Origin: an uncultured archaeon | Lineage (GTDB): Archaea; CAYFZR01 | DNA: 64,000 nucleotides | Direction of reading: 5' to 3' | NCBI GenBank assembly: GCA_964347835.1 | Contig: CAYFZR010000065.1 | Coordinates: 19,496 to 83,495 of the forward strand | Shown: piece after piece, positions 1 through 64,000 of the stretch | Position numbering within the stretch: the stretch's first letter is position 1 | How the letters are laid out: every line of letters starts with the position of its first letter | The notes under the pieces: model-generated | Databases searched by the model: none | Told to the model about the DNA's origin: nothing | The model's input: only the letters and a program-made list of their open reading frames with translations | Translations under genes and position numbers: made by a program

Positions 1-368
1 CTGCCATCTTTTATCACGCCTTCGAAGGGGGGTACATTCCATCCCGGTCCAGCGGGAACAACGTCTAGGTGTGTGGATATTATGGCTGTCTCTTTTGCTC
101 CAGCATTAAGAAATGCATGTAAGTTGGTTCTCTTTCCTTCTAACAAGGGATTTTTTTCTCTTTGTTTCTTTTTAAAAATATCATCAGGCATTAAAATCTT
201 CTCAACTTCAAATCCAAGTTCTTCAAACTTTGGGATTAAAAAATCACATATTTCTTCGTATTTCTCGCCCGGAGGAACAATGGTGGCAAACTTGATCAGA
301 TCCCTGAGTAGATTTATGGTTTGATTCTTTTTTTCTCCTATCGCAACTACAATGTTTTCATCCTTCAT
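1..368 (-). CDS. M20-family metallopeptidase (ArgE/DapE-like), 5' part only; gene runs off the window edge
   Basis: Reverse-complement translation from ATG at 368 gives MKDENIVVAIGEKKNQTINLLRDLIKFATIVPPGEKYEEICDF...ISTHLDVVPAGPGWNVPPFEGVIKDG with no stop before position 1. HLDVVPAG...W...PF..DG is the typical M20 N-terminal metal-binding region. Absent from the ORF track because it is truncated. Confidence 0.55.
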   Translation of the reverse strand, partial: MKDENIVVAIGEKKNQTINLLRDLIKFATIVPPGEKYEEICDFLIPKFEELGFEVEKILMPDDIFKKKQREKNPLLEGKRTNLHAFLNAGAKETAIISTHLDVVPAGPGWNVPPFEGVIKDG

Positions 369-475
369 CTTGACCACGCACGTTTAAAATGCTAGGCGAT
401 AACATTTAAATATGTATTTTCTAACAATTCTCAAAAGAAGAGATAAAAATATTTTAAATTAAAATTTCATGCGGG

Positions 476-2338
476 ATGGTTGGTAATTTGGTGGAAGAGG
501 AAAAAGAATCTAACAAAAGAGAGTCTATGAATTACCTTGAGTCATTGTTTTATTCCCTCCGCGACATCACCAAAGAAAGATGGTTCAAAGTAGATATGCT
601 TGCCATTCTAGCAGGTCTTGCCGGCGGTATTGGTGCTGTTTTATTTAGAGGCATGATAGCAATAAATCAAAAGATCTTCTTCGGCACGCTCTTACCTCAA
701 ATTTCATTCTCGGCTAGCAAGTATAATTTAGGTCTAATAGCCTTGCCTGCGTTAGGAGGATTGATAATAGGCCCTATAATTTACAAAGTCAGTCCGGAAA
801 CAAAAGGACACGGTGTTCCGGAAGTTATGGAGGCTTTAAACCTGAGAGGAGGTAGAATTAGAACAAGAGTTGCCTTCATTAAGATCCTTGTATCATCCAT
901 TACAATAGGTTCCGGAGGGAGCGCAGGAAGAGAGGGTCCTATTGCACAGATAGGCTCTTCTGTAGGCTCCATGGTAGGGCAACGATACAAACTTACCGAG
1001 CGGGATATTAGATTGCTCGTCGTTTGCGGTGCTGCAGCAGGCATTGCTGCTACGTTTAACGCTCCTTTGGGAGGAGTTTTATTTGGATTGGAAGTCCTTT
1101 ACAGAAGAATAGAGCCTTTAGACGCTATACCAATTTTGCTTGCATCAGTGGTTGGTACTTCTGTAGCAATTAGTATATTAGGACCTAGTCCTTCATTAAC
1201 TGTGCCACCCTTCCCGTTTCCAAAAGTACAAGAGCTCGGCTTATATCTTATATTTGGCTTGATATTTGGCGTAATCTCGTTCGTTTGGGTAAGAATTTTC
1301 TACAAAATCGAGGATTTCTTCGACGAGGTAAAGATTATTCCTCCTCAATACAGGCTCGCCGTAGGTGGTCTCTTCGTTGGAATGCTCGGAATCATCTCAT
1401 TGAACATACTTGGCATAAATTATGCAGAAACTGCAAATAACCCTAAAATAATGGGATTAATAAATGACAACATAATGGGAGTAGGATATGGTGGCGTAGA
1501 CTTAGCCATGCTGGGTGGTTTGCCATTAACTCTCTTATTTATCCTTGGATTATTAAAAATATTCTCCACGTCATTTACTATAGGTACTGGAGGTAGCGGA
1601 GGCATATTTGCTCCTTCCCTTTATATAGGCACAATGCTCGGCGGCGCTCTCGGTTTGACCTTCCATAACTATTTCCCTAACTTAGTGGAGACTCCAACGG
1701 CATATTCTCTTGTCGGGATGGGCGCATTGTTCGCAGGAGCGGCTAGCGCCCCCCTCACATGTATTATATTTATACCCGAAATGGCAAGGAATTTCAACTT
1801 GTTCCTTCCTTTAATGTTGGCTTGTTCTACAAGCTATGCAGTAGCACATGTTTTGCTAAAAGGCTCTTCGATCTATACTTTAAAACTCGAGAGGCGGGGA
1901 GTAAAAATAAGAGAAGAATGGGCTCCGACACTTGAAAAGATTAAGGTAGAAGATGCGATGAACACTAATTTGGTCACCATATCTCAAAATGATTATCTAG
2001 CCGATCTTCATGATATTATGCTGGAAAGGCATCATTTGGGCTATCCGGTTGTTGATGGTAATAAGTTGTCAGGTATCATCACCTTCGATGATTTAATAAA
2101 AGTACCCTTAGATGAGAGAAACGGCGTCTTAATCTCAGAAATCATGACTAAAAACCTTATTGTTACCTATCCAGATGAGACTTTACAGAAGGCATTAGAA
2201 AAATTACACAGAAACGATATTGGTAGGTTACCAGTAGTTGAAAAAGATAATCCAGAAAAACTAGTTGGAATTATAACAAGATCTGATATACTTCGCGCGC
2301 TAGAGATTGCAGTTTTAAAGGAACGCGAAATGTATTGA
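476..2338 (+). CDS. ClC-family chloride channel/transporter with C-terminal CBS-domain pair
   Basis: 620 aa. ClC motifs GSGGSAGREGP and GIFAPS are present. The hydrophobic core is followed by two CBS-like segments (GYPVVD..., GRLPVVE...). The true start may be the internal Met (MNYLESL). Confidence 0.85.
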   Translation: MVGNLVEEEKESNKRESMNYLESLFYSLRDITKERWFKVDMLAILAGLAGGIGAVLFRGMIAINQKIFFGTLLPQISFSASKYNLGLIALPALGGLIIGPIIYKVSPETKGHGVPEVMEALNLRGGRIRTRVAFIKILVSSITIGSGGSAGREGPIAQIGSSVGSMVGQRYKLTERDIRLLVVCGAAAGIAATFNAPLGGVLFGLEVLYRRIEPLDAIPILLASVVGTSVAISILGPSPSLTVPPFPFPKVQELGLYLIFGLIFGVISFVWVRIFYKIEDFFDEVKIIPPQYRLAVGGLFVGMLGIISLNILGINYAETANNPKIMGLINDNIMGVGYGGVDLAMLGGLPLTLLFILGLLKIFSTSFTIGTGGSGGIFAPSLYIGTMLGGALGLTFHNYFPNLVETPTAYSLVGMGALFAGAASAPLTCIIFIPEMARNFNLFLPLMLACSTSYAVAHVLLKGSSIYTLKLERRGVKIREEWAPTLEKIKVEDAMNTNLVTISQNDYLADLHDIMLERHHLGYPVVDGNKLSGIITFDDLIKVPLDERNGVLISEIMTKNLIVTYPDETLQKALEKLHRNDIGRLPVVEKDNPEKLVGIITRSDILRALEIAVLKEREMY

Positions 2339-2347
2339 GGAATTCAC

Positions 2348-2851
2348 ATGTGGAAAATTATTGAAGATATATTTGACCCATATCCTGCGCAGAAGAGAGT
2401 TGTCCAATTATTGTTAGAAAGAGGTTTCCAAGTAAGAGAGGACGAAAAGATTGTCTGCGGAAACATTGAGATACCCCACACGCAGATTGCAAAAGAGGCA
2501 GGTGTTGATAGGCGTGTAGTTGACGCTACGGCCAGAAAAATACTTGAGAATGATCTTCTTCGTAATATCTTTACTGAAATCAGGTCAATTGCTTTTTTAA
2601 GAGACGTTGCCATCCACCTAGGACACGGAGTAATCGAAATCTCTGTTAAAGATGCAAGCCAACCAGGTATAATAGGGAGCATAAGCATGAAAATCGCTGA
2701 ACACGGTATAAGCATTAGACAGGCAGTCGCAGATGATCCTGAATTATCTGATGAGCCAAAGTTCACAATAATTACCAACGAACCTATATCGAGCAGTGTT
2801 ATTGAAGAGTTAAAGAAGATTCCAAACATAAAGAGTCTAACCATCTACTGA
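2348..2851 (+). CDS. Small putative regulator with N-terminal HTH-like segment and C-terminal ACT-like domain
   Basis: 167 aa. GAGGA sits 7 nt upstream of the ATG. The C-terminal half (HGVIEISVKDASQPGIIGSISMKIAEHGISIRQ) resembles an ACT fold. 4-nt spacing to the upstream ClC gene suggests co-transcription. Confidence 0.45.
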   Translation: MWKIIEDIFDPYPAQKRVVQLLLERGFQVREDEKIVCGNIEIPHTQIAKEAGVDRRVVDATARKILENDLLRNIFTEIRSIAFLRDVAIHLGHGVIEISVKDASQPGIIGSISMKIAEHGISIRQAVADDPELSDEPKFTIITNEPISSSVIEELKKIPNIKSLTIY

Positions 2852-3268
2852 TTAGAAGGGTCATGTCGTCAGAATTAACAATCGTTTTCTTATCAAAAAT
2901 AGTCATTCAAATGTCTTTTTTACCAACGAAGCCCAAACCATGATCTAAAATGAATTATCAGTAATTATTATAAAATCAAAAATCCTTATTTGGGTTCTAT
3001 TTCAAGAATTGGACTCTCTAGTTCATTTTCTGAATACAAAAAGGAAAATTTCATCTATATAGCTGATTATATCGGTAATTGTATTTAAACCGCAAAATAC
3101 TTATGTTTCGTGAAACTTAGTAAAAACACTTGGTGGGGGAGGACAGATAATATGTTTTTATTTTGAATCTGAATTAGCGTTGAAAACCTAGCATTAAACT
3201 TTTTTTAAATTTAACGCCAAGGAGGGGCGCTATGATAAAAATACTAATTAAAAGGGGAGGTGAAATAA

Positions 3269-3844
3269 ATGGAAATGTACAAAATGGGATTGATACTTTC
3301 ACTCCTGCTAATGATAGGATTAGTAGCAGGCTGTATTGGAGCAAAAGAGAAAGCGGCTGCACCCACGACACCAGCCATCCATGCTACAGGAAATATAGTC
3401 ACCATCATACCCTGCTCTGCCCCTGACGTGGATTGCATGTTCGAACAAAAATTCGGTGACGAGCTAATGAAGACCCGAAATCAATACAGTATATTTACGG
3501 GAACCATGGAGGGAACCGGGACCGGCGTGAATAGCCAATTAATAAACCTAAAGACGGGTAAAGCATTCAACTCGGCGTACGGTCACTTTGTCGGAACAGT
3601 GGGCGACTCAGAACCAGGCAGCTTCGCACGCTTCTGGACGTGGACCCTTGATATCCCAGCCTTACGTGGTGAAGAAGGTAATTACACGTGGGAAGGCTAC
3701 CATTGGGTTATCGAAGGCACCGGCATGGGTGGCCTGGAGGGTATCTGTGGAGGAGGAACCTTTGAGGGCTATGGTACGCCTGAGTTAGGCTTCACCACCA
3801 CCTATGACTTCGAGTTCCGCTTCGGCGAAGCTTGCAAAGAGTGA
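3269..3844 (+). CDS. Putative secreted lipoprotein, paralog 1 of a tandem pair
   Basis: 191 aa. Signal peptide with lipobox LVAGC. GGAGGTGA lies 7 nt upstream of the ATG. Confidence 0.6.
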   Translation: MEMYKMGLILSLLLMIGLVAGCIGAKEKAAAPTTPAIHATGNIVTIIPCSAPDVDCMFEQKFGDELMKTRNQYSIFTGTMEGTGTGVNSQLINLKTGKAFNSAYGHFVGTVGDSEPGSFARFWTWTLDIPALRGEEGNYTWEGYHWVIEGTGMGGLEGICGGGTFEGYGTPELGFTTTYDFEFRFGEACKE

Positions 3845-3845
3845 A

Positions 3846-3912
3846 GCTCGCCATAACCATGAGTAAAATAGGTAGCCTAACCACGAGTTAAGCTTCCCCC
3901 ATTTTTTTTGGT
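3846..3912 (+). terminator. Putative terminator (imperfect inverted repeat followed by CCCCC + T8)
   Basis: gaagctcgcc...gagttaagcttccccca tttttttt directly after the stop codon. Conserved in the second copy at 4730-4784. Confidence 0.35.
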
Positions 3913-4158
3913 TAAAATACTAAACAGGATCTTAGGTTGAACTAATATCGGTAACTTTCACAAAATCGAAAATTACTTATATTTCGGAAAATACAAAGTA
4001 ATCTACCTTAATTTAGCGCCGATGGAGGGGGGCAGATAACATGTTTTATTTTAAATCTGAATTAGCGTAGAAATTCTGCTATTAATTATTTTTTTTAATT
4101 TAGCGCCGAGTGTGGGGCGCGATGATAAAAATACTAATTAAAAGGGGAGGTGAAATAA

Positions 4159-4728
4159 ATGGAAATGTACAAAAAGGGATTTTTGCTACTGTTAATGATA
4201 GGATTAGTAGCAGGCTGCATTGGAGCAAAAGAGAAAGCGGCTGCACCCACGACACCAGCCATCCATGCTACAGGACAGATAGTCACCATCATACCCTGCC
4301 AAGCCCCTGACGTGGATTGCATGTTCACCCACAAATTCGACAACGAGATAGTAGACACCCGAACTGCATACAGTATATTTACGGGAACCATTGAGGGAAC
4401 CGCGACCACAGTGCAGAGCCACACGCTAAACCTAAAGACGGCTAAAGCAATCGCCTCGGGGTACGGTCACTTTATCGGAACAGTGGGCGACTCAGAACCA
4501 GGCAGCTTCGCACGCTTCCAATCGGCTACTTGTGATGTCCCACGCTTACGCGGGGAAAAAGGTAATGTCACGTGCGAAGGCTACCTTCGGGTTATCGAGG
4601 GCACAGGCTTGGGTGGCCTGGAGGGTATCTGTGGAGGAGGAACCGAGAAGACCACGGGTTCGCCTGAGTTAGGCTTCACCACCACCTATGACTACGAGTT
4701 CCGCTTCGGCGAAGCTTGCAAAGAGTGA
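4159..4728 (+). CDS. Putative secreted lipoprotein, paralog 2
   Basis: 189 aa with the same signal peptide, lipobox and leader as paralog 1. A central patch diverges (FWTWTLDIPALRGEEGNYTWEGYHW versus FQSATCDVPRLRGEKGNVTCEGYLR). Confidence 0.6.
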   Translation: MEMYKKGFLLLLMIGLVAGCIGAKEKAAAPTTPAIHATGQIVTIIPCQAPDVDCMFTHKFDNEIVDTRTAYSIFTGTIEGTATTVQSHTLNLKTAKAIASGYGHFIGTVGDSEPGSFARFQSATCDVPRLRGEKGNVTCEGYLRVIEGTGLGGLEGICGGGTEKTTGSPELGFTTTYDYEFRFGEACKE

Positions 4729-4931
4729 AGCTTGCCATGACCATGAGTAACATAAGTAGCCTAACACGAGTTAGGCTTCCCCATTTTTTGGTTAAAATAC
4801 TTAATACTTAACAGAACCCTTCTTCAAATAGCGAGATTTACATGTAAGCGCCAACTGTACAGCGTTAAATCCTATTTCTAAATTCATAACCTTAATATAG
4901 GATCGAAAATTCCATCCCTTGAGGTGGTCAA

Positions 4932-5135
4932 TTGAAGAAAGAATTAATCTTTGCCATCTCTTTTTTTGCGTTGGTTAATATCGCCTTAATTGTATTAGGT
5001 TTACTTTTTCTTTCAAGAATAACAGATCTCTATTCTTCAGGAAAGTTACCTGTATACCCTTTGGTATTAGGTTTTATTCTCGCAATAATCCTCGGTACCT
5101 TATCCGTTTTGCTCAGAAAAATTTTACCAAAATAA
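4932..5135 (+). CDS. Small two-helix membrane protein
   Basis: 67 aa, two hydrophobic helices; isolated ORF in the track. Confidence 0.3.
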   Translation: MKKELIFAISFFALVNIALIVLGLLFLSRITDLYSSGKLPVYPLVLGFILAIILGTLSVLLRKILPK

Positions 5136-5220
5136 ACTATTCTAAAATTATTTCGAAAAGAATCGGAAAAAAAGGAAGATTTTTCGATATTATTGTACAT
5201 ACAGTTTATTGGTGGTGTAA

Positions 5221-5643
5221 ATGGTTGAAAAGAAGAAAAATAACAAGGAGAACTTCATATTCTCCCTTAAGGTTTCTACCATCGTATACGGTATCTTAGG
5301 ATTCTTAGGTCTATTATGGGATTCCTTAGCTGGTCTAATCTTCTTAGGAATGATTCCTCTTACCATAAGTCTTGCTACAGGATGTATTACTGGAAACAAG
5401 ATTAGAAACAGGGCCTTTTGTGCCTCAATAATGGTGGTTAGTCCTGTTTTATTTGTTTGCTTAATCTTCTTGACTGATCTTATAGTTTTCAGCTCAACTG
5501 GAACAATAGCGGTTTTGGAAATAGTCGGATTATTGTATATGCCTACGATTATTCTAACGGCATTAACCGCAGGATACGTCATTGGATCACTCGTTCAATA
5601 CTCTACGAAGCAAAATACAAAAGAAGTTTCCCTAGAAGTCTAA
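5221..5643 (+). CDS. Polytopic small membrane protein
   Basis: 140 aa with about four hydrophobic segments. Confidence 0.4.
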   Translation: MVEKKKNNKENFIFSLKVSTIVYGILGFLGLLWDSLAGLIFLGMIPLTISLATGCITGNKIRNRAFCASIMVVSPVLFVCLIFLTDLIVFSSTGTIAVLEIVGLLYMPTIILTALTAGYVIGSLVQYSTKQNTKEVSLEV

Positions 5644-5705
5644 ATTTTTTCCAATTAATTGTTTTATTCGTTCAAATTTGAACATATACAAGCAATTTTG
5701 ATTAA

Positions 5706-6179
5706 CTAAAATTTTAATTTGTCAGTTATAAGAATGTAGGTATAAGATATGATTAATAGGGAATAGTTCAGGGCGAGAAACCATGGTTCTCCCCACGAAA
5801 TTAATCCTTTTACTTCTAAACTTGAAATGGGATAAAAAGGTCTTGGGGGGGCTATACTCTGATGGGTGAGGAAATCTATTACTACATGCATGCCCCAACC
5901 TAATAATAGAGGATAAAAAAATCTACCAATAAAAAGAGAAGAAATAAAGAAGCAAAAAAACATTGTTAAAGGGCTATGGAAAAGATAATACAACTTGTAT
6001 ATCAGCGATGTTTCAGAAATAAATGCATGGTAAGGTGGAGATTTTCTGAAAGCAAAGTATATTAAAGCAGGGATTCCGAACAGAAGATCGGGTAAAATGG
6101 CGAAGAGTAATCCTAAATATTTCCATTCATACTTTCGGAATATTAAATATGCCCATAGACCGTGAGAAAAGAAGTCCAT
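5706..6179 (-). CDS. Membrane protein, possibly DUF457-type membrane-bound metal-dependent hydrolase
   Basis: 157 aa, hydrophobic, N-terminal MDFFSHGLWAY and C-terminal MHVVIDFLTHQ His-rich motifs reminiscent of the DUF457/YdjM family. Confidence 0.35.
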   Translation of the reverse strand: MDFFSHGLWAYLIFRKYEWKYLGLLFAILPDLLFGIPALIYFAFRKSPPYHAFISETSLIYKLYYLFHSPLTMFFCFFISSLFIGRFFYPLLLGWGMHVVIDFLTHQSIAPPRPFYPISSLEVKGLISWGEPWFLALNYSLLIISYTYILITDKLKF

Positions 6180-6287
6180 TCAGTTCACCTCTGTTTGTAT
6201 TTTTCTGATTAGGATTTACCTGTATAAGAGTGTTACCTCAAAATCTTCTACCCTTATTAATAGTTTCTTTATTTTTCACATCCTTCT

Positions 6288-6523
6288 AGAAGGTGGTAAT
6301 ATTATACTTTATACTGAAATTATCTTATTCTAACCTATCACCCCCTCTCTACACCCCCATATAAAATTTAGAGTAGAGAACAAATATAGAGAAGAAAACG
6401 ACTCATTCGGTACCGTTAATAAAATAATTTTAGGTTAGTTATTATCTTTCTTTTGATCGAACTTTTTTTAAAAGTTCATTGCGGATGGAACGAGCCACAT
6501 TCCATAGCTAGCCACGTTCCATT
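6288..6523 (+). repeat. Copy A of a modular intergenic repeat family (P module + S module + hairpin H module)
   Basis: Contains agaaggtggtaatattatactttatactgaaatta..tatcaccccctctctacacccccatataaa..tttagagtagagaacaaatatagagaagaaaacgactcattcggtaccgttaataaaataatt..gaactttttttaaaagttcattgcggatggaacgagccacattccatagc. Near-identical to 31095-31392 and 56781-57047. Confidence 0.8.
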
Positions 6524-6853
6524 TTAAATAATCAAGTAATTCTCTATTTTTTCAAATATTTCCTCTAATTCATTTAGATCTTCGTCTCCGTTTAGATGGA
6601 ACTCGATGGTAAGGTCGTTTGCTCTCTTATCGTAATGTTTTACGTCTGCTTTTCTTTTCATTTTGTTTTCAAAGAAAGATTTGAGCTTTAATGCTTCCTC
6701 ACAAAAAGGCGTTATGGCCATAAATATGCCTTCAGGAGACACTGTCATGAAAAGAGATAATTCCTTGTTGTTGTATTTAAGATCAATAGAATATTGCACC
6801 ATGTTGGGATAAGGTGATAGCCTCCTTATATCGATGATTTCGATTGTTTTCAT
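6524..6853 (-). CDS. Hypothetical protein
   Basis: 109 aa ORF. Its stop codon abuts the hairpin end of repeat copy A. Confidence 0.4.
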   Translation of the reverse strand: MKTIEIIDIRRLSPYPNMVQYSIDLKYNNKELSLFMTVSPEGIFMAITPFCEEALKLKSFFENKMKRKADVKHYDKRANDLTIEFHLNGDEDLNELEEIFEKIENYLII

Positions 6854-7104
6854 ATATCCTACACCGTTAGTTCATAAGTAAATATTTTACATATACATTT
6901 TTGACTTTTTATCAGCGAATTCGTTTCGTACAACGTTATTAAACTTTTTTTCAGTACTTTAAATACCACCGAAACTCTTATATTATTCAAAATAATATTT
7001 TTCAAGTAAATATTTAGACTTTAAAGCATAAAATTTGCTCAAAATTAAAAATAAACATATTTAATGATAAATCAAACTAAAATTAGATATATGGATGTTT
7101 GTAG

Positions 7105-8139
7105 ATGTCGACATCTCTTTATGCATATGTAAACGCTAGAATAAGGGCGATGAAATCTTACTTATTAAAAACAGCAGAAATGAAATCTTTATTAGAAGCC
7201 ACTTCCGTTGAAGATGCTTTATCCTTCCTAAAGGGCACCTATTACGAAAAATATTTGACAGATATTGAGGCCCCTTCTTTATTATTGATAGAAGAGGCTT
7301 TAGTCAATTCTTTCACTAACGATTATGATAGGCTCATAAGATATCTGCATAAGCAACCAAGAGAATTTCTATCTGAAATGGGGAAAAAATTTGAAATCGA
7401 TGCTATTAAGACTATTGTTAGAATTAAAGCCGCCGATATAAAAGAAAAGTATCCAATCATCCCCTTTGGAAAGATAGACCATGTTTTAGTAGAATCTCTC
7501 ATGGAGATAGAAATGCTCGAAGAGATGGAGGGCATACTAAAAGATTTGGAATACGCACCCATAATAAGAGACACTGTACCAAAATTTAGGGAGAAAGGAG
7601 ATGCATACCCCATTGAAACTGCTTTAGATTCTTATGTTTATAGCAAAATTACCAAATCAATGGAAAAATTATCGAATCAAGATAAAAAGATGGCCAAACA
7701 ATTTATCGGATTAGAAATAGATGGAAGAAATCTAATTAATGTTTTAAGATGTAGGGGTCTCGAGGAAGAGGAAATTTTTGATTATCTCATTCCTTACAGA
7801 TATCAACTATCAGATGTCTTGTTAAATGCGTGTTTTAGCGCAGAGAATATAGATATAATCCCATCAGAGCTTTCTTCCACGAAATACGCAGATATAGTAT
7901 CGAAGGCAGTATCTAAATTTAAAGAAACTGGGTCCCTACATCCTTTTGAACTGGGTTTTAAAGAACTCATATTAGGTCTGAGTAAGAGTGTATTTTCTGG
8001 ATACCCATTCCACATAGGCACAATTTTAGGCTATTTAAACTTAAAAGAGAATGAAATAAGGACTATATTGACAATACTTATCACTAAAGAAGTTAAACTG
8101 CCACCATCAGAAGTTGAGAATTTGATTTTACTAACATAA
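7105..8139 (+). CDS. A/V-type ATP synthase subunit C (AC39/d)-like protein, stand-alone
   Basis: 344 aa. N-terminus LYAYVNARIRAMKSYLL matches the conserved start of archaeal A1AO subunit C. No other ATP synthase genes are nearby. Confidence 0.5.
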   Translation: MSTSLYAYVNARIRAMKSYLLKTAEMKSLLEATSVEDALSFLKGTYYEKYLTDIEAPSLLLIEEALVNSFTNDYDRLIRYLHKQPREFLSEMGKKFEIDAIKTIVRIKAADIKEKYPIIPFGKIDHVLVESLMEIEMLEEMEGILKDLEYAPIIRDTVPKFREKGDAYPIETALDSYVYSKITKSMEKLSNQDKKMAKQFIGLEIDGRNLINVLRCRGLEEEEIFDYLIPYRYQLSDVLLNACFSAENIDIIPSELSSTKYADIVSKAVSKFKETGSLHPFELGFKELILGLSKSVFSGYPFHIGTILGYLNLKENEIRTILTILITKEVKLPPSEVENLILLT

Positions 8140-8152
8140 GTATAGGGATCCT

Positions 8153-9073
8153 ATGAAAGAAAAAAATATCCTTGTAACAGGAGGTTGCGGATTTATAGGT
8201 TCTCACATTGCTGAATACTTTTGCGAATCGAATTATGTTACTATTGTAGATAACCTCTCAGCAGGTAGTTTGGAGAACATAAAGAAATTTAAGGATAGAA
8301 TTGTTTTTTTTAAGTCTGACTTGAACGATTTACCTAAATTAAACTTAGAAGATATAGATATAGTGTTTCATACCGCGGCGAGCGTATCTATAGAAAAATC
8401 TATCGAGGATCCTTTATTCGATGCTCAGACAAACATATTGGGTATCTTAAATACATTAGAAATGTGCAGAAAAAAGAATATAGAGAGATTTGTTTTTTCT
8501 TCCTCATCATCTGTATACGGAGATCCAACATACCTTCCTGTAGACGAAAAACATCCCTTAAATCCTAAGTCTCCCTACGCGATAAGTAAAAAGACTGGAG
8601 AAGATTACTGTAAAATTTACAACGATTTGTATGGATTGAAAACTGTTTCTTTAAGATATTTCAATGTTTTTGGACCTAGACAGAGAGCAAGCGACCCTTA
8701 TTCCGGAGTAATACCTATATTCTTGAATAAAATTAGGGAGCAAAAAACGCTTCCCATATATGGAGATGGAAATCAAACCAGAGATTTCATTCATGTTAAA
8801 GACGTTGTAAGAGCGAACATACTTGCTAGCAAATCAAAAGAGGCCACAGGAAATAAAATAAACATCGGGACAGGAAAAGAAACAAGTGTAAACCAACTTG
8901 TAAAATTATTACGAGATATATCTGGAAAAGAGTTGTCTGTGGAATTTCATCCACCGAGAGAAGGTGACATAAGAAAGAGCGTCGCTGACGTTTCTTTAGC
9001 GAAAAAAGTTCTTAAATTTGATGTCCTTACAACGTTAAAAGAAGGGTTGACAGATTTGTGGAAAAAAATATAA
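8153..9073 (+). CDS. NAD-dependent nucleoside-diphosphate-sugar epimerase/dehydratase (UDP-glucose 4-epimerase-like)
   Basis: 306 aa. Rossmann motif TGGCGFIGSH, catalytic YAISKK (YxxxK) and an SDR-extended layout. Confidence 0.85.
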   Translation: MKEKNILVTGGCGFIGSHIAEYFCESNYVTIVDNLSAGSLENIKKFKDRIVFFKSDLNDLPKLNLEDIDIVFHTAASVSIEKSIEDPLFDAQTNILGILNTLEMCRKKNIERFVFSSSSSVYGDPTYLPVDEKHPLNPKSPYAISKKTGEDYCKIYNDLYGLKTVSLRYFNVFGPRQRASDPYSGVIPIFLNKIREQKTLPIYGDGNQTRDFIHVKDVVRANILASKSKEATGNKINIGTGKETSVNQLVKLLRDISGKELSVEFHPPREGDIRKSVADVSLAKKVLKFDVLTTLKEGLTDLWKKI

Positions 9074-9117
9074 AAGAATAAAAAATGATATATATTTGTT
9101 CAAACAGATTGTCAGAC

Positions 9118-9813
9118 ATGAAAAAAGCGATTATAATCTCATTGGTCCTTTTGGCTTGTATTGGTTCTGTAAATTCTGCAGAAATCGACTCTCTCTTCGT
9201 ATCAAACAATGTTGTTTACATCTTATCTGATGATACCTTAACTGCTTTAAGCGAAGATGGTATACTCCTCTGGAAAACTAGGGCTAAAAACATACTTACA
9301 AGAGCGAATGGAGTGTTGTATGTTGTTTCAGATGGTTATCTTAAAGCCTTAGATCAGTACTCTGGAGAGGAGATATGGAAACTAAATATAGTTCCCTCTT
9401 ACCTCAGATACTCCAACAACTTACTCTATGCATACAATGGAGAAAAACTCAAAGTTCTGGACAAGAGAGGTTTGAGTATGTGGGAGACGGATGCTAGTTC
9501 TGAACCATTATTTTCCTCCGGAATTATATACTTAAGATCTAATGGCGAAATTTTAGCCTTAAATCAATATACAGGGGAAATATACTGGAGTTTTAAGGAT
9601 ACGGGTTATCCTCTCTTCGTATCAAATAATGTTGTTTACATCTTATCTGATGATACTTTAACTGCTTTAAGCGAAGATGGTATACTCCTCTGGAAAACTA
9701 GGGCTAAAAACATACTTACAAGAGCGAATGGAGTTTTGTATGTTGTTTCAAATGGGTATCTTAAAGCCTTAGATCAATACTCTGGAGAGGAGATATGGGA
9801 AATTCTCGTTTAG
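9118..9813 (+). CDS. Secreted PQQ-like beta-propeller repeat protein with recent internal duplication
   Basis: The track ORF starts at 9085, but the signal peptide begins at the Met at 9118 (MKKAIIISLVLLACIGSVNSA). Repeats of the G.LYVVS.GYLKALDQYSGEEIW type. Confidence 0.6.
   Translation: MKKAIIISLVLLACIGSVNSAEIDSLFVSNNVVYILSDDTLTALSEDGILLWKTRAKNILTRANGVLYVVSDGYLKALDQYSGEEIWKLNIVPSYLRYSNNLLYAYNGEKLKVLDKRGLSMWETDASSEPLFSSGIIYLRSNGEILALNQYTGEIYWSFKDTGYPLFVSNNVVYILSDDTLTALSEDGILLWKTRAKNILTRANGVLYVVSNGYLKALDQYSGEEIWEILV
9189..9798 (+). repeat. Intragenic direct repeat: two near-identical segments of about 190 bp (9189-9378 and 9609-9798), period 420 bp
   Basis: ctctcttcgtatcaaa.aatgttgtttacatcttatctgatgata.cttaactgctttaagcgaagatggtatactcctctggaaaactagggctaaaaacatacttacaagagcgaatggagt.ttgtatgttgtttca.atgg.tatcttaaagccttagatca.tactctggagaggagatatgg occurs twice, differing at only a handful of positions. 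Confidence 0.85.
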
Positions 9814-9903
9814 TCCCTATTTATTTCTTTTTGAGATGGAAAATTACCTAGTATTTATTTTATATTCGAAAAACGATCTTGTATCAAAGTAAAGATAATA
9901 AAA

Positions 9904-10149
9904 TTACGTTAAGATATCCATCGATTCGTAATCGTCAATGTCTTCGTAAAGCAATATCCTTGTTATATACGCGCGAAGTTCTTCCATTCTATGCAAAATA
10001 AATTGTACGTCTTCATGATCTCTATCCTTGACCTTTGGACTGCTGAGTATACTGATGAGAAAATTATGGCATTCCATGAGATTATTTTCTAACTCAAGCA
10101 ATTTATTCAAGGTTTCGATGTACTTTAATTTATATTCCATATACTCCAC
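9904..10149 (-). CDS. Hypothetical small protein
   Basis: 81 aa ORF with acidic C-terminus. Confidence 0.3.
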   Translation of the reverse strand: MEYMEYKLKYIETLNKLLELENNLMECHNFLISILSSPKVKDRDHEDVQFILHRMEELRAYITRILLYEDIDDYESMDILT

Positions 10150-10310
10150 ACCCTTCGTAACTATTTATTGATTGTTTAAAGTGTTAATATATAACATTCT
10201 CGATTCTGAAATCTTTATGTACCCGTCTTCTATTGTGAGACGAGTGCTCATACGCGCAAAAATTAATAAAAAAGTAATAAAAAAAAGATTAAAAGAGATT
10301 TAAGACGTAA

Positions 10311-10856
10311 TTATTGGCCTTCATCCTTACTTTTAGTATCCTCTTTTACAATCTTTATCCTTACTGGTATTCTGGGATGCTTTATCTCTCCTTCTTCATC
10401 CAGGTATCTGTCTAGGTCTACTAACTTGTTTAATTTTTGTTCAATGTTTCCTACCGTCTTTTTCATGAGCTCCACTGGAGGGATCGCCTCATAAATATAT
10501 GGCTTTTTGCCTACTTTTTCTGTTTCCGCCTTTTCTCTCCTGACAACTCCCATATCATGAAGGTCAACCAATGCTTCTCTTACGCTGCTCGGATACAAGA
10601 TGGTACCTTTCGCAATCTCCTGAGAAGTCGCCTTTCCAAATTTTCTAAGATATAAGTATATCTTAGCCTTGGTCTCTGTATTCAGGAAAAAAACCAATAG
10701 GTCAACAAAAGGCTTATCTATGTTGTCCAATCCATGTTTAAATCTCTCTTTACGTTCTTCTAACTTCAAACCTTCCTTTATTTTCTCCTTGTCAACTTCA
10801 ATTTTAACTTTCGTTTTCATACTTACCCCTTTATATTGTCCTTTTCTATAGGACAA
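10311..10856 (-). CDS. Winged-helix transcriptional regulator (TrmB/ArsR-like)
   Basis: 181 aa. Central HTH region AKIYLYLRKFGKATSQEIAKGTILYPSSVREALVDLHDMGVV is typical of archaeal wHTH regulators. Lys/Glu-rich N- and C-terminal tails. Confidence 0.55.
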   Translation of the reverse strand: MSYRKGQYKGVSMKTKVKIEVDKEKIKEGLKLEERKERFKHGLDNIDKPFVDLLVFFLNTETKAKIYLYLRKFGKATSQEIAKGTILYPSSVREALVDLHDMGVVRREKAETEKVGKKPYIYEAIPPVELMKKTVGNIEQKLNKLVDLDRYLDEEGEIKHPRIPVRIKIVKEDTKSKDEGQ

Positions 10857-10912
10857 AATATATATACTCCTTAATAAATCTTCCTATTATGCCCTATTAA
10901 ATAGGACAAATT
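10835..10912. promoter_or_regulatory. Divergent promoter region with inverted repeats (candidate operator of the adjacent wHTH regulator)
   Basis: TTGTCC-ttttctata-GGACAA (10835-10856), tcctatt..aatagga (about 10882-10906) and a third ggacaaa at about 10904-10910. A TATA-like ttttctata/ttatattg lies between the divergent genes. Confidence 0.3.
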
Positions 10913-10925
10913 AGGAGGTAAGATA

Positions 10926-11117
10926 TTGAAAAATACGTTTAAGTATAAGATAATCTTGCTCCTTGTATCGACTCTCATAGCTGCTTTACTAATAGAATTA
11001 GAGTTATTTAAGTTAATACTCTATGCTATATTGATTTATGTAATATTCATCTGGCTTAATGGTCAAATTTTTAAATATAAAAGTAAAAATTGGTTTTTTG
11101 TTTCAAGAAAACCATAA
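10926..11117 (+). CDS. Small membrane protein
   Basis: 63 aa, two hydrophobic helices. Confidence 0.25.
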   Translation: MKNTFKYKIILLLVSTLIAALLIELELFKLILYAILIYVIFIWLNGQIFKYKSKNWFFVSRKP

Positions 11118-11285
11118 ATACATGTATTGGTCTTGATTTTCATAATGTCTTTTTGGAGTTGGCTATTGTTTAATTATGTTATCAGATAACTATATGCCTA
11201 ATTATAATAGATTTGGAACTAATTTGGGACAAAAAAGGTCTAATTCTGGAAAATTTATTTCAACAGGTACATTTATGGTAACTTA

Positions 11286-11394
11286 GGGGGCTGGGAAAAA
11301 ATCTGGACTCCTACCTTTTCCCCTCAGGTGAAATACAAGACCCCTTTCCCCCTAAAATCCGCCATTTCGCCACCAATTCCGTCCCCAGCTCCCC
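11286..11394. other. GC-rich island bounded by a long-range helix (possible structured ncRNA)
   Basis: gggggctggg (11286-11295) can pair with cccagc(t)cccc (11383-11394) with a one-base bulge. The intervening about 90 nt is unusually C/G-rich (cccctttccccc, ccgccatttcgccacc) for this AT-rich genome. Overlapping ORFs are low-complexity. Confidence 0.2.
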
Positions 11395-11688
11395 ATAAAT
11401 TATGAAATTGGAATAGAGAGAGTGATTATAGGTGACAAATACTGAGAGAAAAGAAATAAAACCCCAAAAGGTTGAAAAAACATGTTCAACAAATTTCTGT
11501 CCACTCAGCAGGAAAGATTCATTGTTTATTATTATTGCTGGATTCATTTTGATTTTTATTGATAATCCTTATACAAGGTTTGTGGGATTTTTCCTTTTAG
11601 TAAGTGCATATATTCTGCCCTTAATAAAGCATTATATAAAATCCCGAAAACCACAAATTTACGACTCTGTATAGTGATGAATTTTATT

Positions 11689-12231
11689 TCATTCGTACAT
11701 AAATCCTTCTTCTGGATACTTTAAAGCGTTAATGATCTCTCTACAGAAATCTGGGAGATCGTTAGGCTTTCGAGAGGTAATCAGGTTACCATCAACTACC
11801 ACAGGTTTATCCAAATATTCAGCGCCCGCATTCACGACATCATCTTTTATCGCGATAAAGCAAGTAGCTTTTTTGCCTTTCAAAACTCCCGCAGAGACTA
11901 GAACGGAAGGACCGTGGCAGATGGCAGCAACTACTTTTCCAGAATCATTCATTTCTTTCACAAAATTAACAAGTTCAGGATATCTTCTCATGCGATCCGG
12001 TGCCCAACCTCCAGGGATAACCACTGCATCAAAATCCTTTGACTCAAAGTCTTTTATTTTTCCGTCAACAGTTACTGGATATCCGTGCTTGCTGTAATAG
12101 ACTTCTTCTCCAACTCCAACTACTGTAACCTCCGCTCCAGCCTCAATAAGTCTTAATTTAGGATACCAGAGTTCTAAATCTTCGTAGTCATTTTCTGCCA
12201 ACAATATAACTCGTCTCTTTGAAAGCTCCAT
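11689..12231 (-). CDS. pfpI: DJ-1/PfpI family intracellular protease/glyoxalase
   Basis: 180 aa with AICHGP nucleophile-elbow motif and a class I glutamine amidotransferase-like fold signature. Confidence 0.85.
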   Translation of the reverse strand: MELSKRRVILLAENDYEDLELWYPKLRLIEAGAEVTVVGVGEEVYYSKHGYPVTVDGKIKDFESKDFDAVVIPGGWAPDRMRRYPELVNFVKEMNDSGKVVAAICHGPSVLVSAGVLKGKKATCFIAIKDDVVNAGAEYLDKPVVVDGNLITSRKPNDLPDFCREIINALKYPEEGFMYE

Positions 12232-12318
12232 TTTGATTTCCCAAAAATTTTGGGAATAAACACTATAAATATTTTACACAATTCGATTTTAATTGGATAC
12301 AAGTTACGAAGCGAAGAG

Positions 12319-12492
12319 CTAACCTAACTTTAAATTCCAATTTATCTTGAAGCGCTGCCCGCACTGGGGACAGATTAACACTATCTCGTAATAATCTTCC
12401 CTTTTAATGAAGGAGACGTGAAAACCCTTGTCGTAACCGCAGGAATCGCAGGTATGGAACTCTTTTTCAATCTTTTTCTCTCTGATGTCCAT
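12319..12492 (-). CDS. Small zinc-ribbon protein (C-x2-C ... C-x2-C)
   Basis: Reverse-complement translation MDIREKKIEKEFHTCDSCGYDKGFHVSFIKREDYYEIVLICPQCGQRFKINWNLKLG (57 aa). Below the ORF-track size cut-off. Confidence 0.35.
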   Translation of the reverse strand: MDIREKKIEKEFHTCDSCGYDKGFHVSFIKREDYYEIVLICPQCGQRFKINWNLKLG

Positions 12493-12502
12493 GTCTCAAT
12501 CC

Positions 12503-13648
12503 TCAAGAGGACTTCCTTCCTCTAAATTCCATATACAAACTGTAATTGGTTATTAAAATAGCCCCCAGTCCAAAGATAATGGCAAAAAAGCTGATTATGC
12601 CTCCCAAATAAGGAATCCAAGTAACGAATAACAGTATGAAAAGCCCTAGTAAAAGTCCCCAGTACTGAGACGGGGTCTTCTCTTTGTAAAGCCGTTTAAG
12701 TGTCTCGTTTCCGATTAACAACCCTACGTAGATCTTACTGATGTAAAGAGTTATTATATAAAGTGCAAGAACTATCAAGGCCACAGGAATACCTACGATT
12801 GTTATCATAAGTATGAAGCTTGTTATAGGAATAATAAACAAAGCTATAAAACCTACGATGCCGGTTTTCAATGGAGAAGTTAAAATCGTATTCGTTATAT
12901 TGGATGAAACATCAGGAACGAAATAGATTAAAAGCGCCCCTAAAATCAATAACCATGTAAGCCCCAGTAATTTACCTAAGATTGTGCCTCCAATTCCTTT
13001 CTTCGGTTTTGCTGGTTTTTCTACAATTGTTGGTATAATTTTTCCATGAACGACAGCGCCTTCTTGAATAACTACCTCTTTTTGGCTTTTATATTTCAAG
13101 TTTCCCCCAATATCTGCAGAAGAAGAAAGAGTCAGACTATCACATTCCAAGGAAACGTCTCTTCCCACTTTTCCATTTAATCGAAATTCTTCTCCACCAC
13201 CTCTCAAGTCTCTTCCAACATCTCCGTTTATAACAATTTTACCTCCACCTACTATCAGGTCTCTACCAGTTTTTCCATTGATCTCCAAAGTTCCTCCGGC
13301 CAAGAAAGAATCGCCAATTACATCGGAACCAATCCTTACGTTGCCTCCCGCTGCTTTTAAATTATCTTTGACCGGGCTTTCAACGATAACAGTCCCTCCA
13401 AAAGCGAAGAGACTTCCGGACACATTGCCGTTTTGAATTATGGTTCCCGCAAATGCATAAACATCGCCATCCACGGTTCCTTCAATTGTGACGTATCCTC
13501 CAAAGAGATAGACATCATCTTCTATTGTCTGATCTTTGGCTATAGTAACAGTTTCTTCGGAAATAAACTCAGCGGCCGTAGATAATGATATTAAGATAAA
13601 TATCGAAAAAATTGAGAATAATAGCAATTTATTTTTTAGTCTCATCAT
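12503..13648 (-). CDS. Bactofilin-like (polymer-forming, Gly-rich beta-helix repeat) domain fused to a C-terminal multi-helix membrane domain
   Basis: 381 aa. Signal/anchor at the N-terminus. Repeated GDVYAFAGTI..GSLFAFGGTV..AAGGNVRIG..LAGGTLEING..VGGGKIVING motifs, then about five hydrophobic helices. Confidence 0.5.
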   Translation of the reverse strand: MMRLKNKLLLFSIFSIFILISLSTAAEFISEETVTIAKDQTIEDDVYLFGGYVTIEGTVDGDVYAFAGTIIQNGNVSGSLFAFGGTVIVESPVKDNLKAAGGNVRIGSDVIGDSFLAGGTLEINGKTGRDLIVGGGKIVINGDVGRDLRGGGEEFRLNGKVGRDVSLECDSLTLSSSADIGGNLKYKSQKEVVIQEGAVVHGKIIPTIVEKPAKPKKGIGGTILGKLLGLTWLLILGALLIYFVPDVSSNITNTILTSPLKTGIVGFIALFIIPITSFILMITIVGIPVALIVLALYIITLYISKIYVGLLIGNETLKRLYKEKTPSQYWGLLLGLFILLFVTWIPYLGGIISFFAIIFGLGAILITNYSLYMEFRGRKSS

Positions 13649-13716
13649 ATTTCACCATTTTTACTGACGATTCTAATTATCCATATATATTTTTTGGACG
13701 GGTCAAAAAAAATAAC

Positions 13717-14115
13717 TTAAAAAGTAATAATTGGGATGTCTAATGTAGAACTTATTTTTTCTACAATCATCTTTCTTTTCTTTGATATTATTATTGCGTC
13801 GACTTTTCTTTGACTCAGATATTTCATAACAGCCTGAACGTACATTAATGGATTTAATAGGTTGCATTCTCGAATTACACAACCTACAACGTTACGGAAA
13901 TCCAATACAACGTCCTCAAATGCCCTAAAAATGTCTAAAGATACTGGATCCTTTCCTCCATGAAGAATGAGTATGTCTAGAAGTTCTCCTTCCACGATCA
14001 TCTCGTATATCTCATCAAAGACGTCAATCCCCTGTACAGAATCAATTATGCATAGATACCTTCCCTTCATCTGAGGATGAAGCAGATTTTCCTCAATTCT
14101 CTCCACCGATATCAT
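13717..14115 (-). CDS. Hypothetical protein
   Basis: 132 aa ORF. Confidence 0.35.
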   Translation of the reverse strand: MISVERIEENLLHPQMKGRYLCIIDSVQGIDVFDEIYEMIVEGELLDILILHGGKDPVSLDIFRAFEDVVLDFRNVVGCVIRECNLLNPLMYVQAVMKYLSQRKVDAIIISKKRKMIVEKISSTLDIPIITF

Positions 14116-14349
14116 ACAAGTAATACTATGCGATTCGAAGAATTTAAAATTTTAGTAAACAGATATGGGGTATAATTCCCAAAAATAGTATTCAAAAGAA
14201 GTTAAATACAATATGAACAAATATGTAACAAAATTTACAAAATTGATCGGGTAAATAAGTTTCCTCAAAATTGTACAATTTTTCATCAAATTTTATCTCT
14301 TCTAGAACTGCGAATAGAGCGATTCAAGAGGCTTAGTCCAACTATTTTT

Positions 14350-14784
14350 TTATTTAAAAAATTCTGGGTAAATATTTATTCTTATCTCCATTGGCATCTC
14401 TTCCTTTAATAACTCAATGATTCTCCTATCGATGTCGCAGGCCGCTTTATTCGACTCTATCATCAGAGTTCTTCCGCACGTAAATTTACTTCTCCTTACA
14501 ACCATAGAATTTTTATCAGAGTAGGTTAGGTTTTGATGTCCTCTGCCCCCAACAACTTCAAAATAGTCCCCTACATGCAGTATTAACTCTATTCTTGTGT
14601 TACTCGATTTTACAACTTCTTTTATTTCTTCGCTGAACTCATTTAAAGCATGACTGGCCCTAAGGGCGATTATACAATCTGCTTTCTTTGTCATGTTTTT
14701 GTCCTTTGTTATTTCAAATGTAGAGCGATGATTAGCCGTTATGTTTTTATGGCCGATCGCATAGATTTTTAGTTGATGCTTCAT
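14350..14784 (-). CDS. DUF371-family archaeal protein
   Basis: 144 aa. N-terminus MKHQLKIYAIGHKNITANHRSTFEITKD resembles the conserved start of DUF371 proteins. Confidence 0.45.
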   Translation of the reverse strand: MKHQLKIYAIGHKNITANHRSTFEITKDKNMTKKADCIIALRASHALNEFSEEIKEVVKSSNTRIELILHVGDYFEVVGGRGHQNLTYSDKNSMVVRRSKFTCGRTLMIESNKAACDIDRRIIELLKEEMPMEIRINIYPEFFK

Positions 14785-14895
14785 TTTCCACTTTCCTCAT
14801 CTTTCCTATTTTAAAAGTGGTTATTTTAGAGGATAGTTATTTTATAAGTAAGACGTTTATACCGGGATTGTATAAATTTATCATGGCGTGATAAG

Positions 14896-15507
14896 TTGTA
14901 TTTCACCTGCCCAAGTTGCTCTCCTTATGAAGAGTTATTACACGAAATAATTGAGGATAAAAGCAAAGGATCTGTAAAACAGATCTTGATGAGATGCTCT
15001 AAATGTAATACCGTTCACAAGATATCTCTTACTGAAGAGAAAGTGAATCCTGTAAAAACAATAATAAGCAAAGGAAAAGAGTCTATAAGAACTACTCTTT
15101 ATCTGACAAGTGATTATCTTAATAAAGAGTTATCTATAGGAGACAGACTAGAATTAGATGAGTCTTTAATAATCTCTGCCATTGAGAATAAAAATAGAAA
15201 ACGCGTAAAGAGGGCAGATATTAAAGATATCGGAGTTTTATGGTGTAAAATTAAAGATTCTTCTATAAATATTACGATCAATCTTGGAAAGTATACGAAG
15301 AGTTTTAGAGTAAAAACGAATCCTGAAGACGTATTTAAAATAGGGGATGTTTACAAGATCGATAATCTTAACTTTATTGTACATGCAATAAGAGCAGGAG
15401 GTTCTACAAAGCGATATGGACAGTTCTCGGCTGAGAATATCGAAAGAATATACGGCAGGATAACCCCTATCAAAGCGACAAAAATACTGGACGTGACAGA
15501 ACCTTGA
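14896..15507 (+). CDS. Hypothetical protein with N-terminal zinc-ribbon (CPSC...CSKC)
   Basis: 203 aa. Overlaps the downstream pcm start by 4 nt, consistent with an operon. Confidence 0.45.
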   Translation: MYFTCPSCSPYEELLHEIIEDKSKGSVKQILMRCSKCNTVHKISLTEEKVNPVKTIISKGKESIRTTLYLTSDYLNKELSIGDRLELDESLIISAIENKNRKRVKRADIKDIGVLWCKIKDSSINITINLGKYTKSFRVKTNPEDVFKIGDVYKIDNLNFIVHAIRAGGSTKRYGQFSAENIERIYGRITPIKATKILDVTEP

Positions 15508-16166
15508 AGAATTATTATGAAAAAGAAAGGGAAAAAATGGTTAATTTTTTGGAGAGAACTGGATATATAATCTCAGAAGAAGTTAGAGATGCGATGCTAA
15601 AAGTTCCGAGACACCTTTTTGTTCCGGAGAATCAGAGACCTCATGCATACGAGGATAGACCTTTATACATAGGAATGGGTCAAACAATATCCGCCCCCCA
15701 CATGGTTGCGATAATGTGCGAGAACCTTGACCTAGAGTCTGCTCATCTTGTACTAGAGATTGGTGCTGGTTCGGGTTACCATGCGGCGATTATGGCTGAA
15801 ATAATTGGAAAAGACGGATGTGTAATTTCGATTGAAAGAATAAAAGAATTGGCTGATTTTGCACAAGAGAACTTGGAGAAGGCAGAATATTCGAATAGAG
15901 TAAAGATAGTTGTTGGAGACGGGACTTTAGGATACAAGAAGGACGCACCTTACGATAGAATCCTAGTTACAGCAGGTTCACCAAAAGTGCCCCCCTCTTT
16001 AACTGAACAGTTGAAGGTAACGGGAAAGCTTCTTATACCGATTGGAGATAGAACTTTACAGCACTTGATTAAGGTGGAAAAAGTATCTGAAAATGAATTG
16101 AGAGAAGATAACCTAGGTCCTTGTGTGTTCGTACCTTTAATAGGAAAAGAAGGCTGGAAAGCATAG
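15504..16166 (+). CDS. pcm: Protein-L-isoaspartate O-methyltransferase
   Basis: 220 aa. SAM-binding motif LEIGAGSGYHAA and a PIMT-typical C-terminal region. Confidence 0.9.
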   Translation: MKNYYEKEREKMVNFLERTGYIISEEVRDAMLKVPRHLFVPENQRPHAYEDRPLYIGMGQTISAPHMVAIMCENLDLESAHLVLEIGAGSGYHAAIMAEIIGKDGCVISIERIKELADFAQENLEKAEYSNRVKIVVGDGTLGYKKDAPYDRILVTAGSPKVPPSLTEQLKVTGKLLIPIGDRTLQHLIKVEKVSENELREDNLGPCVFVPLIGKEGWKA

Positions 16167-16177
16167 GAGGATGATTC

Positions 16178-16603
16178 ATGAAAATATCCCTGGTCAAGGA
16201 TATAATGATTGAAGAAGTTCTTTTCACAGACGTTTCTTCTTCCATTAACGAAGTCGCGAATCTCATGAGTACAAAAGACGTCGGAAGTCTCGTTGTTATA
16301 GAAGATGAAAAACCTATAGGCATTATAACCGAGAGAGACATATTGAAGAAGGTGGTAGCAAAAGGGTTGGATCCCGGGGAAACTAAAGTTTCAGAGATAA
16401 TGCATACTCCCCTTATAACCATAGATTCAGAATCCTCAATATTTCAAGCAGCAGAATTGATGAACATAAACAAGATAAGAAGGCTTCCTGTAGTCAAAGG
16501 TGAGAAAATAGTAGGTATAATAACCGTTTTCGATATAATGAGTCATTACAGAGAGGTTGCTGGTTGGATAATCGAGACATTAACTCCGATGTTTCAGCCT
16601 TAA
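16178..16603 (+). CDS. CBS-domain pair protein
   Basis: 141 aa with two CBS motifs (GSLVVIED.., RRLPVVKGEKIVGIITVFD). Confidence 0.8.
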   Translation: MKISLVKDIMIEEVLFTDVSSSINEVANLMSTKDVGSLVVIEDEKPIGIITERDILKKVVAKGLDPGETKVSEIMHTPLITIDSESSIFQAAELMNINKIRRLPVVKGEKIVGIITVFDIMSHYREVAGWIIETLTPMFQP

Positions 16604-16606
16604 CAC

Positions 16607-16903
16607 GACCTTCAAAAAGGTCGATCATTTGGTCGAATTCGCTAACGCGAATTCAACAACTCAAATAGCAATAAACGTGCGATCTTCAAAACGCTCAACA
16701 ATCGAGGATTCTCGTGAGAGGTCGATCATTCGATAACATCGCAACCTTTTATAAAGGTTGAACAAAGGCACCACCTCCACCTTTTATAAAGGTGGAGCAA
16801 TGCTACTCCTGTTTGAGATGTTGAATTGCGAAGCAATTCGACCTGATGATCCACCTTTCAGAAGGTGGAATTCGACCTGATGATCCACCTTTCAGAAGGT
16901 GGA
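16607..16903. repeat. Array of about eight short hairpins/palindromes, including a 34-bp tandem direct repeat, directly upstream of tRNA-Ile
   Basis: cgacc-ttcaaaaa-ggtcg, gaattcgc-taac-gcgaattc, caacc-ttttataaa-ggttg, ctccacc-ttttataaa-ggtggag, gaattgc-gaa-gcaattc, and attcgacctgatgatccacctttcagaaggtgga x2 (16836-16903). Confidence 0.75.
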
Positions 16904-16907
16904 GGTT

Positions 16908-16982
16908 GGGCTCGTGGCTCAGACTGGTTAGAGCGTCCGGCTGATAACCGGGAGGTCCGGGGTTCAAATCCCCGCGGGCCCA
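16908..16982 (+). tRNA. tRNA-Ile (anticodon GAU)
   Basis: Cloverleaf read by hand: acceptor GGGCTCG/CGGGCCC, anticodon stem TCCGG/CCGGG with loop CTGATAA, T-arm CGGGG-TTCAAAT-CCCCG, discriminator A. CCA not encoded. Confidence 0.8.
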
Positions 16983-17088
16983 TCTAAACTTTATATCTGC
17001 TATTTTTAATTCTGGATAGATAAAACATTCGATATGTATCAAAAATATGATAAAACTATTTCGACTATGAACTATGAAGTTGAGTTAA

Positions 17089-17778
17089 ATGCCGTATTTG
17101 GTTATAACTTCAAAAGAAAAGAGACCGCGTAATGAGTTAGAGAGATTAGGTTGTGAAATAATTTGCAGATATCTGTGGTTTGTTCCGAGGGATAAGATTA
17201 CTAAGATAAAAAGTGCCTTAGACCAAGATAATTACCTTCTATTTCAAAAAACCAAGATTAAAAAGTCTAAACTTGAGAGAAAAGGTCAAAAAATTGGATT
17301 TACTTTAATCGCCTACGATACATCTAAAAGCGATGATAAGGGGCGAAAAGCAATAAAAAGAGTTCTTTCAAAGGCTCCTTGTCTCATGCTTGCCAAATCC
17401 ATTTATATCTTCCCTTATATAGAAAAAAAACCGAAGATCCCTGATATAAGCACCGTTGAAAAAGTTATTACTGAAAATAGAGGTAATATAACTAAAATTG
17501 GTACTCTAATTCCCATAGAGTTTACTACTGAGAAATTAAGAGAGAGAGCAAAAATTGTTTTAGAAGAAGAGGCAAATAAATTGATGGAAATGACGGAACA
17601 TATCGCTACTGATGAAACTTCTATAAAAAAACACTCGAGCCAAATTAGAGCGTCCCTTATCAACCTAAAACTCAAATCTAAAATTTTTGACTTATCCTTC
17701 CGTATGGAAACTAAACAGGAATTGGGTAAAAAATTTACTAAGATATATAAAACATTGGGTAAGTTCCATGAAACTTGA
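17089..17778 (+). CDS. Lysine-rich hypothetical protein
   Basis: 229 aa basic ORF directly downstream of tRNA-Ile. The segment FTLIAYDTSKSDDKGRKAIKRVLSKAPCLMLAKSIYIF only loosely resembles the Cas2/VapD-type beta-alpha core. Confidence 0.35.
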   Translation: MPYLVITSKEKRPRNELERLGCEIICRYLWFVPRDKITKIKSALDQDNYLLFQKTKIKKSKLERKGQKIGFTLIAYDTSKSDDKGRKAIKRVLSKAPCLMLAKSIYIFPYIEKKPKIPDISTVEKVITENRGNITKIGTLIPIEFTTEKLRERAKIVLEEEANKLMEMTEHIATDETSIKKHSSQIRASLINLKLKSKIFDLSFRMETKQELGKKFTKIYKTLGKFHET

Positions 17779-17852
17779 TCCCAAATAAATCTAAAGAAGT
17801 TCTGAAGATTATTAGCTTTGATAAAATCCGAAATCGATTTTTTAAAGTCAAT

Positions 17853-18479
17853 TTAGCCCCAAATAAAATCTCTGTAACCGGCGAATAGTAGAGTTATCAA
17901 AAAAACTGCGGCCATAAAAAGCCATGGGCTGAAGAGCCAGAGAATTACAATAAGACTGTAAAGCACACCTCTGCTACCGAGAGTGTAAAAGCTGCAACCT
18001 CTGTTCAACAAATTGCCAAGGTATTCATGCTTTGCCATGCCTGTGTGATCCGTTATAACGTCTGAAGGTGTCGTGGTAAATAGGCAGACGAGGCGGTAAT
18101 ATCGAAGAGACGAGACGAAAAACATGAAAGATATGGCTTGAATGGCTACTATAAATAGAATTTTAAACTCGAATAATAAAACGTCTGCAAAAATTCCAAA
18201 ACTTTTAGCATTTATCAACAAGTTGAGAAGTATGCCCGCAAATATAAGGGTTGCAGAAGCAAAGAGAATGCTCACCGAAATCACGTCTCTGAGCTGTTGA
18301 ACCAGAAGTATATGTTCTTCTTTGTTAAGCACATACTCGATTCCTTTCTCTCTAAAGAGGTTTGCGTGAGACTTTACAGTTCTATCTGGCCTTCTACGGT
18401 GCAATAGAAGATACGCGCCATGGTAACCTGCAAAGCTAATCAAAAAAATGATGAGGGCAATCTGATCCAGAAGTTCCAT
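17853..18479 (-). CDS. Polytopic membrane protein
   Basis: 208 aa with five to six hydrophobic helices. Confidence 0.45.
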   Translation of the reverse strand: MELLDQIALIIFLISFAGYHGAYLLLHRRRPDRTVKSHANLFREKGIEYVLNKEEHILLVQQLRDVISVSILFASATLIFAGILLNLLINAKSFGIFADVLLFEFKILFIVAIQAISFMFFVSSLRYYRLVCLFTTTPSDVITDHTGMAKHEYLGNLLNRGCSFYTLGSRGVLYSLIVILWLFSPWLFMAAVFLITLLFAGYRDFIWG

Positions 18480-18767
18480 ACTACTAACACCTCTTCAAGA
18501 TTCCATTCACTAAACCTAACGAATATTTAAAATTTTCGGCGTCCGGAAAAGTGGAAAAATTAAAAAAAAGGCGAATTCAAATTAATTCCATCGTTGCCGT
18601 CCTCCTTCTACGGAGAATTTTCCTTGAAGTCTGGATGACTTCTTTTGTTTTAATTTTGGAGTCTAATATGTCCAAATCTTAAAAAAAGATGTATTTATAC
18701 AATTGGTTATACGTCAAAGATAAAGTTATGATAAACTTTATATATATAACCCTACTTACACCTCTCT

Positions 18768-19094
18768 ATGATTAGAACAAAAGAACAAGCAAAAGAGGCT
18801 CTTAAAAAGACAGCAGATGATGAGGCATTTTACTTTTGCAATGAAAAGGGCTTCTTAAATATTAAAGCAAATAGTATTGAAGAGGCCTTGGAGAAAATAA
18901 AAAATATAGACGAGTCTTCTATAAATTATCACCTGAAGAATGGTCATTTTCAGAAGTGGATTGTCGACATATTCAGAGATGACGCATTGTCAAGGAAAGT
19001 TGACAGATTATCTAAGAAAGAAAGCATAAAAAAAGAAGATCTCGTCAATGTGTTGGAAGAAAGGATTAGATGGCTCAAAAGTAAGGTTTATTGA
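18768..19094 (+). CDS. Hypothetical protein
   Basis: 108 aa, charged and helical. Confidence 0.35.
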   Translation: MIRTKEQAKEALKKTADDEAFYFCNEKGFLNIKANSIEEALEKIKNIDESSINYHLKNGHFQKWIVDIFRDDALSRKVDRLSKKESIKKEDLVNVLEERIRWLKSKVY

Positions 19095-19534
19095 CATTTT
19101 TCGATGATCCTTTTTACAATTCCAATCAACTTCTTAGTTTTTAAGCCACGTAAAATGTTATTAAATGAGAGCGGTTCCCTTCTATATTTATTGTAGACCG
19201 TTAAAGAAGTCTTTTTTTCTTAAATTTAGTTATTTTGAAGTTAAAAGAAAAACGGACAGAATGGATTTTACAAAATATATCTTATTTTTACAAAATGAAG
19301 TTTCAAGAGTATCTTTAAGATAATTAAACGAGAACTGAGCAATTAAATAACAATTAGATAACTTCATAATCTTCGAGGAGCTTATTTTTTCCTTAAAAAT
19401 AATAAAAAATTTTACTAAAGGCTTAAATAAAAGTATTGAAAAGAGATGGAATTCAGTATTGGAATTAACTAGATATTCCGTGAGAGGAGCTTGAAACAGG
19501 ATGGTTTTAAGATTGAAAAGGAGCTAGAAATGGA

Positions 19535-20821
19535 ATGGAAAAAGCGATTGAAGAAGGTAAACCTCCGAATAGTTCATGGAAGAAGTTTATCCCATGGCAA
19601 GACATTTCTGAAGAACAGTGGTATGATTGGCGTTGGCAGATCAAAAACATGATCAGGAAGCCAGAACAACTTGTGAAGATCCTTCCTCTTCCTCGGAAAG
19701 AATTTGAGGATATCTGTAGAGTAAGTGATTCGTATCCAATGTTAATCTCGCCGTACTATTTCTCCCTCATTGACCTTGAAAACCCAAACGATCCTATACG
19801 CAAGCAGTCATTTCCTTCCATAGAAGAACTGGAAGATTTGGCTTACGCGGTAGAGGATCCTTTAGATGAAGAAGAAGACCAATCAGTTCCCGGACTCACC
19901 CACCGTTATCCTGACAGAGTCCTTCTAACGCTCACTAACTTTTGCACCACTTACTGTCGTCATTGCACAAGAAAACGTATTCATGGAAAGAGCAAAGGCA
20001 CCTTATCCTCTTACTGTTTAGACAGAGTTTTAGATTATCTTCAGAAACACGAGGAAATCCGTGATATCGTAGTTTCTGGCGGTGACCCACTTGCATTACC
20101 AAATCGTATACTTGAGAAAATACTTAAGGGTCTCCAAGACATTTCCCACTTAGAGATGATTAGGATAGGCACAAGAGTGCCTGTTACCCTACCAATGCGC
20201 CTTTATGATCAAGATTTACTCAGTCTACTAGAAAATTTCGAGAATCTATGGGTTAATACTCACTTCAACCATCCTAGAGAAATAACTATTGAGGCTGTTC
20301 AGGCGGTCAGGAATTTATTAAAGCTTGGAATACCCGTAAACAATCAGACAGTCCTTCTTAATGGAATTAACGACTCAGTAGAAATTATGCGAGAACTTAT
20401 GCTATCTTTGTTGAAAATCAGGGTAAGACCGTATTATCTTTTCCACTGCGATCCCTCAAAGGGAGTATCCCATTTCAGAACTAGCGTTTGGAAAGGTATG
20501 GAGATTATTGAAGGATTGAGAGGACATATATCAGGTTTGGGAGTCCCTACTTATGTAATTGATGCTCCTAGAGGCGGTGGAAAGATTCCCTTAATGCCAA
20601 ATTACGTTCTTTCATATTCGGAGGATGCAATTGTTCTTCGAAACTACGAAGGGATGATAGTAAAGTACTATCCCAAAGGGAAGCCCAAAGACAGGATTTT
20701 CCATCATAATAATTACATAGGGATTATCAAACTATTAGAAGAGGATGCTGATGCTCTAATTCCTTCCGAGACTCCGAGATTGAAAAGGAGAGAGAATAAT
20801 AAGAGTAATTACAAAAAATAA
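19535..20821 (+). CDS. kamA: Lysine 2,3-aminomutase (radical SAM, KamA/AblA family)
   Basis: 428 aa. Radical-SAM motif CTTYCRHCTRK, KamA-type N-terminus (EEQWYDWRWQIKN) and a C-terminal PLP-binding region. Confidence 0.85.
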   Translation: MEKAIEEGKPPNSSWKKFIPWQDISEEQWYDWRWQIKNMIRKPEQLVKILPLPRKEFEDICRVSDSYPMLISPYYFSLIDLENPNDPIRKQSFPSIEELEDLAYAVEDPLDEEEDQSVPGLTHRYPDRVLLTLTNFCTTYCRHCTRKRIHGKSKGTLSSYCLDRVLDYLQKHEEIRDIVVSGGDPLALPNRILEKILKGLQDISHLEMIRIGTRVPVTLPMRLYDQDLLSLLENFENLWVNTHFNHPREITIEAVQAVRNLLKLGIPVNNQTVLLNGINDSVEIMRELMLSLLKIRVRPYYLFHCDPSKGVSHFRTSVWKGMEIIEGLRGHISGLGVPTYVIDAPRGGGKIPLMPNYVLSYSEDAIVLRNYEGMIVKYYPKGKPKDRIFHHNNYIGIIKLLEEDADALIPSETPRLKRRENNKSNYKK

Positions 20822-20856
20822 AAAAATGAAGGTAATTTCTTTAAAAAAATTAAGAG

Positions 20857-21888
20857 GTGATGAAATTACTCGTTGGTTTAACTTATGATTTAAAGATCGA
20901 TTATTACGAGGAAAATAATTTAAACTCCGATATTTATGAAGAATTTGATGTTGAAGAAACTATTGCAGAGATATCAAATGTTTTAGAGGGTGCAGGACAC
21001 ACAGTTCTTAGATTAGGTAGTGGAAAAAAATTTCTGGAACGCATCCAGAGGGTATCGGTAGATATAGTTTTTAATATTGCAGAGGGCTTTGGAACTCGTT
21101 CCAGAGAGGCTCACGTTCCTGCTGTACTGGAAATACTTGGAATACCCTATACAGGCTCAGATCCTCTTACTTTGGCTTTAACATTGGACAAAGAGACTGC
21201 TAAGCGAGTAGTAATGACAACTAGCGTTCCAACGCCTCCATTTAAAGTAATTAGAGAGATGCAAGATTTGAAGGAACTAAACCTAGATTATCCTCTCATT
21301 CCAAAGTTACTCTACCAGGGCTCGAGCATTGGTTTAAGAAAAACTTCCAAAGTCAATAACTTTGAAGAATTAGAAGAAAGAGTTGCCTGGCTTCTACTAA
21401 CATATCAGGAACCTGTGATAGTGGAAGAATTCATTGAGGGGAGGGAATTTACCGTTGGAGTATTAGGTAATAACCAAAATGCGTATGTCTTGGGAATCAT
21501 GGAGATATCTCCAAAAAAAGGAAAGAGGCAAGATTTCATTTATTCCCTAGAGTCAAAGAGGAATTGGAAAGAATTGAATTACACTGTGAATCCTTCCCTT
21601 GAAAAATCCTTGGAAGAAAGGATAAGACAGGTAGCATTGACTGTTCATAGGGTTTTGGGCTGCAGAGATGTTTCTAGAATAGATTTCAGGGTTGACTCGG
21701 AAAAAAAACCTTACTTTTTGGAGGTAAACCCACTTCCCGGATTGAATCCTAACTTTAGTGATCTTCCATTGATCGCGAGTGGAGTTGGCATGGAATACAA
21801 AGACCTTGTTTACTGTATTTTTGAAAATGCGCTACAACGTTACGGTATGATCTTACATGAATCGAAGAGTAGGTATAATCTACAATAA
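20857..21888 (+). CDS. ATP-grasp enzyme, D-alanine--D-alanine ligase-like (paralog 1)
   Basis: 343 aa. Ddl-type motifs GIPYTGS, EEFIEGREFTVGV, SRIDFRVD and YFLEVNPLPG. Confidence 0.8.
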   Translation: MMKLLVGLTYDLKIDYYEENNLNSDIYEEFDVEETIAEISNVLEGAGHTVLRLGSGKKFLERIQRVSVDIVFNIAEGFGTRSREAHVPAVLEILGIPYTGSDPLTLALTLDKETAKRVVMTTSVPTPPFKVIREMQDLKELNLDYPLIPKLLYQGSSIGLRKTSKVNNFEELEERVAWLLLTYQEPVIVEEFIEGREFTVGVLGNNQNAYVLGIMEISPKKGKRQDFIYSLESKRNWKELNYTVNPSLEKSLEERIRQVALTVHRVLGCRDVSRIDFRVDSEKKPYFLEVNPLPGLNPNFSDLPLIASGVGMEYKDLVYCIFENALQRYGMILHESKSRYNLQ

Positions 21889-22849
21889 GGTCTCTGATGA
21901 TGATAGACCTGATAGAAAGGGAATTTTAAGAGCAGTTGACTCTGTAAAGACAGTTCTAAAGGAGATTGGATATCCTTACAGCCTTTATGGCTTAGATGGA
22001 GATTTGAAACACTTCGTAAGGGAAATTGAATTTATTAAGCCCGACGTAATCATTAATTTATGCGAAGACTTCGAGGGAAAGAGCGAAGGCGAGATTTTCA
22101 TAGCTTCTTTACTCGAAGAAATGGGGATGAGTTACACGGGTTCTCCTCCTAAAGTTCTTAAAAATGCCTTGTACAAACCCATAGCCAAGAAAATTTTTGT
22201 TAAGAGCAGTATTCCCACCCCAAGATGGAGAGTTTTCGGAAAAAAACCTATAAAAGAAAAAGATCTTAGTTTTCCGGTCATAATTAAGCCAAAAAAAGAA
22301 GATGGAAGCATAGGCATAGATAAAGAGAGCGTGGTTGACTCCATTGAATCCCTAAAAAGAAAATCAAAGGAGCTCATTAAATATTTCGGCACCAATCTGA
22401 TGATTGAAGATTATATAGACGGACGTGAATTTAACGCAGCCTTTTTTGATGGTGAAATTCTGGCAATTGGAGAAATAGAATTTGATATAGAGCCAAGAAT
22501 CGTTGGATACGATGCTAAATGGAAAGAAGGCTCTGAAGAAGATCTAAAAACAAGAGCAAAATATCCTGCGAATTTGAATACTAAGGAAGAAGAAAGGATA
22601 AAAGCTGTGGCTCTGAAGGCCCTTAAAGTCCTTCAAATTAGAGATTATGGAAGAGTAGATTTGAGGATGGACGAAGAAGGAAATATTTTTGTTTTGGAAG
22701 TAAACCCAAATCCCGATATATCTCCAGGCTCAGGATTTATAAAAGCTCTCGAAGTTTCCGGATTTTCTTACAGAGATTTTATCCAAAGATTAATAGAGAT
22801 AACTCTTAGGAGAACTGAAAATGAGAATCAGAACTCTCCAAAGCAATGA
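21857..22849 (+). CDS. ATP-grasp enzyme, D-alanine--D-alanine ligase-like (paralog 2)
   Basis: 330 aa. Motifs MSYTGS, EDYIDGREFNAAF, GRVDLRMD and FVLEVNPNPD. Overlaps the upstream gene by 32 nt. Confidence 0.8.
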   Translation: MNRRVGIIYNKVSDDDRPDRKGILRAVDSVKTVLKEIGYPYSLYGLDGDLKHFVREIEFIKPDVIINLCEDFEGKSEGEIFIASLLEEMGMSYTGSPPKVLKNALYKPIAKKIFVKSSIPTPRWRVFGKKPIKEKDLSFPVIIKPKKEDGSIGIDKESVVDSIESLKRKSKELIKYFGTNLMIEDYIDGREFNAAFFDGEILAIGEIEFDIEPRIVGYDAKWKEGSEEDLKTRAKYPANLNTKEEERIKAVALKALKVLQIRDYGRVDLRMDEEGNIFVLEVNPNPDISPGSGFIKALEVSGFSYRDFIQRLIEITLRRTENENQNSPKQ

Positions 22850-23306
22850 AAAATACGAGATTGAGAGTTTGATCATAAAAACTGGGGTTTTTAAACCTAA
22901 TGAGATTCAAGTAGCCTTAGAAGTCTTAGATCGGTCTCTTAAAGGAGATCTTTCTTACCAAATAGAAGTGATGGAAAACGATGATGGTCAGATTTTGGGA
23001 TTTATATGTTTCGGACTTAATCCTATGTGCGATGCTGTTTTTGAGCTGTATTGGATAGCAGTGGATCCAGAAAATCAGGGCAAAGGCATAGGACACTCTC
23101 TTTTATATAATCTCGAAAAGAAAGTTATGGAATTAAATGGAAGAATGATCGTAATAGAAACGTCTTCGAGACCCGAATACAAAAATGCTAGAGAATTTTA
23201 TGAAGATTTAGGGTACGAAATTATTTGTAAATTTCCAAATTTTTATGCTCCGGGGGACGATAAAATAGTGTATGCAAAAGTTTTAAACCAAAAAGTTTTG
23301 AATTAA
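22821..23306 (+). CDS. GNAT-family N-acetyltransferase
   Basis: 161 aa. Acetyl-CoA binding motif A (NQGKGIGHSLL). Overlaps the upstream ATP-grasp gene by 29 nt. Confidence 0.8.
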   Translation: MRIRTLQSNEKYEIESLIIKTGVFKPNEIQVALEVLDRSLKGDLSYQIEVMENDDGQILGFICFGLNPMCDAVFELYWIAVDPENQGKGIGHSLLYNLEKKVMELNGRMIVIETSSRPEYKNAREFYEDLGYEIICKFPNFYAPGDDKIVYAKVLNQKVLN

Positions 23307-23380
23307 ACATCTTCTTCCCCCGTATTATTTAACCTTTTTTCGTTTAGGCTATAATTCTATGTCTCTACAGCAAAAAACCA

Positions 23381-25852
23381 CTAAGCGTATCTATATTCCA
23401 AGAATCTTCTCAAGAATATTTCAAAGAAAAATAAGAAAAGCGCTGCCTTCACTAGTATCTCCCAAATATTTTCCATCTCTGTTTGATATTGTTTTGTTTC
23501 TTTTATATCTTTTAACAGATCTTGTTTTAAAGAGTCTATTTCGTTTGAATCGTAATATTTTCCTCCTGTAACTGAACAAATCTTTTTTAGTGTCTCTGTA
23601 TCAGGCTCAAGTTCTCTTATCTCTACAGGATAGTTAATGGTCATTCCTCCCTCATCTGAATACTCTTTGTTTCCGTAAGCCTTAAACAAAAAAACTCCTG
23701 TATGATTTGATCTTAAGGAAGATTGATACAGGTTAAGATCGATTTGCTCTACTTTCAAAGCCTTTTTCTCTGTTGTTTCGTACAATTCAACCTCTTTCAT
23801 CGGAAAGGAAGTCACTATATTTAATATCATGTTTTCACCTAATTCTGAGTTTCTGGCAATAATTTTAATCGGTTTTCTCCATTCTAAATCTCCTACTACC
23901 CAGTTGACTATGTTCTTCATTAATTTAGGATGATCTTTCCATGCTACAAAAGGATAGCCCCATGAATTGCCGTTGTCTGTAGTGTAAGAGGCGACTCTTC
24001 CTAATCCATAATGCCAGACGGTAAGAATCATGTTCATATCATCAGTAGCAATCAAAGATTGTGCTCCTGCTTTTTTACTCACCAAATTAAGTCCACTAAC
24101 ACTGGAAGAAATCTCGATGTCTCTGGTTATGAAGTGTTCTTCATCCAGGATCTGTAAGGAGTAGTGTTCTTTTCTTTCTTCCTCTTTCTTCCCGAAGAGG
24201 AAACTAAGTCTCTGAACGGCTGTGGGTCTGAAGTATTCTCCTCCTGTTTTTCTTGCCAAAGTTTGCATGAAGGGTTCATAGGTATCGCTGCCTACACCAA
24301 CCGTATAAATTGTGTTTCCGGAAGTTTCTGCATACTGAACAGCCTCCTCTGGAAATGCGGTAAGACCGTCGGATATCAAAACTATGTATTTCTTTCCCGC
24401 AAAACCAGAAAGTAATTGATTTGCTCTTATCAATGCGGGTGTTATGTAAGTTCCTTCGCCAGAGCTTAATCTAGATACTTTCTCCGTTAGATCCTCCATA
24501 TCTGTGACAAGAGAGAACTCTTTTATTAGGTATGGATCCACATCAAAAGCCAAAACACCAACGTAATCTCCTGGATCAAGATCATTTATTAGATTTATTG
24601 TAATTGCCTTCTCGAGATCTAATTTCGATGTTCCTCCAAAGGCTTGTCCTGTGCTACCGGAAATGTCTAAAACAAAGATGATTCCTAACTTTTCTTTCCT
24701 CTGCTTAGGCTCAGGAGATGATGTAACTGGCAATATCTTTTCAAAGGAACTTTTATAGTAAGAGCCATAATCAAAGGAATTATCTCCGCCAATTACCAAT
24801 AATCCTCTGCCTTCTCTTACATAACCCCTTAATTCGTTTATCGTCGAATGTGAAATTCGATTAACGGGAATATTATCAAGTATAATTGCATCGTATTTAT
24901 TTAAATCATCAATAGATGTACTAGAGGTCTTAGTTAAAATATAATCTTTCCCAATTTCACCTATAATATAATTTGAACTCTCTGAAGAAATGTAAATTAT
25001 TTTTGGTCTCTCAACAATCTCTAAAGACGCGTATCTTACATTGTTATACGGAAAGTAATCGTTTTTAGGATCTATGATTGCTTTTATTACATAGAATCCT
25101 TCTTCGCTAGTTTTGTACGAATACTCGATTATTTCTGTCTCTTTTTCTTGAATTTTATGGGTATCATATATCAATTTATCATCTATAAACAATTTGAAGT
25201 CATATTCAGCCGTTAAATTTCCAAAATTTTTTACGTGTACTTCTATGTCAAAAGAACTTCCTGGATAACTCTTTTCGGGTACTATTAATTCTTCTACTGC
25301 TACCTCATTCCTAACGTTAGACACTCCAAGAGCATAAATGCCAATGTCCCTCTCTTTCGCAATCATGCTCGCTTCAATTGGATCTTTGCCGTAATTATTT
25401 TGACCATCCGACACAAGCAGGATCTTTCCTGCTTCCATCTTTGATATTGTCTCTTGGATCGTGTTCCCGATAGAAGTCCTGTACTCATGGGAAAAGGGTA
25501 TTAATTTGACACTGTCCTTACCGATCTTCTCTCCAAAGAAATTATATAAATTCTTTGTCTGGTTATTGAAATTATACAACTCCATACTCCTCGATTCATC
25601 CAGCAGAATATAGATGGTAGGATTTTCTACAATAGTCCTTTCAAAAGAGTATATTCCTATGATAGACAAAATTACTAGTGTAAGTACTATAATTCTTAAA
25701 AAAAAAATTAAAAACCTCTTATTTCCTAAAAAAGCCTTATCAGATCTCTGTAATAAGTAGTAATATAGGATCGCTAAGGGTACAAGCAACAACAACCAAG
25801 GTTTACTTCCTATGAAGATACTCATCTCAAATTCTCCGTATAATACATCCAT
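23381..25852 (-). CDS. BatA-like membrane-anchored von Willebrand factor A (VWA) domain protein
   Basis: 823 aa. N-terminal TM helices, VWA MIDAS motif (IIFVLDISGSTGQ) and a large C-terminal extension. Last gene of the MoxR/DUF58/VWA operon. Confidence 0.75.
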   Translation of the reverse strand: MDVLYGEFEMSIFIGSKPWLLLLVPLAILYYYLLQRSDKAFLGNKRFLIFFLRIIVLTLVILSIIGIYSFERTIVENPTIYILLDESRSMELYNFNNQTKNLYNFFGEKIGKDSVKLIPFSHEYRTSIGNTIQETISKMEAGKILLVSDGQNNYGKDPIEASMIAKERDIGIYALGVSNVRNEVAVEELIVPEKSYPGSSFDIEVHVKNFGNLTAEYDFKLFIDDKLIYDTHKIQEKETEIIEYSYKTSEEGFYVIKAIIDPKNDYFPYNNVRYASLEIVERPKIIYISSESSNYIIGEIGKDYILTKTSSTSIDDLNKYDAIILDNIPVNRISHSTINELRGYVREGRGLLVIGGDNSFDYGSYYKSSFEKILPVTSSPEPKQRKEKLGIIFVLDISGSTGQAFGGTSKLDLEKAITINLINDLDPGDYVGVLAFDVDPYLIKEFSLVTDMEDLTEKVSRLSSGEGTYITPALIRANQLLSGFAGKKYIVLISDGLTAFPEEAVQYAETSGNTIYTVGVGSDTYEPFMQTLARKTGGEYFRPTAVQRLSFLFGKKEEERKEHYSLQILDEEHFITRDIEISSSVSGLNLVSKKAGAQSLIATDDMNMILTVWHYGLGRVASYTTDNGNSWGYPFVAWKDHPKLMKNIVNWVVGDLEWRKPIKIIARNSELGENMILNIVTSFPMKEVELYETTEKKALKVEQIDLNLYQSSLRSNHTGVFLFKAYGNKEYSDEGGMTINYPVEIRELEPDTETLKKICSVTGGKYYDSNEIDSLKQDLLKDIKETKQYQTEMENIWEILVKAALFLFFFEIFLRRFLEYRYA

Positions 25853-27741
25853 TCAATAAGTAGGAATAGCATCACAAAAGAAAGTATGAAAGGATACCAA
25901 TTTCTTTTGTTCTCAGTCAAAGTAACATATTCCGGTTTTTGAATCAATTTATCGTCTGATACAGTTTGTTTAAACGCAATATCCGATTCTTTTTCATTCA
26001 GGAGATTAACCGCGAGATATTCTCTCAAATTATTATGCTCAATTGTATATATGCCAATATGCTCTAAAGGGAATGGTGCAGAAGGTTCTAGGGAAAAGGC
26101 TTTCCCGTTTGGATCGGTTATGCGAACTTTTGAGTTCGCGGTAATTATTGAACCAGTTAGAATATTCTTCTCAGGGATGATTCCTTGATTCTTGCTGCTC
26201 CACTCTAGGGCATGATACCAATATACCGGAAATGAAGGATCATACTGAAAATTGGTCGTTTTATCTGGATAGAAACTCAAGAAAACTACTTTACCACCCG
26301 AAATTCTTAATGAAATGAGAGAATTTCTATCTAATGATTCTGCTATTGTTAATGAGCCATTTTTTGGATTATTGCTAACGTATCTTTCAACAAAAACATT
26401 CTTGAACGAAGTATCCTTTAGTATTGAGTGTTCGCCTACCGGTATGACGTCGGTTTTTTCTTTTACAATGCTTTGAAGATTTACTGGCAATACCTCTTTG
26501 ATCAAACTTAAGGCGCGGAGATCACTTCCAAGGACTATTAAACCGCCGCCTCTTTTTACATAACCGCTGAGATCTTTATCAATTCCAGGTAAAAGATGAT
26601 CATGAGGTACGTCCCCGAAGATTATGACGTCAAAATCATCTAATTTTGAAGGTATCACTGGTGGTTGTGCTAAATCTAATTTTATATTCGGTAGAGATTC
26701 TAATGCCAACCTTAAATAAGGAGGTGCTTCTTTTCTTTCTATGAGTAATACTTTATGCATCCTTATCTCAGGTAATATGCCAAAAGCAACATTATCCGTT
26801 TCTAAATCGTCTTTTGCATCGATTGAAAATCTTAGGGTGTGAACACCGAGTGAAGTAGAACCAGTATAAGTAATTGATTTTGCCTCCTTAGAAGACAAAA
26901 AAATCTTTTCCGAGTGAATTAGTTTTCCATCCAAGTATATATTAGCCTTTAATTCTTCTGATTTTTCTTTGTAGTTTTTTATTCTTAAAAATGTGTAGAA
27001 TACATTCAAATTATTTGTATCTCTCGTTACAGTTGCGCCGACTATGCCAACATTCTCTCCCCTATTATTGATATCTACAAAGGAGGTGTCTATGCCGTTA
27101 GCCCTCAATAAGTTTGTTGCATCTTCGACAGGATAACCTAGTTGACTGTAAGAAATGTCCGATAGTATGTATACAGTTTTTTTCCCTTCTTTGCCCTCTA
27201 ATATAGTATTTGCAAGCAAAATCGCATCTCCGATATTTGTCTTAGTAGATTTGCACTCGAGAGAATTAACAGTATTTTTGATATCTTTATAATTATCTGT
27301 AGGCTGAACTATTAATTCTGGAGTATTTTTAGCAAATATTATACCAATATTCCCATCTATGGAGTCTAAAAGAGAAAATAATAATTTTTTTGCCTTGTCA
27401 AATCTTTTCTCCCCAAAATCCTTTGCATTCATGCTTGCAGAAGCATCTATGATAAATATTACTTCGTCTAATTTTTTTTTTGCTCCGATTGTATATGGAT
27501 TAGCCAGCGATAGTACCAATAGACCTAATATAAAGAGTTGAAGAAGTAAAAGGGGTAGTTGGGTTATCCTTTTTATTGAAAGTTTTTTCTCCCTCTCCTT
27601 TATACCCTTTAGGAAGAACATGAGCGTGGAGAAACTTTCCTTCTTGGTTTTTTGCCATATCAAATAAAGTATTACTACAGGAATCCAAATTAATAAAAAA
27701 ATCAGGGCATTGGGATTTGCGATATCAGCCATGAGAAGCAC
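25822..27741 (-). CDS. VWA-domain membrane protein (BatB-like)
   Basis: 639 aa. N-terminal TM helices, MIDAS motif (VIFIIDASASM) and a C-terminal TM anchor. Confidence 0.7.
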   Translation of the reverse strand: MLLMADIANPNALIFLLIWIPVVILYLIWQKTKKESFSTLMFFLKGIKEREKKLSIKRITQLPLLLLQLFILGLLVLSLANPYTIGAKKKLDEVIFIIDASASMNAKDFGEKRFDKAKKLLFSLLDSIDGNIGIIFAKNTPELIVQPTDNYKDIKNTVNSLECKSTKTNIGDAILLANTILEGKEGKKTVYILSDISYSQLGYPVEDATNLLRANGIDTSFVDINNRGENVGIVGATVTRDTNNLNVFYTFLRIKNYKEKSEELKANIYLDGKLIHSEKIFLSSKEAKSITYTGSTSLGVHTLRFSIDAKDDLETDNVAFGILPEIRMHKVLLIERKEAPPYLRLALESLPNIKLDLAQPPVIPSKLDDFDVIIFGDVPHDHLLPGIDKDLSGYVKRGGGLIVLGSDLRALSLIKEVLPVNLQSIVKEKTDVIPVGEHSILKDTSFKNVFVERYVSNNPKNGSLTIAESLDRNSLISLRISGGKVVFLSFYPDKTTNFQYDPSFPVYWYHALEWSSKNQGIIPEKNILTGSIITANSKVRITDPNGKAFSLEPSAPFPLEHIGIYTIEHNNLREYLAVNLLNEKESDIAFKQTVSDDKLIQKPEYVTLTENKRNWYPFILSFVMLFLLIEWMYYTENLR

Positions 27742-28573
27742 CCAAGAATTCTAAAAAGACGTCATGAATAGGTTGATCCGTTGTTGTAAGGAAGTAATCT
27801 GCGTTAACGTCCCTGCAGAATCTATTTATTGATCGAATGTGTCTCTCCACTTCTTTGGAATATCTATCAATTGCTTTTCTTGTTAATGATATCCTTTGTC
27901 TTTCATGGGTCTCGAGATCTAAAATTTCGTAGTCTCCCTTAAAAGGTAAAAATATCTCTCCTTTATCTAAAATTTGAAATAAGATTATATCATTTCCTTT
28001 AGCCGCTAGTTTGTAAAGAGACCACCTTATAGTCTCTAAATCCGAGAGAAGATCGGATATTAGGATTATGAGCCTCTTTCCTTGGGTAATCTGCATATAT
28101 TCTTTAACAACCTTCTTTAAATCCGTCGTTCCTCGGGATTCTATCTTTTCCAACGCGCTTAGTATTCTTATGAACTGCCTTCTACCTCTTCTAGAATGTA
28201 TTCTTGTGTTTAAATGATCGGAAAAGGTGAATAAACCTACTCTATCGTTATTTTGTGCCACAAGATAAGAAAAACCTGCTGCAGATTTTGTTGCATAATC
28301 TAATTTCGATACAGAATCAGAAGAGTAAAGCATGCTATTGCTCGTGTCCAATAATACATGGGCAATGATTTCTCTTTCTTCTTCATATCTCTTCACGTGT
28401 AATTTTTCAGTTCTGGCAAAAATCTTCCAATCAACAGTCTTGTAGTCGTCTCCCGGCGAATATTCTCTATAGTCGACTATTTCCAACCCTTTTCCCTTTA
28501 GTTTTGATCTATGTTCTCCAGAATAAGCAGTAATCATCTTCTTTTTAACCATTAAGTTTAATTTTTTAAGCAT
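27725..28573 (-). CDS. DUF58 protein (MoxR-associated)
   Basis: 282 aa with the hallmark DUF58 motif DYREYSPGDDYKTVDWK. Confidence 0.8.
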   Translation of the reverse strand: MLKKLNLMVKKKMITAYSGEHRSKLKGKGLEIVDYREYSPGDDYKTVDWKIFARTEKLHVKRYEEEREIIAHVLLDTSNSMLYSSDSVSKLDYATKSAAGFSYLVAQNNDRVGLFTFSDHLNTRIHSRRGRRQFIRILSALEKIESRGTTDLKKVVKEYMQITQGKRLIILISDLLSDLETIRWSLYKLAAKGNDIILFQILDKGEIFLPFKGDYEILDLETHERQRISLTRKAIDRYSKEVERHIRSINRFCRDVNADYFLTTTDQPIHDVFLEFLGASHG

Positions 28574-28603
28574 TTTATAAAAACTAGGATCGTATAAACT
28601 CAG

Positions 28604-29566
28604 TTATGACACCTCTTCAATAATAGAGTTTATAACCCCGTCAGTTGAGGTTCCTTGCGCCTCAGCCTCGAAATTTAATATCAGTCTGTGTCTTAGCACA
28701 GGGAATATCATCTTTTTTATGTCCTCTCCGCTTACATAGGTTCTTCCTTGAATTAGGGCTCTTGCTTTGGAGGCTAAAATTAAGGAAATTGAAGCTCTTG
28801 GGGAGGCACCATATTCGATATATTTTTTCGCTACATTGCTTGCATTGTTAGAATTAGGTCTTGTAGCGGCGACTAGGGAAACTGCATATTCTTCTATGTC
28901 GCCTGCTATTGGTATCATTCTCACCAATTTTTGCAGTTCGATCAAGTCATTCCTACCCAATATCTTTCTTACTGTCGGCTCTTGACCCTTCGTATAGAGT
29001 CTAACTATATCCATCTCCTCTTCGCGCTCGGGATAGTCGATTAGAATCATTTGCAAGAACCTGTCTAACTGCGCTTCAGGCAGAGGGTAGGTTCCTTCCA
29101 TCTCAATAGGATTTTGTGTAGCCAAGACCAAAAATGGGGATGGTAGCTTAAATGTAGTTTTTCCTACGGTTACTTGTCTTTCTTGCATACACTCAAGTAG
29201 AGCGCTCTGAGATTTTGGCGTAGCCCGATTAATTTCATCAGCAAGGACGATATTCGTAAAAATCGGACCCTCAGAAAAAACAAACTTTTTTGTTTTGGTT
29301 ATTTTGTCTTCCTCTATTAAGTATGTTCCTGTGATATCCGAAGGCATTACATCAGGAGTACATTGTATCCTGCTAAATTCTAAGTCTAATACTTTTGAGA
29401 AGATTCTTATCATCATTGTTTTCCCCAGACCTGGTAATCCTTGGAGAAGCGCATGGTTGTCAGAAAGTAAGGTTATGAGCAATTGTTCGACTACCTCTTC
29501 TTGCCCTACGATTGCTTTAGATGCCTCCTTCTTTATCCCATCGAAGATTTCACGAGAGACTCTCAT
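28604..29566 (-). CDS. MoxR-family AAA+ ATPase
   Basis: 320 aa. Walker A (GLPGLGKT), Walker B/sensor region (VLADEINRATPKSQSALLECMQERQVTV). Confidence 0.9.
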   Translation of the reverse strand: MRVSREIFDGIKKEASKAIVGQEEVVEQLLITLLSDNHALLQGLPGLGKTMMIRIFSKVLDLEFSRIQCTPDVMPSDITGTYLIEEDKITKTKKFVFSEGPIFTNIVLADEINRATPKSQSALLECMQERQVTVGKTTFKLPSPFLVLATQNPIEMEGTYPLPEAQLDRFLQMILIDYPEREEEMDIVRLYTKGQEPTVRKILGRNDLIELQKLVRMIPIAGDIEEYAVSLVAATRPNSNNASNVAKKYIEYGASPRASISLILASKARALIQGRTYVSGEDIKKMIFPVLRHRLILNFEAEAQGTSTDGVINSIIEEVS

Positions 29567-30501
29567 TACTTCTCTACCTCTGCCAATTTCTCAAAGTATC
29601 TTTCGGCGATTTCTTTGTACTCGAAAACAATCTCCTCGCTATAGTACCTAGACGGTTCAGTCTCACCAACTTGAATATTTGTCATCTCTTTAGGACCGAA
29701 ATCTTCTTTTTCTATCCTATCTCCTCCAATTTCAGTGCCTTCTCCTCTTTTAATCTCAACTTTCACTTCTTCACCTTCTAGGGGCGCCCTGCTCTCTTCT
29801 CCGAATATATTTTCTCTTTGGCTATAAGTTCCGATTTTGCCTTCGCCTACGATTCCTTTTTCTCCAGTAGTTAGACCCAAGCCAGACAATATGTTATTGC
29901 ACGCTTTTCCTACCTTTGATAAAAGTCCAGTACTGATACTACCTTGATCTTCACCTAAGCCGGGCGCATTTGAATCGAAAACTCCCTTTTTCTGTAAAAT
30001 TGTTCCGTAACCAAGAACTTCAATCTCAAGATACTTGGGAGTGAAAATAAGGAGGATCAGTGCTACCAAACAAAGTATCAAAAAAACCCTCACAAATACT
30101 TTATTCATATCCACCAAGAGATTAAAGTCAAAATTGTCCAAGGATGTTTGCACATCTATGATTAATCTATTGACAAAATGATTTTCTTTCCATTCTTTGG
30201 CGTTGTCGTGGGCTGTTCTCAACTTTTCGCTTAACTCTGAGAAGTTTTCTTCGATCAATAATAAAAAGTTAATAGATCTATTTTTAAGTCTCTTAACGTA
30301 CAAGAAAATACCTGTAATAGTAAGGAAAAGAAATATAATATGAAATTCGTTAAAATTCAGCCTCGAAAGGAGAATAATAATGGAAAGCACGAGAAATATA
30401 ATGACGGCATCTAATATACTTTCATAAAAAATTATTTTTGCATAATCCTCTCTCATTAATTCTACTCTCTTAACGAGTTTGCTTCCAGCGTCCATGATCA
30501 T
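29566..30501 (-). CDS. Membrane protein, first gene of the MoxR/DUF58/VWA operon
   Basis: 311 aa, two to three TM segments plus a Gly/Glu-rich tail. Adjacent to moxR as in Bat-type operons. Confidence 0.4.
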   Translation of the reverse strand: MIMDAGSKLVKRVELMREDYAKIIFYESILDAVIIFLVLSIIILLSRLNFNEFHIIFLFLTITGIFLYVKRLKNRSINFLLLIEENFSELSEKLRTAHDNAKEWKENHFVNRLIIDVQTSLDNFDFNLLVDMNKVFVRVFLILCLVALILLIFTPKYLEIEVLGYGTILQKKGVFDSNAPGLGEDQGSISTGLLSKVGKACNNILSGLGLTTGEKGIVGEGKIGTYSQRENIFGEESRAPLEGEEVKVEIKRGEGTEIGGDRIEKEDFGPKEMTNIQVGETEPSRYYSEEIVFEYKEIAERYFEKLAEVEK

Positions 30502-30543
30502 CTTTTTATATATTCCTTTATTTTTATATAGTGTTGGGGTACT

Positions 30544-31092
30544 ATGAAGAGAAATGTTAACACGTATTTGATGGTAATAAACATCGTCTTAATATTTTCA
30601 CTGGTATCCATGGGTGTATACTCCGGCATTCAGTACAAGCGAGTCAACAAGTTGATAGATGAACTTAACTCGCAGTCAGAAAATCTAATAGTTAGGTTGC
30701 AAGGTAAAGAAGAACAGTTCAACCTTACTTTAAAGACACTAAATATCACCGAAAGTAAGATAGAAGCGCTTAAAGAAAAATACACCAAATTAGATACTGA
30801 GAAGACGAACCTTGAAAAAGTACTACAAAGTACAGTAAACGATTTGGAAAAAACAAAATCTGACTTGAGAGACTTAAGGCAAGACTACAACGAAAAACTT
30901 ATTGAGATTGAGACCTTGAATGCAAGAGTTACAGCCTACAAAAGAGAAAACACCAATCTAAAAGAGTCTTTAAGACAAGTAACACTCGACCTTTATGTGG
31001 CAACAGAGGAAATAGACAATCTGCACGACAAAATAGATGATCTAGAAGAAGATTTAGCGGCTTGTAGAGCAGCGAGTCCACCTCCTCCATGA
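30544..31092 (+). CDS. Membrane-anchored coiled-coil protein
   Basis: 182 aa. N-terminal TM helix, heptad-rich body, PPPP C-terminus. The stop codon directly abuts repeat copy B. Confidence 0.45.
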   Translation: MKRNVNTYLMVINIVLIFSLVSMGVYSGIQYKRVNKLIDELNSQSENLIVRLQGKEEQFNLTLKTLNITESKIEALKEKYTKLDTEKTNLEKVLQSTVNDLEKTKSDLRDLRQDYNEKLIEIETLNARVTAYKRENTNLKESLRQVTLDLYVATEEIDNLHDKIDDLEEDLAACRAASPPPP

Positions 31093-31094
31093 TT

Positions 31095-31392
31095 AGAAGG
31101 GGGTAATAATACATTTTATACTGAAATTACCTTATCCTAACTTATCACCCCCTTTCTAAACCCCTATATAAGAGGAGAAGAGAATAACATTAATTTCATA
31201 ACGTAATTATCCTATCTTACCTTATTAACCCCTTTATACACCTCCATATAAAGAAGGGGGTAAATCACCCCTTTCTAAACCCCCATATAATATTTAGAGT
31301 AGAGAACAAATGTAGAGTAGAAAAGGACTCATTTGGTACCGTTCATAAAATAATTATTTATAATATTGCGGGTGCAGCGAGCCACGCTGCAT
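31095..31392 (+). repeat. Copy B of the modular intergenic repeat family (three P sub-modules + S module + hairpin)
   Basis: agaagggggtaataatacattttatactgaaatta...caccccctttctaaacccctatataa...cccctttatacacctccatataaagaagggggtaaatcacccctttctaaacccccatataatatttagagtagagaacaaatgtagagtagaaaaggactcatttggtaccgttcataaaataatt...ggtgcagcgagccacgctgca. Confidence 0.8.
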
Positions 31393-31523
31393 AGTGTCAA
31401 TTTTTCCAACAAATTTGAAATATGTGCTATTGTCGAAAATGATTTAATAATTTTTCGAAAAATAAATCTGTCTATTTTCCCTCAAATTTGTAAACCAAAA
31501 CTCTATGGCTTAAAAGAGACATA

Positions 31524-31877
31524 ATGTACATTGGTGAGAGTATTAAGTCAGTTGGGGAAGAGAGCGGCCAGGGTGCCCTCGAATATTTTATTTTAACTGC
31601 CACTGGATTGGCAGTCATAGCGACGGGTACAGCGTTTATGAGAAAAGTTGCTATCGAAAGTAACTTAAAATCTGAGCGAGCGTATGGAAGAATAAATCAA
31701 TCAATCGAAGATATTTTAGACGAAATAGTCGAGGAATCTGAGATGCAAACCACCAATCAGGCACAAACATCGCCCTCTCCCCCACCGCAGAATACGCCAA
31801 CTCCCAACGAATCCACAGAACCACCTTACTCAAAAAATTCCAAATGCTGGGTATGTGGGCCCCAATCTCCATGTTAA
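31524..31877 (+). CDS. Class III (type IV pilin-like) signal peptide protein with Pro/Thr-rich linker and Cys-rich C-terminus
   Basis: 117 aa. N-terminal GQGALEYFILTATGLAVIATG fits the archaeal prepilin/DUF361-type signal. Followed by SPSPPPQNTPTPNESTEPP and CWVCGPQSPC. Confidence 0.45.
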   Translation: MYIGESIKSVGEESGQGALEYFILTATGLAVIATGTAFMRKVAIESNLKSERAYGRINQSIEDILDEIVEESEMQTTNQAQTSPSPPPQNTPTPNESTEPPYSKNSKCWVCGPQSPC

Positions 31878-31922
31878 TCTCGTTAATCCCGCTCTTTCTT
31901 AAGGCTTTAAAAAAAAGAGAGT

Positions 31923-32183
31923 TTAAGGAATTTTAATTGAAAAGAAAAAATTGTATGTGCGTCTACCGTTAACAGTACCTTTATATTTTGTGCTTTGATT
32001 GAATGGTACATTAAACATCCTTGAAATTTTTGCAGAGTCCTTCCTTGCCTTATTTATGTTTTTAGAGTAAAAATCATAACCATCTCTAGTTTTTATGAAT
32101 TCATATTCCTTTAAAATCTGGAAAACTTCACTTAACTTATCATTTTCTAAATTTCCTCTGATCTGTATTATCGCCGTATGCAT
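31923..32183 (-). CDS. Hypothetical small basic protein
   Basis: 86 aa ORF. Confidence 0.3.
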   Translation of the reverse strand: MHTAIIQIRGNLENDKLSEVFQILKEYEFIKTRDGYDFYSKNINKARKDSAKISRMFNVPFNQSTKYKGTVNGRRTYNFFFSIKIP

Positions 32184-32192
32184 TTCTAACGA

Positions 32193-32486
32193 TCAGCTTC
32201 CAAATATTTTTGCTGCTTCTCTACCTTTCATGCCTTCTTTTACACCAATATCTTGGGCTTTAGTTGTAACTGCCTTTATCTCAGCATTCATAACGTCCTC
32301 AAATGTATTGACACCCGAAACCATCGCACAGGAGACTCCAAGTTTTTCTGCGGCATCGATATTTAGGTAACCGCACATCACGAATCCATTTTTTCCTCTT
32401 AAGAGGATTAAGGGGGCCACAGGTAAGTCTATTTTGATGCCTAGAACTTTTGCTTCTTCTATCTCCAGTTCTTCTATTTGAATCAT
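32193..32486 (-). CDS. Small conserved protein downstream of ftr (possibly DUF1805/YunC-like)
   Basis: 97 aa (LRGKNGFVMCGYLNIDAAEKLGVSCAMVSGV). Lies 18 nt after ftr on the same strand. Confidence 0.35.
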   Translation of the reverse strand: MIQIEELEIEEAKVLGIKIDLPVAPLILLRGKNGFVMCGYLNIDAAEKLGVSCAMVSGVNTFEDVMNAEIKAVTTKAQDIGVKEGMKGREAAKIFGS

Positions 32487-32503
32487 TTTTCATTAAGATT
32501 AAA

Positions 32504-33394
32504 CTAGAATAACTCATGTAGATTTACTTTGTAGGGACCTAACTTTCCCCCATAGTTCCCCGCTGTGATCTTTACCACACCTGGTACCTTTACTGCAGCC
32601 TCAATTCCTTTCTTTGTAGCCTCTTTTACCGCATCTAGGTTAAGACCATTTATCACAAGTTCGTAAATGGCTTCCACATCTTTAGGTACGAAGGTATCGG
32701 CCACCTTTTCTTTTAGTGTTGGAGCATAGCGTTCGTTTGTACTGGCTTTTAAGAATTTGTACTTGGAACCAACTTTTGAACCTGAAGCGACGATTCCACC
32801 CGGAAACGGAGTTATCGTACCTTCCAGTTCCATAACAGTATCCACGGCATCTTCTGCTGCAGTTAAAGCGGCCATCTGGTTCTTTGCCAAAATAAAAAAG
32901 TTTCCACCTGCCACGCCATCGACAGCGCCAATTTTATCCTCAATTACAAAATCTCCTTCCATCATCGGTATGTAGAACACCTTTCTACCAGATATCTCTC
33001 TCTCACTCTCGAATCCGTCTCCGAAAAATTTGAGTTTTGCTCCAGTATCGAATTGTAACTCGGCATCAGGTAATCCGTTGAAGCAAGCTGCCGTAGGAGC
33101 GGTGAGAACACATTGTCCAATTCTGTTGAGTAATTGGGTTCCCAATCCTTTTTCGCTAAAATGGCAAATCTGAATGTACGCACCAGGTCTTCCATCCGGT
33201 GTTTCATCTCCTCCAACGACCTTCTCAATGCCTGCTTCTGCAGGGCATGCAATCACCGAAGTTCCAAAACCAGTAGCCTCTGTAGCCGCTACTAGGGCCC
33301 ATCTTTTTGTAGCACCAGTTATCAAAGGCCTTGCAATTTTTATTGGAAAGGCCTCAGCAAAGGTATCTTCTATTTCAACTCCATTTATTTTCAT
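32504..33394 (-). CDS. ftr: Formylmethanofuran--tetrahydromethanopterin N-formyltransferase
   Basis: 296 aa. Near-colinear with characterised Ftr (MKINGVEIEDTFAEAF...ATEATGFGTSVIACPAEAGIE...FPGGIVASGSKVGSKY...ITAGNYGGKLGPYKVNLHELF). Confidence 0.9.
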   Translation of the reverse strand: MKINGVEIEDTFAEAFPIKIARPLITGATKRWALVAATEATGFGTSVIACPAEAGIEKVVGGDETPDGRPGAYIQICHFSEKGLGTQLLNRIGQCVLTAPTAACFNGLPDAELQFDTGAKLKFFGDGFESEREISGRKVFYIPMMEGDFVIEDKIGAVDGVAGGNFFILAKNQMAALTAAEDAVDTVMELEGTITPFPGGIVASGSKVGSKYKFLKASTNERYAPTLKEKVADTFVPKDVEAIYELVINGLNLDAVKEATKKGIEAAVKVPGVVKITAGNYGGKLGPYKVNLHELF

Positions 33395-33558
33395 TGTCTC
33401 ACCAATTGAGGTTCGATCAGTTTAGAATATATAATTTTTGGAACAAAGAATCTTGTATATAATCAACTTATTTAAAAATAGGACAGTAGGATTATTATAG
33501 GATGGAGAGCATTTGTAGCCGATACCACCATATTCAAAAATATTCTTCGAGGGATAAA

Positions 33559-34122
33559 ATGGAATACCCTTCAATATTACTTATTACATACATCGAAACC
33601 CTTGCGAATATATCAGGACCTTCAGAAACAATTGATTGGCTGAAAGATCTAGGAATGACGCTCTTTGAAAAAGTTGAACCCCAAGATTTCAAGGACATGG
33701 AAGAGTTTAAAGAAAGTATATCAAAAGGAAAGATGTTTCTGCCGTATTTCACCAACATACCCGAAATTGAGGATAATCTAATTCTTTTTAAGTCATGTCC
33801 ATTTTATGAGGCTCTTTGGAATTACATCGAGCATTATGGGAGGTTTCCGCCTTCTTTTGAAGAGGTAATTGAATACTATAGGGAAAAAGAAGATATCGCG
33901 GTGAGTCCTTTTTGTATTATTCACCGTTTTGTTTGCGAAAGAATCGGTAAGAAAATAAAAATAGGCGGAAAAAATCTTTTTATTACAAGGCTTGGATCTA
34001 AATCAATATTTGGAGAGATTATTATTTCTAAAAATAAAATAAAAGAAAAAAAATTAAATGAAGAAGACATTTTAGAATTATTGAAAGATTTCTCATGTAT
34101 ATATTACTTGGAGACTAAATGA
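33559..34122 (+). CDS. Hypothetical protein
   Basis: Track ORF 33502-34122; the likely start is the Met at 33559 (MEYPSILL). Confidence 0.4.
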   Translation: MEYPSILLITYIETLANISGPSETIDWLKDLGMTLFEKVEPQDFKDMEEFKESISKGKMFLPYFTNIPEIEDNLILFKSCPFYEALWNYIEHYGRFPPSFEEVIEYYREKEDIAVSPFCIIHRFVCERIGKKIKIGGKNLFITRLGSKSIFGEIIISKNKIKEKKLNEEDILELLKDFSCIYYLETK

Positions 34123-34300
34123 TACCTTATTTTCTTGATATTAAAATAGCGAGAATTTCACTATATAAAAAATTATAAATGTGAAAAATCACTTAGCATT
34201 AATATAATATATAGTGACTATACACATATTTGGAGAATAGTGATCATATTTGTTTAGATAAAAGATTTTAGCAATTAAGAAAAGAGAGGAACTGAGGCTT

Positions 34301-35191
34301 ATGATTAAACTGCCATACGGAAACAAAGTTTGTGAAGCAGAAAATGTCAAAAAAATTGTAGATTTATATCCTATTTTTAAAAAATATGAAATTGGTTATT
34401 TATTGGTTTCTAGGAATTCCGGAGATAAAAATTGGTTAATTTATATTTTTTTCTTGGATAAAAAATTTTTAGGTCTTTTTGCGCATACTGATTGTTGGGA
34501 TAAGATTCTACTTGGTGATCTTGCTTTGGATCAAACCAAGGCGCTACTCTGTATATCGGACAAACTAGAAGTATATTCAGTTGATAGAGAAGAAATAATC
34601 GAGTGCAAGAACATGATTCCCAATATAGTAGTAGGAGAGTTAACGGTTCCAAGAGATATAGATTATGAAAGAACAGAATTAGATCAAAAAGAATTGGGAG
34701 AAGAGATAAAATCGGTAATTAAATGGAAGAATGAGCTTTCAGAAAAGTTGGAAAGAGTCCACAGCAGGCTCAGAGTAGAAAACTCTAGAGAATATTTCGA
34801 GGAGGCTGGGTTAGAAATTCCAGATGAGATCGAGGGCGAAAAATACATGGATCTTTGGAAATCTTATTTTAAAATGAATTCACGTAAAAAATTTGACATT
34901 GATCTGGCAGAAAAAATTGGTAAATATCTTGAAAAAAGATTTGCTTTGAGTAAGATGTGGATAGAAGTAAACTCTGAGTACGATGAAGAATTGGTTGTAA
35001 ACATAGATGCAAAACTGCTTCCATTGGAGAATGAAAGAATCGAAACCCTGATTCCTAGATCCTCTAAAATGTCAGTAAAGAGGGAAAATCAAGACGAAAT
35101 CAAGAATGTCATAAAATGCGCTATAGACCGTGTTAGAGAGCGTTTAGATTTGTCTCTGACTCCTGTAATCAAGGTCCAAGTAAGGTCATAG
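34301..35191 (+). CDS. Hypothetical protein
   Basis: 296 aa acidic ORF. Confidence 0.4.
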   Translation: MIKLPYGNKVCEAENVKKIVDLYPIFKKYEIGYLLVSRNSGDKNWLIYIFFLDKKFLGLFAHTDCWDKILLGDLALDQTKALLCISDKLEVYSVDREEIIECKNMIPNIVVGELTVPRDIDYERTELDQKELGEEIKSVIKWKNELSEKLERVHSRLRVENSREYFEEAGLEIPDEIEGEKYMDLWKSYFKMNSRKKFDIDLAEKIGKYLEKRFALSKMWIEVNSEYDEELVVNIDAKLLPLENERIETLIPRSSKMSVKRENQDEIKNVIKCAIDRVRERLDLSLTPVIKVQVRS

Positions 35192-35269
35192 TGATTCTAC
35201 GATCATAAATTTTCTTTTTAGGGAAAGATTTTTATAAATCAATTTATGTTCTATTCGTTTGCAATATCT

Positions 35270-35344
35270 GCCCCGTTAGTGTAGTCCGGCCAATCATTCG
35301 GGCCTTTCGAGCCCGTGACGCGGGTTCAAATCCCGCACGGGGCA
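35270..35344 (+). tRNA. tRNA-Glu (anticodon UUC)
   Basis: Acceptor GCCCCGT/ACGGGGC, anticodon stem CGGGC/GCCCG with loop CTTTCGA, T-arm GCGGG-TTCAAAT-CCCGC, discriminator A. Closely resembles archaeal tRNA-Glu. CCA not encoded. Confidence 0.8.
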
Positions 35345-35394
35345 CTTTCCATAAATTTGTAACCCAAATAACCTTTTTTTATTTCAAACGTTTT

Positions 35395-35955
35395 TTACAT
35401 AAGGTTGATTATGTCTATACAGATCTCTAATATCTCTCTTGGGTTTTTTCCGACAATTCGGATTGCTGGCTCCTTGCCCAAATCTCCATCGTCATAAATA
35501 ATGTCTGGAACCTTTCCTTTAGCATTCTCGATGCTCTCCTTCACTATCCAGTTCATTGAACCGCCTTCTATATACTTTACACTATCTGGCTCTTTTCTTC
35601 TATCAATATAAGATAAGACTAAACCCCTTTTCTCAGCAACTTTCTTAACTGCTCTCAAAATATCTTTAGAGTATCTAATATTGATCGCTGATCGCCTTTT
35701 TCCATCGAATTTCATGACTTCTAATATGAATCTCGCTACATGAGAGGAGGCGCCAAAATCTGGTTCGAAGCAGACTACTGGTCGGCCATAGGCTACACTT
35801 ATCCTTCCCGGAACGCCCGCAACATCTTCTATATTTTTTGCACCTTTTCTTGCGTAGACGAAATTTGTCCTAATTTCCGGAATCAATTCGGAGAATTTAT
35901 AATGCTTCAGCAGAATATTTAAAGACTCTTTTAATTCTTTGATTTCGTCAGTCAT
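35395..35955 (-). CDS. ThiN-like domain protein (putative thiamine-phosphate synthase of the archaeal ThiN type), stand-alone
   Basis: 186 aa. The core AGVPGRISVAYGRPVVCFEPDFGASSHVARFILEVMKFDGKRRSAINIRYSKD is paralogous to the C-terminal domain of the 37181-38083 product. Confidence 0.45.
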   Translation of the reverse strand: MTDEIKELKESLNILLKHYKFSELIPEIRTNFVYARKGAKNIEDVAGVPGRISVAYGRPVVCFEPDFGASSHVARFILEVMKFDGKRRSAINIRYSKDILRAVKKVAEKRGLVLSYIDRRKEPDSVKYIEGGSMNWIVKESIENAKGKVPDIIYDDGDLGKEPAIRIVGKNPREILEICIDIINLM

Positions 35956-35985
35956 TTTCTTCCCTTTTCCTAATTCCCTTAAACT

Positions 35986-36591
35986 TCATAATTTAATTAC
36001 GATGTCCACGTCATCAATTAGTTTATTCATCAACTGTCTTTCTCTCTCAGTTACACCAGATCCCCTGTCCTCTGAGAGTTCTTCTCCGTAGTAGCCGTTT
36101 ATTACGGCGGTCTCGCTATTGTTTAAGACGTCCTTTAATATATCGTAGTCCCCGGCCTGTAAAAATAATGAAACGTCGTTGATGAATAGAATCGGAGTCG
36201 GTTTTTCTAGATATTTTTTGAGAATTTTCTCCATCATTGATGCATTCTCTTTGGCAAGTTTTTCAACCTCTAGACTAGTCTTTCCGGACATTCTAGGAGT
36301 GTTGACTTTCTCAGGAGAAAGGTACCCAACAGTTCTCTGAGTAAGAGTAGGGTCAGACAATTTTCCCCCCACTTTTTTATCTAATCTTATGATTTCGCCT
36401 GGAGCGAAATCGATTACCGTTATATTATTTCTAATTACATTATCCAGAATTGCGTTATCGCATATTTTCATCGCTTGATCTAAAAGCTTAGATGTTAAAG
36501 CCGTTTTTCCACTTCCGAGGTCCCCTATTATCAGAATTTTTTTTCGCATTATTTTAGCGTATTCTAACTCAGTCGAATCCTGGAAATCCAC
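35986..36591 (-). CDS. P-loop NTPase of unknown function
   Basis: 201 aa. Walker A GDLGSGKT. Sits between the ThiN and ThiW genes. Confidence 0.5.
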   Translation of the reverse strand: MDFQDSTELEYAKIMRKKILIIGDLGSGKTALTSKLLDQAMKICDNAILDNVIRNNITVIDFAPGEIIRLDKKVGGKLSDPTLTQRTVGYLSPEKVNTPRMSGKTSLEVEKLAKENASMMEKILKKYLEKPTPILFINDVSLFLQAGDYDILKDVLNNSETAVINGYYGEELSEDRGSGVTERERQLMNKLIDDVDIVIKL

Positions 36592-37063
36592 CTTTTCTCA
36601 ACCCTTTAATGACCAAGTATCCTATGATACTCCCAGGGATGCTACTGGCTAGAAAAGCAATAAGGAAAGCTGTTACGGTCATTGTTTTCCCTATCATCGG
36701 GGCAACTATCAAAGCGCTAATTATAGCACCAGTTCCTGTTCCAATGGGCTCTGTGAGAGCCACCAAGTCATTTTTTATAAAATGATAGGTAACACCCACC
36801 ACGAGAGCCCCGGGGATTCCTCCTGGAAAGGCAAATATTGTGCCGGTTCCAAGCATATTCCTGATTATGCCAGCGGCCGTTGCAACAGAGATGGCATACC
36901 ATGGACCGAGAAGAATACCTGAGATGGCGTTAACCATGTGTTGAAACGGGAAACATTTTGTTGGTCCTACAGGAAAGAAAATTGGGGATAGTATAACTGC
37001 AAGAGCAGTCAATACGGTAGCACCTGCAACCTTTTTGGTGTTTATCCTCCGTTTCTTTGCCAT
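36569..37063 (-). CDS. thiW: ECF-transporter S component, ThiW-like (thiamine precursor)
   Basis: Track ORF runs to 37111, but the likely start is MAKKRR at 37063. About 165 aa with about five TM helices and Gly-rich motifs (LGTGTIFAFPGGIPGAL). Confidence 0.45.
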   Translation of the reverse strand: MAKKRRINTKKVAGATVLTALAVILSPIFFPVGPTKCFPFQHMVNAISGILLGPWYAISVATAAGIIRNMLGTGTIFAFPGGIPGALVVGVTYHFIKNDLVALTEPIGTGTGAIISALIVAPMIGKTMTVTAFLIAFLASSIPGSIIGYLVIKGLRKGGFPGFD

Positions 37064-37180
37064 ATTTGTCACTCTCGGAAAATAGAGATTAACGCAACGT
37101 TTATGAGTCATTGATATTAATCATATATAAAGATTTCCAAGGCGTTTAAATAGTTAAATATAAAATTTGGAGGGATAAAT

Positions 37181-38083
37181 TTGAAATTTCCATGCGAATT
37201 GGTCGTGAAATATTTCTTACCAGCGGTCAGATACCGCATCTCCAAGCAAATGTCCGAATCTTTTAACCAAGAAGAGATAGCGGAAAAGTTAGGGGTGACG
37301 CAGTCTTTAATCTCTCTATACCTGAGTAATAAAATAAATGTTAATGATGAAATCTCAAAGAGATTGGAAGATTTTGACGTGGAATTAGAAAACCTTCCAC
37401 AAACCTCTGACATCGAGTTCATCATCTCTGTATGTAGACTATGTAAGGCGTTGAGATCAGACGATGTTATCTGTAACCTTCACAAGGAAATAGATCAGTC
37501 TCTATTAGCGTGCAACATTTGTTCCCGTCAGGAAGATCTAGAATTAGATAGAATTCACGTCTTAGACAATCTCAAAAAGGCGTTTACGATTTTAAGAAGA
37601 ACAGATAATATGGTAAATTTGGTGCCAGAAGTTTTTATTAATCTCGTGATGGCGGTTCCAAATCCAAAAAGCATATTTGATGTTGCTGGTTTTCCAGGAA
37701 GAATTGTGAAATCAGGTAATGAAATTAAAATCGTTGAGGAGCCTAAGTTCGGTGCCTCAAAACACATGGCGAACATCTTAGTGACAACTATGAGATTTGA
37801 TAATACAAAAAGAGCATGCATTAACATACGTTATTCAGATGAGACTTTAGATATCTGTAAAAAGATGAATTTAAGTACTGTACGTATAGAAAACAGATTT
37901 CAATCAACGGATCTTGACGCGAAACTATCAAAAAATATAGAAAATGTTTTAGAAAAGGAAGTTCCAGATGTTTTATATGATCTTGGAGACGTAGGTATAG
38001 AGTCAATAATCTATATTTTTGCGCCCTCCGCCATAGAAGTAGCAAGTATCGTACAAAAAATTAGCGCTGGGTTATTAAATTGA
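37181..38083 (+). CDS. HTH domain fused to ThiN-like domain (ThiR-like regulator or ThiN enzyme)
   Basis: 300 aa. N-terminal HTH (EEIAEKLGVTQSLISLYLS). C-terminal domain AGFPGRIVKSGNEIKIVEEPKFGASKHMANILVTTMRFDNTKRACINIRYSDE is paralogous to the 35395-35955 product. Confidence 0.5.
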   Translation: MKFPCELVVKYFLPAVRYRISKQMSESFNQEEIAEKLGVTQSLISLYLSNKINVNDEISKRLEDFDVELENLPQTSDIEFIISVCRLCKALRSDDVICNLHKEIDQSLLACNICSRQEDLELDRIHVLDNLKKAFTILRRTDNMVNLVPEVFINLVMAVPNPKSIFDVAGFPGRIVKSGNEIKIVEEPKFGASKHMANILVTTMRFDNTKRACINIRYSDETLDICKKMNLSTVRIENRFQSTDLDAKLSKNIENVLEKEVPDVLYDLGDVGIESIIYIFAPSAIEVASIVQKISAGLLN

Positions 38084-38943
38084 GCATAGTGAAGATTAAA
38101 TCACTTAGTTATAAATACGCGATGGAAGAAGAATATGTTCTCAGAGGCATCAACCTCGAAATATTCGAGGGAGATTTCGTCGTAATTGCAGGACCTACTG
38201 GAGGCGGGAAATCTACTTTATGTCGATGTATGGTAGGTTTGATTCCTCATTTTTATTCCGGCGAGATGGAAGGATCTGTAGAGGTTTTTGGGAGAAACAT
38301 TAGGGAAACAAGCACCCCCGAACTTTCGAGAACTATTGGCATGGTACTTCAGAATCCCATGGATCAACTCGTGGCGATGAGTGTTGAGAGAGAAGTAGCA
38401 TTCGGACCTGAAAACCTTGGACTCCCGCGAAAGGAGTTGCGTAACCGGGTTGAGGAAAGTTTGTTAAAAACCAAGATTTATGGGTTAAGAGATAGAAATC
38501 CACTGGAACTCTCTGCAGGTCAGTTACAAAAGGTGGCGATTGCATCTATACTAGCGATGAAGCCTAAAATACTAATTTTAGATGAGCCTACTTCAGAATT
38601 GGATCCTAAAAGTGCGATAGATATCTTTAATTTATTGAAAGAACTCAATAATCAAGGAATCACGATTATTTTAATTGAACACAGACTAGAACACGCAATC
38701 AATCTTGTAAACCGTTTAATCATCATGGATGAGGGGAAAATAGTGCTCGATGGAGATCCGCGTTCAGTCTTATCGACGATATTGGAAAGCAAAGACATGG
38801 AAAAAATCGGAGTATCCGTCCCTAAAATTTCAATTTTGGCAAAACAACTTATGGATGCAGGCATATCTATAAGCAAACTTCCATTAACTACTAAAGAACT
38901 GGTTGCTCTTCTGGGTGATTTTCTTGCCATACATAGTCTTTGA
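38080..38943 (+). CDS. ecfA: ECF transporter ATPase component (EcfA/CbiO-like)
   Basis: 287 aa. Walker A GPTGGGKST, signature LSAGQLQKV, Walker B ILILDEPTSELD. Confidence 0.85.
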   Translation: MSIVKIKSLSYKYAMEEEYVLRGINLEIFEGDFVVIAGPTGGGKSTLCRCMVGLIPHFYSGEMEGSVEVFGRNIRETSTPELSRTIGMVLQNPMDQLVAMSVEREVAFGPENLGLPRKELRNRVEESLLKTKIYGLRDRNPLELSAGQLQKVAIASILAMKPKILILDEPTSELDPKSAIDIFNLLKELNNQGITIILIEHRLEHAINLVNRLIIMDEGKIVLDGDPRSVLSTILESKDMEKIGVSVPKISILAKQLMDAGISISKLPLTTKELVALLGDFLAIHSL

Positions 38944-39745
38944 TAAAGTTGAATTCACCTATCCTAATGGAATCAAAGCGTTAAATGGAATCAGCCTCAG
39001 CATAAACAAAGGAGAATTCGTTGCCATAATGGGGGAAAATGGTTCCGGTAAAACCACACTGGCAAAACATGTGATAGGTCTTCTAAAACCAGATAAGGGG
39101 AATGTGCACGTTGATGGATACGATACAAAGGAAACAAGAACGGAAGATCTCGTTAAGAAAATTGGATACGTCTTTCAGAACCCCTTACATCAAATATTTT
39201 CTGATACCGTCGAGAAAGAGATTCTGATTGGACTTAAGCATAAGGATGAGAATAAAAACAGATTGGATTACGTAATAAATCTCCTTGAATTATCCAAGTA
39301 TCGTAACAGGCACCCGCTCAGGGTTAGCGAAGGAGAACGGAAAAAAATTACTATTGCGTCAATTTTGGCGTTAGATCCTGATATCATTATTTTAGATGAG
39401 CCAACGCTTGGACAAGATTTTAGGCAGAAAAAGAAACTCTCTGAATTATTACACAGACTTAATTCTGAAGGAAAAGGAGTGATCCTTATTTCACATGATG
39501 TTGAATTTATCTCAGAAAATGTAAACCGAGTAATCCTATTGTCTCAAGGAAAAATCCTAGCGGATGCTTCCACACAAGAAATTATGTACTCAAAAGAAAT
39601 ATTAGAGAGGGCAAAACTCATAAGACCTCAAATTGTTGAACTCGTTGATTTCTTAGAGGAATATGGAATCAAGAAAAAAACTCTAGCGTTAGAAGAAGTT
39701 TACAAGTCTATACTTCAGATATTGGGAGGAAAAGATTTTGTTTAA
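38903..39745 (+). CDS. ecfA2: ECF transporter ATPase component (EcfA', CbiO-like)
   Basis: 280 aa. Walker A GENGSGKTT, signature VSEGERKKI, Walker B IIILDEPTLGQD. Confidence 0.85.
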   Translation: MLFWVIFLPYIVFDKVEFTYPNGIKALNGISLSINKGEFVAIMGENGSGKTTLAKHVIGLLKPDKGNVHVDGYDTKETRTEDLVKKIGYVFQNPLHQIFSDTVEKEILIGLKHKDENKNRLDYVINLLELSKYRNRHPLRVSEGERKKITIASILALDPDIIILDEPTLGQDFRQKKKLSELLHRLNSEGKGVILISHDVEFISENVNRVILLSQGKILADASTQEIMYSKEILERAKLIRPQIVELVDFLEEYGIKKKTLALEEVYKSILQILGGKDFV

Positions 39746-40454
39746 TCGGTTTCGTTTTAAAAAAGGGGAAACATGGCTTTACAAACTTGATCCCAGGAGT
39801 AAACTATTTTTAACCCTGACGATAACAATCCTTTGCTTAATAAACGCGAATCTTTACTATCAGGTTGGATTATCTATAACAATATTCCTTATTGCAGTAT
39901 CTGCTAAGTTTTCAGATGAATGGGTAAAGACAATAAAGGCGTCAGCGCCTTTAATCATATTTGTAGGAGTTTTAAATTACTTCTATCTCGATTTAATTTA
40001 TAGTTTGGTTATATCGCTAAGACTCCTAAATTTGATAGCAATCTTTTCAATCTTTTTTTTAACCACTCCGCCAGAGAGGCTGGAATCGGCTCTTAGAAAA
40101 CTCAGATTTCCAGATACATTTAATTTCATATTTGTTACCGGTATAAAATACGTTTGGATTCTAGCCAGAGAAGCCAATGAAATTTCGGATGCGTATAAAG
40201 CCAGAGGAATTTCTACAGGGAGAAGTTTTTTTGGAAGGGCGCGCTTTTTCCTCATGGCACTTATACCTTTAGTTACTATTTCTATTATGCGTTCACATAG
40301 TTTAGCCGAAGCATTGGAGATGAGAGCATTTGGTTCCGGGAAAAGAACCATGCTTGAGGAGTTTGTTATGGTAGAGAGGGATTGGTTAGTTATATTTCTC
40401 TCTTTGCTTATTGTAGGATTGAGTTTATCTATAAATTACAAACTTTTTTCCTAA
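39738..40454 (+). CDS. ecfT: ECF transporter transmembrane T component (EcfT/CbiQ)
   Basis: 238 aa with five to six TM helices and an ARG motif region (AYKARGIST). Overlaps the ecfA' stop. Confidence 0.75.
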   Translation: MFNRFRFKKGETWLYKLDPRSKLFLTLTITILCLINANLYYQVGLSITIFLIAVSAKFSDEWVKTIKASAPLIIFVGVLNYFYLDLIYSLVISLRLLNLIAIFSIFFLTTPPERLESALRKLRFPDTFNFIFVTGIKYVWILAREANEISDAYKARGISTGRSFFGRARFFLMALIPLVTISIMRSHSLAEALEMRAFGSGKRTMLEEFVMVERDWLVIFLSLLIVGLSLSINYKLFS

Positions 40455-40460
40455 CGGCGT

Positions 40461-40637
40461 GCAAGTATGGGACTTAATAAAAACATGATAAAGACAATAA
40501 TTAAGAGTGTCCATCCTAAATTGAGGAGTTTTCCACTTTCTTCTGCACGACGCGCTGCGAGTATGAAAACCCAAGCAAGAGCAAGAATTAAAATTTGAAT
40601 AGTGAAATACTCCCTCCTACTGACCATTTAATTTCAC
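40461..40637 (-). CDS. Possible small two-helix membrane protein
   Basis: 58-aa reverse-strand ORF (MVSRREYFTIQILILALAWVFILAARRAEESGKLLNLGWTLLIIVFIMFLLSPILARR) inside an otherwise empty 340-bp gap. Below the track cut-off. Confidence 0.2.
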
Positions 40638-40793
40638 CCTATGGAATCTTGCAATTTTAATGCTTATTTATGTTTTCCATAAGTATTTCCCTAAACGTTT
40701 ATAATGTAATAAGCTGCACATGAAAAAACAAGTGAAACCTTCTCAAACCTCGTTGCAGTAATAAAACGAATTCAGACAAAGGAGAACGGAAAA

Positions 40794-41423
40794 ATGGGAA
40801 TACTTGATAGGTTAAAAAGAGAGAAAGAAGAACCAGAAGATGCTCAAGGTTTGTATGAAAAAGGATTTTTGTTGTGGGAGCAAGGTAAACTCGAAAAGGC
40901 AATAAAATATTTTGATAAAACGCTGGAGTTAAATCCAAGAAACGGAAAGGCATGGTACTACAAGGGATTCGCCTTATATTACTTAGGAAAATATGATAGG
41001 GCTATAGAATCCTATGACGAAGCGATAAAGATAAATCAGAACTATGTCGAGGCATGGACCAACAAAGGACTCTGTCTGGGAAGATTAGATGAATATGAAG
41101 AGGCAATTGAATGTTTAGACAGGGCATTAGAGATTGACTCAAATCATGTCGAGGCATGGAACAATAAAGGATGGGTTTTGAACTTAATGAAAAAGTTTGA
41201 AGAAGCTCTCTCATGTTGTGATAGGGCTATTGAAATAGATCCTAACCTTCCTGAACCATGGTGTAACAAAGGATATGCCTTGTGCGGACTAAATAGGTAT
41301 GATGAGGCTCTGGAGTGTGTTGATAAGGCTTCAGAGATGAACCCTGACGACCTATCATACAGTAGACTTAAGTATATTATTTCGTTAAGGAAAAAGGAAG
41401 ATGAAGAAGAGGATTATTTTTAA
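40794..41423 (+). CDS. TPR-repeat protein
   Basis: 209 aa with five to six tandem 34-aa TPR units (AWYYKGFALYYLGKYDRAIESYDEAIKINQNY ...). Confidence 0.85.
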   Translation: MGILDRLKREKEEPEDAQGLYEKGFLLWEQGKLEKAIKYFDKTLELNPRNGKAWYYKGFALYYLGKYDRAIESYDEAIKINQNYVEAWTNKGLCLGRLDEYEEAIECLDRALEIDSNHVEAWNNKGWVLNLMKKFEEALSCCDRAIEIDPNLPEPWCNKGYALCGLNRYDEALECVDKASEMNPDDLSYSRLKYIISLRKKEDEEEDYF

Positions 41424-41482
41424 TTAAATGAAAAGTTTAAATTGTGGGTTAAAATAAGGTTTACTGAACAGGCGGTGAAAAA

Positions 41483-42055
41483 ATGAAAGAAAGGTCAGTT
41501 AAAATCTTTAGGGGAGCGCGGGGTTACCCTCATAACTATGCCAGGGGTTTTTATCTCATGGTGATGTCTTTACCTTTCGCATTTATTATGTTTTTAAATA
41601 TCAAAGCTTCTCCGTGGAATACTAAGGATTTATTATTATTTTTAATTCCTGTATTTTCCCTCTTACTTGGATGGCAGATGTCCGGTCTCCGACCTGTACG
41701 TTACGCGCTCACCGATGAAGCGCTATTAATTCGACACGCGATAGGAAGAACCAAGATACCATATAGCAAGATGGAAAGCATAATACCGGACTCTTTTATT
41801 TTGACGGAGGTAGGGCGGGACTCAATTTTCGGTATGTCATCAACAAAGCAACTCATCAAATTTTCCACTGATTATAAAGTCACGATGGACAGTTATCTGT
41901 TACTTGGTCCGACCGTTTCCAAAATGAAGGGAGATTGCTTACTGGTGAAATTGGCTGAAAAAAATAAATGTATCGTTATTACTCCAAGAAATATGGAAAG
42001 ATTCATCGAAGAGATCTCAAATCACGTCAAAGTGGAGAAATCTGAGACCAAGTAA
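41483..42055 (+). CDS. Membrane protein, unknown function
   Basis: 190 aa with two N-terminal TM helices and a soluble C-terminal domain. Confidence 0.4.
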   Translation: MKERSVKIFRGARGYPHNYARGFYLMVMSLPFAFIMFLNIKASPWNTKDLLLFLIPVFSLLLGWQMSGLRPVRYALTDEALLIRHAIGRTKIPYSKMESIIPDSFILTEVGRDSIFGMSSTKQLIKFSTDYKVTMDSYLLLGPTVSKMKGDCLLVKLAEKNKCIVITPRNMERFIEEISNHVKVEKSETK

Positions 42056-42073
42056 ATTTATTCAATTTAATAT

Positions 42074-42598
42074 CTACAACCTCTTACCTGTTCTAGTATC
42101 CCAGAAGCCTGTAACTACAAACCCTGACCCGAACAATATAATTAGTATTGGAAGGACTTCGATGGGTCTGGGAATCTCCAAGCCCATCTTAAGTATATCG
42201 TTTAGGAGATAAATTAATAATTGGAGAATAACTCCCATTTCTAAGAATATCATTCCAAAAATTATGTTTTGATTCTTTGTTAATTCTGTAACCGAGTATA
42301 AACCGCCAACAAATAAAACACCCATGGAAATGCCGATAATTATTCCGATAGTGAGATTTTTAATGATAAGACCTAGTGCATAGCCGCTTATGACAAGTAA
42401 TAAAAAAATTATCAAAAGAGACCGCTTCATTTTTTTTCTTCGGGATTTGACAATTTCTTCGTCGTATTTGAATTCTAAGAGAGCATCATCGAGGGTTAGA
42501 ATCATCTTACAGTTCATGCAAATGAATTTCTCCTTAGGCTTAAGACCCTTTACCCTTATTCTCCTCCCACAACCAGGACAGTCGATTTTATTAGCCAT
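42074..42598 (-). CDS. Zinc-ribbon plus multi-helix membrane protein
   Basis: 174 aa. CPGCGRRIRVKGLKPKEKFICMNCKM at the N-terminus, then four TM helices. Confidence 0.45.
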   Translation of the reverse strand: MANKIDCPGCGRRIRVKGLKPKEKFICMNCKMILTLDDALLEFKYDEEIVKSRRKKMKRSLLIIFLLLVISGYALGLIIKNLTIGIIIGISMGVLFVGGLYSVTELTKNQNIIFGMIFLEMGVILQLLIYLLNDILKMGLEIPRPIEVLPILIILFGSGFVVTGFWDTRTGKRL

Positions 42599-42740
42599 GA
42601 TAATCCTTTTGATATTTATTAGTTTATAAAATTTCCTTTATTTATTAGAATCATTTTAGAAGAATCTCAATCAAAAAGCAAAAAATAAAAATTAAAGGTG
42701 GTGATCTCCTTTCAGAGATCGTGTGTTCTTAGCCATTATG

Positions 42741-43961
42741 CTATAGTGCTTCCTTAGGTACTTTGGCGGTGTACGCAAGTATAGCTGCTATTATACAAAG
42801 GGCCGATCCCATATAGAAGGATTCTAAGTATCTTCCTGTAACGTCGAATACGAATCCCGCTACCTGAGGTCCTACTACACCGGCTACTCCCCATGAACAG
42901 AAAACAAGACCGTAGTTTACACCTATGTTCTTAGGTCCAAAGAAGTCTGCTGTCGCTGATGGGAACAGAGAGAAGTTGGCTCCGTAACAGAATCCAATAA
43001 TCATCACCGTTGGATATAGCGTTGCAATACTGCCACCCATCTTGAAGAGTATAGCCATCATTATAGCCTGAATACCGAACATCAGACCCATCGTTGTAGG
43101 CCTTCCGAGGTAGTCTGATAACCAGCCTGCTCCCGGCCTTCCAAGACCGTTTAGAATGGATAACATACTTATAGCGAAGGCTGCTCTTACTGGATCGATT
43201 CCTGATTCAATAGCGAAAGCGGCTAAGTGTCCTATTACCAAAAGACCTGCCTGAGCCGCAAAGACGAAGGCTAACCAAACTTGCCAGAACGTACGCGTCT
43301 TTAAGATCTGTCCGGGCTCCAAGTCTTTTACTGCTTTTGCCATTGCTGATGATTCAGGTGGTGTCCATCCCGGAGGCACGTAACCTGGTGGCGGAAGCCT
43401 CAGGAGTTGAGAGAATACTGGTATACCGATTATAAACAGGACTCCAAAGTATAGGAAACATTTTCTCCATCCTAATGCCGGGTTAAGGATAATTGACGTT
43501 CCTATAGGCGCTAAGAAGAACGCTCCAGCACCGAATCCCATCACGATTAAACCTGTAACGAGTCCTCTCTTGTCTGGGAACCATTTTATACCAGTGGCTA
43601 CCGGAGTAACATAAGCAGCTGCTTCACCGATTCCTCCAATTATACCGTAGGTAAACAGCAAGTATGGCAACGATTGAGCCCATGTAGAGAGTATGAACCC
43701 AAGACCAAGTAGAACACCGCCTCCCGTTGCTACCCATTTAGGTCCGTAAATGTCCTGCAATTTACCTGCTGGAATCATCATAAATCCGAACAAGAATACA
43801 ACAACTGTGAATGGGCTTGCTGCTTGCGCCTTAGTCCAGCCAAATTCAGCCATCAATGGTTTGATGAATATAGACCAACTGTAGATAACTCCAAGCTGTA
43901 AGTTTACGATTAGACCGCCTACTACCACTAACCATCGATTGAATACTTTCTCTTCTGCCAT
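42741..43961 (-). CDS. MFS transporter, oxalate/formate antiporter (OFA) family
   Basis: 406 aa with 12 predicted TM helices. OFA-type N-terminus (RWLVVVGGLIVNLQLGVIYSWSIF). Confidence 0.8.
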   Translation of the reverse strand: MAEEKVFNRWLVVVGGLIVNLQLGVIYSWSIFIKPLMAEFGWTKAQAASPFTVVVFLFGFMMIPAGKLQDIYGPKWVATGGGVLLGLGFILSTWAQSLPYLLFTYGIIGGIGEAAAYVTPVATGIKWFPDKRGLVTGLIVMGFGAGAFFLAPIGTSIILNPALGWRKCFLYFGVLFIIGIPVFSQLLRLPPPGYVPPGWTPPESSAMAKAVKDLEPGQILKTRTFWQVWLAFVFAAQAGLLVIGHLAAFAIESGIDPVRAAFAISMLSILNGLGRPGAGWLSDYLGRPTTMGLMFGIQAIMMAILFKMGGSIATLYPTVMIIGFCYGANFSLFPSATADFFGPKNIGVNYGLVFCSWGVAGVVGPQVAGFVFDVTGRYLESFYMGSALCIIAAILAYTAKVPKEAL

Positions 43962-44282
43962 TTTTTCACCTCCCTAAAGTTTATTAAAGCCCCCCGACTT
44001 TACCGAACTATAATGAACTATTGTTATAGTTCTAAGATCAGTTGTATATTTTGATATATTAAAGTTTCGGTTTCCGAGCATATACAATTTCAACGATTAA
44101 AAACAATATTATTTTCATTTTGCTACTATCAATTCTATAAAAATTAAAACTTGATCGAAACTTTTATATTCCAAACGCTTAATCATATGATTAACTTTTC
44201 AACTTGATTCCATGCTATCGTATTTACCTAAAATAATATAAGCGTAATTTGTGATGAAAATAAAGACTTAAAAACCCAAATT

Positions 44283-44996
44283 TTGAGGGGAAGGGAAATG
44301 GAAGCACTTATTCTTGCGGCTGGAGATGGGACTAGGCTCGGATCAGTTACAACGAGAACTCCAAAGGTATTACTAGAGGTAGATGGCGAACCCATTATAG
44401 TCAAAACTTTAAATTCTCTTAAAAATATAGGCATATCGCGAGTTACCATAGTAATAGGGTTTTTGGGTGATAATATAATTAAATATCTGGGAAATAAATG
44501 GAAAGGTCTAAGAATAGACTACGCTTTAAGCGACTGGTACGGAGACGGGATTGTAAGATCTATTATAAAGGCAAAAGATTGTACCAACGAGAGTTTCTTA
44601 TTGCTTTTGGGCGACAATATATTTGAAGAGGAACTGCTCAAGAATCTATCCAAAGTAAGCGGAGACTTCATCCTTCCAGTAGATAAAGACCTCTCGAAGG
44701 AAGGACTTAGGATCAGGTGCGATTTTGAAGGCAAGATTATAGAATGGGGAAACGAGATAAGAGAATATAACGGAATAGCCATGGGCGCTTCCCTTTGCTC
44801 TCCTGTTGTTTTTAAGGCTTATGAACAGGCTCTGAGAAATGGTAAAGTCGACAGACTCGATTGCTTACCTTGGCTTTACGAAAACGGTTACAACGTTAAG
44901 ATTCTCGAAGTACACAACAAGAGATGGTTCGATATAGATACGTTGGAAGACTTGTACATGGCTAGAAAGGCTCAAGTTCTGAAAGAGATCTTATGA
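44283..44996 (+). CDS. Sugar/alcohol-phosphate nucleotidyltransferase, CTP:inositol-1-phosphate cytidylyltransferase (IPCT)-like
   Basis: 237 aa. LILAAGDGTRLG nucleotide-binding motif, LLGDNIFEE, and C-terminal WFDIDTLEDL matching the IPCT WMDVDTKED motif. Confidence 0.65.
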   Translation: MRGREMEALILAAGDGTRLGSVTTRTPKVLLEVDGEPIIVKTLNSLKNIGISRVTIVIGFLGDNIIKYLGNKWKGLRIDYALSDWYGDGIVRSIIKAKDCTNESFLLLLGDNIFEEELLKNLSKVSGDFILPVDKDLSKEGLRIRCDFEGKIIEWGNEIREYNGIAMGASLCSPVVFKAYEQALRNGKVDRLDCLPWLYENGYNVKILEVHNKRWFDIDTLEDLYMARKAQVLKEIL

Positions 44997-46050
44997 ACGA
45001 GTAGAAGAGTAAAAGTAACACCGTTATTTGACAAATAGATACGAATAACAAGGCAAACTCTGGTTTATTCAGAATACAAAGGAGTGCTACTGCAAAAAAT
45101 GAAAAATCTCTGTCCCAGGGTCTGATTTTAGGGTGCCCTAATACTTTTGCATACACTCTTTCCCAAGCGAGGTTAGTTTCTGCCATACAGTATTCTTTCA
45201 GGTAAAAACGCATGTTAAAGGAAAATGCACCTAAAAATCCTAATAGAATGGTCAAAGGAGCATATAAACGGTTTAAACTTACATAGGTCAGCGCAAGAAT
45301 TAGCGCCATTTCGGTCAATCTATCAAAAAAAGAGTCTAAGGAGGCTCCTGCATCAGATGTCTGGCATTTAAGCCTGGCAACTTTTCCATCCACACCATCT
45401 AATAAAACGCCGATATAAAGGAGGGGTGAGCCGTATAAAAAATTTTCAGTTGCCACCAGATATGAAGCAAGAAAAATTATGCCCGGGCTTATTAGAGTAA
45501 TTTGCATCGGATTTATGGGCGTAGCGATAAAAATTCTGGTAATCCACCGGGAAAACGGTAGATTAAAATATCTTGTGAACTTAGAATAACTCGAAAAGGG
45601 AGATTTTAAATCAAATCTGGTTTCTACAGAGAAATCAAATATCAATTCCTCTAAATCCTTTTCAACTATTTTTTCCACGTCTTCGCAGAAATAATTCTCA
45701 GTAAATACCTCCTCAAATTTATCTAAATTTATTTCTTTAAAAGATTCAACGATGTCTTTCTTGGACATTTTATAGGCGGGTAATCTCTTACCATTCTTTA
45801 CTAAGATAGCGGGCATTGTTGCTTTTAATAGCCTAAAAAAAAGTCTATGATCTACGAGTAGATTGGCCTTTAGCAAAAGAAATGTATCTTCTTCGAGATT
45901 TGGTAGCTCTTTATCTAAAACAGACTCATCTAAGAATATTGCATCTAAATTTGCGCTATTCGCTATCCATTTTAACCTATCTTTCCATTTTACGCCCCAA
46001 TGTGTATAATTCAATTTTTGCTCATCGTCATAAAAAAAGACACATTTCAT
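44962..46050 (-). CDS. CDP-alcohol phosphatidyltransferase family protein with about 190-aa N-terminal soluble extension
   Basis: 362 aa. C-terminal membrane domain carries DGVDGKVARLKCQTSDAGASLDSFFDR, i.e. D-G-x2-A-R-x8-G-x3-D-x3-D. Confidence 0.75.
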   Translation of the reverse strand: MKCVFFYDDEQKLNYTHWGVKWKDRLKWIANSANLDAIFLDESVLDKELPNLEEDTFLLLKANLLVDHRLFFRLLKATMPAILVKNGKRLPAYKMSKKDIVESFKEINLDKFEEVFTENYFCEDVEKIVEKDLEELIFDFSVETRFDLKSPFSSYSKFTRYFNLPFSRWITRIFIATPINPMQITLISPGIIFLASYLVATENFLYGSPLLYIGVLLDGVDGKVARLKCQTSDAGASLDSFFDRLTEMALILALTYVSLNRLYAPLTILLGFLGAFSFNMRFYLKEYCMAETNLAWERVYAKVLGHPKIRPWDRDFSFFAVALLCILNKPEFALLFVSICQITVLLLLFYSFIRSLSELEPF

Positions 46051-46054
46051 TTTT

Positions 46055-47038
46055 TCACCTAAAATGGATGTCTACAAGTTCCTTAAGATCATTGTAGGCT
46101 TTTTTAATCCATTCTATAATATCTAATTCCCCGTATACATTTTCATAAGAATCAGGGCCTGATTCAAGTATGAAGGCTCCTCTATACCCTTTATTAGCCA
46201 ATACTTTTATGAAATCTTCTACAGGAGTTACTCCAAATCCCACTGGTAAGTGTAAATCTCCTTTTTTAACCTCATAATCCTTTTTTTCGTCCAAAGCACC
46301 TGATAAGCCGTAATTTGAATGTATATGGGTATGAATGCAATTGTCAGCGAATTCATCAAAGAATTTCTCGTACGGAATATTCATCAGCGTATGAGATATG
46401 GTAGCATGTCCAAAATCCCATACAGTTCCTACGTATGGAGAATTAAGACTCCTTATAATCTCTAATATTTCGTCAGGTCTAGTCCCTACCCTTTTTACTC
46501 CTATTTTCGGAGGCATATTCTCTACACCAATCAAAAGAGGCATATCGTACTTCTCAACCATCTTAATGGCATCTCTTAGGCTAGCGTAAATCTTTGAAAT
46601 CAATTTTTCCTCTACCTCAACCTCCCAATCGTACCTAACCTTATGACTCGGATGGACGATTGCTGCTGGCGCGTCAATTTCGACACAAATTTCAAATCCA
46701 GCGTCTAATATATCTACAATTCTCTCATGAGGTTTTCCACAACTTTCATCTAGATAAACAGGAGCGTACCCAGGATAAGGAGAGTGATAGATATAACAAA
46801 AATCGAATGAACTTAAAGTATCAAGGACGCTTCTCTTCATCTCTTTATTCAAATTACCCATGCTATCAAATATCTTTTGATTAACCCCTTGGAACTCTAC
46901 TACTTTTATTTTAGCCTGCGAATAGAGTTCCAAAACTTCTTCCAAACTGAAATTGTAGGGATCCGAAAACCAGCCCTTAGATACATACATTCCACATTCA
47001 TTGCATAACTTTCTGGTTAAGTATTGATCTATGGTCAT
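46055..47038 (-). CDS. Xylose isomerase-like TIM-barrel enzyme (sugar phosphate isomerase/epimerase; IolE/IolI superfamily)
   Basis: 327 aa. Metal-binding His/Glu/Asp pattern (GVENMP, WDFGHA, HTHIHS). Stop codon 4 nt from the start of the CDP-alcohol phosphatidyltransferase gene. Confidence 0.65.
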   Translation of the reverse strand: MTIDQYLTRKLCNECGMYVSKGWFSDPYNFSLEEVLELYSQAKIKVVEFQGVNQKIFDSMGNLNKEMKRSVLDTLSSFDFCYIYHSPYPGYAPVYLDESCGKPHERIVDILDAGFEICVEIDAPAAIVHPSHKVRYDWEVEVEEKLISKIYASLRDAIKMVEKYDMPLLIGVENMPPKIGVKRVGTRPDEILEIIRSLNSPYVGTVWDFGHATISHTLMNIPYEKFFDEFADNCIHTHIHSNYGLSGALDEKKDYEVKKGDLHLPVGFGVTPVEDFIKVLANKGYRGAFILESGPDSYENVYGELDIIEWIKKAYNDLKELVDIHFR

Positions 47039-47106
47039 TGTATCCGTAATATCTTGGTAGAACCTATAAAATCTTTGCCGTTTTTTGATAAACTTTAAAA
47101 TTCAAG

Positions 47107-47694
47107 TTGGCGCGTACACTTTATATTAGACTAAAAACTTTACATAAGAAAGGTGGTAATTTGAGTAGAGCCTACCTAATTATGTGCGTATACATTTTGT
47201 TTTTTACAGTTAGCATTGCGTTTTCTGAGGAATTTTACACCCTCTCTATGTACAAGAAGTACGAAGGAGAAACATTGAACGGACTCTACATAAGATACGT
47301 AACAAAAGACGGAGTGGGAATAAGAGATAACTTCGATAGATTATGGAGTTTTAACCCTGAGACTTTTCCGACTTGTTGTTCTTATAACAAACTACGAAGA
47401 TACCTCTGGAGGTTAGAGAACGGAATAAGCATGCAGGAATATGGGTACTTAAAATTTAATTATACTGAACTGGAGTTAGATCCACTATCTGTTTATAAAA
47501 GACATATAGGAGAAAATATCAATGGAATAACAATATTATTCGTAACGAAAGACGGAGTAATTGTAAAAGATGAAGAAGAGAATTTCTATGGATTTAATCC
47601 AGAATATTTGCCTAAATGCGCCTGTTTTTCCAATAGGTTGAATGACGTAATTCTTCGATTAACCAGGGGGCTTGAACTTTTGGAGGGTTATTGA
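47107..47694 (+). CDS. Secreted protein built from two homologous about 75-aa domains
   Basis: 195 aa. Signal/anchor, then YKKYEGETLNGLYIRYVTKDGVGIRDNFDRLWSFNPETFPTCCS and YKRHIGENINGITILFVTKDGVIVKDEEENFYGFNPEYLPKCACFS. Confidence 0.45.
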   Translation: MARTLYIRLKTLHKKGGNLSRAYLIMCVYILFFTVSIAFSEEFYTLSMYKKYEGETLNGLYIRYVTKDGVGIRDNFDRLWSFNPETFPTCCSYNKLRRYLWRLENGISMQEYGYLKFNYTELELDPLSVYKRHIGENINGITILFVTKDGVIVKDEEENFYGFNPEYLPKCACFSNRLNDVILRLTRGLELLEGY

Positions 47695-48058
47695 TGGAGA
47701 AGGCAGATGTTAAAAAGATAAAGATAATTCACAAAGATTTTGAAATATACGCTGAACTTACAACGCGAACCCTAAAACAATAAACCATTTAGTTGAAAAA
47801 TTACCCATAGAAGGCTCTGCGAAACTCTGGAAGGAAGAAGTTTACTTTGAAATACCTTTGGAATATGAGTTGGAGAATCCTTCTGACGCTACGAAAAAAG
47901 GAGATATAGCATATTGGCCCCCCGGAAAAGCCTTTTGCATATTCTTCGGGGAGTCTCAGCCTTACAGTGAAGTGAGCGTAATCGGAGGCATAAAAAAAGG
48001 TGTGGAAAAGTTCTCCAGTGTTAAGGAAGGAGATGCCATAAGAATCGAAAAATTATAA
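47694..48058 (+). pseudogene. Cyclophilin-like (TM1367/PF04126-type) gene interrupted by a -1 frameshift
   Basis: Frame 1 gives MEKADVKKIKIIHKDFEIYAELTTRTLKQ* (stop at 47781). The shifted frame continues YNANPKTINHLVEKLPIEGSAKLWKEEVYFEIPLEYELENPSDATKKGDIAYWPPGKAFCIFFGESQPYSEVSVIGGIKKG.. with the family motif GDxxYWPPGKAxCxFFG. The break maps to gaacttacaac, where one missing T (ctttac) restores the frame. Start overlaps the upstream stop (ATGA). Confidence 0.55.
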
Positions 48059-48214
48059 TTTGTTGTATAGTTTTTTTAAGGACTCAAACCTATTAGTTTA
48101 TAATTCTAATGTTTTTTATAAAAAAAATTAAAGTTACTAACTTAAATTAAGAGAAGATAGTATTTATGGTTTGGGGCGCAACTATATATAAAAAGATATG
48201 TTAATTTTTATGTT

Positions 48215-50014
48215 ATGACTGAATTATCTGATAACGCTATAACGGTCTTGAGAAGAAGGTATTTGAAAAAGGATGAAGATGGAAGCGCGATTGAAACTCC
48301 AGAAGAGATGTTTAAAAGAGTTGCGAGTAATATTGCTTCTGCTGATGAATTATATGATGGAAAAGATGTAAAAAAAACAGAAGAGGATTTCTACAGGATT
48401 ATGACAAATCTTGAGTTCTTACCTAATTCTCCCACCTTGATGAATGCAGGCACAGAACTCCAACAACTTGCTGCATGCTTTGTTCTTCCGGTAGAGGATT
48501 CAATAGAAGGAATTTTTGAGACTTTAAAAAACGCAGCCCTTATACACCAAAGTGGGGGCGGAACTGGATTTTCCTTTTCGCATTTACGACCAAAAGGAGA
48601 TATAGTTAAATCAACTGGTGGAATAGCCTCTGGTCCCGTATCATTCATGAAGGTATTCGATGCTGCTACCCAAGCAATCAAACAAGGAGGAAAGCGCAGA
48701 GGAGCCAATATGGGCACATTGCGAGTAGATCATCCGGACATAATCGAATTCATAACGGTAAAAAAAGATACTAGAATTTTGACCAACTTCAACATATCTG
48801 TAGCCGTTACAGAAGAATTTATAGACGCCTTAAAAGAAGGTGAAAAATACAACTTGATTAGTCCAAGAACCAATGAAATCGTAGGAAAATTAAACGCGGA
48901 AGAAGTTTTTGATTTGATGGTAGAGATGGCTTGGAGTACTGGTGATCCCGGAATTATATTTTTAGATCGCATAAACAAGGACAATCCCACACCCCAACTC
49001 GGAGAAATGGAGTCTACAAATCCATGTGGAGAACAGCCCTTATTACCTTATGAGGCTTGCAATCTTGGATCTATAAACCTTTCCAAAATGGTAAAGAATG
49101 GAGAAATAGACTTCGAAAAATTAGGAGAGGTAGTTGACATTTCTATAAAATTTCTGGATAACGTCATCGATAAGAATGAATTCCCATTAGACAGCATTAA
49201 AGAAGTAGTAAAAGGGAACAGAAAAATTGGTCTTGGTGTCATGGGTTTCGCTGACATGCTAGTAAAACTAAGGATCCCTTACAACTCGGAGAAAGCACTT
49301 GAGATCGCTGAAAGAGTTATGAAATTTATTTCAGAGAGGGGAAAAAGAAAGTCAATGGAGATCGCGAAGGAGAGGGGTCCTTTTTCTAATTATGAAGAAA
49401 GTATCAAATATGATCCTGATATGGAAAAGGTAAGGAATTCTACAAGGACGACAGTGGCTCCTACAGGGACAATAAGCATAATAGCCGGTTGTTCGAGCGG
49501 TATAGAGCCTTTTTATGCCATTTCTTATGTGAGAAGGGTTTTGGATGATGAAAGGCTCTACGAAGTAAACCACCTTTTTGAAGAAATTGCAAAAGAGAGA
49601 GGTTTTTATAATGAAGAATTGATGGAGAAAATCGCTGAAAAGGGATCGGTCAAGGGAATGAGTGCGGTACCAGAAGATATTCAAGAACTCTTTGTTACCG
49701 CCTATGATATTTCTCCTGAGTGGCAGGTAAAAATGCAGGCAGCGTTCCAAAAATACGTTGACAATGCGGTATCAAAGACTGTGAACTTGCCGCAAGAGGC
49801 TACTAAAGACGATGTAAGAAGGATTTTCCTGCTTGCATATGAACTCGGATGTAAAGGCATAACTGTTTACAGAGACAAGAGTAAAGAGGAACAAACTCTC
49901 GCCATAGAGGAGAAAGTACCAGTTGAAGAATGTCCCGACTGCGGAGAGGAACTAAAGTTTATTGAAAGGACAGATGTCTGTATAAGATGTGGTTATACAA
50001 CCTCAGTAAGTTGA
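48215..50014 (+). CDS. nrdJ: Ribonucleotide reductase, class II (adenosylcobalamin-dependent), with C-terminal zinc ribbon
   Basis: 599 aa. Motifs NSPTLMNAG, GGGTGFSFSHLRPKGD, EACNLGSINL and C-terminal CPDCGEEL..CIRCGY. Confidence 0.85.
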   Translation: MTELSDNAITVLRRRYLKKDEDGSAIETPEEMFKRVASNIASADELYDGKDVKKTEEDFYRIMTNLEFLPNSPTLMNAGTELQQLAACFVLPVEDSIEGIFETLKNAALIHQSGGGTGFSFSHLRPKGDIVKSTGGIASGPVSFMKVFDAATQAIKQGGKRRGANMGTLRVDHPDIIEFITVKKDTRILTNFNISVAVTEEFIDALKEGEKYNLISPRTNEIVGKLNAEEVFDLMVEMAWSTGDPGIIFLDRINKDNPTPQLGEMESTNPCGEQPLLPYEACNLGSINLSKMVKNGEIDFEKLGEVVDISIKFLDNVIDKNEFPLDSIKEVVKGNRKIGLGVMGFADMLVKLRIPYNSEKALEIAERVMKFISERGKRKSMEIAKERGPFSNYEESIKYDPDMEKVRNSTRTTVAPTGTISIIAGCSSGIEPFYAISYVRRVLDDERLYEVNHLFEEIAKERGFYNEELMEKIAEKGSVKGMSAVPEDIQELFVTAYDISPEWQVKMQAAFQKYVDNAVSKTVNLPQEATKDDVRRIFLLAYELGCKGITVYRDKSKEEQTLAIEEKVPVEECPDCGEELKFIERTDVCIRCGYTTSVS

Positions 50015-50043
50015 TTTTATTTGGTTAGGAAGTCAAAAAAATA

Positions 50044-51810
50044 TCATAATCTAAAAGAGTCCAATTCCCTCGGAGCCTCCACGCGCAAATCTGGAAGTCT
50101 ATTTTTAATCAACTTACTTAATTGAAGAATATTTTCTTCTTCTCCATGCACTAAAAATATGTTTTCGGGTTTTTTGGATAGAGAATTTATGAAATTCATT
50201 ATCTGTGGTCTGTCTGAGTGAGCGCTGAAAGTATAAGACTTTACTATCATATCCAACTTCAATTCCTTTCCATCCAATTCAATGGCTTTTTTTCCGTCTA
50301 GTATTTCTCTACCCAACGTCCCTTGAGCCTGATACCCCACGAGTACCAATAAGTTTCTCCTGTCATCATGTAGCCTTTTCAGATGATGTAAAACCGGACC
50401 TCCTTTCATCATACCTGATGTTGCGAGTATAATCGCTGGTTCAATTATCTTTTCCCTTCTTTTGGGCGTGATTGTACGGAAAATATCTGACAAAAATGGA
50501 TTATCTCTAGTTTCGTCGATTCTGCTTCTTATGCTCGACCGGAGGAAATCGGAATAGTGGGTGTATACCAAGTTAGCCTCTCTAACCATGCCGTCTATAT
50601 AGACAGGATATTTTTTTAGCGCGCCGGATCGCATGTACTCTTCCAAAACAAGCATGACCTCCTGGGACCTGCCTACTGCTGCTACAGGTATCAAAACGGT
50701 GCCTTCCCTTTCCATGGTTTCCTTTACAACTCTTACGAAGTCTGATTCTACTCCTTTTCTCGATGGATGAAGATCTTCCTTTCCGCCATACGTAGATTCT
50801 ATGATTAGGGTGTCAGCGTCGAATTTTTTTCTTGATATATCGAGTAATCTAGTCTTTCTATAACTAAAATCACCAGTATACAGCAATTTATAGTCATTGA
50901 GAGATAGATGAACTAAACTAGATCCAATAATGTGTCCTGCACTTTGTAATGTCAGTTTCACATTAGGAGATGCTATTACGCTCTTTTCATATTCAAGTGG
51001 TATTGCATGTTTTATAGAAAGTTCTATCCCTTTTTTTGAAAATAAAGGTCTAGAATTTCTTTTTGCCAATCTCAAGGTATCACTCCACAACAAATACATA
51101 ACATCCAGCGAAGGTCTGGTGCAAAATAAAGCGCCCTCAAAGCCATTTTCATATAGGTATGGAACAGCCCCACAGTGGTCTAAATGCGCATGAGAAATGA
51201 CGACAGAGTGTAGTCTATCGATTTCGAATTCGGGTAAATCGAATGATGGTAAAAGAGGCGGAGTTTGAGATGCATCAATGCCGCAATCGAGAAGAACACT
51301 ATCAGAGTTCGTATGAAATAGAAAGCACGACTTTCCTACCTGTCTGCAACCTCCAAGGAAGGATATACGCTTCCACTTTAATTCTTCTTTTTCTCTTAAC
51401 TTTTTGCCTATTTTTTTTAGACTCGCAGATCTTTCTCCGTACAGTACCTTGTTTACATTTCTGGTAGCCTGACAAAGTCTTTCGCGAGTCTCAATAATCT
51501 CAAAAACCCATCCTGTCTGTTTAACAAGGAGTTCCTTTGTCAAATTAACATTTGCCAGAAAGTAATTTAACTTAAGTTCTATAAGAACGACTCCGAAATC
51601 GGAGAAGTAGATATTTTGTATGCCCTTTGGGAATACTTTTTCCAGTAAATCCTTTACTTCATCTTTTTTTGCCCTATTTTTTTCTTCTACCCTTAATAAA
51701 ACTTCTTCTCCATGTTCCTCTTCTAATTCTTTTTTGAAATCAGGGTCAAACAGGTCATCTGTGTCAGAAGTAAAGTACACCAAATCAGTACCTAGACTTT
51801 CCACCTCCAT
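50044..51810 (-). CDS. Metallo-beta-lactamase/beta-CASP ribonuclease, aCPSF1 (FttA)-like
   Basis: 588 aa. HAHLDHCGAVPY (HxHxDH), downstream beta-CASP motifs and RMBL-like C-terminus (LVHGEE). N-terminal about 150 aa are KH-like. Confidence 0.75.
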   Translation of the reverse strand: MEVESLGTDLVYFTSDTDDLFDPDFKKELEEEHGEEVLLRVEEKNRAKKDEVKDLLEKVFPKGIQNIYFSDFGVVLIELKLNYFLANVNLTKELLVKQTGWVFEIIETRERLCQATRNVNKVLYGERSASLKKIGKKLREKEELKWKRISFLGGCRQVGKSCFLFHTNSDSVLLDCGIDASQTPPLLPSFDLPEFEIDRLHSVVISHAHLDHCGAVPYLYENGFEGALFCTRPSLDVMYLLWSDTLRLAKRNSRPLFSKKGIELSIKHAIPLEYEKSVIASPNVKLTLQSAGHIIGSSLVHLSLNDYKLLYTGDFSYRKTRLLDISRKKFDADTLIIESTYGGKEDLHPSRKGVESDFVRVVKETMEREGTVLIPVAAVGRSQEVMLVLEEYMRSGALKKYPVYIDGMVREANLVYTHYSDFLRSSIRSRIDETRDNPFLSDIFRTITPKRREKIIEPAIILATSGMMKGGPVLHHLKRLHDDRRNLLVLVGYQAQGTLGREILDGKKAIELDGKELKLDMIVKSYTFSAHSDRPQIMNFINSLSKKPENIFLVHGEEENILQLSKLIKNRLPDLRVEAPRELDSFRL

Positions 51811-51820
51811 TTGATTCCTC

Positions 51821-52243
51821 CTAAATAGAGAGGCTAAAAATGCCTTTTTTGAAAAATTGAAATAAGTAGAACAAAACCATCACTATTATTAGGGCAATAA
51901 CTACCAGAAAAATCCAATAAGCTCTTCTATGCTTTGGATATTTTATCTCTCTATCAATATAAGAAGGGCGATAAACTTCCCTTTTCTTCTCAAGAAATAA
52001 GATCTTAATATTTTCTCCGTTTCTTTCGATGTTCGCTATAAAGTGGTCTTTGGCCCTTATTCTGGAACGGTCCCCGCTCTTGGCGTCAATGAGTAATATA
52101 TCGTTGTAACCTCTCACAACTGAAATGTGTTCTGGAATGATAACATTAACCTCTATCTTCTCCTTTTTTTCTTCAATTTGTTGTTCAATTTCTTCTTTAA
52201 TGCTCTCCAAGTTCATATGAATTTCTCTCAAATCTTTTGACAT
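51821..52243 (-). CDS. Hypothetical protein with C-terminal TM anchor
   Basis: 140 aa. Overlaps the upstream methyltransferase gene stop. Confidence 0.35.
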   Translation of the reverse strand: MSKDLREIHMNLESIKEEIEQQIEEKKEKIEVNVIIPEHISVVRGYNDILLIDAKSGDRSRIRAKDHFIANIERNGENIKILFLEKKREVYRPSYIDREIKYPKHRRAYWIFLVVIALIIVMVLFYLFQFFKKGIFSLSI

Positions 52244-52818
52244 AGAAGTTGTGTCTGTATCGGGCTAGATCTCTTTTCGATTACCTTGAATCCAGCATCC
52301 TCTATTTGCTTAATTATATCTTTTTCATCATACATATAAAATCTGATTCCCCACAAAAACCTTGGTATATTCAGGATATTTTTTTGAGAGAAAGATACCA
52401 GAGCCTTTCCATTATTTTCTAGAACCCGGTATATTTCTCCTAAAGCAACTTTTTTTTCTTTAAGATATTCTAAAACGCCTATCATCGAAATAAAATCAAA
52501 ACTCCCATCTTTGAAGGGCAAAGTTAATGCGTTTGCCCTAACAAATTTTACGTCTGACGCTTTTGTTTTAGCAATTCTTATCATGTTTTGAGATATGTCG
52601 ATTCCATAAAGTAGATTTTCCTTCTCGTGTGATAAGTTCTTATACAAAGAGAGGATCTTTCCAGTACCACATCCAATATCTAATATCTTGACCCCCTCGA
52701 GGTCCATCGGAGATAACATACATTTAAAGATATTCAACTCTTCCTCCTTGATATTCTTAAAAGGAGGGAGTTTGAATAGACCATCGTGAACCAATGCCCT
52801 GATATCCCACGTTCTCAA
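52228..52818 (-). CDS. Class I SAM-dependent methyltransferase
   Basis: 196 aa. Motif I VKILDIGCGTGKI. Confidence 0.75.
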   Translation of the reverse strand: MRTWDIRALVHDGLFKLPPFKNIKEEELNIFKCMLSPMDLEGVKILDIGCGTGKILSLYKNLSHEKENLLYGIDISQNMIRIAKTKASDVKFVRANALTLPFKDGSFDFISMIGVLEYLKEKKVALGEIYRVLENNGKALVSFSQKNILNIPRFLWGIRFYMYDEKDIIKQIEDAGFKVIEKRSSPIQTQLLCQKI

Positions 52819-52875
52819 AACGACACCAAAGATAGATTTAATAAATGTTATTTAAAAATATACTTAGGTTTCGAA

Positions 52876-53328
52876 ATGAAGATGAAAGACCCTTCTACCA
52901 TAACTGTAGAGGAAGTGATGACGAAAAAGGTCATTACCCTGAGTGAAGACGACAGTTTTGAAAAAATAGCCGATACATTCAAAGAAATAAAGGTAAATGC
53001 ATTTCCGGTTTTGAATAAAGATAACAAATTGGTGGGCATAGTTTGTGAGAGTGATGTCATGAAGGTTATAGAAAGACGTTACTTGAGTAGACATGAGATG
53101 TTTGGAACTTTCGGAAGTAAGGCTAGAATCTTGTCTCCCAGTAAGGTTGGAGACGTGATGACAAAAAATCCGATTACCGTATCTCCCTCCGCCACCTTGG
53201 AAGAAGCCATAATCCTCATGCTGATACATCATGTGCGAGGACTGCCAGTGGTAGACAAAAATAACGAAGTTATAGGCATTATTGTAAAAAGGGACATCGT
53301 AAATACTCTTTTATCGGAGAGTGAATAG
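52876..53328 (+). CDS. CBS-domain pair protein
   Basis: Track ORF starts at 52786, but the first 30 codons overlap the divergent methyltransferase. Likely start is MKMKDPST at 52876. Two CBS motifs. Confidence 0.7.
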   Translation: MKMKDPSTITVEEVMTKKVITLSEDDSFEKIADTFKEIKVNAFPVLNKDNKLVGIVCESDVMKVIERRYLSRHEMFGTFGSKARILSPSKVGDVMTKNPITVSPSATLEEAIILMLIHHVRGLPVVDKNNEVIGIIVKRDIVNTLLSESE

Positions 53329-54453
53329 TTGGATTTTCTCCTTCAACTCATTTTAATATTAATTTTTGCGACTATATTCGGAGAATTTTTTCAGAGATTA
53401 AATCAACCAAGTGTGGTTGGAGAAATTATCGCTGGAATCTTACTTGGAATTTTCTTTGTTCCTTTGGAGAGTATAAAAGAGATGGCTAACCTCGGTATAT
53501 TGTTTCTTCTCTTCTTGGCAGGAACCGAGATAGATGTTCGCGACCTCATGGATGTTGGATGGCAATCCTCGTATACGGCAATATTTGGTTTGGTCCTTCC
53601 TTTCTTCTTTGGATCTATCGCATCTTATTTCATTTGGAAAAACATATTGCTCTCTTTATTCGTCGGAACCGCCTTTACCGCGACGTCGATTGGAGTTACA
53701 GTAAAGACCTTGATGGACATGGATAGATTAGATACCATAGTAGGGAGAACCATTATCGGAAGCGCTATTATAGATGATATCTTGGGGATATCTCTCCTCG
53801 GTATCGTATCTTCTCTTTCTCTCGGAAACGTATCCATAAGCAAGACGTTTTTAAACACCTTAATAGGGATATTCTTCATTATTATTATTCTTTACACCGG
53901 CATTAAGACAATAAATATTATAGCAACTCACATGAACAAATTACTCCTTGTTGAAGGTACTTTCATGATTTTTGTAATACTTGCTTTAATACTGGCTTTC
54001 TTTGCTGAAAAAATAGGTCTAAACATGATAATAGGGAGTTTTGTAGCAGGTATTATTATTGGAAAAGTAGCAGACCACCATTTGCTTGGAAAAGTATCCG
54101 CAATATCTCGTGGATTCTTTATTCCAATATTTTTCGCGTTTGTTGGTATGTCTACTCATTTAGGTTTGAGTTATCAAAATTTAGACCTCATATTTTTGTT
54201 TTTGATTGTGGCTAGTCTGAGTAAGATCTTAGGTGGTGGTATCGGTTCTTTAATAGGCGGAATATCTATCAAAGAATCTTTGGTCATAGGCATAGGTATG
54301 ATACCGAGAACGGAGATAGCCTTGGCAGTAATCACAGTTGGATCCGGATTGGGAATAATCTCTCCTGAAATCTTCTCCGCACTGGTGATAACCTTTGCCT
54401 TTACCGTTTTTATAACGCCGATACTACTATCCTTTTCTTATAGAAACTTATGA
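53329..54453 (+). CDS. Monovalent cation:proton antiporter (CPA family, Kef/NhaP-like membrane domain)
   Basis: 374 aa with 10-12 TM helices and a Na+/H+ exchanger-like Gly-rich pattern. Start abuts the CBS gene stop. Confidence 0.65.
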   Translation: MDFLLQLILILIFATIFGEFFQRLNQPSVVGEIIAGILLGIFFVPLESIKEMANLGILFLLFLAGTEIDVRDLMDVGWQSSYTAIFGLVLPFFFGSIASYFIWKNILLSLFVGTAFTATSIGVTVKTLMDMDRLDTIVGRTIIGSAIIDDILGISLLGIVSSLSLGNVSISKTFLNTLIGIFFIIIILYTGIKTINIIATHMNKLLLVEGTFMIFVILALILAFFAEKIGLNMIIGSFVAGIIIGKVADHHLLGKVSAISRGFFIPIFFAFVGMSTHLGLSYQNLDLIFLFLIVASLSKILGGGIGSLIGGISIKESLVIGIGMIPRTEIALAVITVGSGLGIISPEIFSALVITFAFTVFITPILLSFSYRNL

Positions 54454-54459
54454 GGAGGT

Positions 54460-55032
54460 GTGACCTTGAAGGTTTTAGGAATTAATGGCAGTCATAGACG
54501 CGGAAAAACAACAAGAAAATACCTTGATTTTGCTATAGAGGAAATTAAAAAGGAAGGATTCGAAACAGAGATCTTAGAACTGTCAAAACTTAATATCGAA
54601 GATTGTGATGTATGCGAAAGATGCCGAGAAGAGCCTTGTCCTATAAAAGATGACATGCAGGAATTATATAAAAAACTAGAAGAGTCAGATGGGGTAATAT
54701 TGGCGTCTCCGGTCTACTTTGGTACCGTGTCTGCTAAATTAAAAAGAATGATGGACAGAACTCTTTATTTGAGGAGAAAAAATATGGCGTTATCAGGAAA
54801 GGTAGGAGGTGCTATATCAGTAGGAAGGACAAGAAATGGAGGTCAAGAGTTTACTAACATGGCGATCTATAACTTTATGTTCATGCACGAAATGATAGCG
54901 GTAAGTGACAAATCTACGGCTCACTTTGGAGGAATAGCGCATTCAGGAATAGAAGAAGATCCAGAAGGGGAAAAAATCTGCAAAAATCTCGGAAAAAAGG
55001 TTGCAGAGACGCTTAATAGAATGCGTAAATAA
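54460..55032 (+). CDS. isf: Iron-sulfur flavoprotein (Isf; NADPH-dependent FMN reductase fold)
   Basis: 190 aa. Flavodoxin-like N-terminus (LGINGSHRRGKT) and compact Cys cluster CDVCERCREEPC as in archaeal Isf. Confidence 0.65.
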   Translation: MTLKVLGINGSHRRGKTTRKYLDFAIEEIKKEGFETEILELSKLNIEDCDVCERCREEPCPIKDDMQELYKKLEESDGVILASPVYFGTVSAKLKRMMDRTLYLRRKNMALSGKVGGAISVGRTRNGGQEFTNMAIYNFMFMHEMIAVSDKSTAHFGGIAHSGIEEDPEGEKICKNLGKKVAETLNRMRK

Positions 55033-55039
55033 ATCTTGA

Positions 55040-55972
55040 TTAGACTTTGATAATTTCTTTCAGAAGTTCACAAGCCTTGCATACGCTCCTAGAGGTCGGT
55101 TCACCGCATATCTCACACTCCACGATTTTCTCATCCACCAGATTTCTAACGTAGGGCAACATCTTTTCCAGAGAACTTACCACCCCATACTTTGTTCCGG
55201 GTCTCTTCCATTCTATATCGTTTAAAAAATTACGTACATCGGCTCTGAAAGAGGTTCCAGAGTAAGTACATTCATTCAAGGAGCAGGGAATCTCTTTCAA
55301 AATTGTATACAGTGCTACCTCTTTCTCCGGTAAATTTCTAAGGGGTTTTATCCTAGGTACTATCGAAGGATGTATACTGTGTGGTAAAGGATCTAATCTA
55401 ACGAGTTTCTTTAACGCGCCTTGCATCATGTTTAACATTATTGCCTGAGCCTCATCATCCAAGTTATGACCGGTGAATATCTTGTTGCATCCAAGTTCTC
55501 TTGCGTACTTGTTTATGAGATATCTCCTGAACACACCACAATATGTGCAGGGATTTTTTCCATGATCATTCTCTCTACTAATTTTAACCATTCTATCGAG
55601 GGAGTATTCAAATTCGTCTTCAAAAATGTATAAGTGGTGTGAAATGTCTAATTCGTTACATAATCTTCTACAACTTTCTAATGTCTGCTCTCTGTATCCC
55701 CTGATTCCCTCATCAATGGTAATGGCGACGATCTCTACGTCTGGAATTTGAGATGCCACTTTACTTACCATGTAAAGGAGACAAGAACTGTCTTTTCCTC
55801 CTGAGATTGCTACTGCTATTTTGTCTCCCTTTTGTATAGCTTTCAAAAACCTTAATTCTCGCCTTGTTCTTTTTTCAAAGAACGTTGTAAAACATGATTC
55901 ACATAAAATTTTACCAATATATCTCAAATTAATAACTGCCTTGTTACCACAAACACATTTCAAATTAGCCAC
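55040..55972 (-). CDS. ttuA: tRNA 2-thiolation PP-loop ATPase (TtuA/NcsA family) with N- and C-terminal zinc fingers
   Basis: 310 aa. PP-loop VAISGGKDSS. CxxC pairs at the N-terminus (CVCG...CESC) and C-terminus (CEICG...CKAC). Confidence 0.8.
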   Translation of the reverse strand: MANLKCVCGNKAVINLRYIGKILCESCFTTFFEKRTRRELRFLKAIQKGDKIAVAISGGKDSSCLLYMVSKVASQIPDVEIVAITIDEGIRGYREQTLESCRRLCNELDISHHLYIFEDEFEYSLDRMVKISRENDHGKNPCTYCGVFRRYLINKYARELGCNKIFTGHNLDDEAQAIMLNMMQGALKKLVRLDPLPHSIHPSIVPRIKPLRNLPEKEVALYTILKEIPCSLNECTYSGTSFRADVRNFLNDIEWKRPGTKYGVVSSLEKMLPYVRNLVDEKIVECEICGEPTSRSVCKACELLKEIIKV

Positions 55973-56183
55973 CAGAAATCACGTTTATAATTTCCAATAC
56001 ATCGCCATCATTTAATCTCTCTTCCTCTGGCCTAATGCGGCCATTTAGGCTAACAACTACAGTAACAGGATTTATTTTGAGTATTCCAAGAGCATTTAAT
56101 ATGGTACTATCATCCTCCAAGTATAATTCTTCTTCCTTCCCGATCCTTTTTACCTTGATCTTCATGATGAATAAACGATGCAA
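55965..56183 (-). CDS. ttuB: ThiS/MoaD-like sulfur-carrier protein (TtuB/SAMP-like) ending in Gly-Gly
   Basis: 72 aa beta-grasp-like sequence ending ...LEIINVISGG. Overlaps ttuA start by 8 nt. Confidence 0.6.
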   Translation of the reverse strand: MHRLFIMKIKVKRIGKEEELYLEDDSTILNALGILKINPVTVVVSLNGRIRPEEERLNDGDVLEIINVISGG

Positions 56184-56314
56184 AAGAAATTTGAAGGTTT
56201 CGTCATCACGTCGATTGCTCTTTTATATTCTTTCATTTTTTAAAAAATTTTATAGATTATTTTTCTTTTCAAAATCAAAAAATAAATACGCAATAATTAT
56301 AGAGTGATATGTGA

Positions 56315-56611
56315 TTGTTAATGAGATTCAGCAAGCAGATGTTAAAAATCTTATTGGTTCTGAGGAAACATCCCGAAGGATTGACTGAAGAGAAGATAAT
56401 TGCAAGGGGGGAAAGATTAGATAAAACGGAAAATGTGCAACTTAGAGCTTTTAAGTCCAGATACAAAAAATCTATCGAAAAATTGGTTTCTCGAGGTCTA
56501 ATAATCAGAAAAAAGAAAAAGTTCAAACTTACGGGAGAAGGTATTGACAGAGCTCAAGAGGCTTACAGCGAAATTAAGGAGTATTTCAAAGAATATCAAC
56601 ATTTGATTTGA
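56315..56611 (+). CDS. Small basic winged-helix-like protein
   Basis: 98 aa (LKILLVLRKHPEGLTEEKIIARGERL). Confidence 0.35.
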   Translation: MLMRFSKQMLKILLVLRKHPEGLTEEKIIARGERLDKTENVQLRAFKSRYKKSIEKLVSRGLIIRKKKKFKLTGEGIDRAQEAYSEIKEYFKEYQHLI

Positions 56612-56780
56612 CAAAGGCGAAAATTTAGAAAAATCATATATTTCGGTTATTGCCGATCGTTGATCGTAAAAAATAAAAATAAATTGTTGATAATTAATTT
56701 TAGAGGGCTTGTGCCCTCTGCCCCCCCCATTTTTCAAGATTTTTCATTGTTTATCAATTAGGTGCAGTTTTTTGATTAAG

Positions 56781-57047
56781 CTTTTTTTAAAAGTTCAAAT
56801 GTAACGAGCCACGCTAGAAGGGGGTAATAATACATTTTATACTGAAATTATGCTATTTTACCTCATCACCCCCTTTCTAAACCCCCATATAAAGAAGGGG
56901 GCAATCGCCCCCTCTCTACACCCCCATATAATATTTAGAGTAGAAAAAGGCTCATTTGGTACCGTTTATAAAATATCTTTCTTTTGATTGAACTTTTTTT
57001 AAAAGTTCATTGCGGATGGAACGAGCCACGTTCCATAGCCACGCTGC
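56781..57047 (+). repeat. Copy C of the modular intergenic repeat family (half-H module + 2 P sub-modules + S module + full H module)
   Basis: ctttttttaaaagttcaaatgtaacgagccacgct-agaagggggtaataatacattttatactgaaatta...caccccctttctaaacccccatataaagaagggggcaatcgccccctctctacacccccatataatatttagagtagaaaaaggctcatttggtaccgtttataaaat...gaactttttttaaaagttcattgcggatggaacgagccacgttccatagccacgctgca. Confidence 0.8.
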
Positions 57048-57050
57048 ATT

Positions 57051-59045
57051 TTATTCATTTTCATTCGTTCTCAAGAGTTCTTTCGCTCTTCTCTCTTTGT
57101 ATTCATAGATGATATCCTCGATTGTGTCTAAATGTTCCATATCTTTTTGTTTTTTATCTTCCAATAGCCAATTCTCAATTTCTTTCTTGAAGAGTTCTGA
57201 ATCTATAACTGCAAAATCGTCAACATGTCTGAGTTTTACCTTATCAGGATCTATTATAGGAATATTCTCTTGTTTAAATACCTCTTCTGCTACGTGTGAC
57301 ATCCCTTTTTTCGCTATGATACATTTTGCGCCTTTCGCCAATGATTTTGCTGTGGAGGCTCCACCTCCACTCACATCCATAATGTATATAACATCGTTAG
57401 AGAGTCCAACTTGGTCTTTTAATTGTTTTATACAGTCTTTAGAGAATGTGTTCAGTATTTTAACTGGTTTTATCTTTTTTGAGGGTTCTAAAGAGTGAAT
57501 TCTTTTTAATCTTTGAAGTTCTTTTGCATATCTTGAGGATCTCTCCTTTTCCTTAATTATTTCTGTTTTTAAATCTTCAATCATTTTTTCTTTTGCTCTA
57601 AGAAGAGTATCTTTTCGTATCTCTATATCTTCCTCTTTTACGATTCTTTCGAGTTTTATTTGTAACTCATTTTTCTCAGAAATTATTTTCTCCTTTTCTT
57701 CTATTAAAAATACGTTTTCTTCCTCTAATCTATCAATTCTCTTTTCTAATTTCTTAATTTTGTTTATAAAATCTTTCAAATCATCTTTTTCTGGGTGCTT
57801 CTCCACTACTTTCTTTGTTTTCTCTTTTTTCTCGGTTACCATATTGACAGCATCTCTCAGCGTGTAGCCTTTTATCGTTAGTTCCTTTATTTTATTAACG
57901 TCCCCCTTGAAACCAATATCTTCTAGTTTACTACTTATCTGTAAAAATTTATTTTTATAAGAATTAAATGCCTTGATGGCAGCTGCTAAAGAGTCTCTCT
58001 GATGGGAATCGTTGGGAGGATGTATTTTCTCTTCCATTATGTAAGCGTTGACAATTTCCCTCTTATCCTGTACGCTTAGTTGATCGTGAGAAATCAACTT
58101 AGCATTAAATATTGCTGATATCTTTTCAATCTGTTTTGGAGGAGGGTGGATATCTGTTGTTACTATCACAGGAGTGCCGAATTTTCCTACAAAATTTATT
58201 ATGTCGCTTCTTGACATATTTTTCATACTTTTGATGGATAAAAGGCGACCATTGAGATCAAGTATTGATAAACCCGTTGTCGTTCCAGGATCTATTCCCA
58301 CAATCAAAGGAGAAGATTGTTTTCTCTTTTCAAATGTTTTCATTCTTGTTGGTTTTACTGTAACCCTGACGTCAGGACCTTTTACTTCTCTTAAAAACTT
58401 CTTAATCTTAGGGTAGGTTGCATAAGCAGTAAATTCGCTTCTAGAATATCCTTGATCTTTGGTTTTAATATTTAAGTCATAGTCAATACTTTTTTCATCT
58501 AAGTTTCGTTTAACCTCTCTTGTAACCTGCTGGATCAGATTGTGAATCTTTCTTCTGTATCTTGCTTGGCTAAATCCCCCCGGTCCAATGCTTCTTGCTC
58601 TACTCACAATGATTTTGGTAGCGTCTTCAATTTGTGCTATTTCTGTTCCTATACCCTTATCTGCGAGTAATGCACATACACAGGCTTCTTCTAATGAAGA
58701 AGCCCTCTCTCCGAGATGGATTCCATATTTTTTAGCGATTTTATGCAGGGGAATTTGTTTCCCAAATGTGCCAGTTACTTGGACGATTCTGGTTTCTGGA
58801 GATAAATTATCCAAAAAACGTTTCAGGCGCCTCCTGTTAGGTACTAATTCATATACGTTATCCGTGGCGAGTATATTCGGCTTTTCTTTGTAAATTAGCC
58901 TTAAAAGTTTGTGATAGCTGACTCTTTCAAAAGAAAAAACGACGCTACCATCTTTTACTCCAACGGCAGAGAAGTATGGTTGTCTTTTTCCTCTAATTGA
59001 GCCGTATACAACATCGACTCCTACTGTGCGCAAATATACCACCAA
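57051..59045 (-). CDS. Archaeal COG2433/DUF460-type protein: RNase H-fold (RuvC/YqgF-like) domain plus long coiled coil
   Basis: 664 aa. IVGIDPGTTTGLSILDLNGRLL (RNase H-like first strand), central Lys/Glu-rich coiled coil, conserved N-terminal domain. Confidence 0.55.
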   Translation of the reverse strand: MVVYLRTVGVDVVYGSIRGKRQPYFSAVGVKDGSVVFSFERVSYHKLLRLIYKEKPNILATDNVYELVPNRRRLKRFLDNLSPETRIVQVTGTFGKQIPLHKIAKKYGIHLGERASSLEEACVCALLADKGIGTEIAQIEDATKIIVSRARSIGPGGFSQARYRRKIHNLIQQVTREVKRNLDEKSIDYDLNIKTKDQGYSRSEFTAYATYPKIKKFLREVKGPDVRVTVKPTRMKTFEKRKQSSPLIVGIDPGTTTGLSILDLNGRLLSIKSMKNMSRSDIINFVGKFGTPVIVTTDIHPPPKQIEKISAIFNAKLISHDQLSVQDKREIVNAYIMEEKIHPPNDSHQRDSLAAAIKAFNSYKNKFLQISSKLEDIGFKGDVNKIKELTIKGYTLRDAVNMVTEKKEKTKKVVEKHPEKDDLKDFINKIKKLEKRIDRLEEENVFLIEEKEKIISEKNELQIKLERIVKEEDIEIRKDTLLRAKEKMIEDLKTEIIKEKERSSRYAKELQRLKRIHSLEPSKKIKPVKILNTFSKDCIKQLKDQVGLSNDVIYIMDVSGGGASTAKSLAKGAKCIIAKKGMSHVAEEVFKQENIPIIDPDKVKLRHVDDFAVIDSELFKKEIENWLLEDKKQKDMEHLDTIEDIIYEYKERRAKELLRTNENE

Positions 59046-59367
59046 TCAGTATGAGTGTATATGGAAAAACTTTCGTTAAAATACGAAAGATTGTTAAATT
59101 TAACATTTCTAATGAAGATATCAAAACTGAAAGAATAACACAAATGTCTCTGCCTCCTTTTCCACGGTGGCCAATTTTTTCCCACTCTGATAATGGTTTT
59201 CTTCTTATTTAATGTTGTCCCGCCACCGACGAAGAAATGGAAAGAAGACTTAAAGAAGAGAAAGAAAGAGGATTAGAGGATAATTAACTCTCTTCAAAAT
59301 CTCTTTTTTTCTGTGTGGTTTAGGTTGTTAACCCGACTGTATAGAGCTAATTCAATAACTGTATATT

Positions 59368-61124
<1,757 letters not shown>

Positions 61125-61239
61125 TCATAAACCTCCCTTCTTTGAAAATCGAAAAATAATAAGTGGCTTTTAATCTAAAATATATATAATTTTTTCGTGT
61201 AATTCTACTAAGACTCGAATCTCTCAAAAAAGAGTATTT

Positions 61240-61297
61240 TTTATTTCAGTATAAAATTATTCTTAATAAATTAGCGTGTGCAGCGAGCCACGCTGCT
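61240..61297. repeat. Partial copy D of the repeat family: inverted P-module fragment plus CGAGCCACG hairpin
   Basis: tttcagtataaaat is the reverse complement of attttatactgaaa. gtgcagcgagccacgctgc is identical to the copy B hairpin. Lies directly after the stop of the 61302-61778 gene. Confidence 0.6.
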
Positions 61298-61301
61298 TAA
61301 C

Positions 61302-61778
61302 TTATCTTCTCTTTCTTGCTTTAACGTGGATAGACCAGCCGAATAAATTTGGAAACCAGTTATAGTAAAATCTGTCATAATCCTTTACATATGTAGGATC
61401 GAACCCAACAAGTCTTAATACTTTCATTAAATCCTTTGGGTGTACTAATTTCGTGTGATAAGGGTTCCAACCGCTTTCCCATTGAATTTTACCTAAAAGA
61501 TATAATATTTTTCGTCTAACGGTGAACATATTCGGCGTTGTGAATTCCAAGATTCCGTCGGATTTTAATATTCTAAAGCATTCTCTGAAGAAATCAATGG
61601 GATGTATCGTAAGATGTTCTAACAATTCAAATGCTAGGATATATTCACAAGAATTATCCTCGAAGGGATAAGGAGTAACGTTTAGATCTAATATTCTATC
61701 CGGCTCAAAATCCGGGTTTATATCTATGTTTATAAACCCTTCTCTCTTTTTCAATCCGCAACCCAGATTTAATTTCAT
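61302..61778 (-). CDS. Class I SAM-dependent methyltransferase
   Basis: 158 aa. Motif I LNLGCGLKKREGFINIDI. Confidence 0.7.
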   Translation of the reverse strand: MKLNLGCGLKKREGFINIDINPDFEPDRILDLNVTPYPFEDNSCEYILAFELLEHLTIHPIDFFRECFRILKSDGILEFTTPNMFTVRRKILYLLGKIQWESGWNPYHTKLVHPKDLMKVLRLVGFDPTYVKDYDRFYYNWFPNLFGWSIHVKARKRR

Positions 61779-61839
61779 CTCTTAACGCCCTAAGTAATCT
61801 GTTTAAATTTTCAATTAGTTATCGTCGTTTTAACTTTCA

Positions 61840-63069
61840 TTAATTTATAGTTTCTTCATATATCTCTATAACTTTAGGAATAATCCTGTCGGGTAAGAAG
61901 TCTTCCAGAGTTTCGTGTCCTAATTCTCCCATCGATCTTGCAGAGTTTTTATCGTATAGCAAATTGCATAAAGCATCTTCGAGTTCCTCCGAGTCTCCTG
62001 GAGTGAAAAACAATCCTGTTTCTCCATTTTTCACCAATTCTGGGCTGCCCCCAGTCTTAGAGGCTATAACGGGTTTTTTAAAAGAATATGACTCCAAAAT
62101 TACTCTGCTTAGAGGTTCTGGAGATGTTGATGGGACGACTACTAGCGATGAGTTAGCATATTGCTCCCAAAGATCCATACCAACTTTTTTGCCCAAAATT
62201 AGAATATTCTCGTTCAGCCTTTTTTTATTGATTTCCTCAATGATTTCTTTTTTGAGAGGTCCAGCACCCAGCATTTTGAATTTAACTGAGGAATCACTTT
62301 TAACAATTCTTTCTGCTGCTTCTACTAATGTTTCTATTCCTTTTCCCCTTATCCACCGTCCTAAAAATAAAACAATTTTTTTAGAATCATCTTCACTGGA
62401 AATTTTTTTGCTTAAGTCTATGAGATTCGGATCTGCCATATTATAAACTTTGGAAATATTTTTTGACGGTAAAATTTTTGAAGAGACGTTTTTGACGAAT
62501 TCACTAACACATATTATCCTATCCGCCGATTCAAGGTATTTTAGACCGATCCTATTATTAAATACGTTTAAAAAGGATTCGAAACTGTAGTGACCTCGAT
62601 TCTTTAAACACTTAATGCATTTTGTAAAGCTAAATTTTTCAAAACAAACTTCATCGTTGTAGATCAATTTGTTGTCCAATGCTGAACATATCCTAGTGTA
62701 ATCGTGTTGGTGATAAATTAACGGCAAACCTGTTAATTTCTTCAAATACCATGGGTTAAAAACAGAATCGAAATGATGTACATGAATCAGATCTAATTTT
62801 TGTTTATCGATTATTTTTTTTGCTCTTTTTAAAAAATTTAACTTCGGTATTGGAGATCTAGGATAAGATGAATAAACGCCATCAAATCTATAAATTTCAA
62901 AATTATCATTAACCTTTTCCCTTTTTTTTGTACCAGGTAGCGCAGAGGTCAAAACTATGTTTTTAATCCCTGCTTTTGATAAATAATAAGAGTAGAGATG
63001 TGCACTCCTCTCCGCGCCCCCTTGATATGGATGGAAATTTTCGGAGATTCTGCATACCGATAAGACCAT
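61840..63069 (-). CDS. Glycosyltransferase family 4 (GT-B fold)
   Basis: Track ORF runs to 63162, but the likely start is MVLSVCRIS at 63069. GGAERSAHL N-terminal motif. C-terminal EX7E-type region (EPLSRVILESYSFKKPVIASKTGGSPELV). Confidence 0.8.
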   Translation of the reverse strand: MVLSVCRISENFHPYQGGAERSAHLYSYYLSKAGIKNIVLTSALPGTKKREKVNDNFEIYRFDGVYSSYPRSPIPKLNFLKRAKKIIDKQKLDLIHVHHFDSVFNPWYLKKLTGLPLIYHQHDYTRICSALDNKLIYNDEVCFEKFSFTKCIKCLKNRGHYSFESFLNVFNNRIGLKYLESADRIICVSEFVKNVSSKILPSKNISKVYNMADPNLIDLSKKISSEDDSKKIVLFLGRWIRGKGIETLVEAAERIVKSDSSVKFKMLGAGPLKKEIIEEINKKRLNENILILGKKVGMDLWEQYANSSLVVVPSTSPEPLSRVILESYSFKKPVIASKTGGSPELVKNGETGLFFTPGDSEELEDALCNLLYDKNSARSMGELGHETLEDFLPDRIIPKVIEIYEETIN

Positions 63070-63264
63070 TGAAAAGCCCTCCCACCAGCAAATATATAAT
63101 TGAATTATCTTAATAATTGCGCATATTAGAAAGTTATGTGAGGTTAATAAATTTTTTTGCATCTATTCAGATGTAAAGAACCGTCTTCAAGGGATAGATA
63201 AACTTTAGGAGGCTAAAAAGAACAGGCTGAGGAAATGAAATTTTTAATCTCTTAAAAAGATGAT

Positions 63265-63978
63265 TCAGAGAAAGTCTTTCTCTAATTTTGCCATCTTTTT
63301 TATCAGTTCAGACGTATCTATCAGGTCCTTCACGCTGGAAGAACTAACTTTAAGTAGTCTTACGGTTTCTATGGCTGTGAAAAAAGACCATAGGTCTTGA
63401 TCTAGATCATACATTCTAATTTTATTTTTAAAATCGCCGATAGTCTCTTTTTCTAAGAGATTTTTCCTCTCGTCATTTAGTTTTGATGATAAAATCTCTA
63501 TACCTTTGCTTATTATCTCACCAATTATCTCTTCTGAAATAATGTTTTCCGGGATTTTAATTTCCCCAATAAACTTATTATCTTCTATATCTTCTTTTGA
63601 AAATTCTAATAAGCCTTTTTTACTTAGTACAGTAAGCATGGAAAACTTTAGAGCCCATTCATGAAGATTTACCAAGAAATTCATTTCTTCCCTTCTAAAA
63701 TATGGAACAACCTCGTACCTTCCGAAATCTTCTCTGCTTTTTTTTACGTCCTCAATAGCTCCAATAATGACGCCTTTTGCTTTTTCTTCGTCTATATATT
63801 TTGTTAAAAAATCTTTTAGACTCTTTCCAATTTTTTCAATCAATAACTTCGAAAAATCGTATTGTTCTTTTGGAAAAGATAATTTAGGCATGTTCTCTAT
63901 CACATCATAACATACAGCAAAATCTTTTATCAATCGAGAAACAGAATCATTTATATCTTCATTAATCGTTGAATACAT
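63265..63978 (-). CDS. Hypothetical protein
   Basis: 237 aa helical ORF. First gene of the minus-strand block 63978 to 60387. Confidence 0.4.
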   Translation of the reverse strand: MYSTINEDINDSVSRLIKDFAVCYDVIENMPKLSFPKEQYDFSKLLIEKIGKSLKDFLTKYIDEEKAKGVIIGAIEDVKKSREDFGRYEVVPYFRREEMNFLVNLHEWALKFSMLTVLSKKGLLEFSKEDIEDNKFIGEIKIPENIISEEIIGEIISKGIEILSSKLNDERKNLLEKETIGDFKNKIRMYDLDQDLWSFFTAIETVRLLKVSSSSVKDLIDTSELIKKMAKLEKDFL

Positions 63979-64000
63979 AATATTCTATGTGCTTGGAAGT

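Follow-up and report, generated by a model that had tools for sequence, protein, structure and literature searches.

A modular family of non-coding hairpin repeats in a Hydrothermarchaeota lineage and a composite copy at the end of a DUF460 gene

The 64-kb stretch of DNA analyzed here (the window; GC content 36.6%) encodes several archaeal markers: a DUF460 protein, a SAMP/ThiS-TtuA pair, a luciferase-like F420-type enzyme, Ftr, and the C subunit of an A-type ATPase (AtpC). Its source is an uncultured Hydrothermarchaeota archaeon. When a collection of genomes was searched with P, one of the repeat motifs described below, matches were found only in a metagenome-assembled genome (MAG), Candidatus Hydrothermarchaeota archaeon b3.sp1_bin.60. 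The DUF460, Ftr and AtpC proteins of the window are 82%, 91% and 83% identical, respectively, to those of this MAG, and synteny between the two spans positions 46.4 to 59 kb of the window; thus, the MAG represents a sister species (hereafter, the sister genome). A metagenome contig (L010) is 99.8% identical to positions 24117-31297.

Four loci in the window (A, B, C, and D; Table 1), 4/4 on the plus strand, carry members of a family of non-coding intergenic repeats, modular in structure and not described before, that belongs to this Hydrothermarchaeota lineage. Additional copies are present at four loci of the sister genome (L001, L002, L017, and L018) and in 10 metagenome contigs, L010 among them. 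The modules follow a fixed order on one strand, (P)n-S-(T)-H, in which T is optional and a full member contains one to three P units. P (16 distinct units, 67 +/-1 nt) forms an 11-bp stem with one bulge. Its inverted 11-nt arms, TAGAAGGGGGT and ACCCCCT(N)TCTA, enclose a conserved interior of 43 nt that holds TTTATACTGAAATTA, and the sequence (A/C)ACCCCCATATAA stands directly after the unit. All 16 distinct P heads start with TAG, which may be either a target or a part of the element. A collapsed form of P (Ps), present in C and B, has the same arms with the interior deleted. S is a purine-rich spacer with the end ...CTCATTYGGTACCGTTNATAAAATAATT, and T is an AT-rich hairpin, TTTTGATYGAACTTTTTTTAAAAGTTCR, that carries a run of seven T residues. 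H, the 3'-terminal hairpin, is composed of TTGCGG(A/G)TG, a stem of 6-8 bp, the loop AGCCA, the returning stem and, usually, a final AG. Some copies also carry a trailing half-site (h), consisting of the H loop and 3' arm. The full copies A, B, L001, and L002 start with a P head, TAGAAGG, and have H at the 3' end only; at the right end, ...CATAG is found in 6 of 11 H copies. Short duplicated heads, in which TAGAAGGGGGTWWTAW adjoins TAGAAGGGGG..., recur in five loci.

The motifs of the family are far more frequent in the window than expected. The core motif CGAGCCACR is present five times, always on the plus strand, against 0.2 expected, and the P-end motif CCCCTYTMTAMACCYCYATATAA six times against an expectation of 0. 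A covariance model of H, run over 165 kb of sequence, detected nothing beyond the 12 copies already known. Viral contigs searched with the P pattern gave 0 matches; a loose H pattern gave 120 matches in viral contigs, which are attributed to chance because none is compatible with the hairpin. The sequence TTTATACTGAAAT was considered as a general promoter motif and rejected: its exact copies are limited to P units and an inverted copy beside D (61243-61255), and, with two mismatches allowed, matches occur at the chance level.

Table 1. Repeat copies in the window and the parts of copy C
Feature	Positions	Strand	Composition and remarks
Copy A	6287-6522	+	P 6287-6364, S, T 6451-6478, H 6479-6505, AGCT, h 6510-6522
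Copy B	31094-31394	+	P, degenerate P 31174-31251, Ps 31252-31290, S, H 31366-31392
Copy D	61251-61297	+	Solo S-tail plus H (GCAGCG type); family D7, 84% to the tail of B
Copy C, whole	56756-57049	+	Composite element
C: possible target duplication, left copy, TTTATCAATT	56750-56759	+	Aligns with the single GTTTACTACTG of the sister genome; tentative
C: outer left fragment, AATTAG-GTGCAG	56756-56767	+	End of an S-tail plus 5' arm of a GCAGCG-type H
C: T, left copy, TTTTGATTAAGCTTTTTTTAAAAGTTCA	56770-56797	+	AT-rich hairpin with T7 run
C: H', truncated and decayed H, AATGTAACG-AGCCA-CGC	56798-56814	+	Cut where the next element head begins
C: P, long form	56815-56892	+	Family D2, 87-90% to A and B
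C: Ps, collapsed P	56893-56931	+	Stem GGGGGC 56897-56902 / GCCCCC 56907-56912, loop AATC, then TCTACACCCCCATATAA
C: S spacer, TTTAGAGTAGA...CTCATTTGGTACCGTTTATAAAATA...	56932-56981	+	Family D8, 88-91% among A, B, and C
C: T, right copy	56982-57009	+	Families D10 and D11
C: H	57010-57036	+	TTGCGG, stem ATGGAACG, loop AGCCA, stem CGTTCCAT; 3'-terminal module
C: h, AGCCACGCTGCAT	57037-57049	+	Loop plus 3' arm of a GCAGCG-type H
C: possible target duplication, right copy, TTTTATTCATT	57049-57059	+	Contains the new DUF460 stop

Copy C had been singled out in an initial annotation of the window, and all of the sequence features quoted there are present. Its borders needed adjustment. The left-hand module, which contains ttttgattaagctttttttaaaagttca and aatgtaacgagccacgc, occupies positions 56770-56814, placing the annotated start (56781) 11 nt too far to the right, and the right-hand module (ttttgattgaactttttttaaaagttca, ttgcggatggaacgagccacgttccat, and agccacgctgca) occupies 56982-57048, leaving the annotated end (57047) 1-2 nt short. 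The two 28-nt AT-rich parts of C are 93% identical and belong to the T-type repeat family D11 (three copies in the window, 89-100% identity), and the left and right ends of C align at 74% over 70 nt. The right T and H together are 97% identical to those of A over 66 nt, and this H scores 54 bits in the covariance model. The P of C has the arms TAGAAGGGGGT and ACCCCCTTTCTA around a 43-nt interior that includes TTTATACTGAAATTA, followed by AACCCCCATATAA. The GGGGGC-aatc-GCCCCC hairpin is an exact one, as annotated. However, rather than lying "between" two P sub-modules, it forms the head of the second, a collapsed P that retains the arms GAAGGGGG(C/T)...(G/A)CCCCCT and has lost the 43-nt interior, and it is not a special new feature. 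Its absence from A is correct, yet a weaker version is present in B (GGGGTaaatCACCCC, 31256-31270). On the minus strand, the Ps of C scores as terminator-like, with a hairpin and then a T-rich tail.

As a whole, C is strongly folded (positions 56755-57060; z = -3.7 on the plus strand and -4.4 on the minus strand). In the minimum free energy (MFE) fold of the plus strand, ggtgcag at 56761-56767 pairs with the trailing GCCACGCUGCA (gccacgcugca), and the outer left fragment, which resembles sequences of D (AAATTAGCGTGTGCAGCG) and B (ATATTGCGGGTGCAGCG) and is not present in the aligned sequence L014, pairs with 57038-57048. The composite therein sits between the two halves of a GCAGCG-type hairpin.

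The two hairpin modules are conserved in different ways. Among 11 copies of H there are four stem types (GGAACG, GCAGCG, GCAACG, and GGAGCA), and across the helix of eight pairs 88.6% of the cells are paired, compared with 21-49% when the partner strand is slid. Three of the pairs have changed on both sides, whereas the loop is invariant and the 5' flank invariant or nearly so, and the covariation score was reached by none of 500 shuffles. Thus, the H stem is maintained by compensating changes around a fixed loop. The wobble pairs do not select a strand: the C.A mismatch of A favors the minus strand, and the G.U pairs of B and D favor the plus strand. Stem types are homogeneous within a species, and the H copies of the sister genome are mostly GCAACG. 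The P arms, in contrast, show no variation at all among the 16 distinct units, and consequently a covariation test of the P stem is uninformative. These sequence-invariant arms point to a sequence-specific protein that binds double-stranded DNA, an observation that speaks against recognition of a hairpin.

The repeats lie tightly against the ends of genes. Of 13 independent arrays, 8 have their outermost P head within 0-4 nt of the stop of an ORF that is on the same strand and longer than 100 codons, and in at least four of these eight the element's own TAG is the stop of that ORF. Copy B starts 1 nt past the stop of ORF 30544-31092. At the other end, H terminates 2-5 nt from the stop of a convergent, minus-strand gene in A, C, and D; A ends 2 nt before the stop of ORF 6524-6853, and D is 5 nt from that of ORF 61302-61778. 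The T-runs after the H hairpins are short and inconsistent. It is our conjecture that hairpins and T-runs serve as 3'-end or terminator structures for the flanking genes; such a role would explain why the elements have been retained at the orthologous sites A and B.

At C, the sister genome provides an unoccupied counterpart. The initial annotation had let its reading depend on the existence of such an empty site in a related genome, and the sister genome is indeed empty there. The distance from the DUF460 stop to the ThiS start is 177 nt in the sister genome versus 867 nt in the window. By pairwise alignment, the difference resides in two window-only segments, one at ~56210-56635, which contains a 98-aa ORF, and the other at 56750-57055, which corresponds to element C including ggtgcag and AGCCACGCTGCA. 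The DNA between them (56636-56745), with its hairpin GAGGGC-TTGT-GCCCTC, is common to both genomes. Both flanks of C align to L014 and are syntenic, and thus C does not result from a misassembly. The stop of the ancestral DUF460 ORF, TGA (the reverse complement of 56744-56746), persists to the left of C, which places C within the final few codons of that ORF. The new stop is a TAA supplied by C (57051-57053, minus strand), and the DUF460 C-terminus reads ...NENE* in the window versus ...NENSSKL* in the sister genome. The element at site C was gained, or precisely lost, since the two species split; we infer the direction to be a gain. For the imperfect, AT-rich 10-nt repeat that flanks C (8/10 matches), a target duplication and a deletion between direct repeats are equally good explanations. 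Exact look-ups of Ftr, the 660-aa DUF460 protein, and ThiS yielded no records and no strain-level variants of site C.

Both species carry elements at sites A and B, with unequal numbers of T-H and S-H units, although the intergenic DNA around them is now roughly 78-82% identical. Site A reads S-T-H-AGCT-h in the window versus S-T-H-S'-H in the sister genome, where the stop codon of the orthologous gene (109 aa) marks the end of the element. In the alignment, the h of A lies opposite the loop and 3' arm of the second H in the sister genome; this h is therefore most readily taken as what an internal deletion of ~45 nt left of a tandem H. At site B, the window has S-H and the sister genome ...h-T-H, and the terminal hairpins of these orthologues, GCAGCG/CGCTGC and GCAACG/CGTTGC, respectively, differ by a compensated change. 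Since the H copies of the sister genome are mostly of the GCAACG type, replacement or gene conversion of the copy is as likely here as stepwise compensation.

Against this background, C reads as a composite, made up of a tail fragment (T plus a truncated H) followed head-to-tail by a full P-Ps-S-T-H. The initial annotation had described H as present in direct repeats at both ends of C. H is not a terminal direct repeat of a single element, because the full copies A, B, L001, and L002 open with a P head and have no H other than that at the 3' end; the left T-H' of C is accordingly the tail of a second member, older or in tandem. The same copies qualify the expectation that the termini coincide with H boundaries. 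It holds for the right end (A, B, L001, L002, L017, and L018), and the left end of the first four is the P head. Two parses fit the arrangement. In parse (a), a solo GCAGCG-type hairpin received 56768-57036 between its 5' arm and its loop; what the left side lacks, (CG)AGCCACGCTGCA, stands letter for letter on the right. In parse (b), two members stand in tandem and T-H-h is a pre-formed unit, as a 72-nt T-H-h, 94% identical, ends the element in L009 with no GTGCAG upstream of it. The ggtgcag match noted earlier is genuine and pairs with the trailing half, and its reading as part of a split hairpin is plausible; this reading is not unique, and the half-site AGCCACGCTGCA is found also in L009, without an upstream partner. 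The h of C may be the second half of a hairpin that the insertion split, or else what remains of a tandem H. Under both parses, C is a composite formed at or in H hairpins. The suggestion that elements join head-to-tail or insert at H is borne out elsewhere, as such arrangements recur independently: L009 and L005 read H-T-H-h (with one stem in L009 mismatched, GCAACG with CGTTCC), L018 reads H-S'-H, and L017 ..h-T-H. The 8-bp AGCCACGC (56807-56814 and 57037-57044) was considered as a target site duplication (TSD) of the inner element of C; it is H-derived sequence on both sides, and it was rejected because there is no such duplication at A, B, or L001.

Searches for known families and enzymes were largely negative. 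At gathering thresholds, Rfam 15 identified only two tRNAs in the whole window, and with E values up to 10 it returned for C and B only unrelated matches of 8-22 bits, none of them common to the copies. ARAGORN found nothing at H, arguing against a tRNA-like or att-site remnant. The other candidates considered for P or H (SECIS, PYLIS, a replication-origin box, C/D or H/ACA sRNA, and G-quadruplex) were set aside, their defining motifs being absent or not general among the copies. No transposase or integrase domain was detected by Pfam in the 50 window ORFs scanned. The family is non-autonomous, and its enzyme would be supplied in trans. Neither terminal inverted repeats (TIRs) nor large-scale inverted symmetry were detected when copies A-D were compared with their own reverse complements: the best scores (15-20) all fell short of the 95th percentile reached in 200 shuffles (24-26 for A-C and 20 for D), and the left end, TAGAAGGGGG, bears no relation to the right end, ...CGTTCCAT(AG).

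The explanation toward which we lean, with modest confidence, is a mosaic element similar to REP/BIME or BOX, whose H-terminated units are added rarely at H hairpins and at gene 3' ends. New units would be added in one orientation, with the tail defined by H, preferably beside or within an H hairpin already in place and at the extreme 3' ends of genes. Such additions would yield head-to-tail and nested composites like C, and deletion or recombination between the repeated H cores would then leave half-sites and mismatched (hybrid) stems. The trans-acting activity would read a folded single strand, either DNA (as in REP/RAYT or HUH enzymes of the IS200/IS605 type) or RNA; a single-stranded hairpin is most likely what is recognized, since the structure and loop of H are fixed and the sequence of its arms is not. 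A bolder version, which we regard as unlikely, casts H as the recognition structure of an archaeal, hairpin-directed mobilization (HUH/Y1-like on single-stranded DNA, or RNA-mediated), with the P arms binding a second protein.

The most credible of the competing explanations, although itself unlikely, is that the modules are functional RNA or cis-regulatory structures (3'-UTR stabilizers, bidirectional terminators, or a small RNA with an H core) that spread by local duplication and recombination and are kept by selection at gene ends. A covarying stem with an invariant loop is classically what marks out a structured RNA or a hairpin bound by protein; the A and B elements persist in both species despite the divergence of their surroundings; heads and tails are tight against stop codons; on the minus strand Ps is a hairpin followed by a T-rich tail, and T has its T7 run; and the fold z-scores given above point the same way. 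However, the Rfam matches are not consistent between copies even at E values up to 10, the wobble pairs pick no strand, and the T-runs after H are inconsistent. Moreover, at least 14 unlinked loci and an empty site need copying beyond local duplication, and the decayed modules in the window (the second P of B and the H' of C) make clear that many modules are not under selection.

An improbable alternative takes the family for a conventional MITE that depends on a DDE transposase encoded elsewhere in the genome, and C for a single insertion with a TSD of ~10 bp and short TIRs, TGCAG...CTGCA. This would account for the TTTATCAATT and its right partner TTTATTCATT (57050-57059) that flank C where the sister genome has a single GTTTACTACTG, for the inverted outermost bases of the insertion (GTGCAG / CTGCAT), and for a family that is small, non-coding, and multi-copy; the 11-bp, sequence-conserved inverted arms of P also resemble transposase binding sites. 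Yet GTGCAG is at the left end of no other copy; A, B, L001, and L002 run from TAGAAGG to H, with ends whose inverted-repeat similarity does not rise above shuffles and 8-nt flanks that are not duplicated; and an imperfect AT-rich 10-mer such as that at C could arise by chance.

The weakest reading, and a very improbable one, makes H the site of a site-specific recombinase in a cassette- or integron-like system, with circles re-inserted at H by crossover at the AGCCACG core: although there are arrays of short, H-ended units (S-H, T-H, and S'-H), hybrid stems (GCAACG/CGTTCC in L009 and TGTAACG with CGC... at the left of C), and AGCCACGC on both sides of the inner element of C, a core crossover predicts ...GGAACG-AGCCACG-CTGCAT at the right of C, where an extra TTCCAT-AGCCACG is observed, tyrosine-recombinase sites do not resemble these arms of 7-8 bp, which vary in sequence and are separated by a 5-nt spacer, units of ~55-60 nt would make implausibly small circles, no integrase is among the 50 window ORFs scanned, and, where an integron attC site is expected to have a linked integrase and paired core boxes in 55-140 nt, H is 21 nt long and folds around a loop of 5 nt.

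The preferred reading, that of a mosaic element, can be placed beside several known systems. The REP/BIME sequences of Gammaproteobacteria are mobilized by RAYT, a domesticated Y1 transposase of the IS200/IS605 type. Like REP, H is a short extragenic hairpin (~21-27 nt) with compensating stem changes and a fixed 5' motif, lies at gene 3' ends, often between convergent genes, and has no TIRs and no consistent TSD; as in BIMEs, it forms mosaics with other short motifs, varies between strains in module number, and is a hot spot for insertions. Unlike REP, whose 5' motif is GTAG, H has TTGCGG(A/G)TG, and, unlike the alternating or inverted REP pairs of BIMEs, its tandem copies are all direct (L009, L018, and C). 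The archaeal host, the invariant loop, and the much larger, sequence-conserved P unit that accompanies H are further differences. The BOX elements of Streptococcus pneumoniae have the structure boxA-(boxB)n-boxC, and the Neisseria Correia and ERIC repeats are similarly modular. The fixed module order with one module in variable number, (P)n-S-(T)-H, recalls BOX. With all three the present family shares its size (~230-300 nt), its non-coding, intergenic, and strongly folding nature, the lack of an identified transposase and, if our conjecture about terminators is right, the ability to supply terminators or alter neighboring gene ends. However, there is no sequence similarity, and BOX and Correia have inverted terminal modules or TIRs (and, for Correia, a TA duplication), whereas the ends here are unrelated.

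There are also resemblances to IS200/IS605-derived elements, such as the PATEs of Haloquadratum: an archaeal host, no TIR, no clear TSD, and hairpins near both ends. The strict orientation seen in the window recalls the IS200/IS605 type, and TAG at every distinct P head together with ...CATAG at H is reminiscent of its target- and cleavage-site logic. One TnpA, however, normally binds near-identical hairpins at both ends of an IS200/IS605 element. Here the stem of P, GAAGGGGGT/ACCCCCTTC enclosing 43 nt, has nothing in common in sequence or shape with that of H (GGAACG/CGTTCC, for instance, with a loop of 5 nt), and no TnpA or TnpB gene is seen among the window ORFs scanned. By these comparisons, the repeats constitute a new family, with its own architecture, of a broadly familiar intergenic kind that appears to behave like the bacterial mosaic repeats.

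Bacterial mosaic repeats (REP/BIME, BOX, and Correia) are well studied and shape transcript ends, genome rearrangement, and the targeting of insertion sequences. To our knowledge, structure-conserved hairpin repeats of a comparable type have hardly been described in archaea, and we know of none in the Hydrothermarchaeota. At present the family does not point to a new biological principle; if the hairpin-directed proposal for H were true, the system would be an archaeal counterpart of REP/RAYT or a cassette-like system without a described enzyme. The repeats explain why assemblies of this lineage break at these sites, as many contigs end inside P or H. They also remodel gene ends: the final codons of DUF460 have given way to C, and the stop of the gene upstream is provided by the P head in several cases. 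Finally, the family offers a pair of occupied and empty sites, two orthologous sites with module turnover, and an invariant-loop hairpin that something must read, and these together are a starting point from which the responsible enzyme or RNA-binding factor might be tracked down.

A segment of about 430 nt lying upstream of element C, the composite repeat copy held in the last codons of the DUF460 gene, is missing from the sister genome, a syntenic Candidatus Hydrothermarchaeota MAG. Since the 110 nt that part this segment from element C are conserved sequence, the segment is a second indel, independent of C. The ORF that it contains has no Pfam match; judged by its sequence, the encoded protein looks like a winged-helix protein. 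The GC hairpin GAGGGC-TTGT-GCCCTC, with C8 and T5 after it, stands between the segment and element C; in the window it appears to be the terminator of the upstream ORF. The hairpin is conserved in the sister genome, though the upstream ORF is absent there.

Downstream, a block of four genes together with D, a solo copy of the repeat's terminal hairpin, is likewise not present in the sister genome, where just 84 nt lie between DUF460 and the ortholog of window positions 63265-63978. Directly adjoining hairpin D is an exact inverted copy of TTTATACTGAAAT, a motif from the interior of the 67-nt P unit of the repeat family; the remaining exact copies are all on the + strand, within P units.

Features of the window, in window positions
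Feature	Position	Strand	Description
Tandem duplication, ~885 nt	3156-3596 / 4044-4480		80-87% identical
Paralogous ORFs	3269-3844, 4159-4728		carried by the ~885-nt duplication
Direct repeat, 191 nt	9191-9381 / 9611-9801		96% identical, 420 nt apart
PQQ-like beta-propeller ORF	9085-9813		contains both 191-nt copies
Perfect tandem duplication, 34-nt unit x2	16835-16902		unit AATTCGACCTGATGATCCACCTTTCAGAAGGTGG
tRNA-Ile(GAT) gene	16907-16984
Segment missing from sister genome	56210-56635
ORF, basic, 98 aa	56315-56611	+	inside 56210-56635
GC hairpin	56705-56735
Gene block	59046-63264		luciferase-like oxidoreductase, hexapeptide transferase, methyltransferase, GT4 glycosyltransferase
Inverted copy of TTTATACTGAAAT	61243-61255	-

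The ~885-nt duplication also takes in the upstream regions and ribosome-binding sites of its paralogous ORFs, one of which has a weak match to DUF3224. The sister contig L018 terminates inside the ortholog of the beta-propeller ORF. The 34-nt duplication stops only 4 nt short of the tRNA-Ile gene; both of its units have a UGAUGA motif as well as a hairpin (CCACCTT-TCAG-AAGGTGG).

In this lineage, many contigs from metagenomes and MAGs (L003-L012, L017 and L018) begin or end within a P unit or within the terminal (H) or AT-rich (T) hairpin module. Evidently, much of the breakage in assemblies of these genomes is due to the P/H/T repeat family, one of its main causes.
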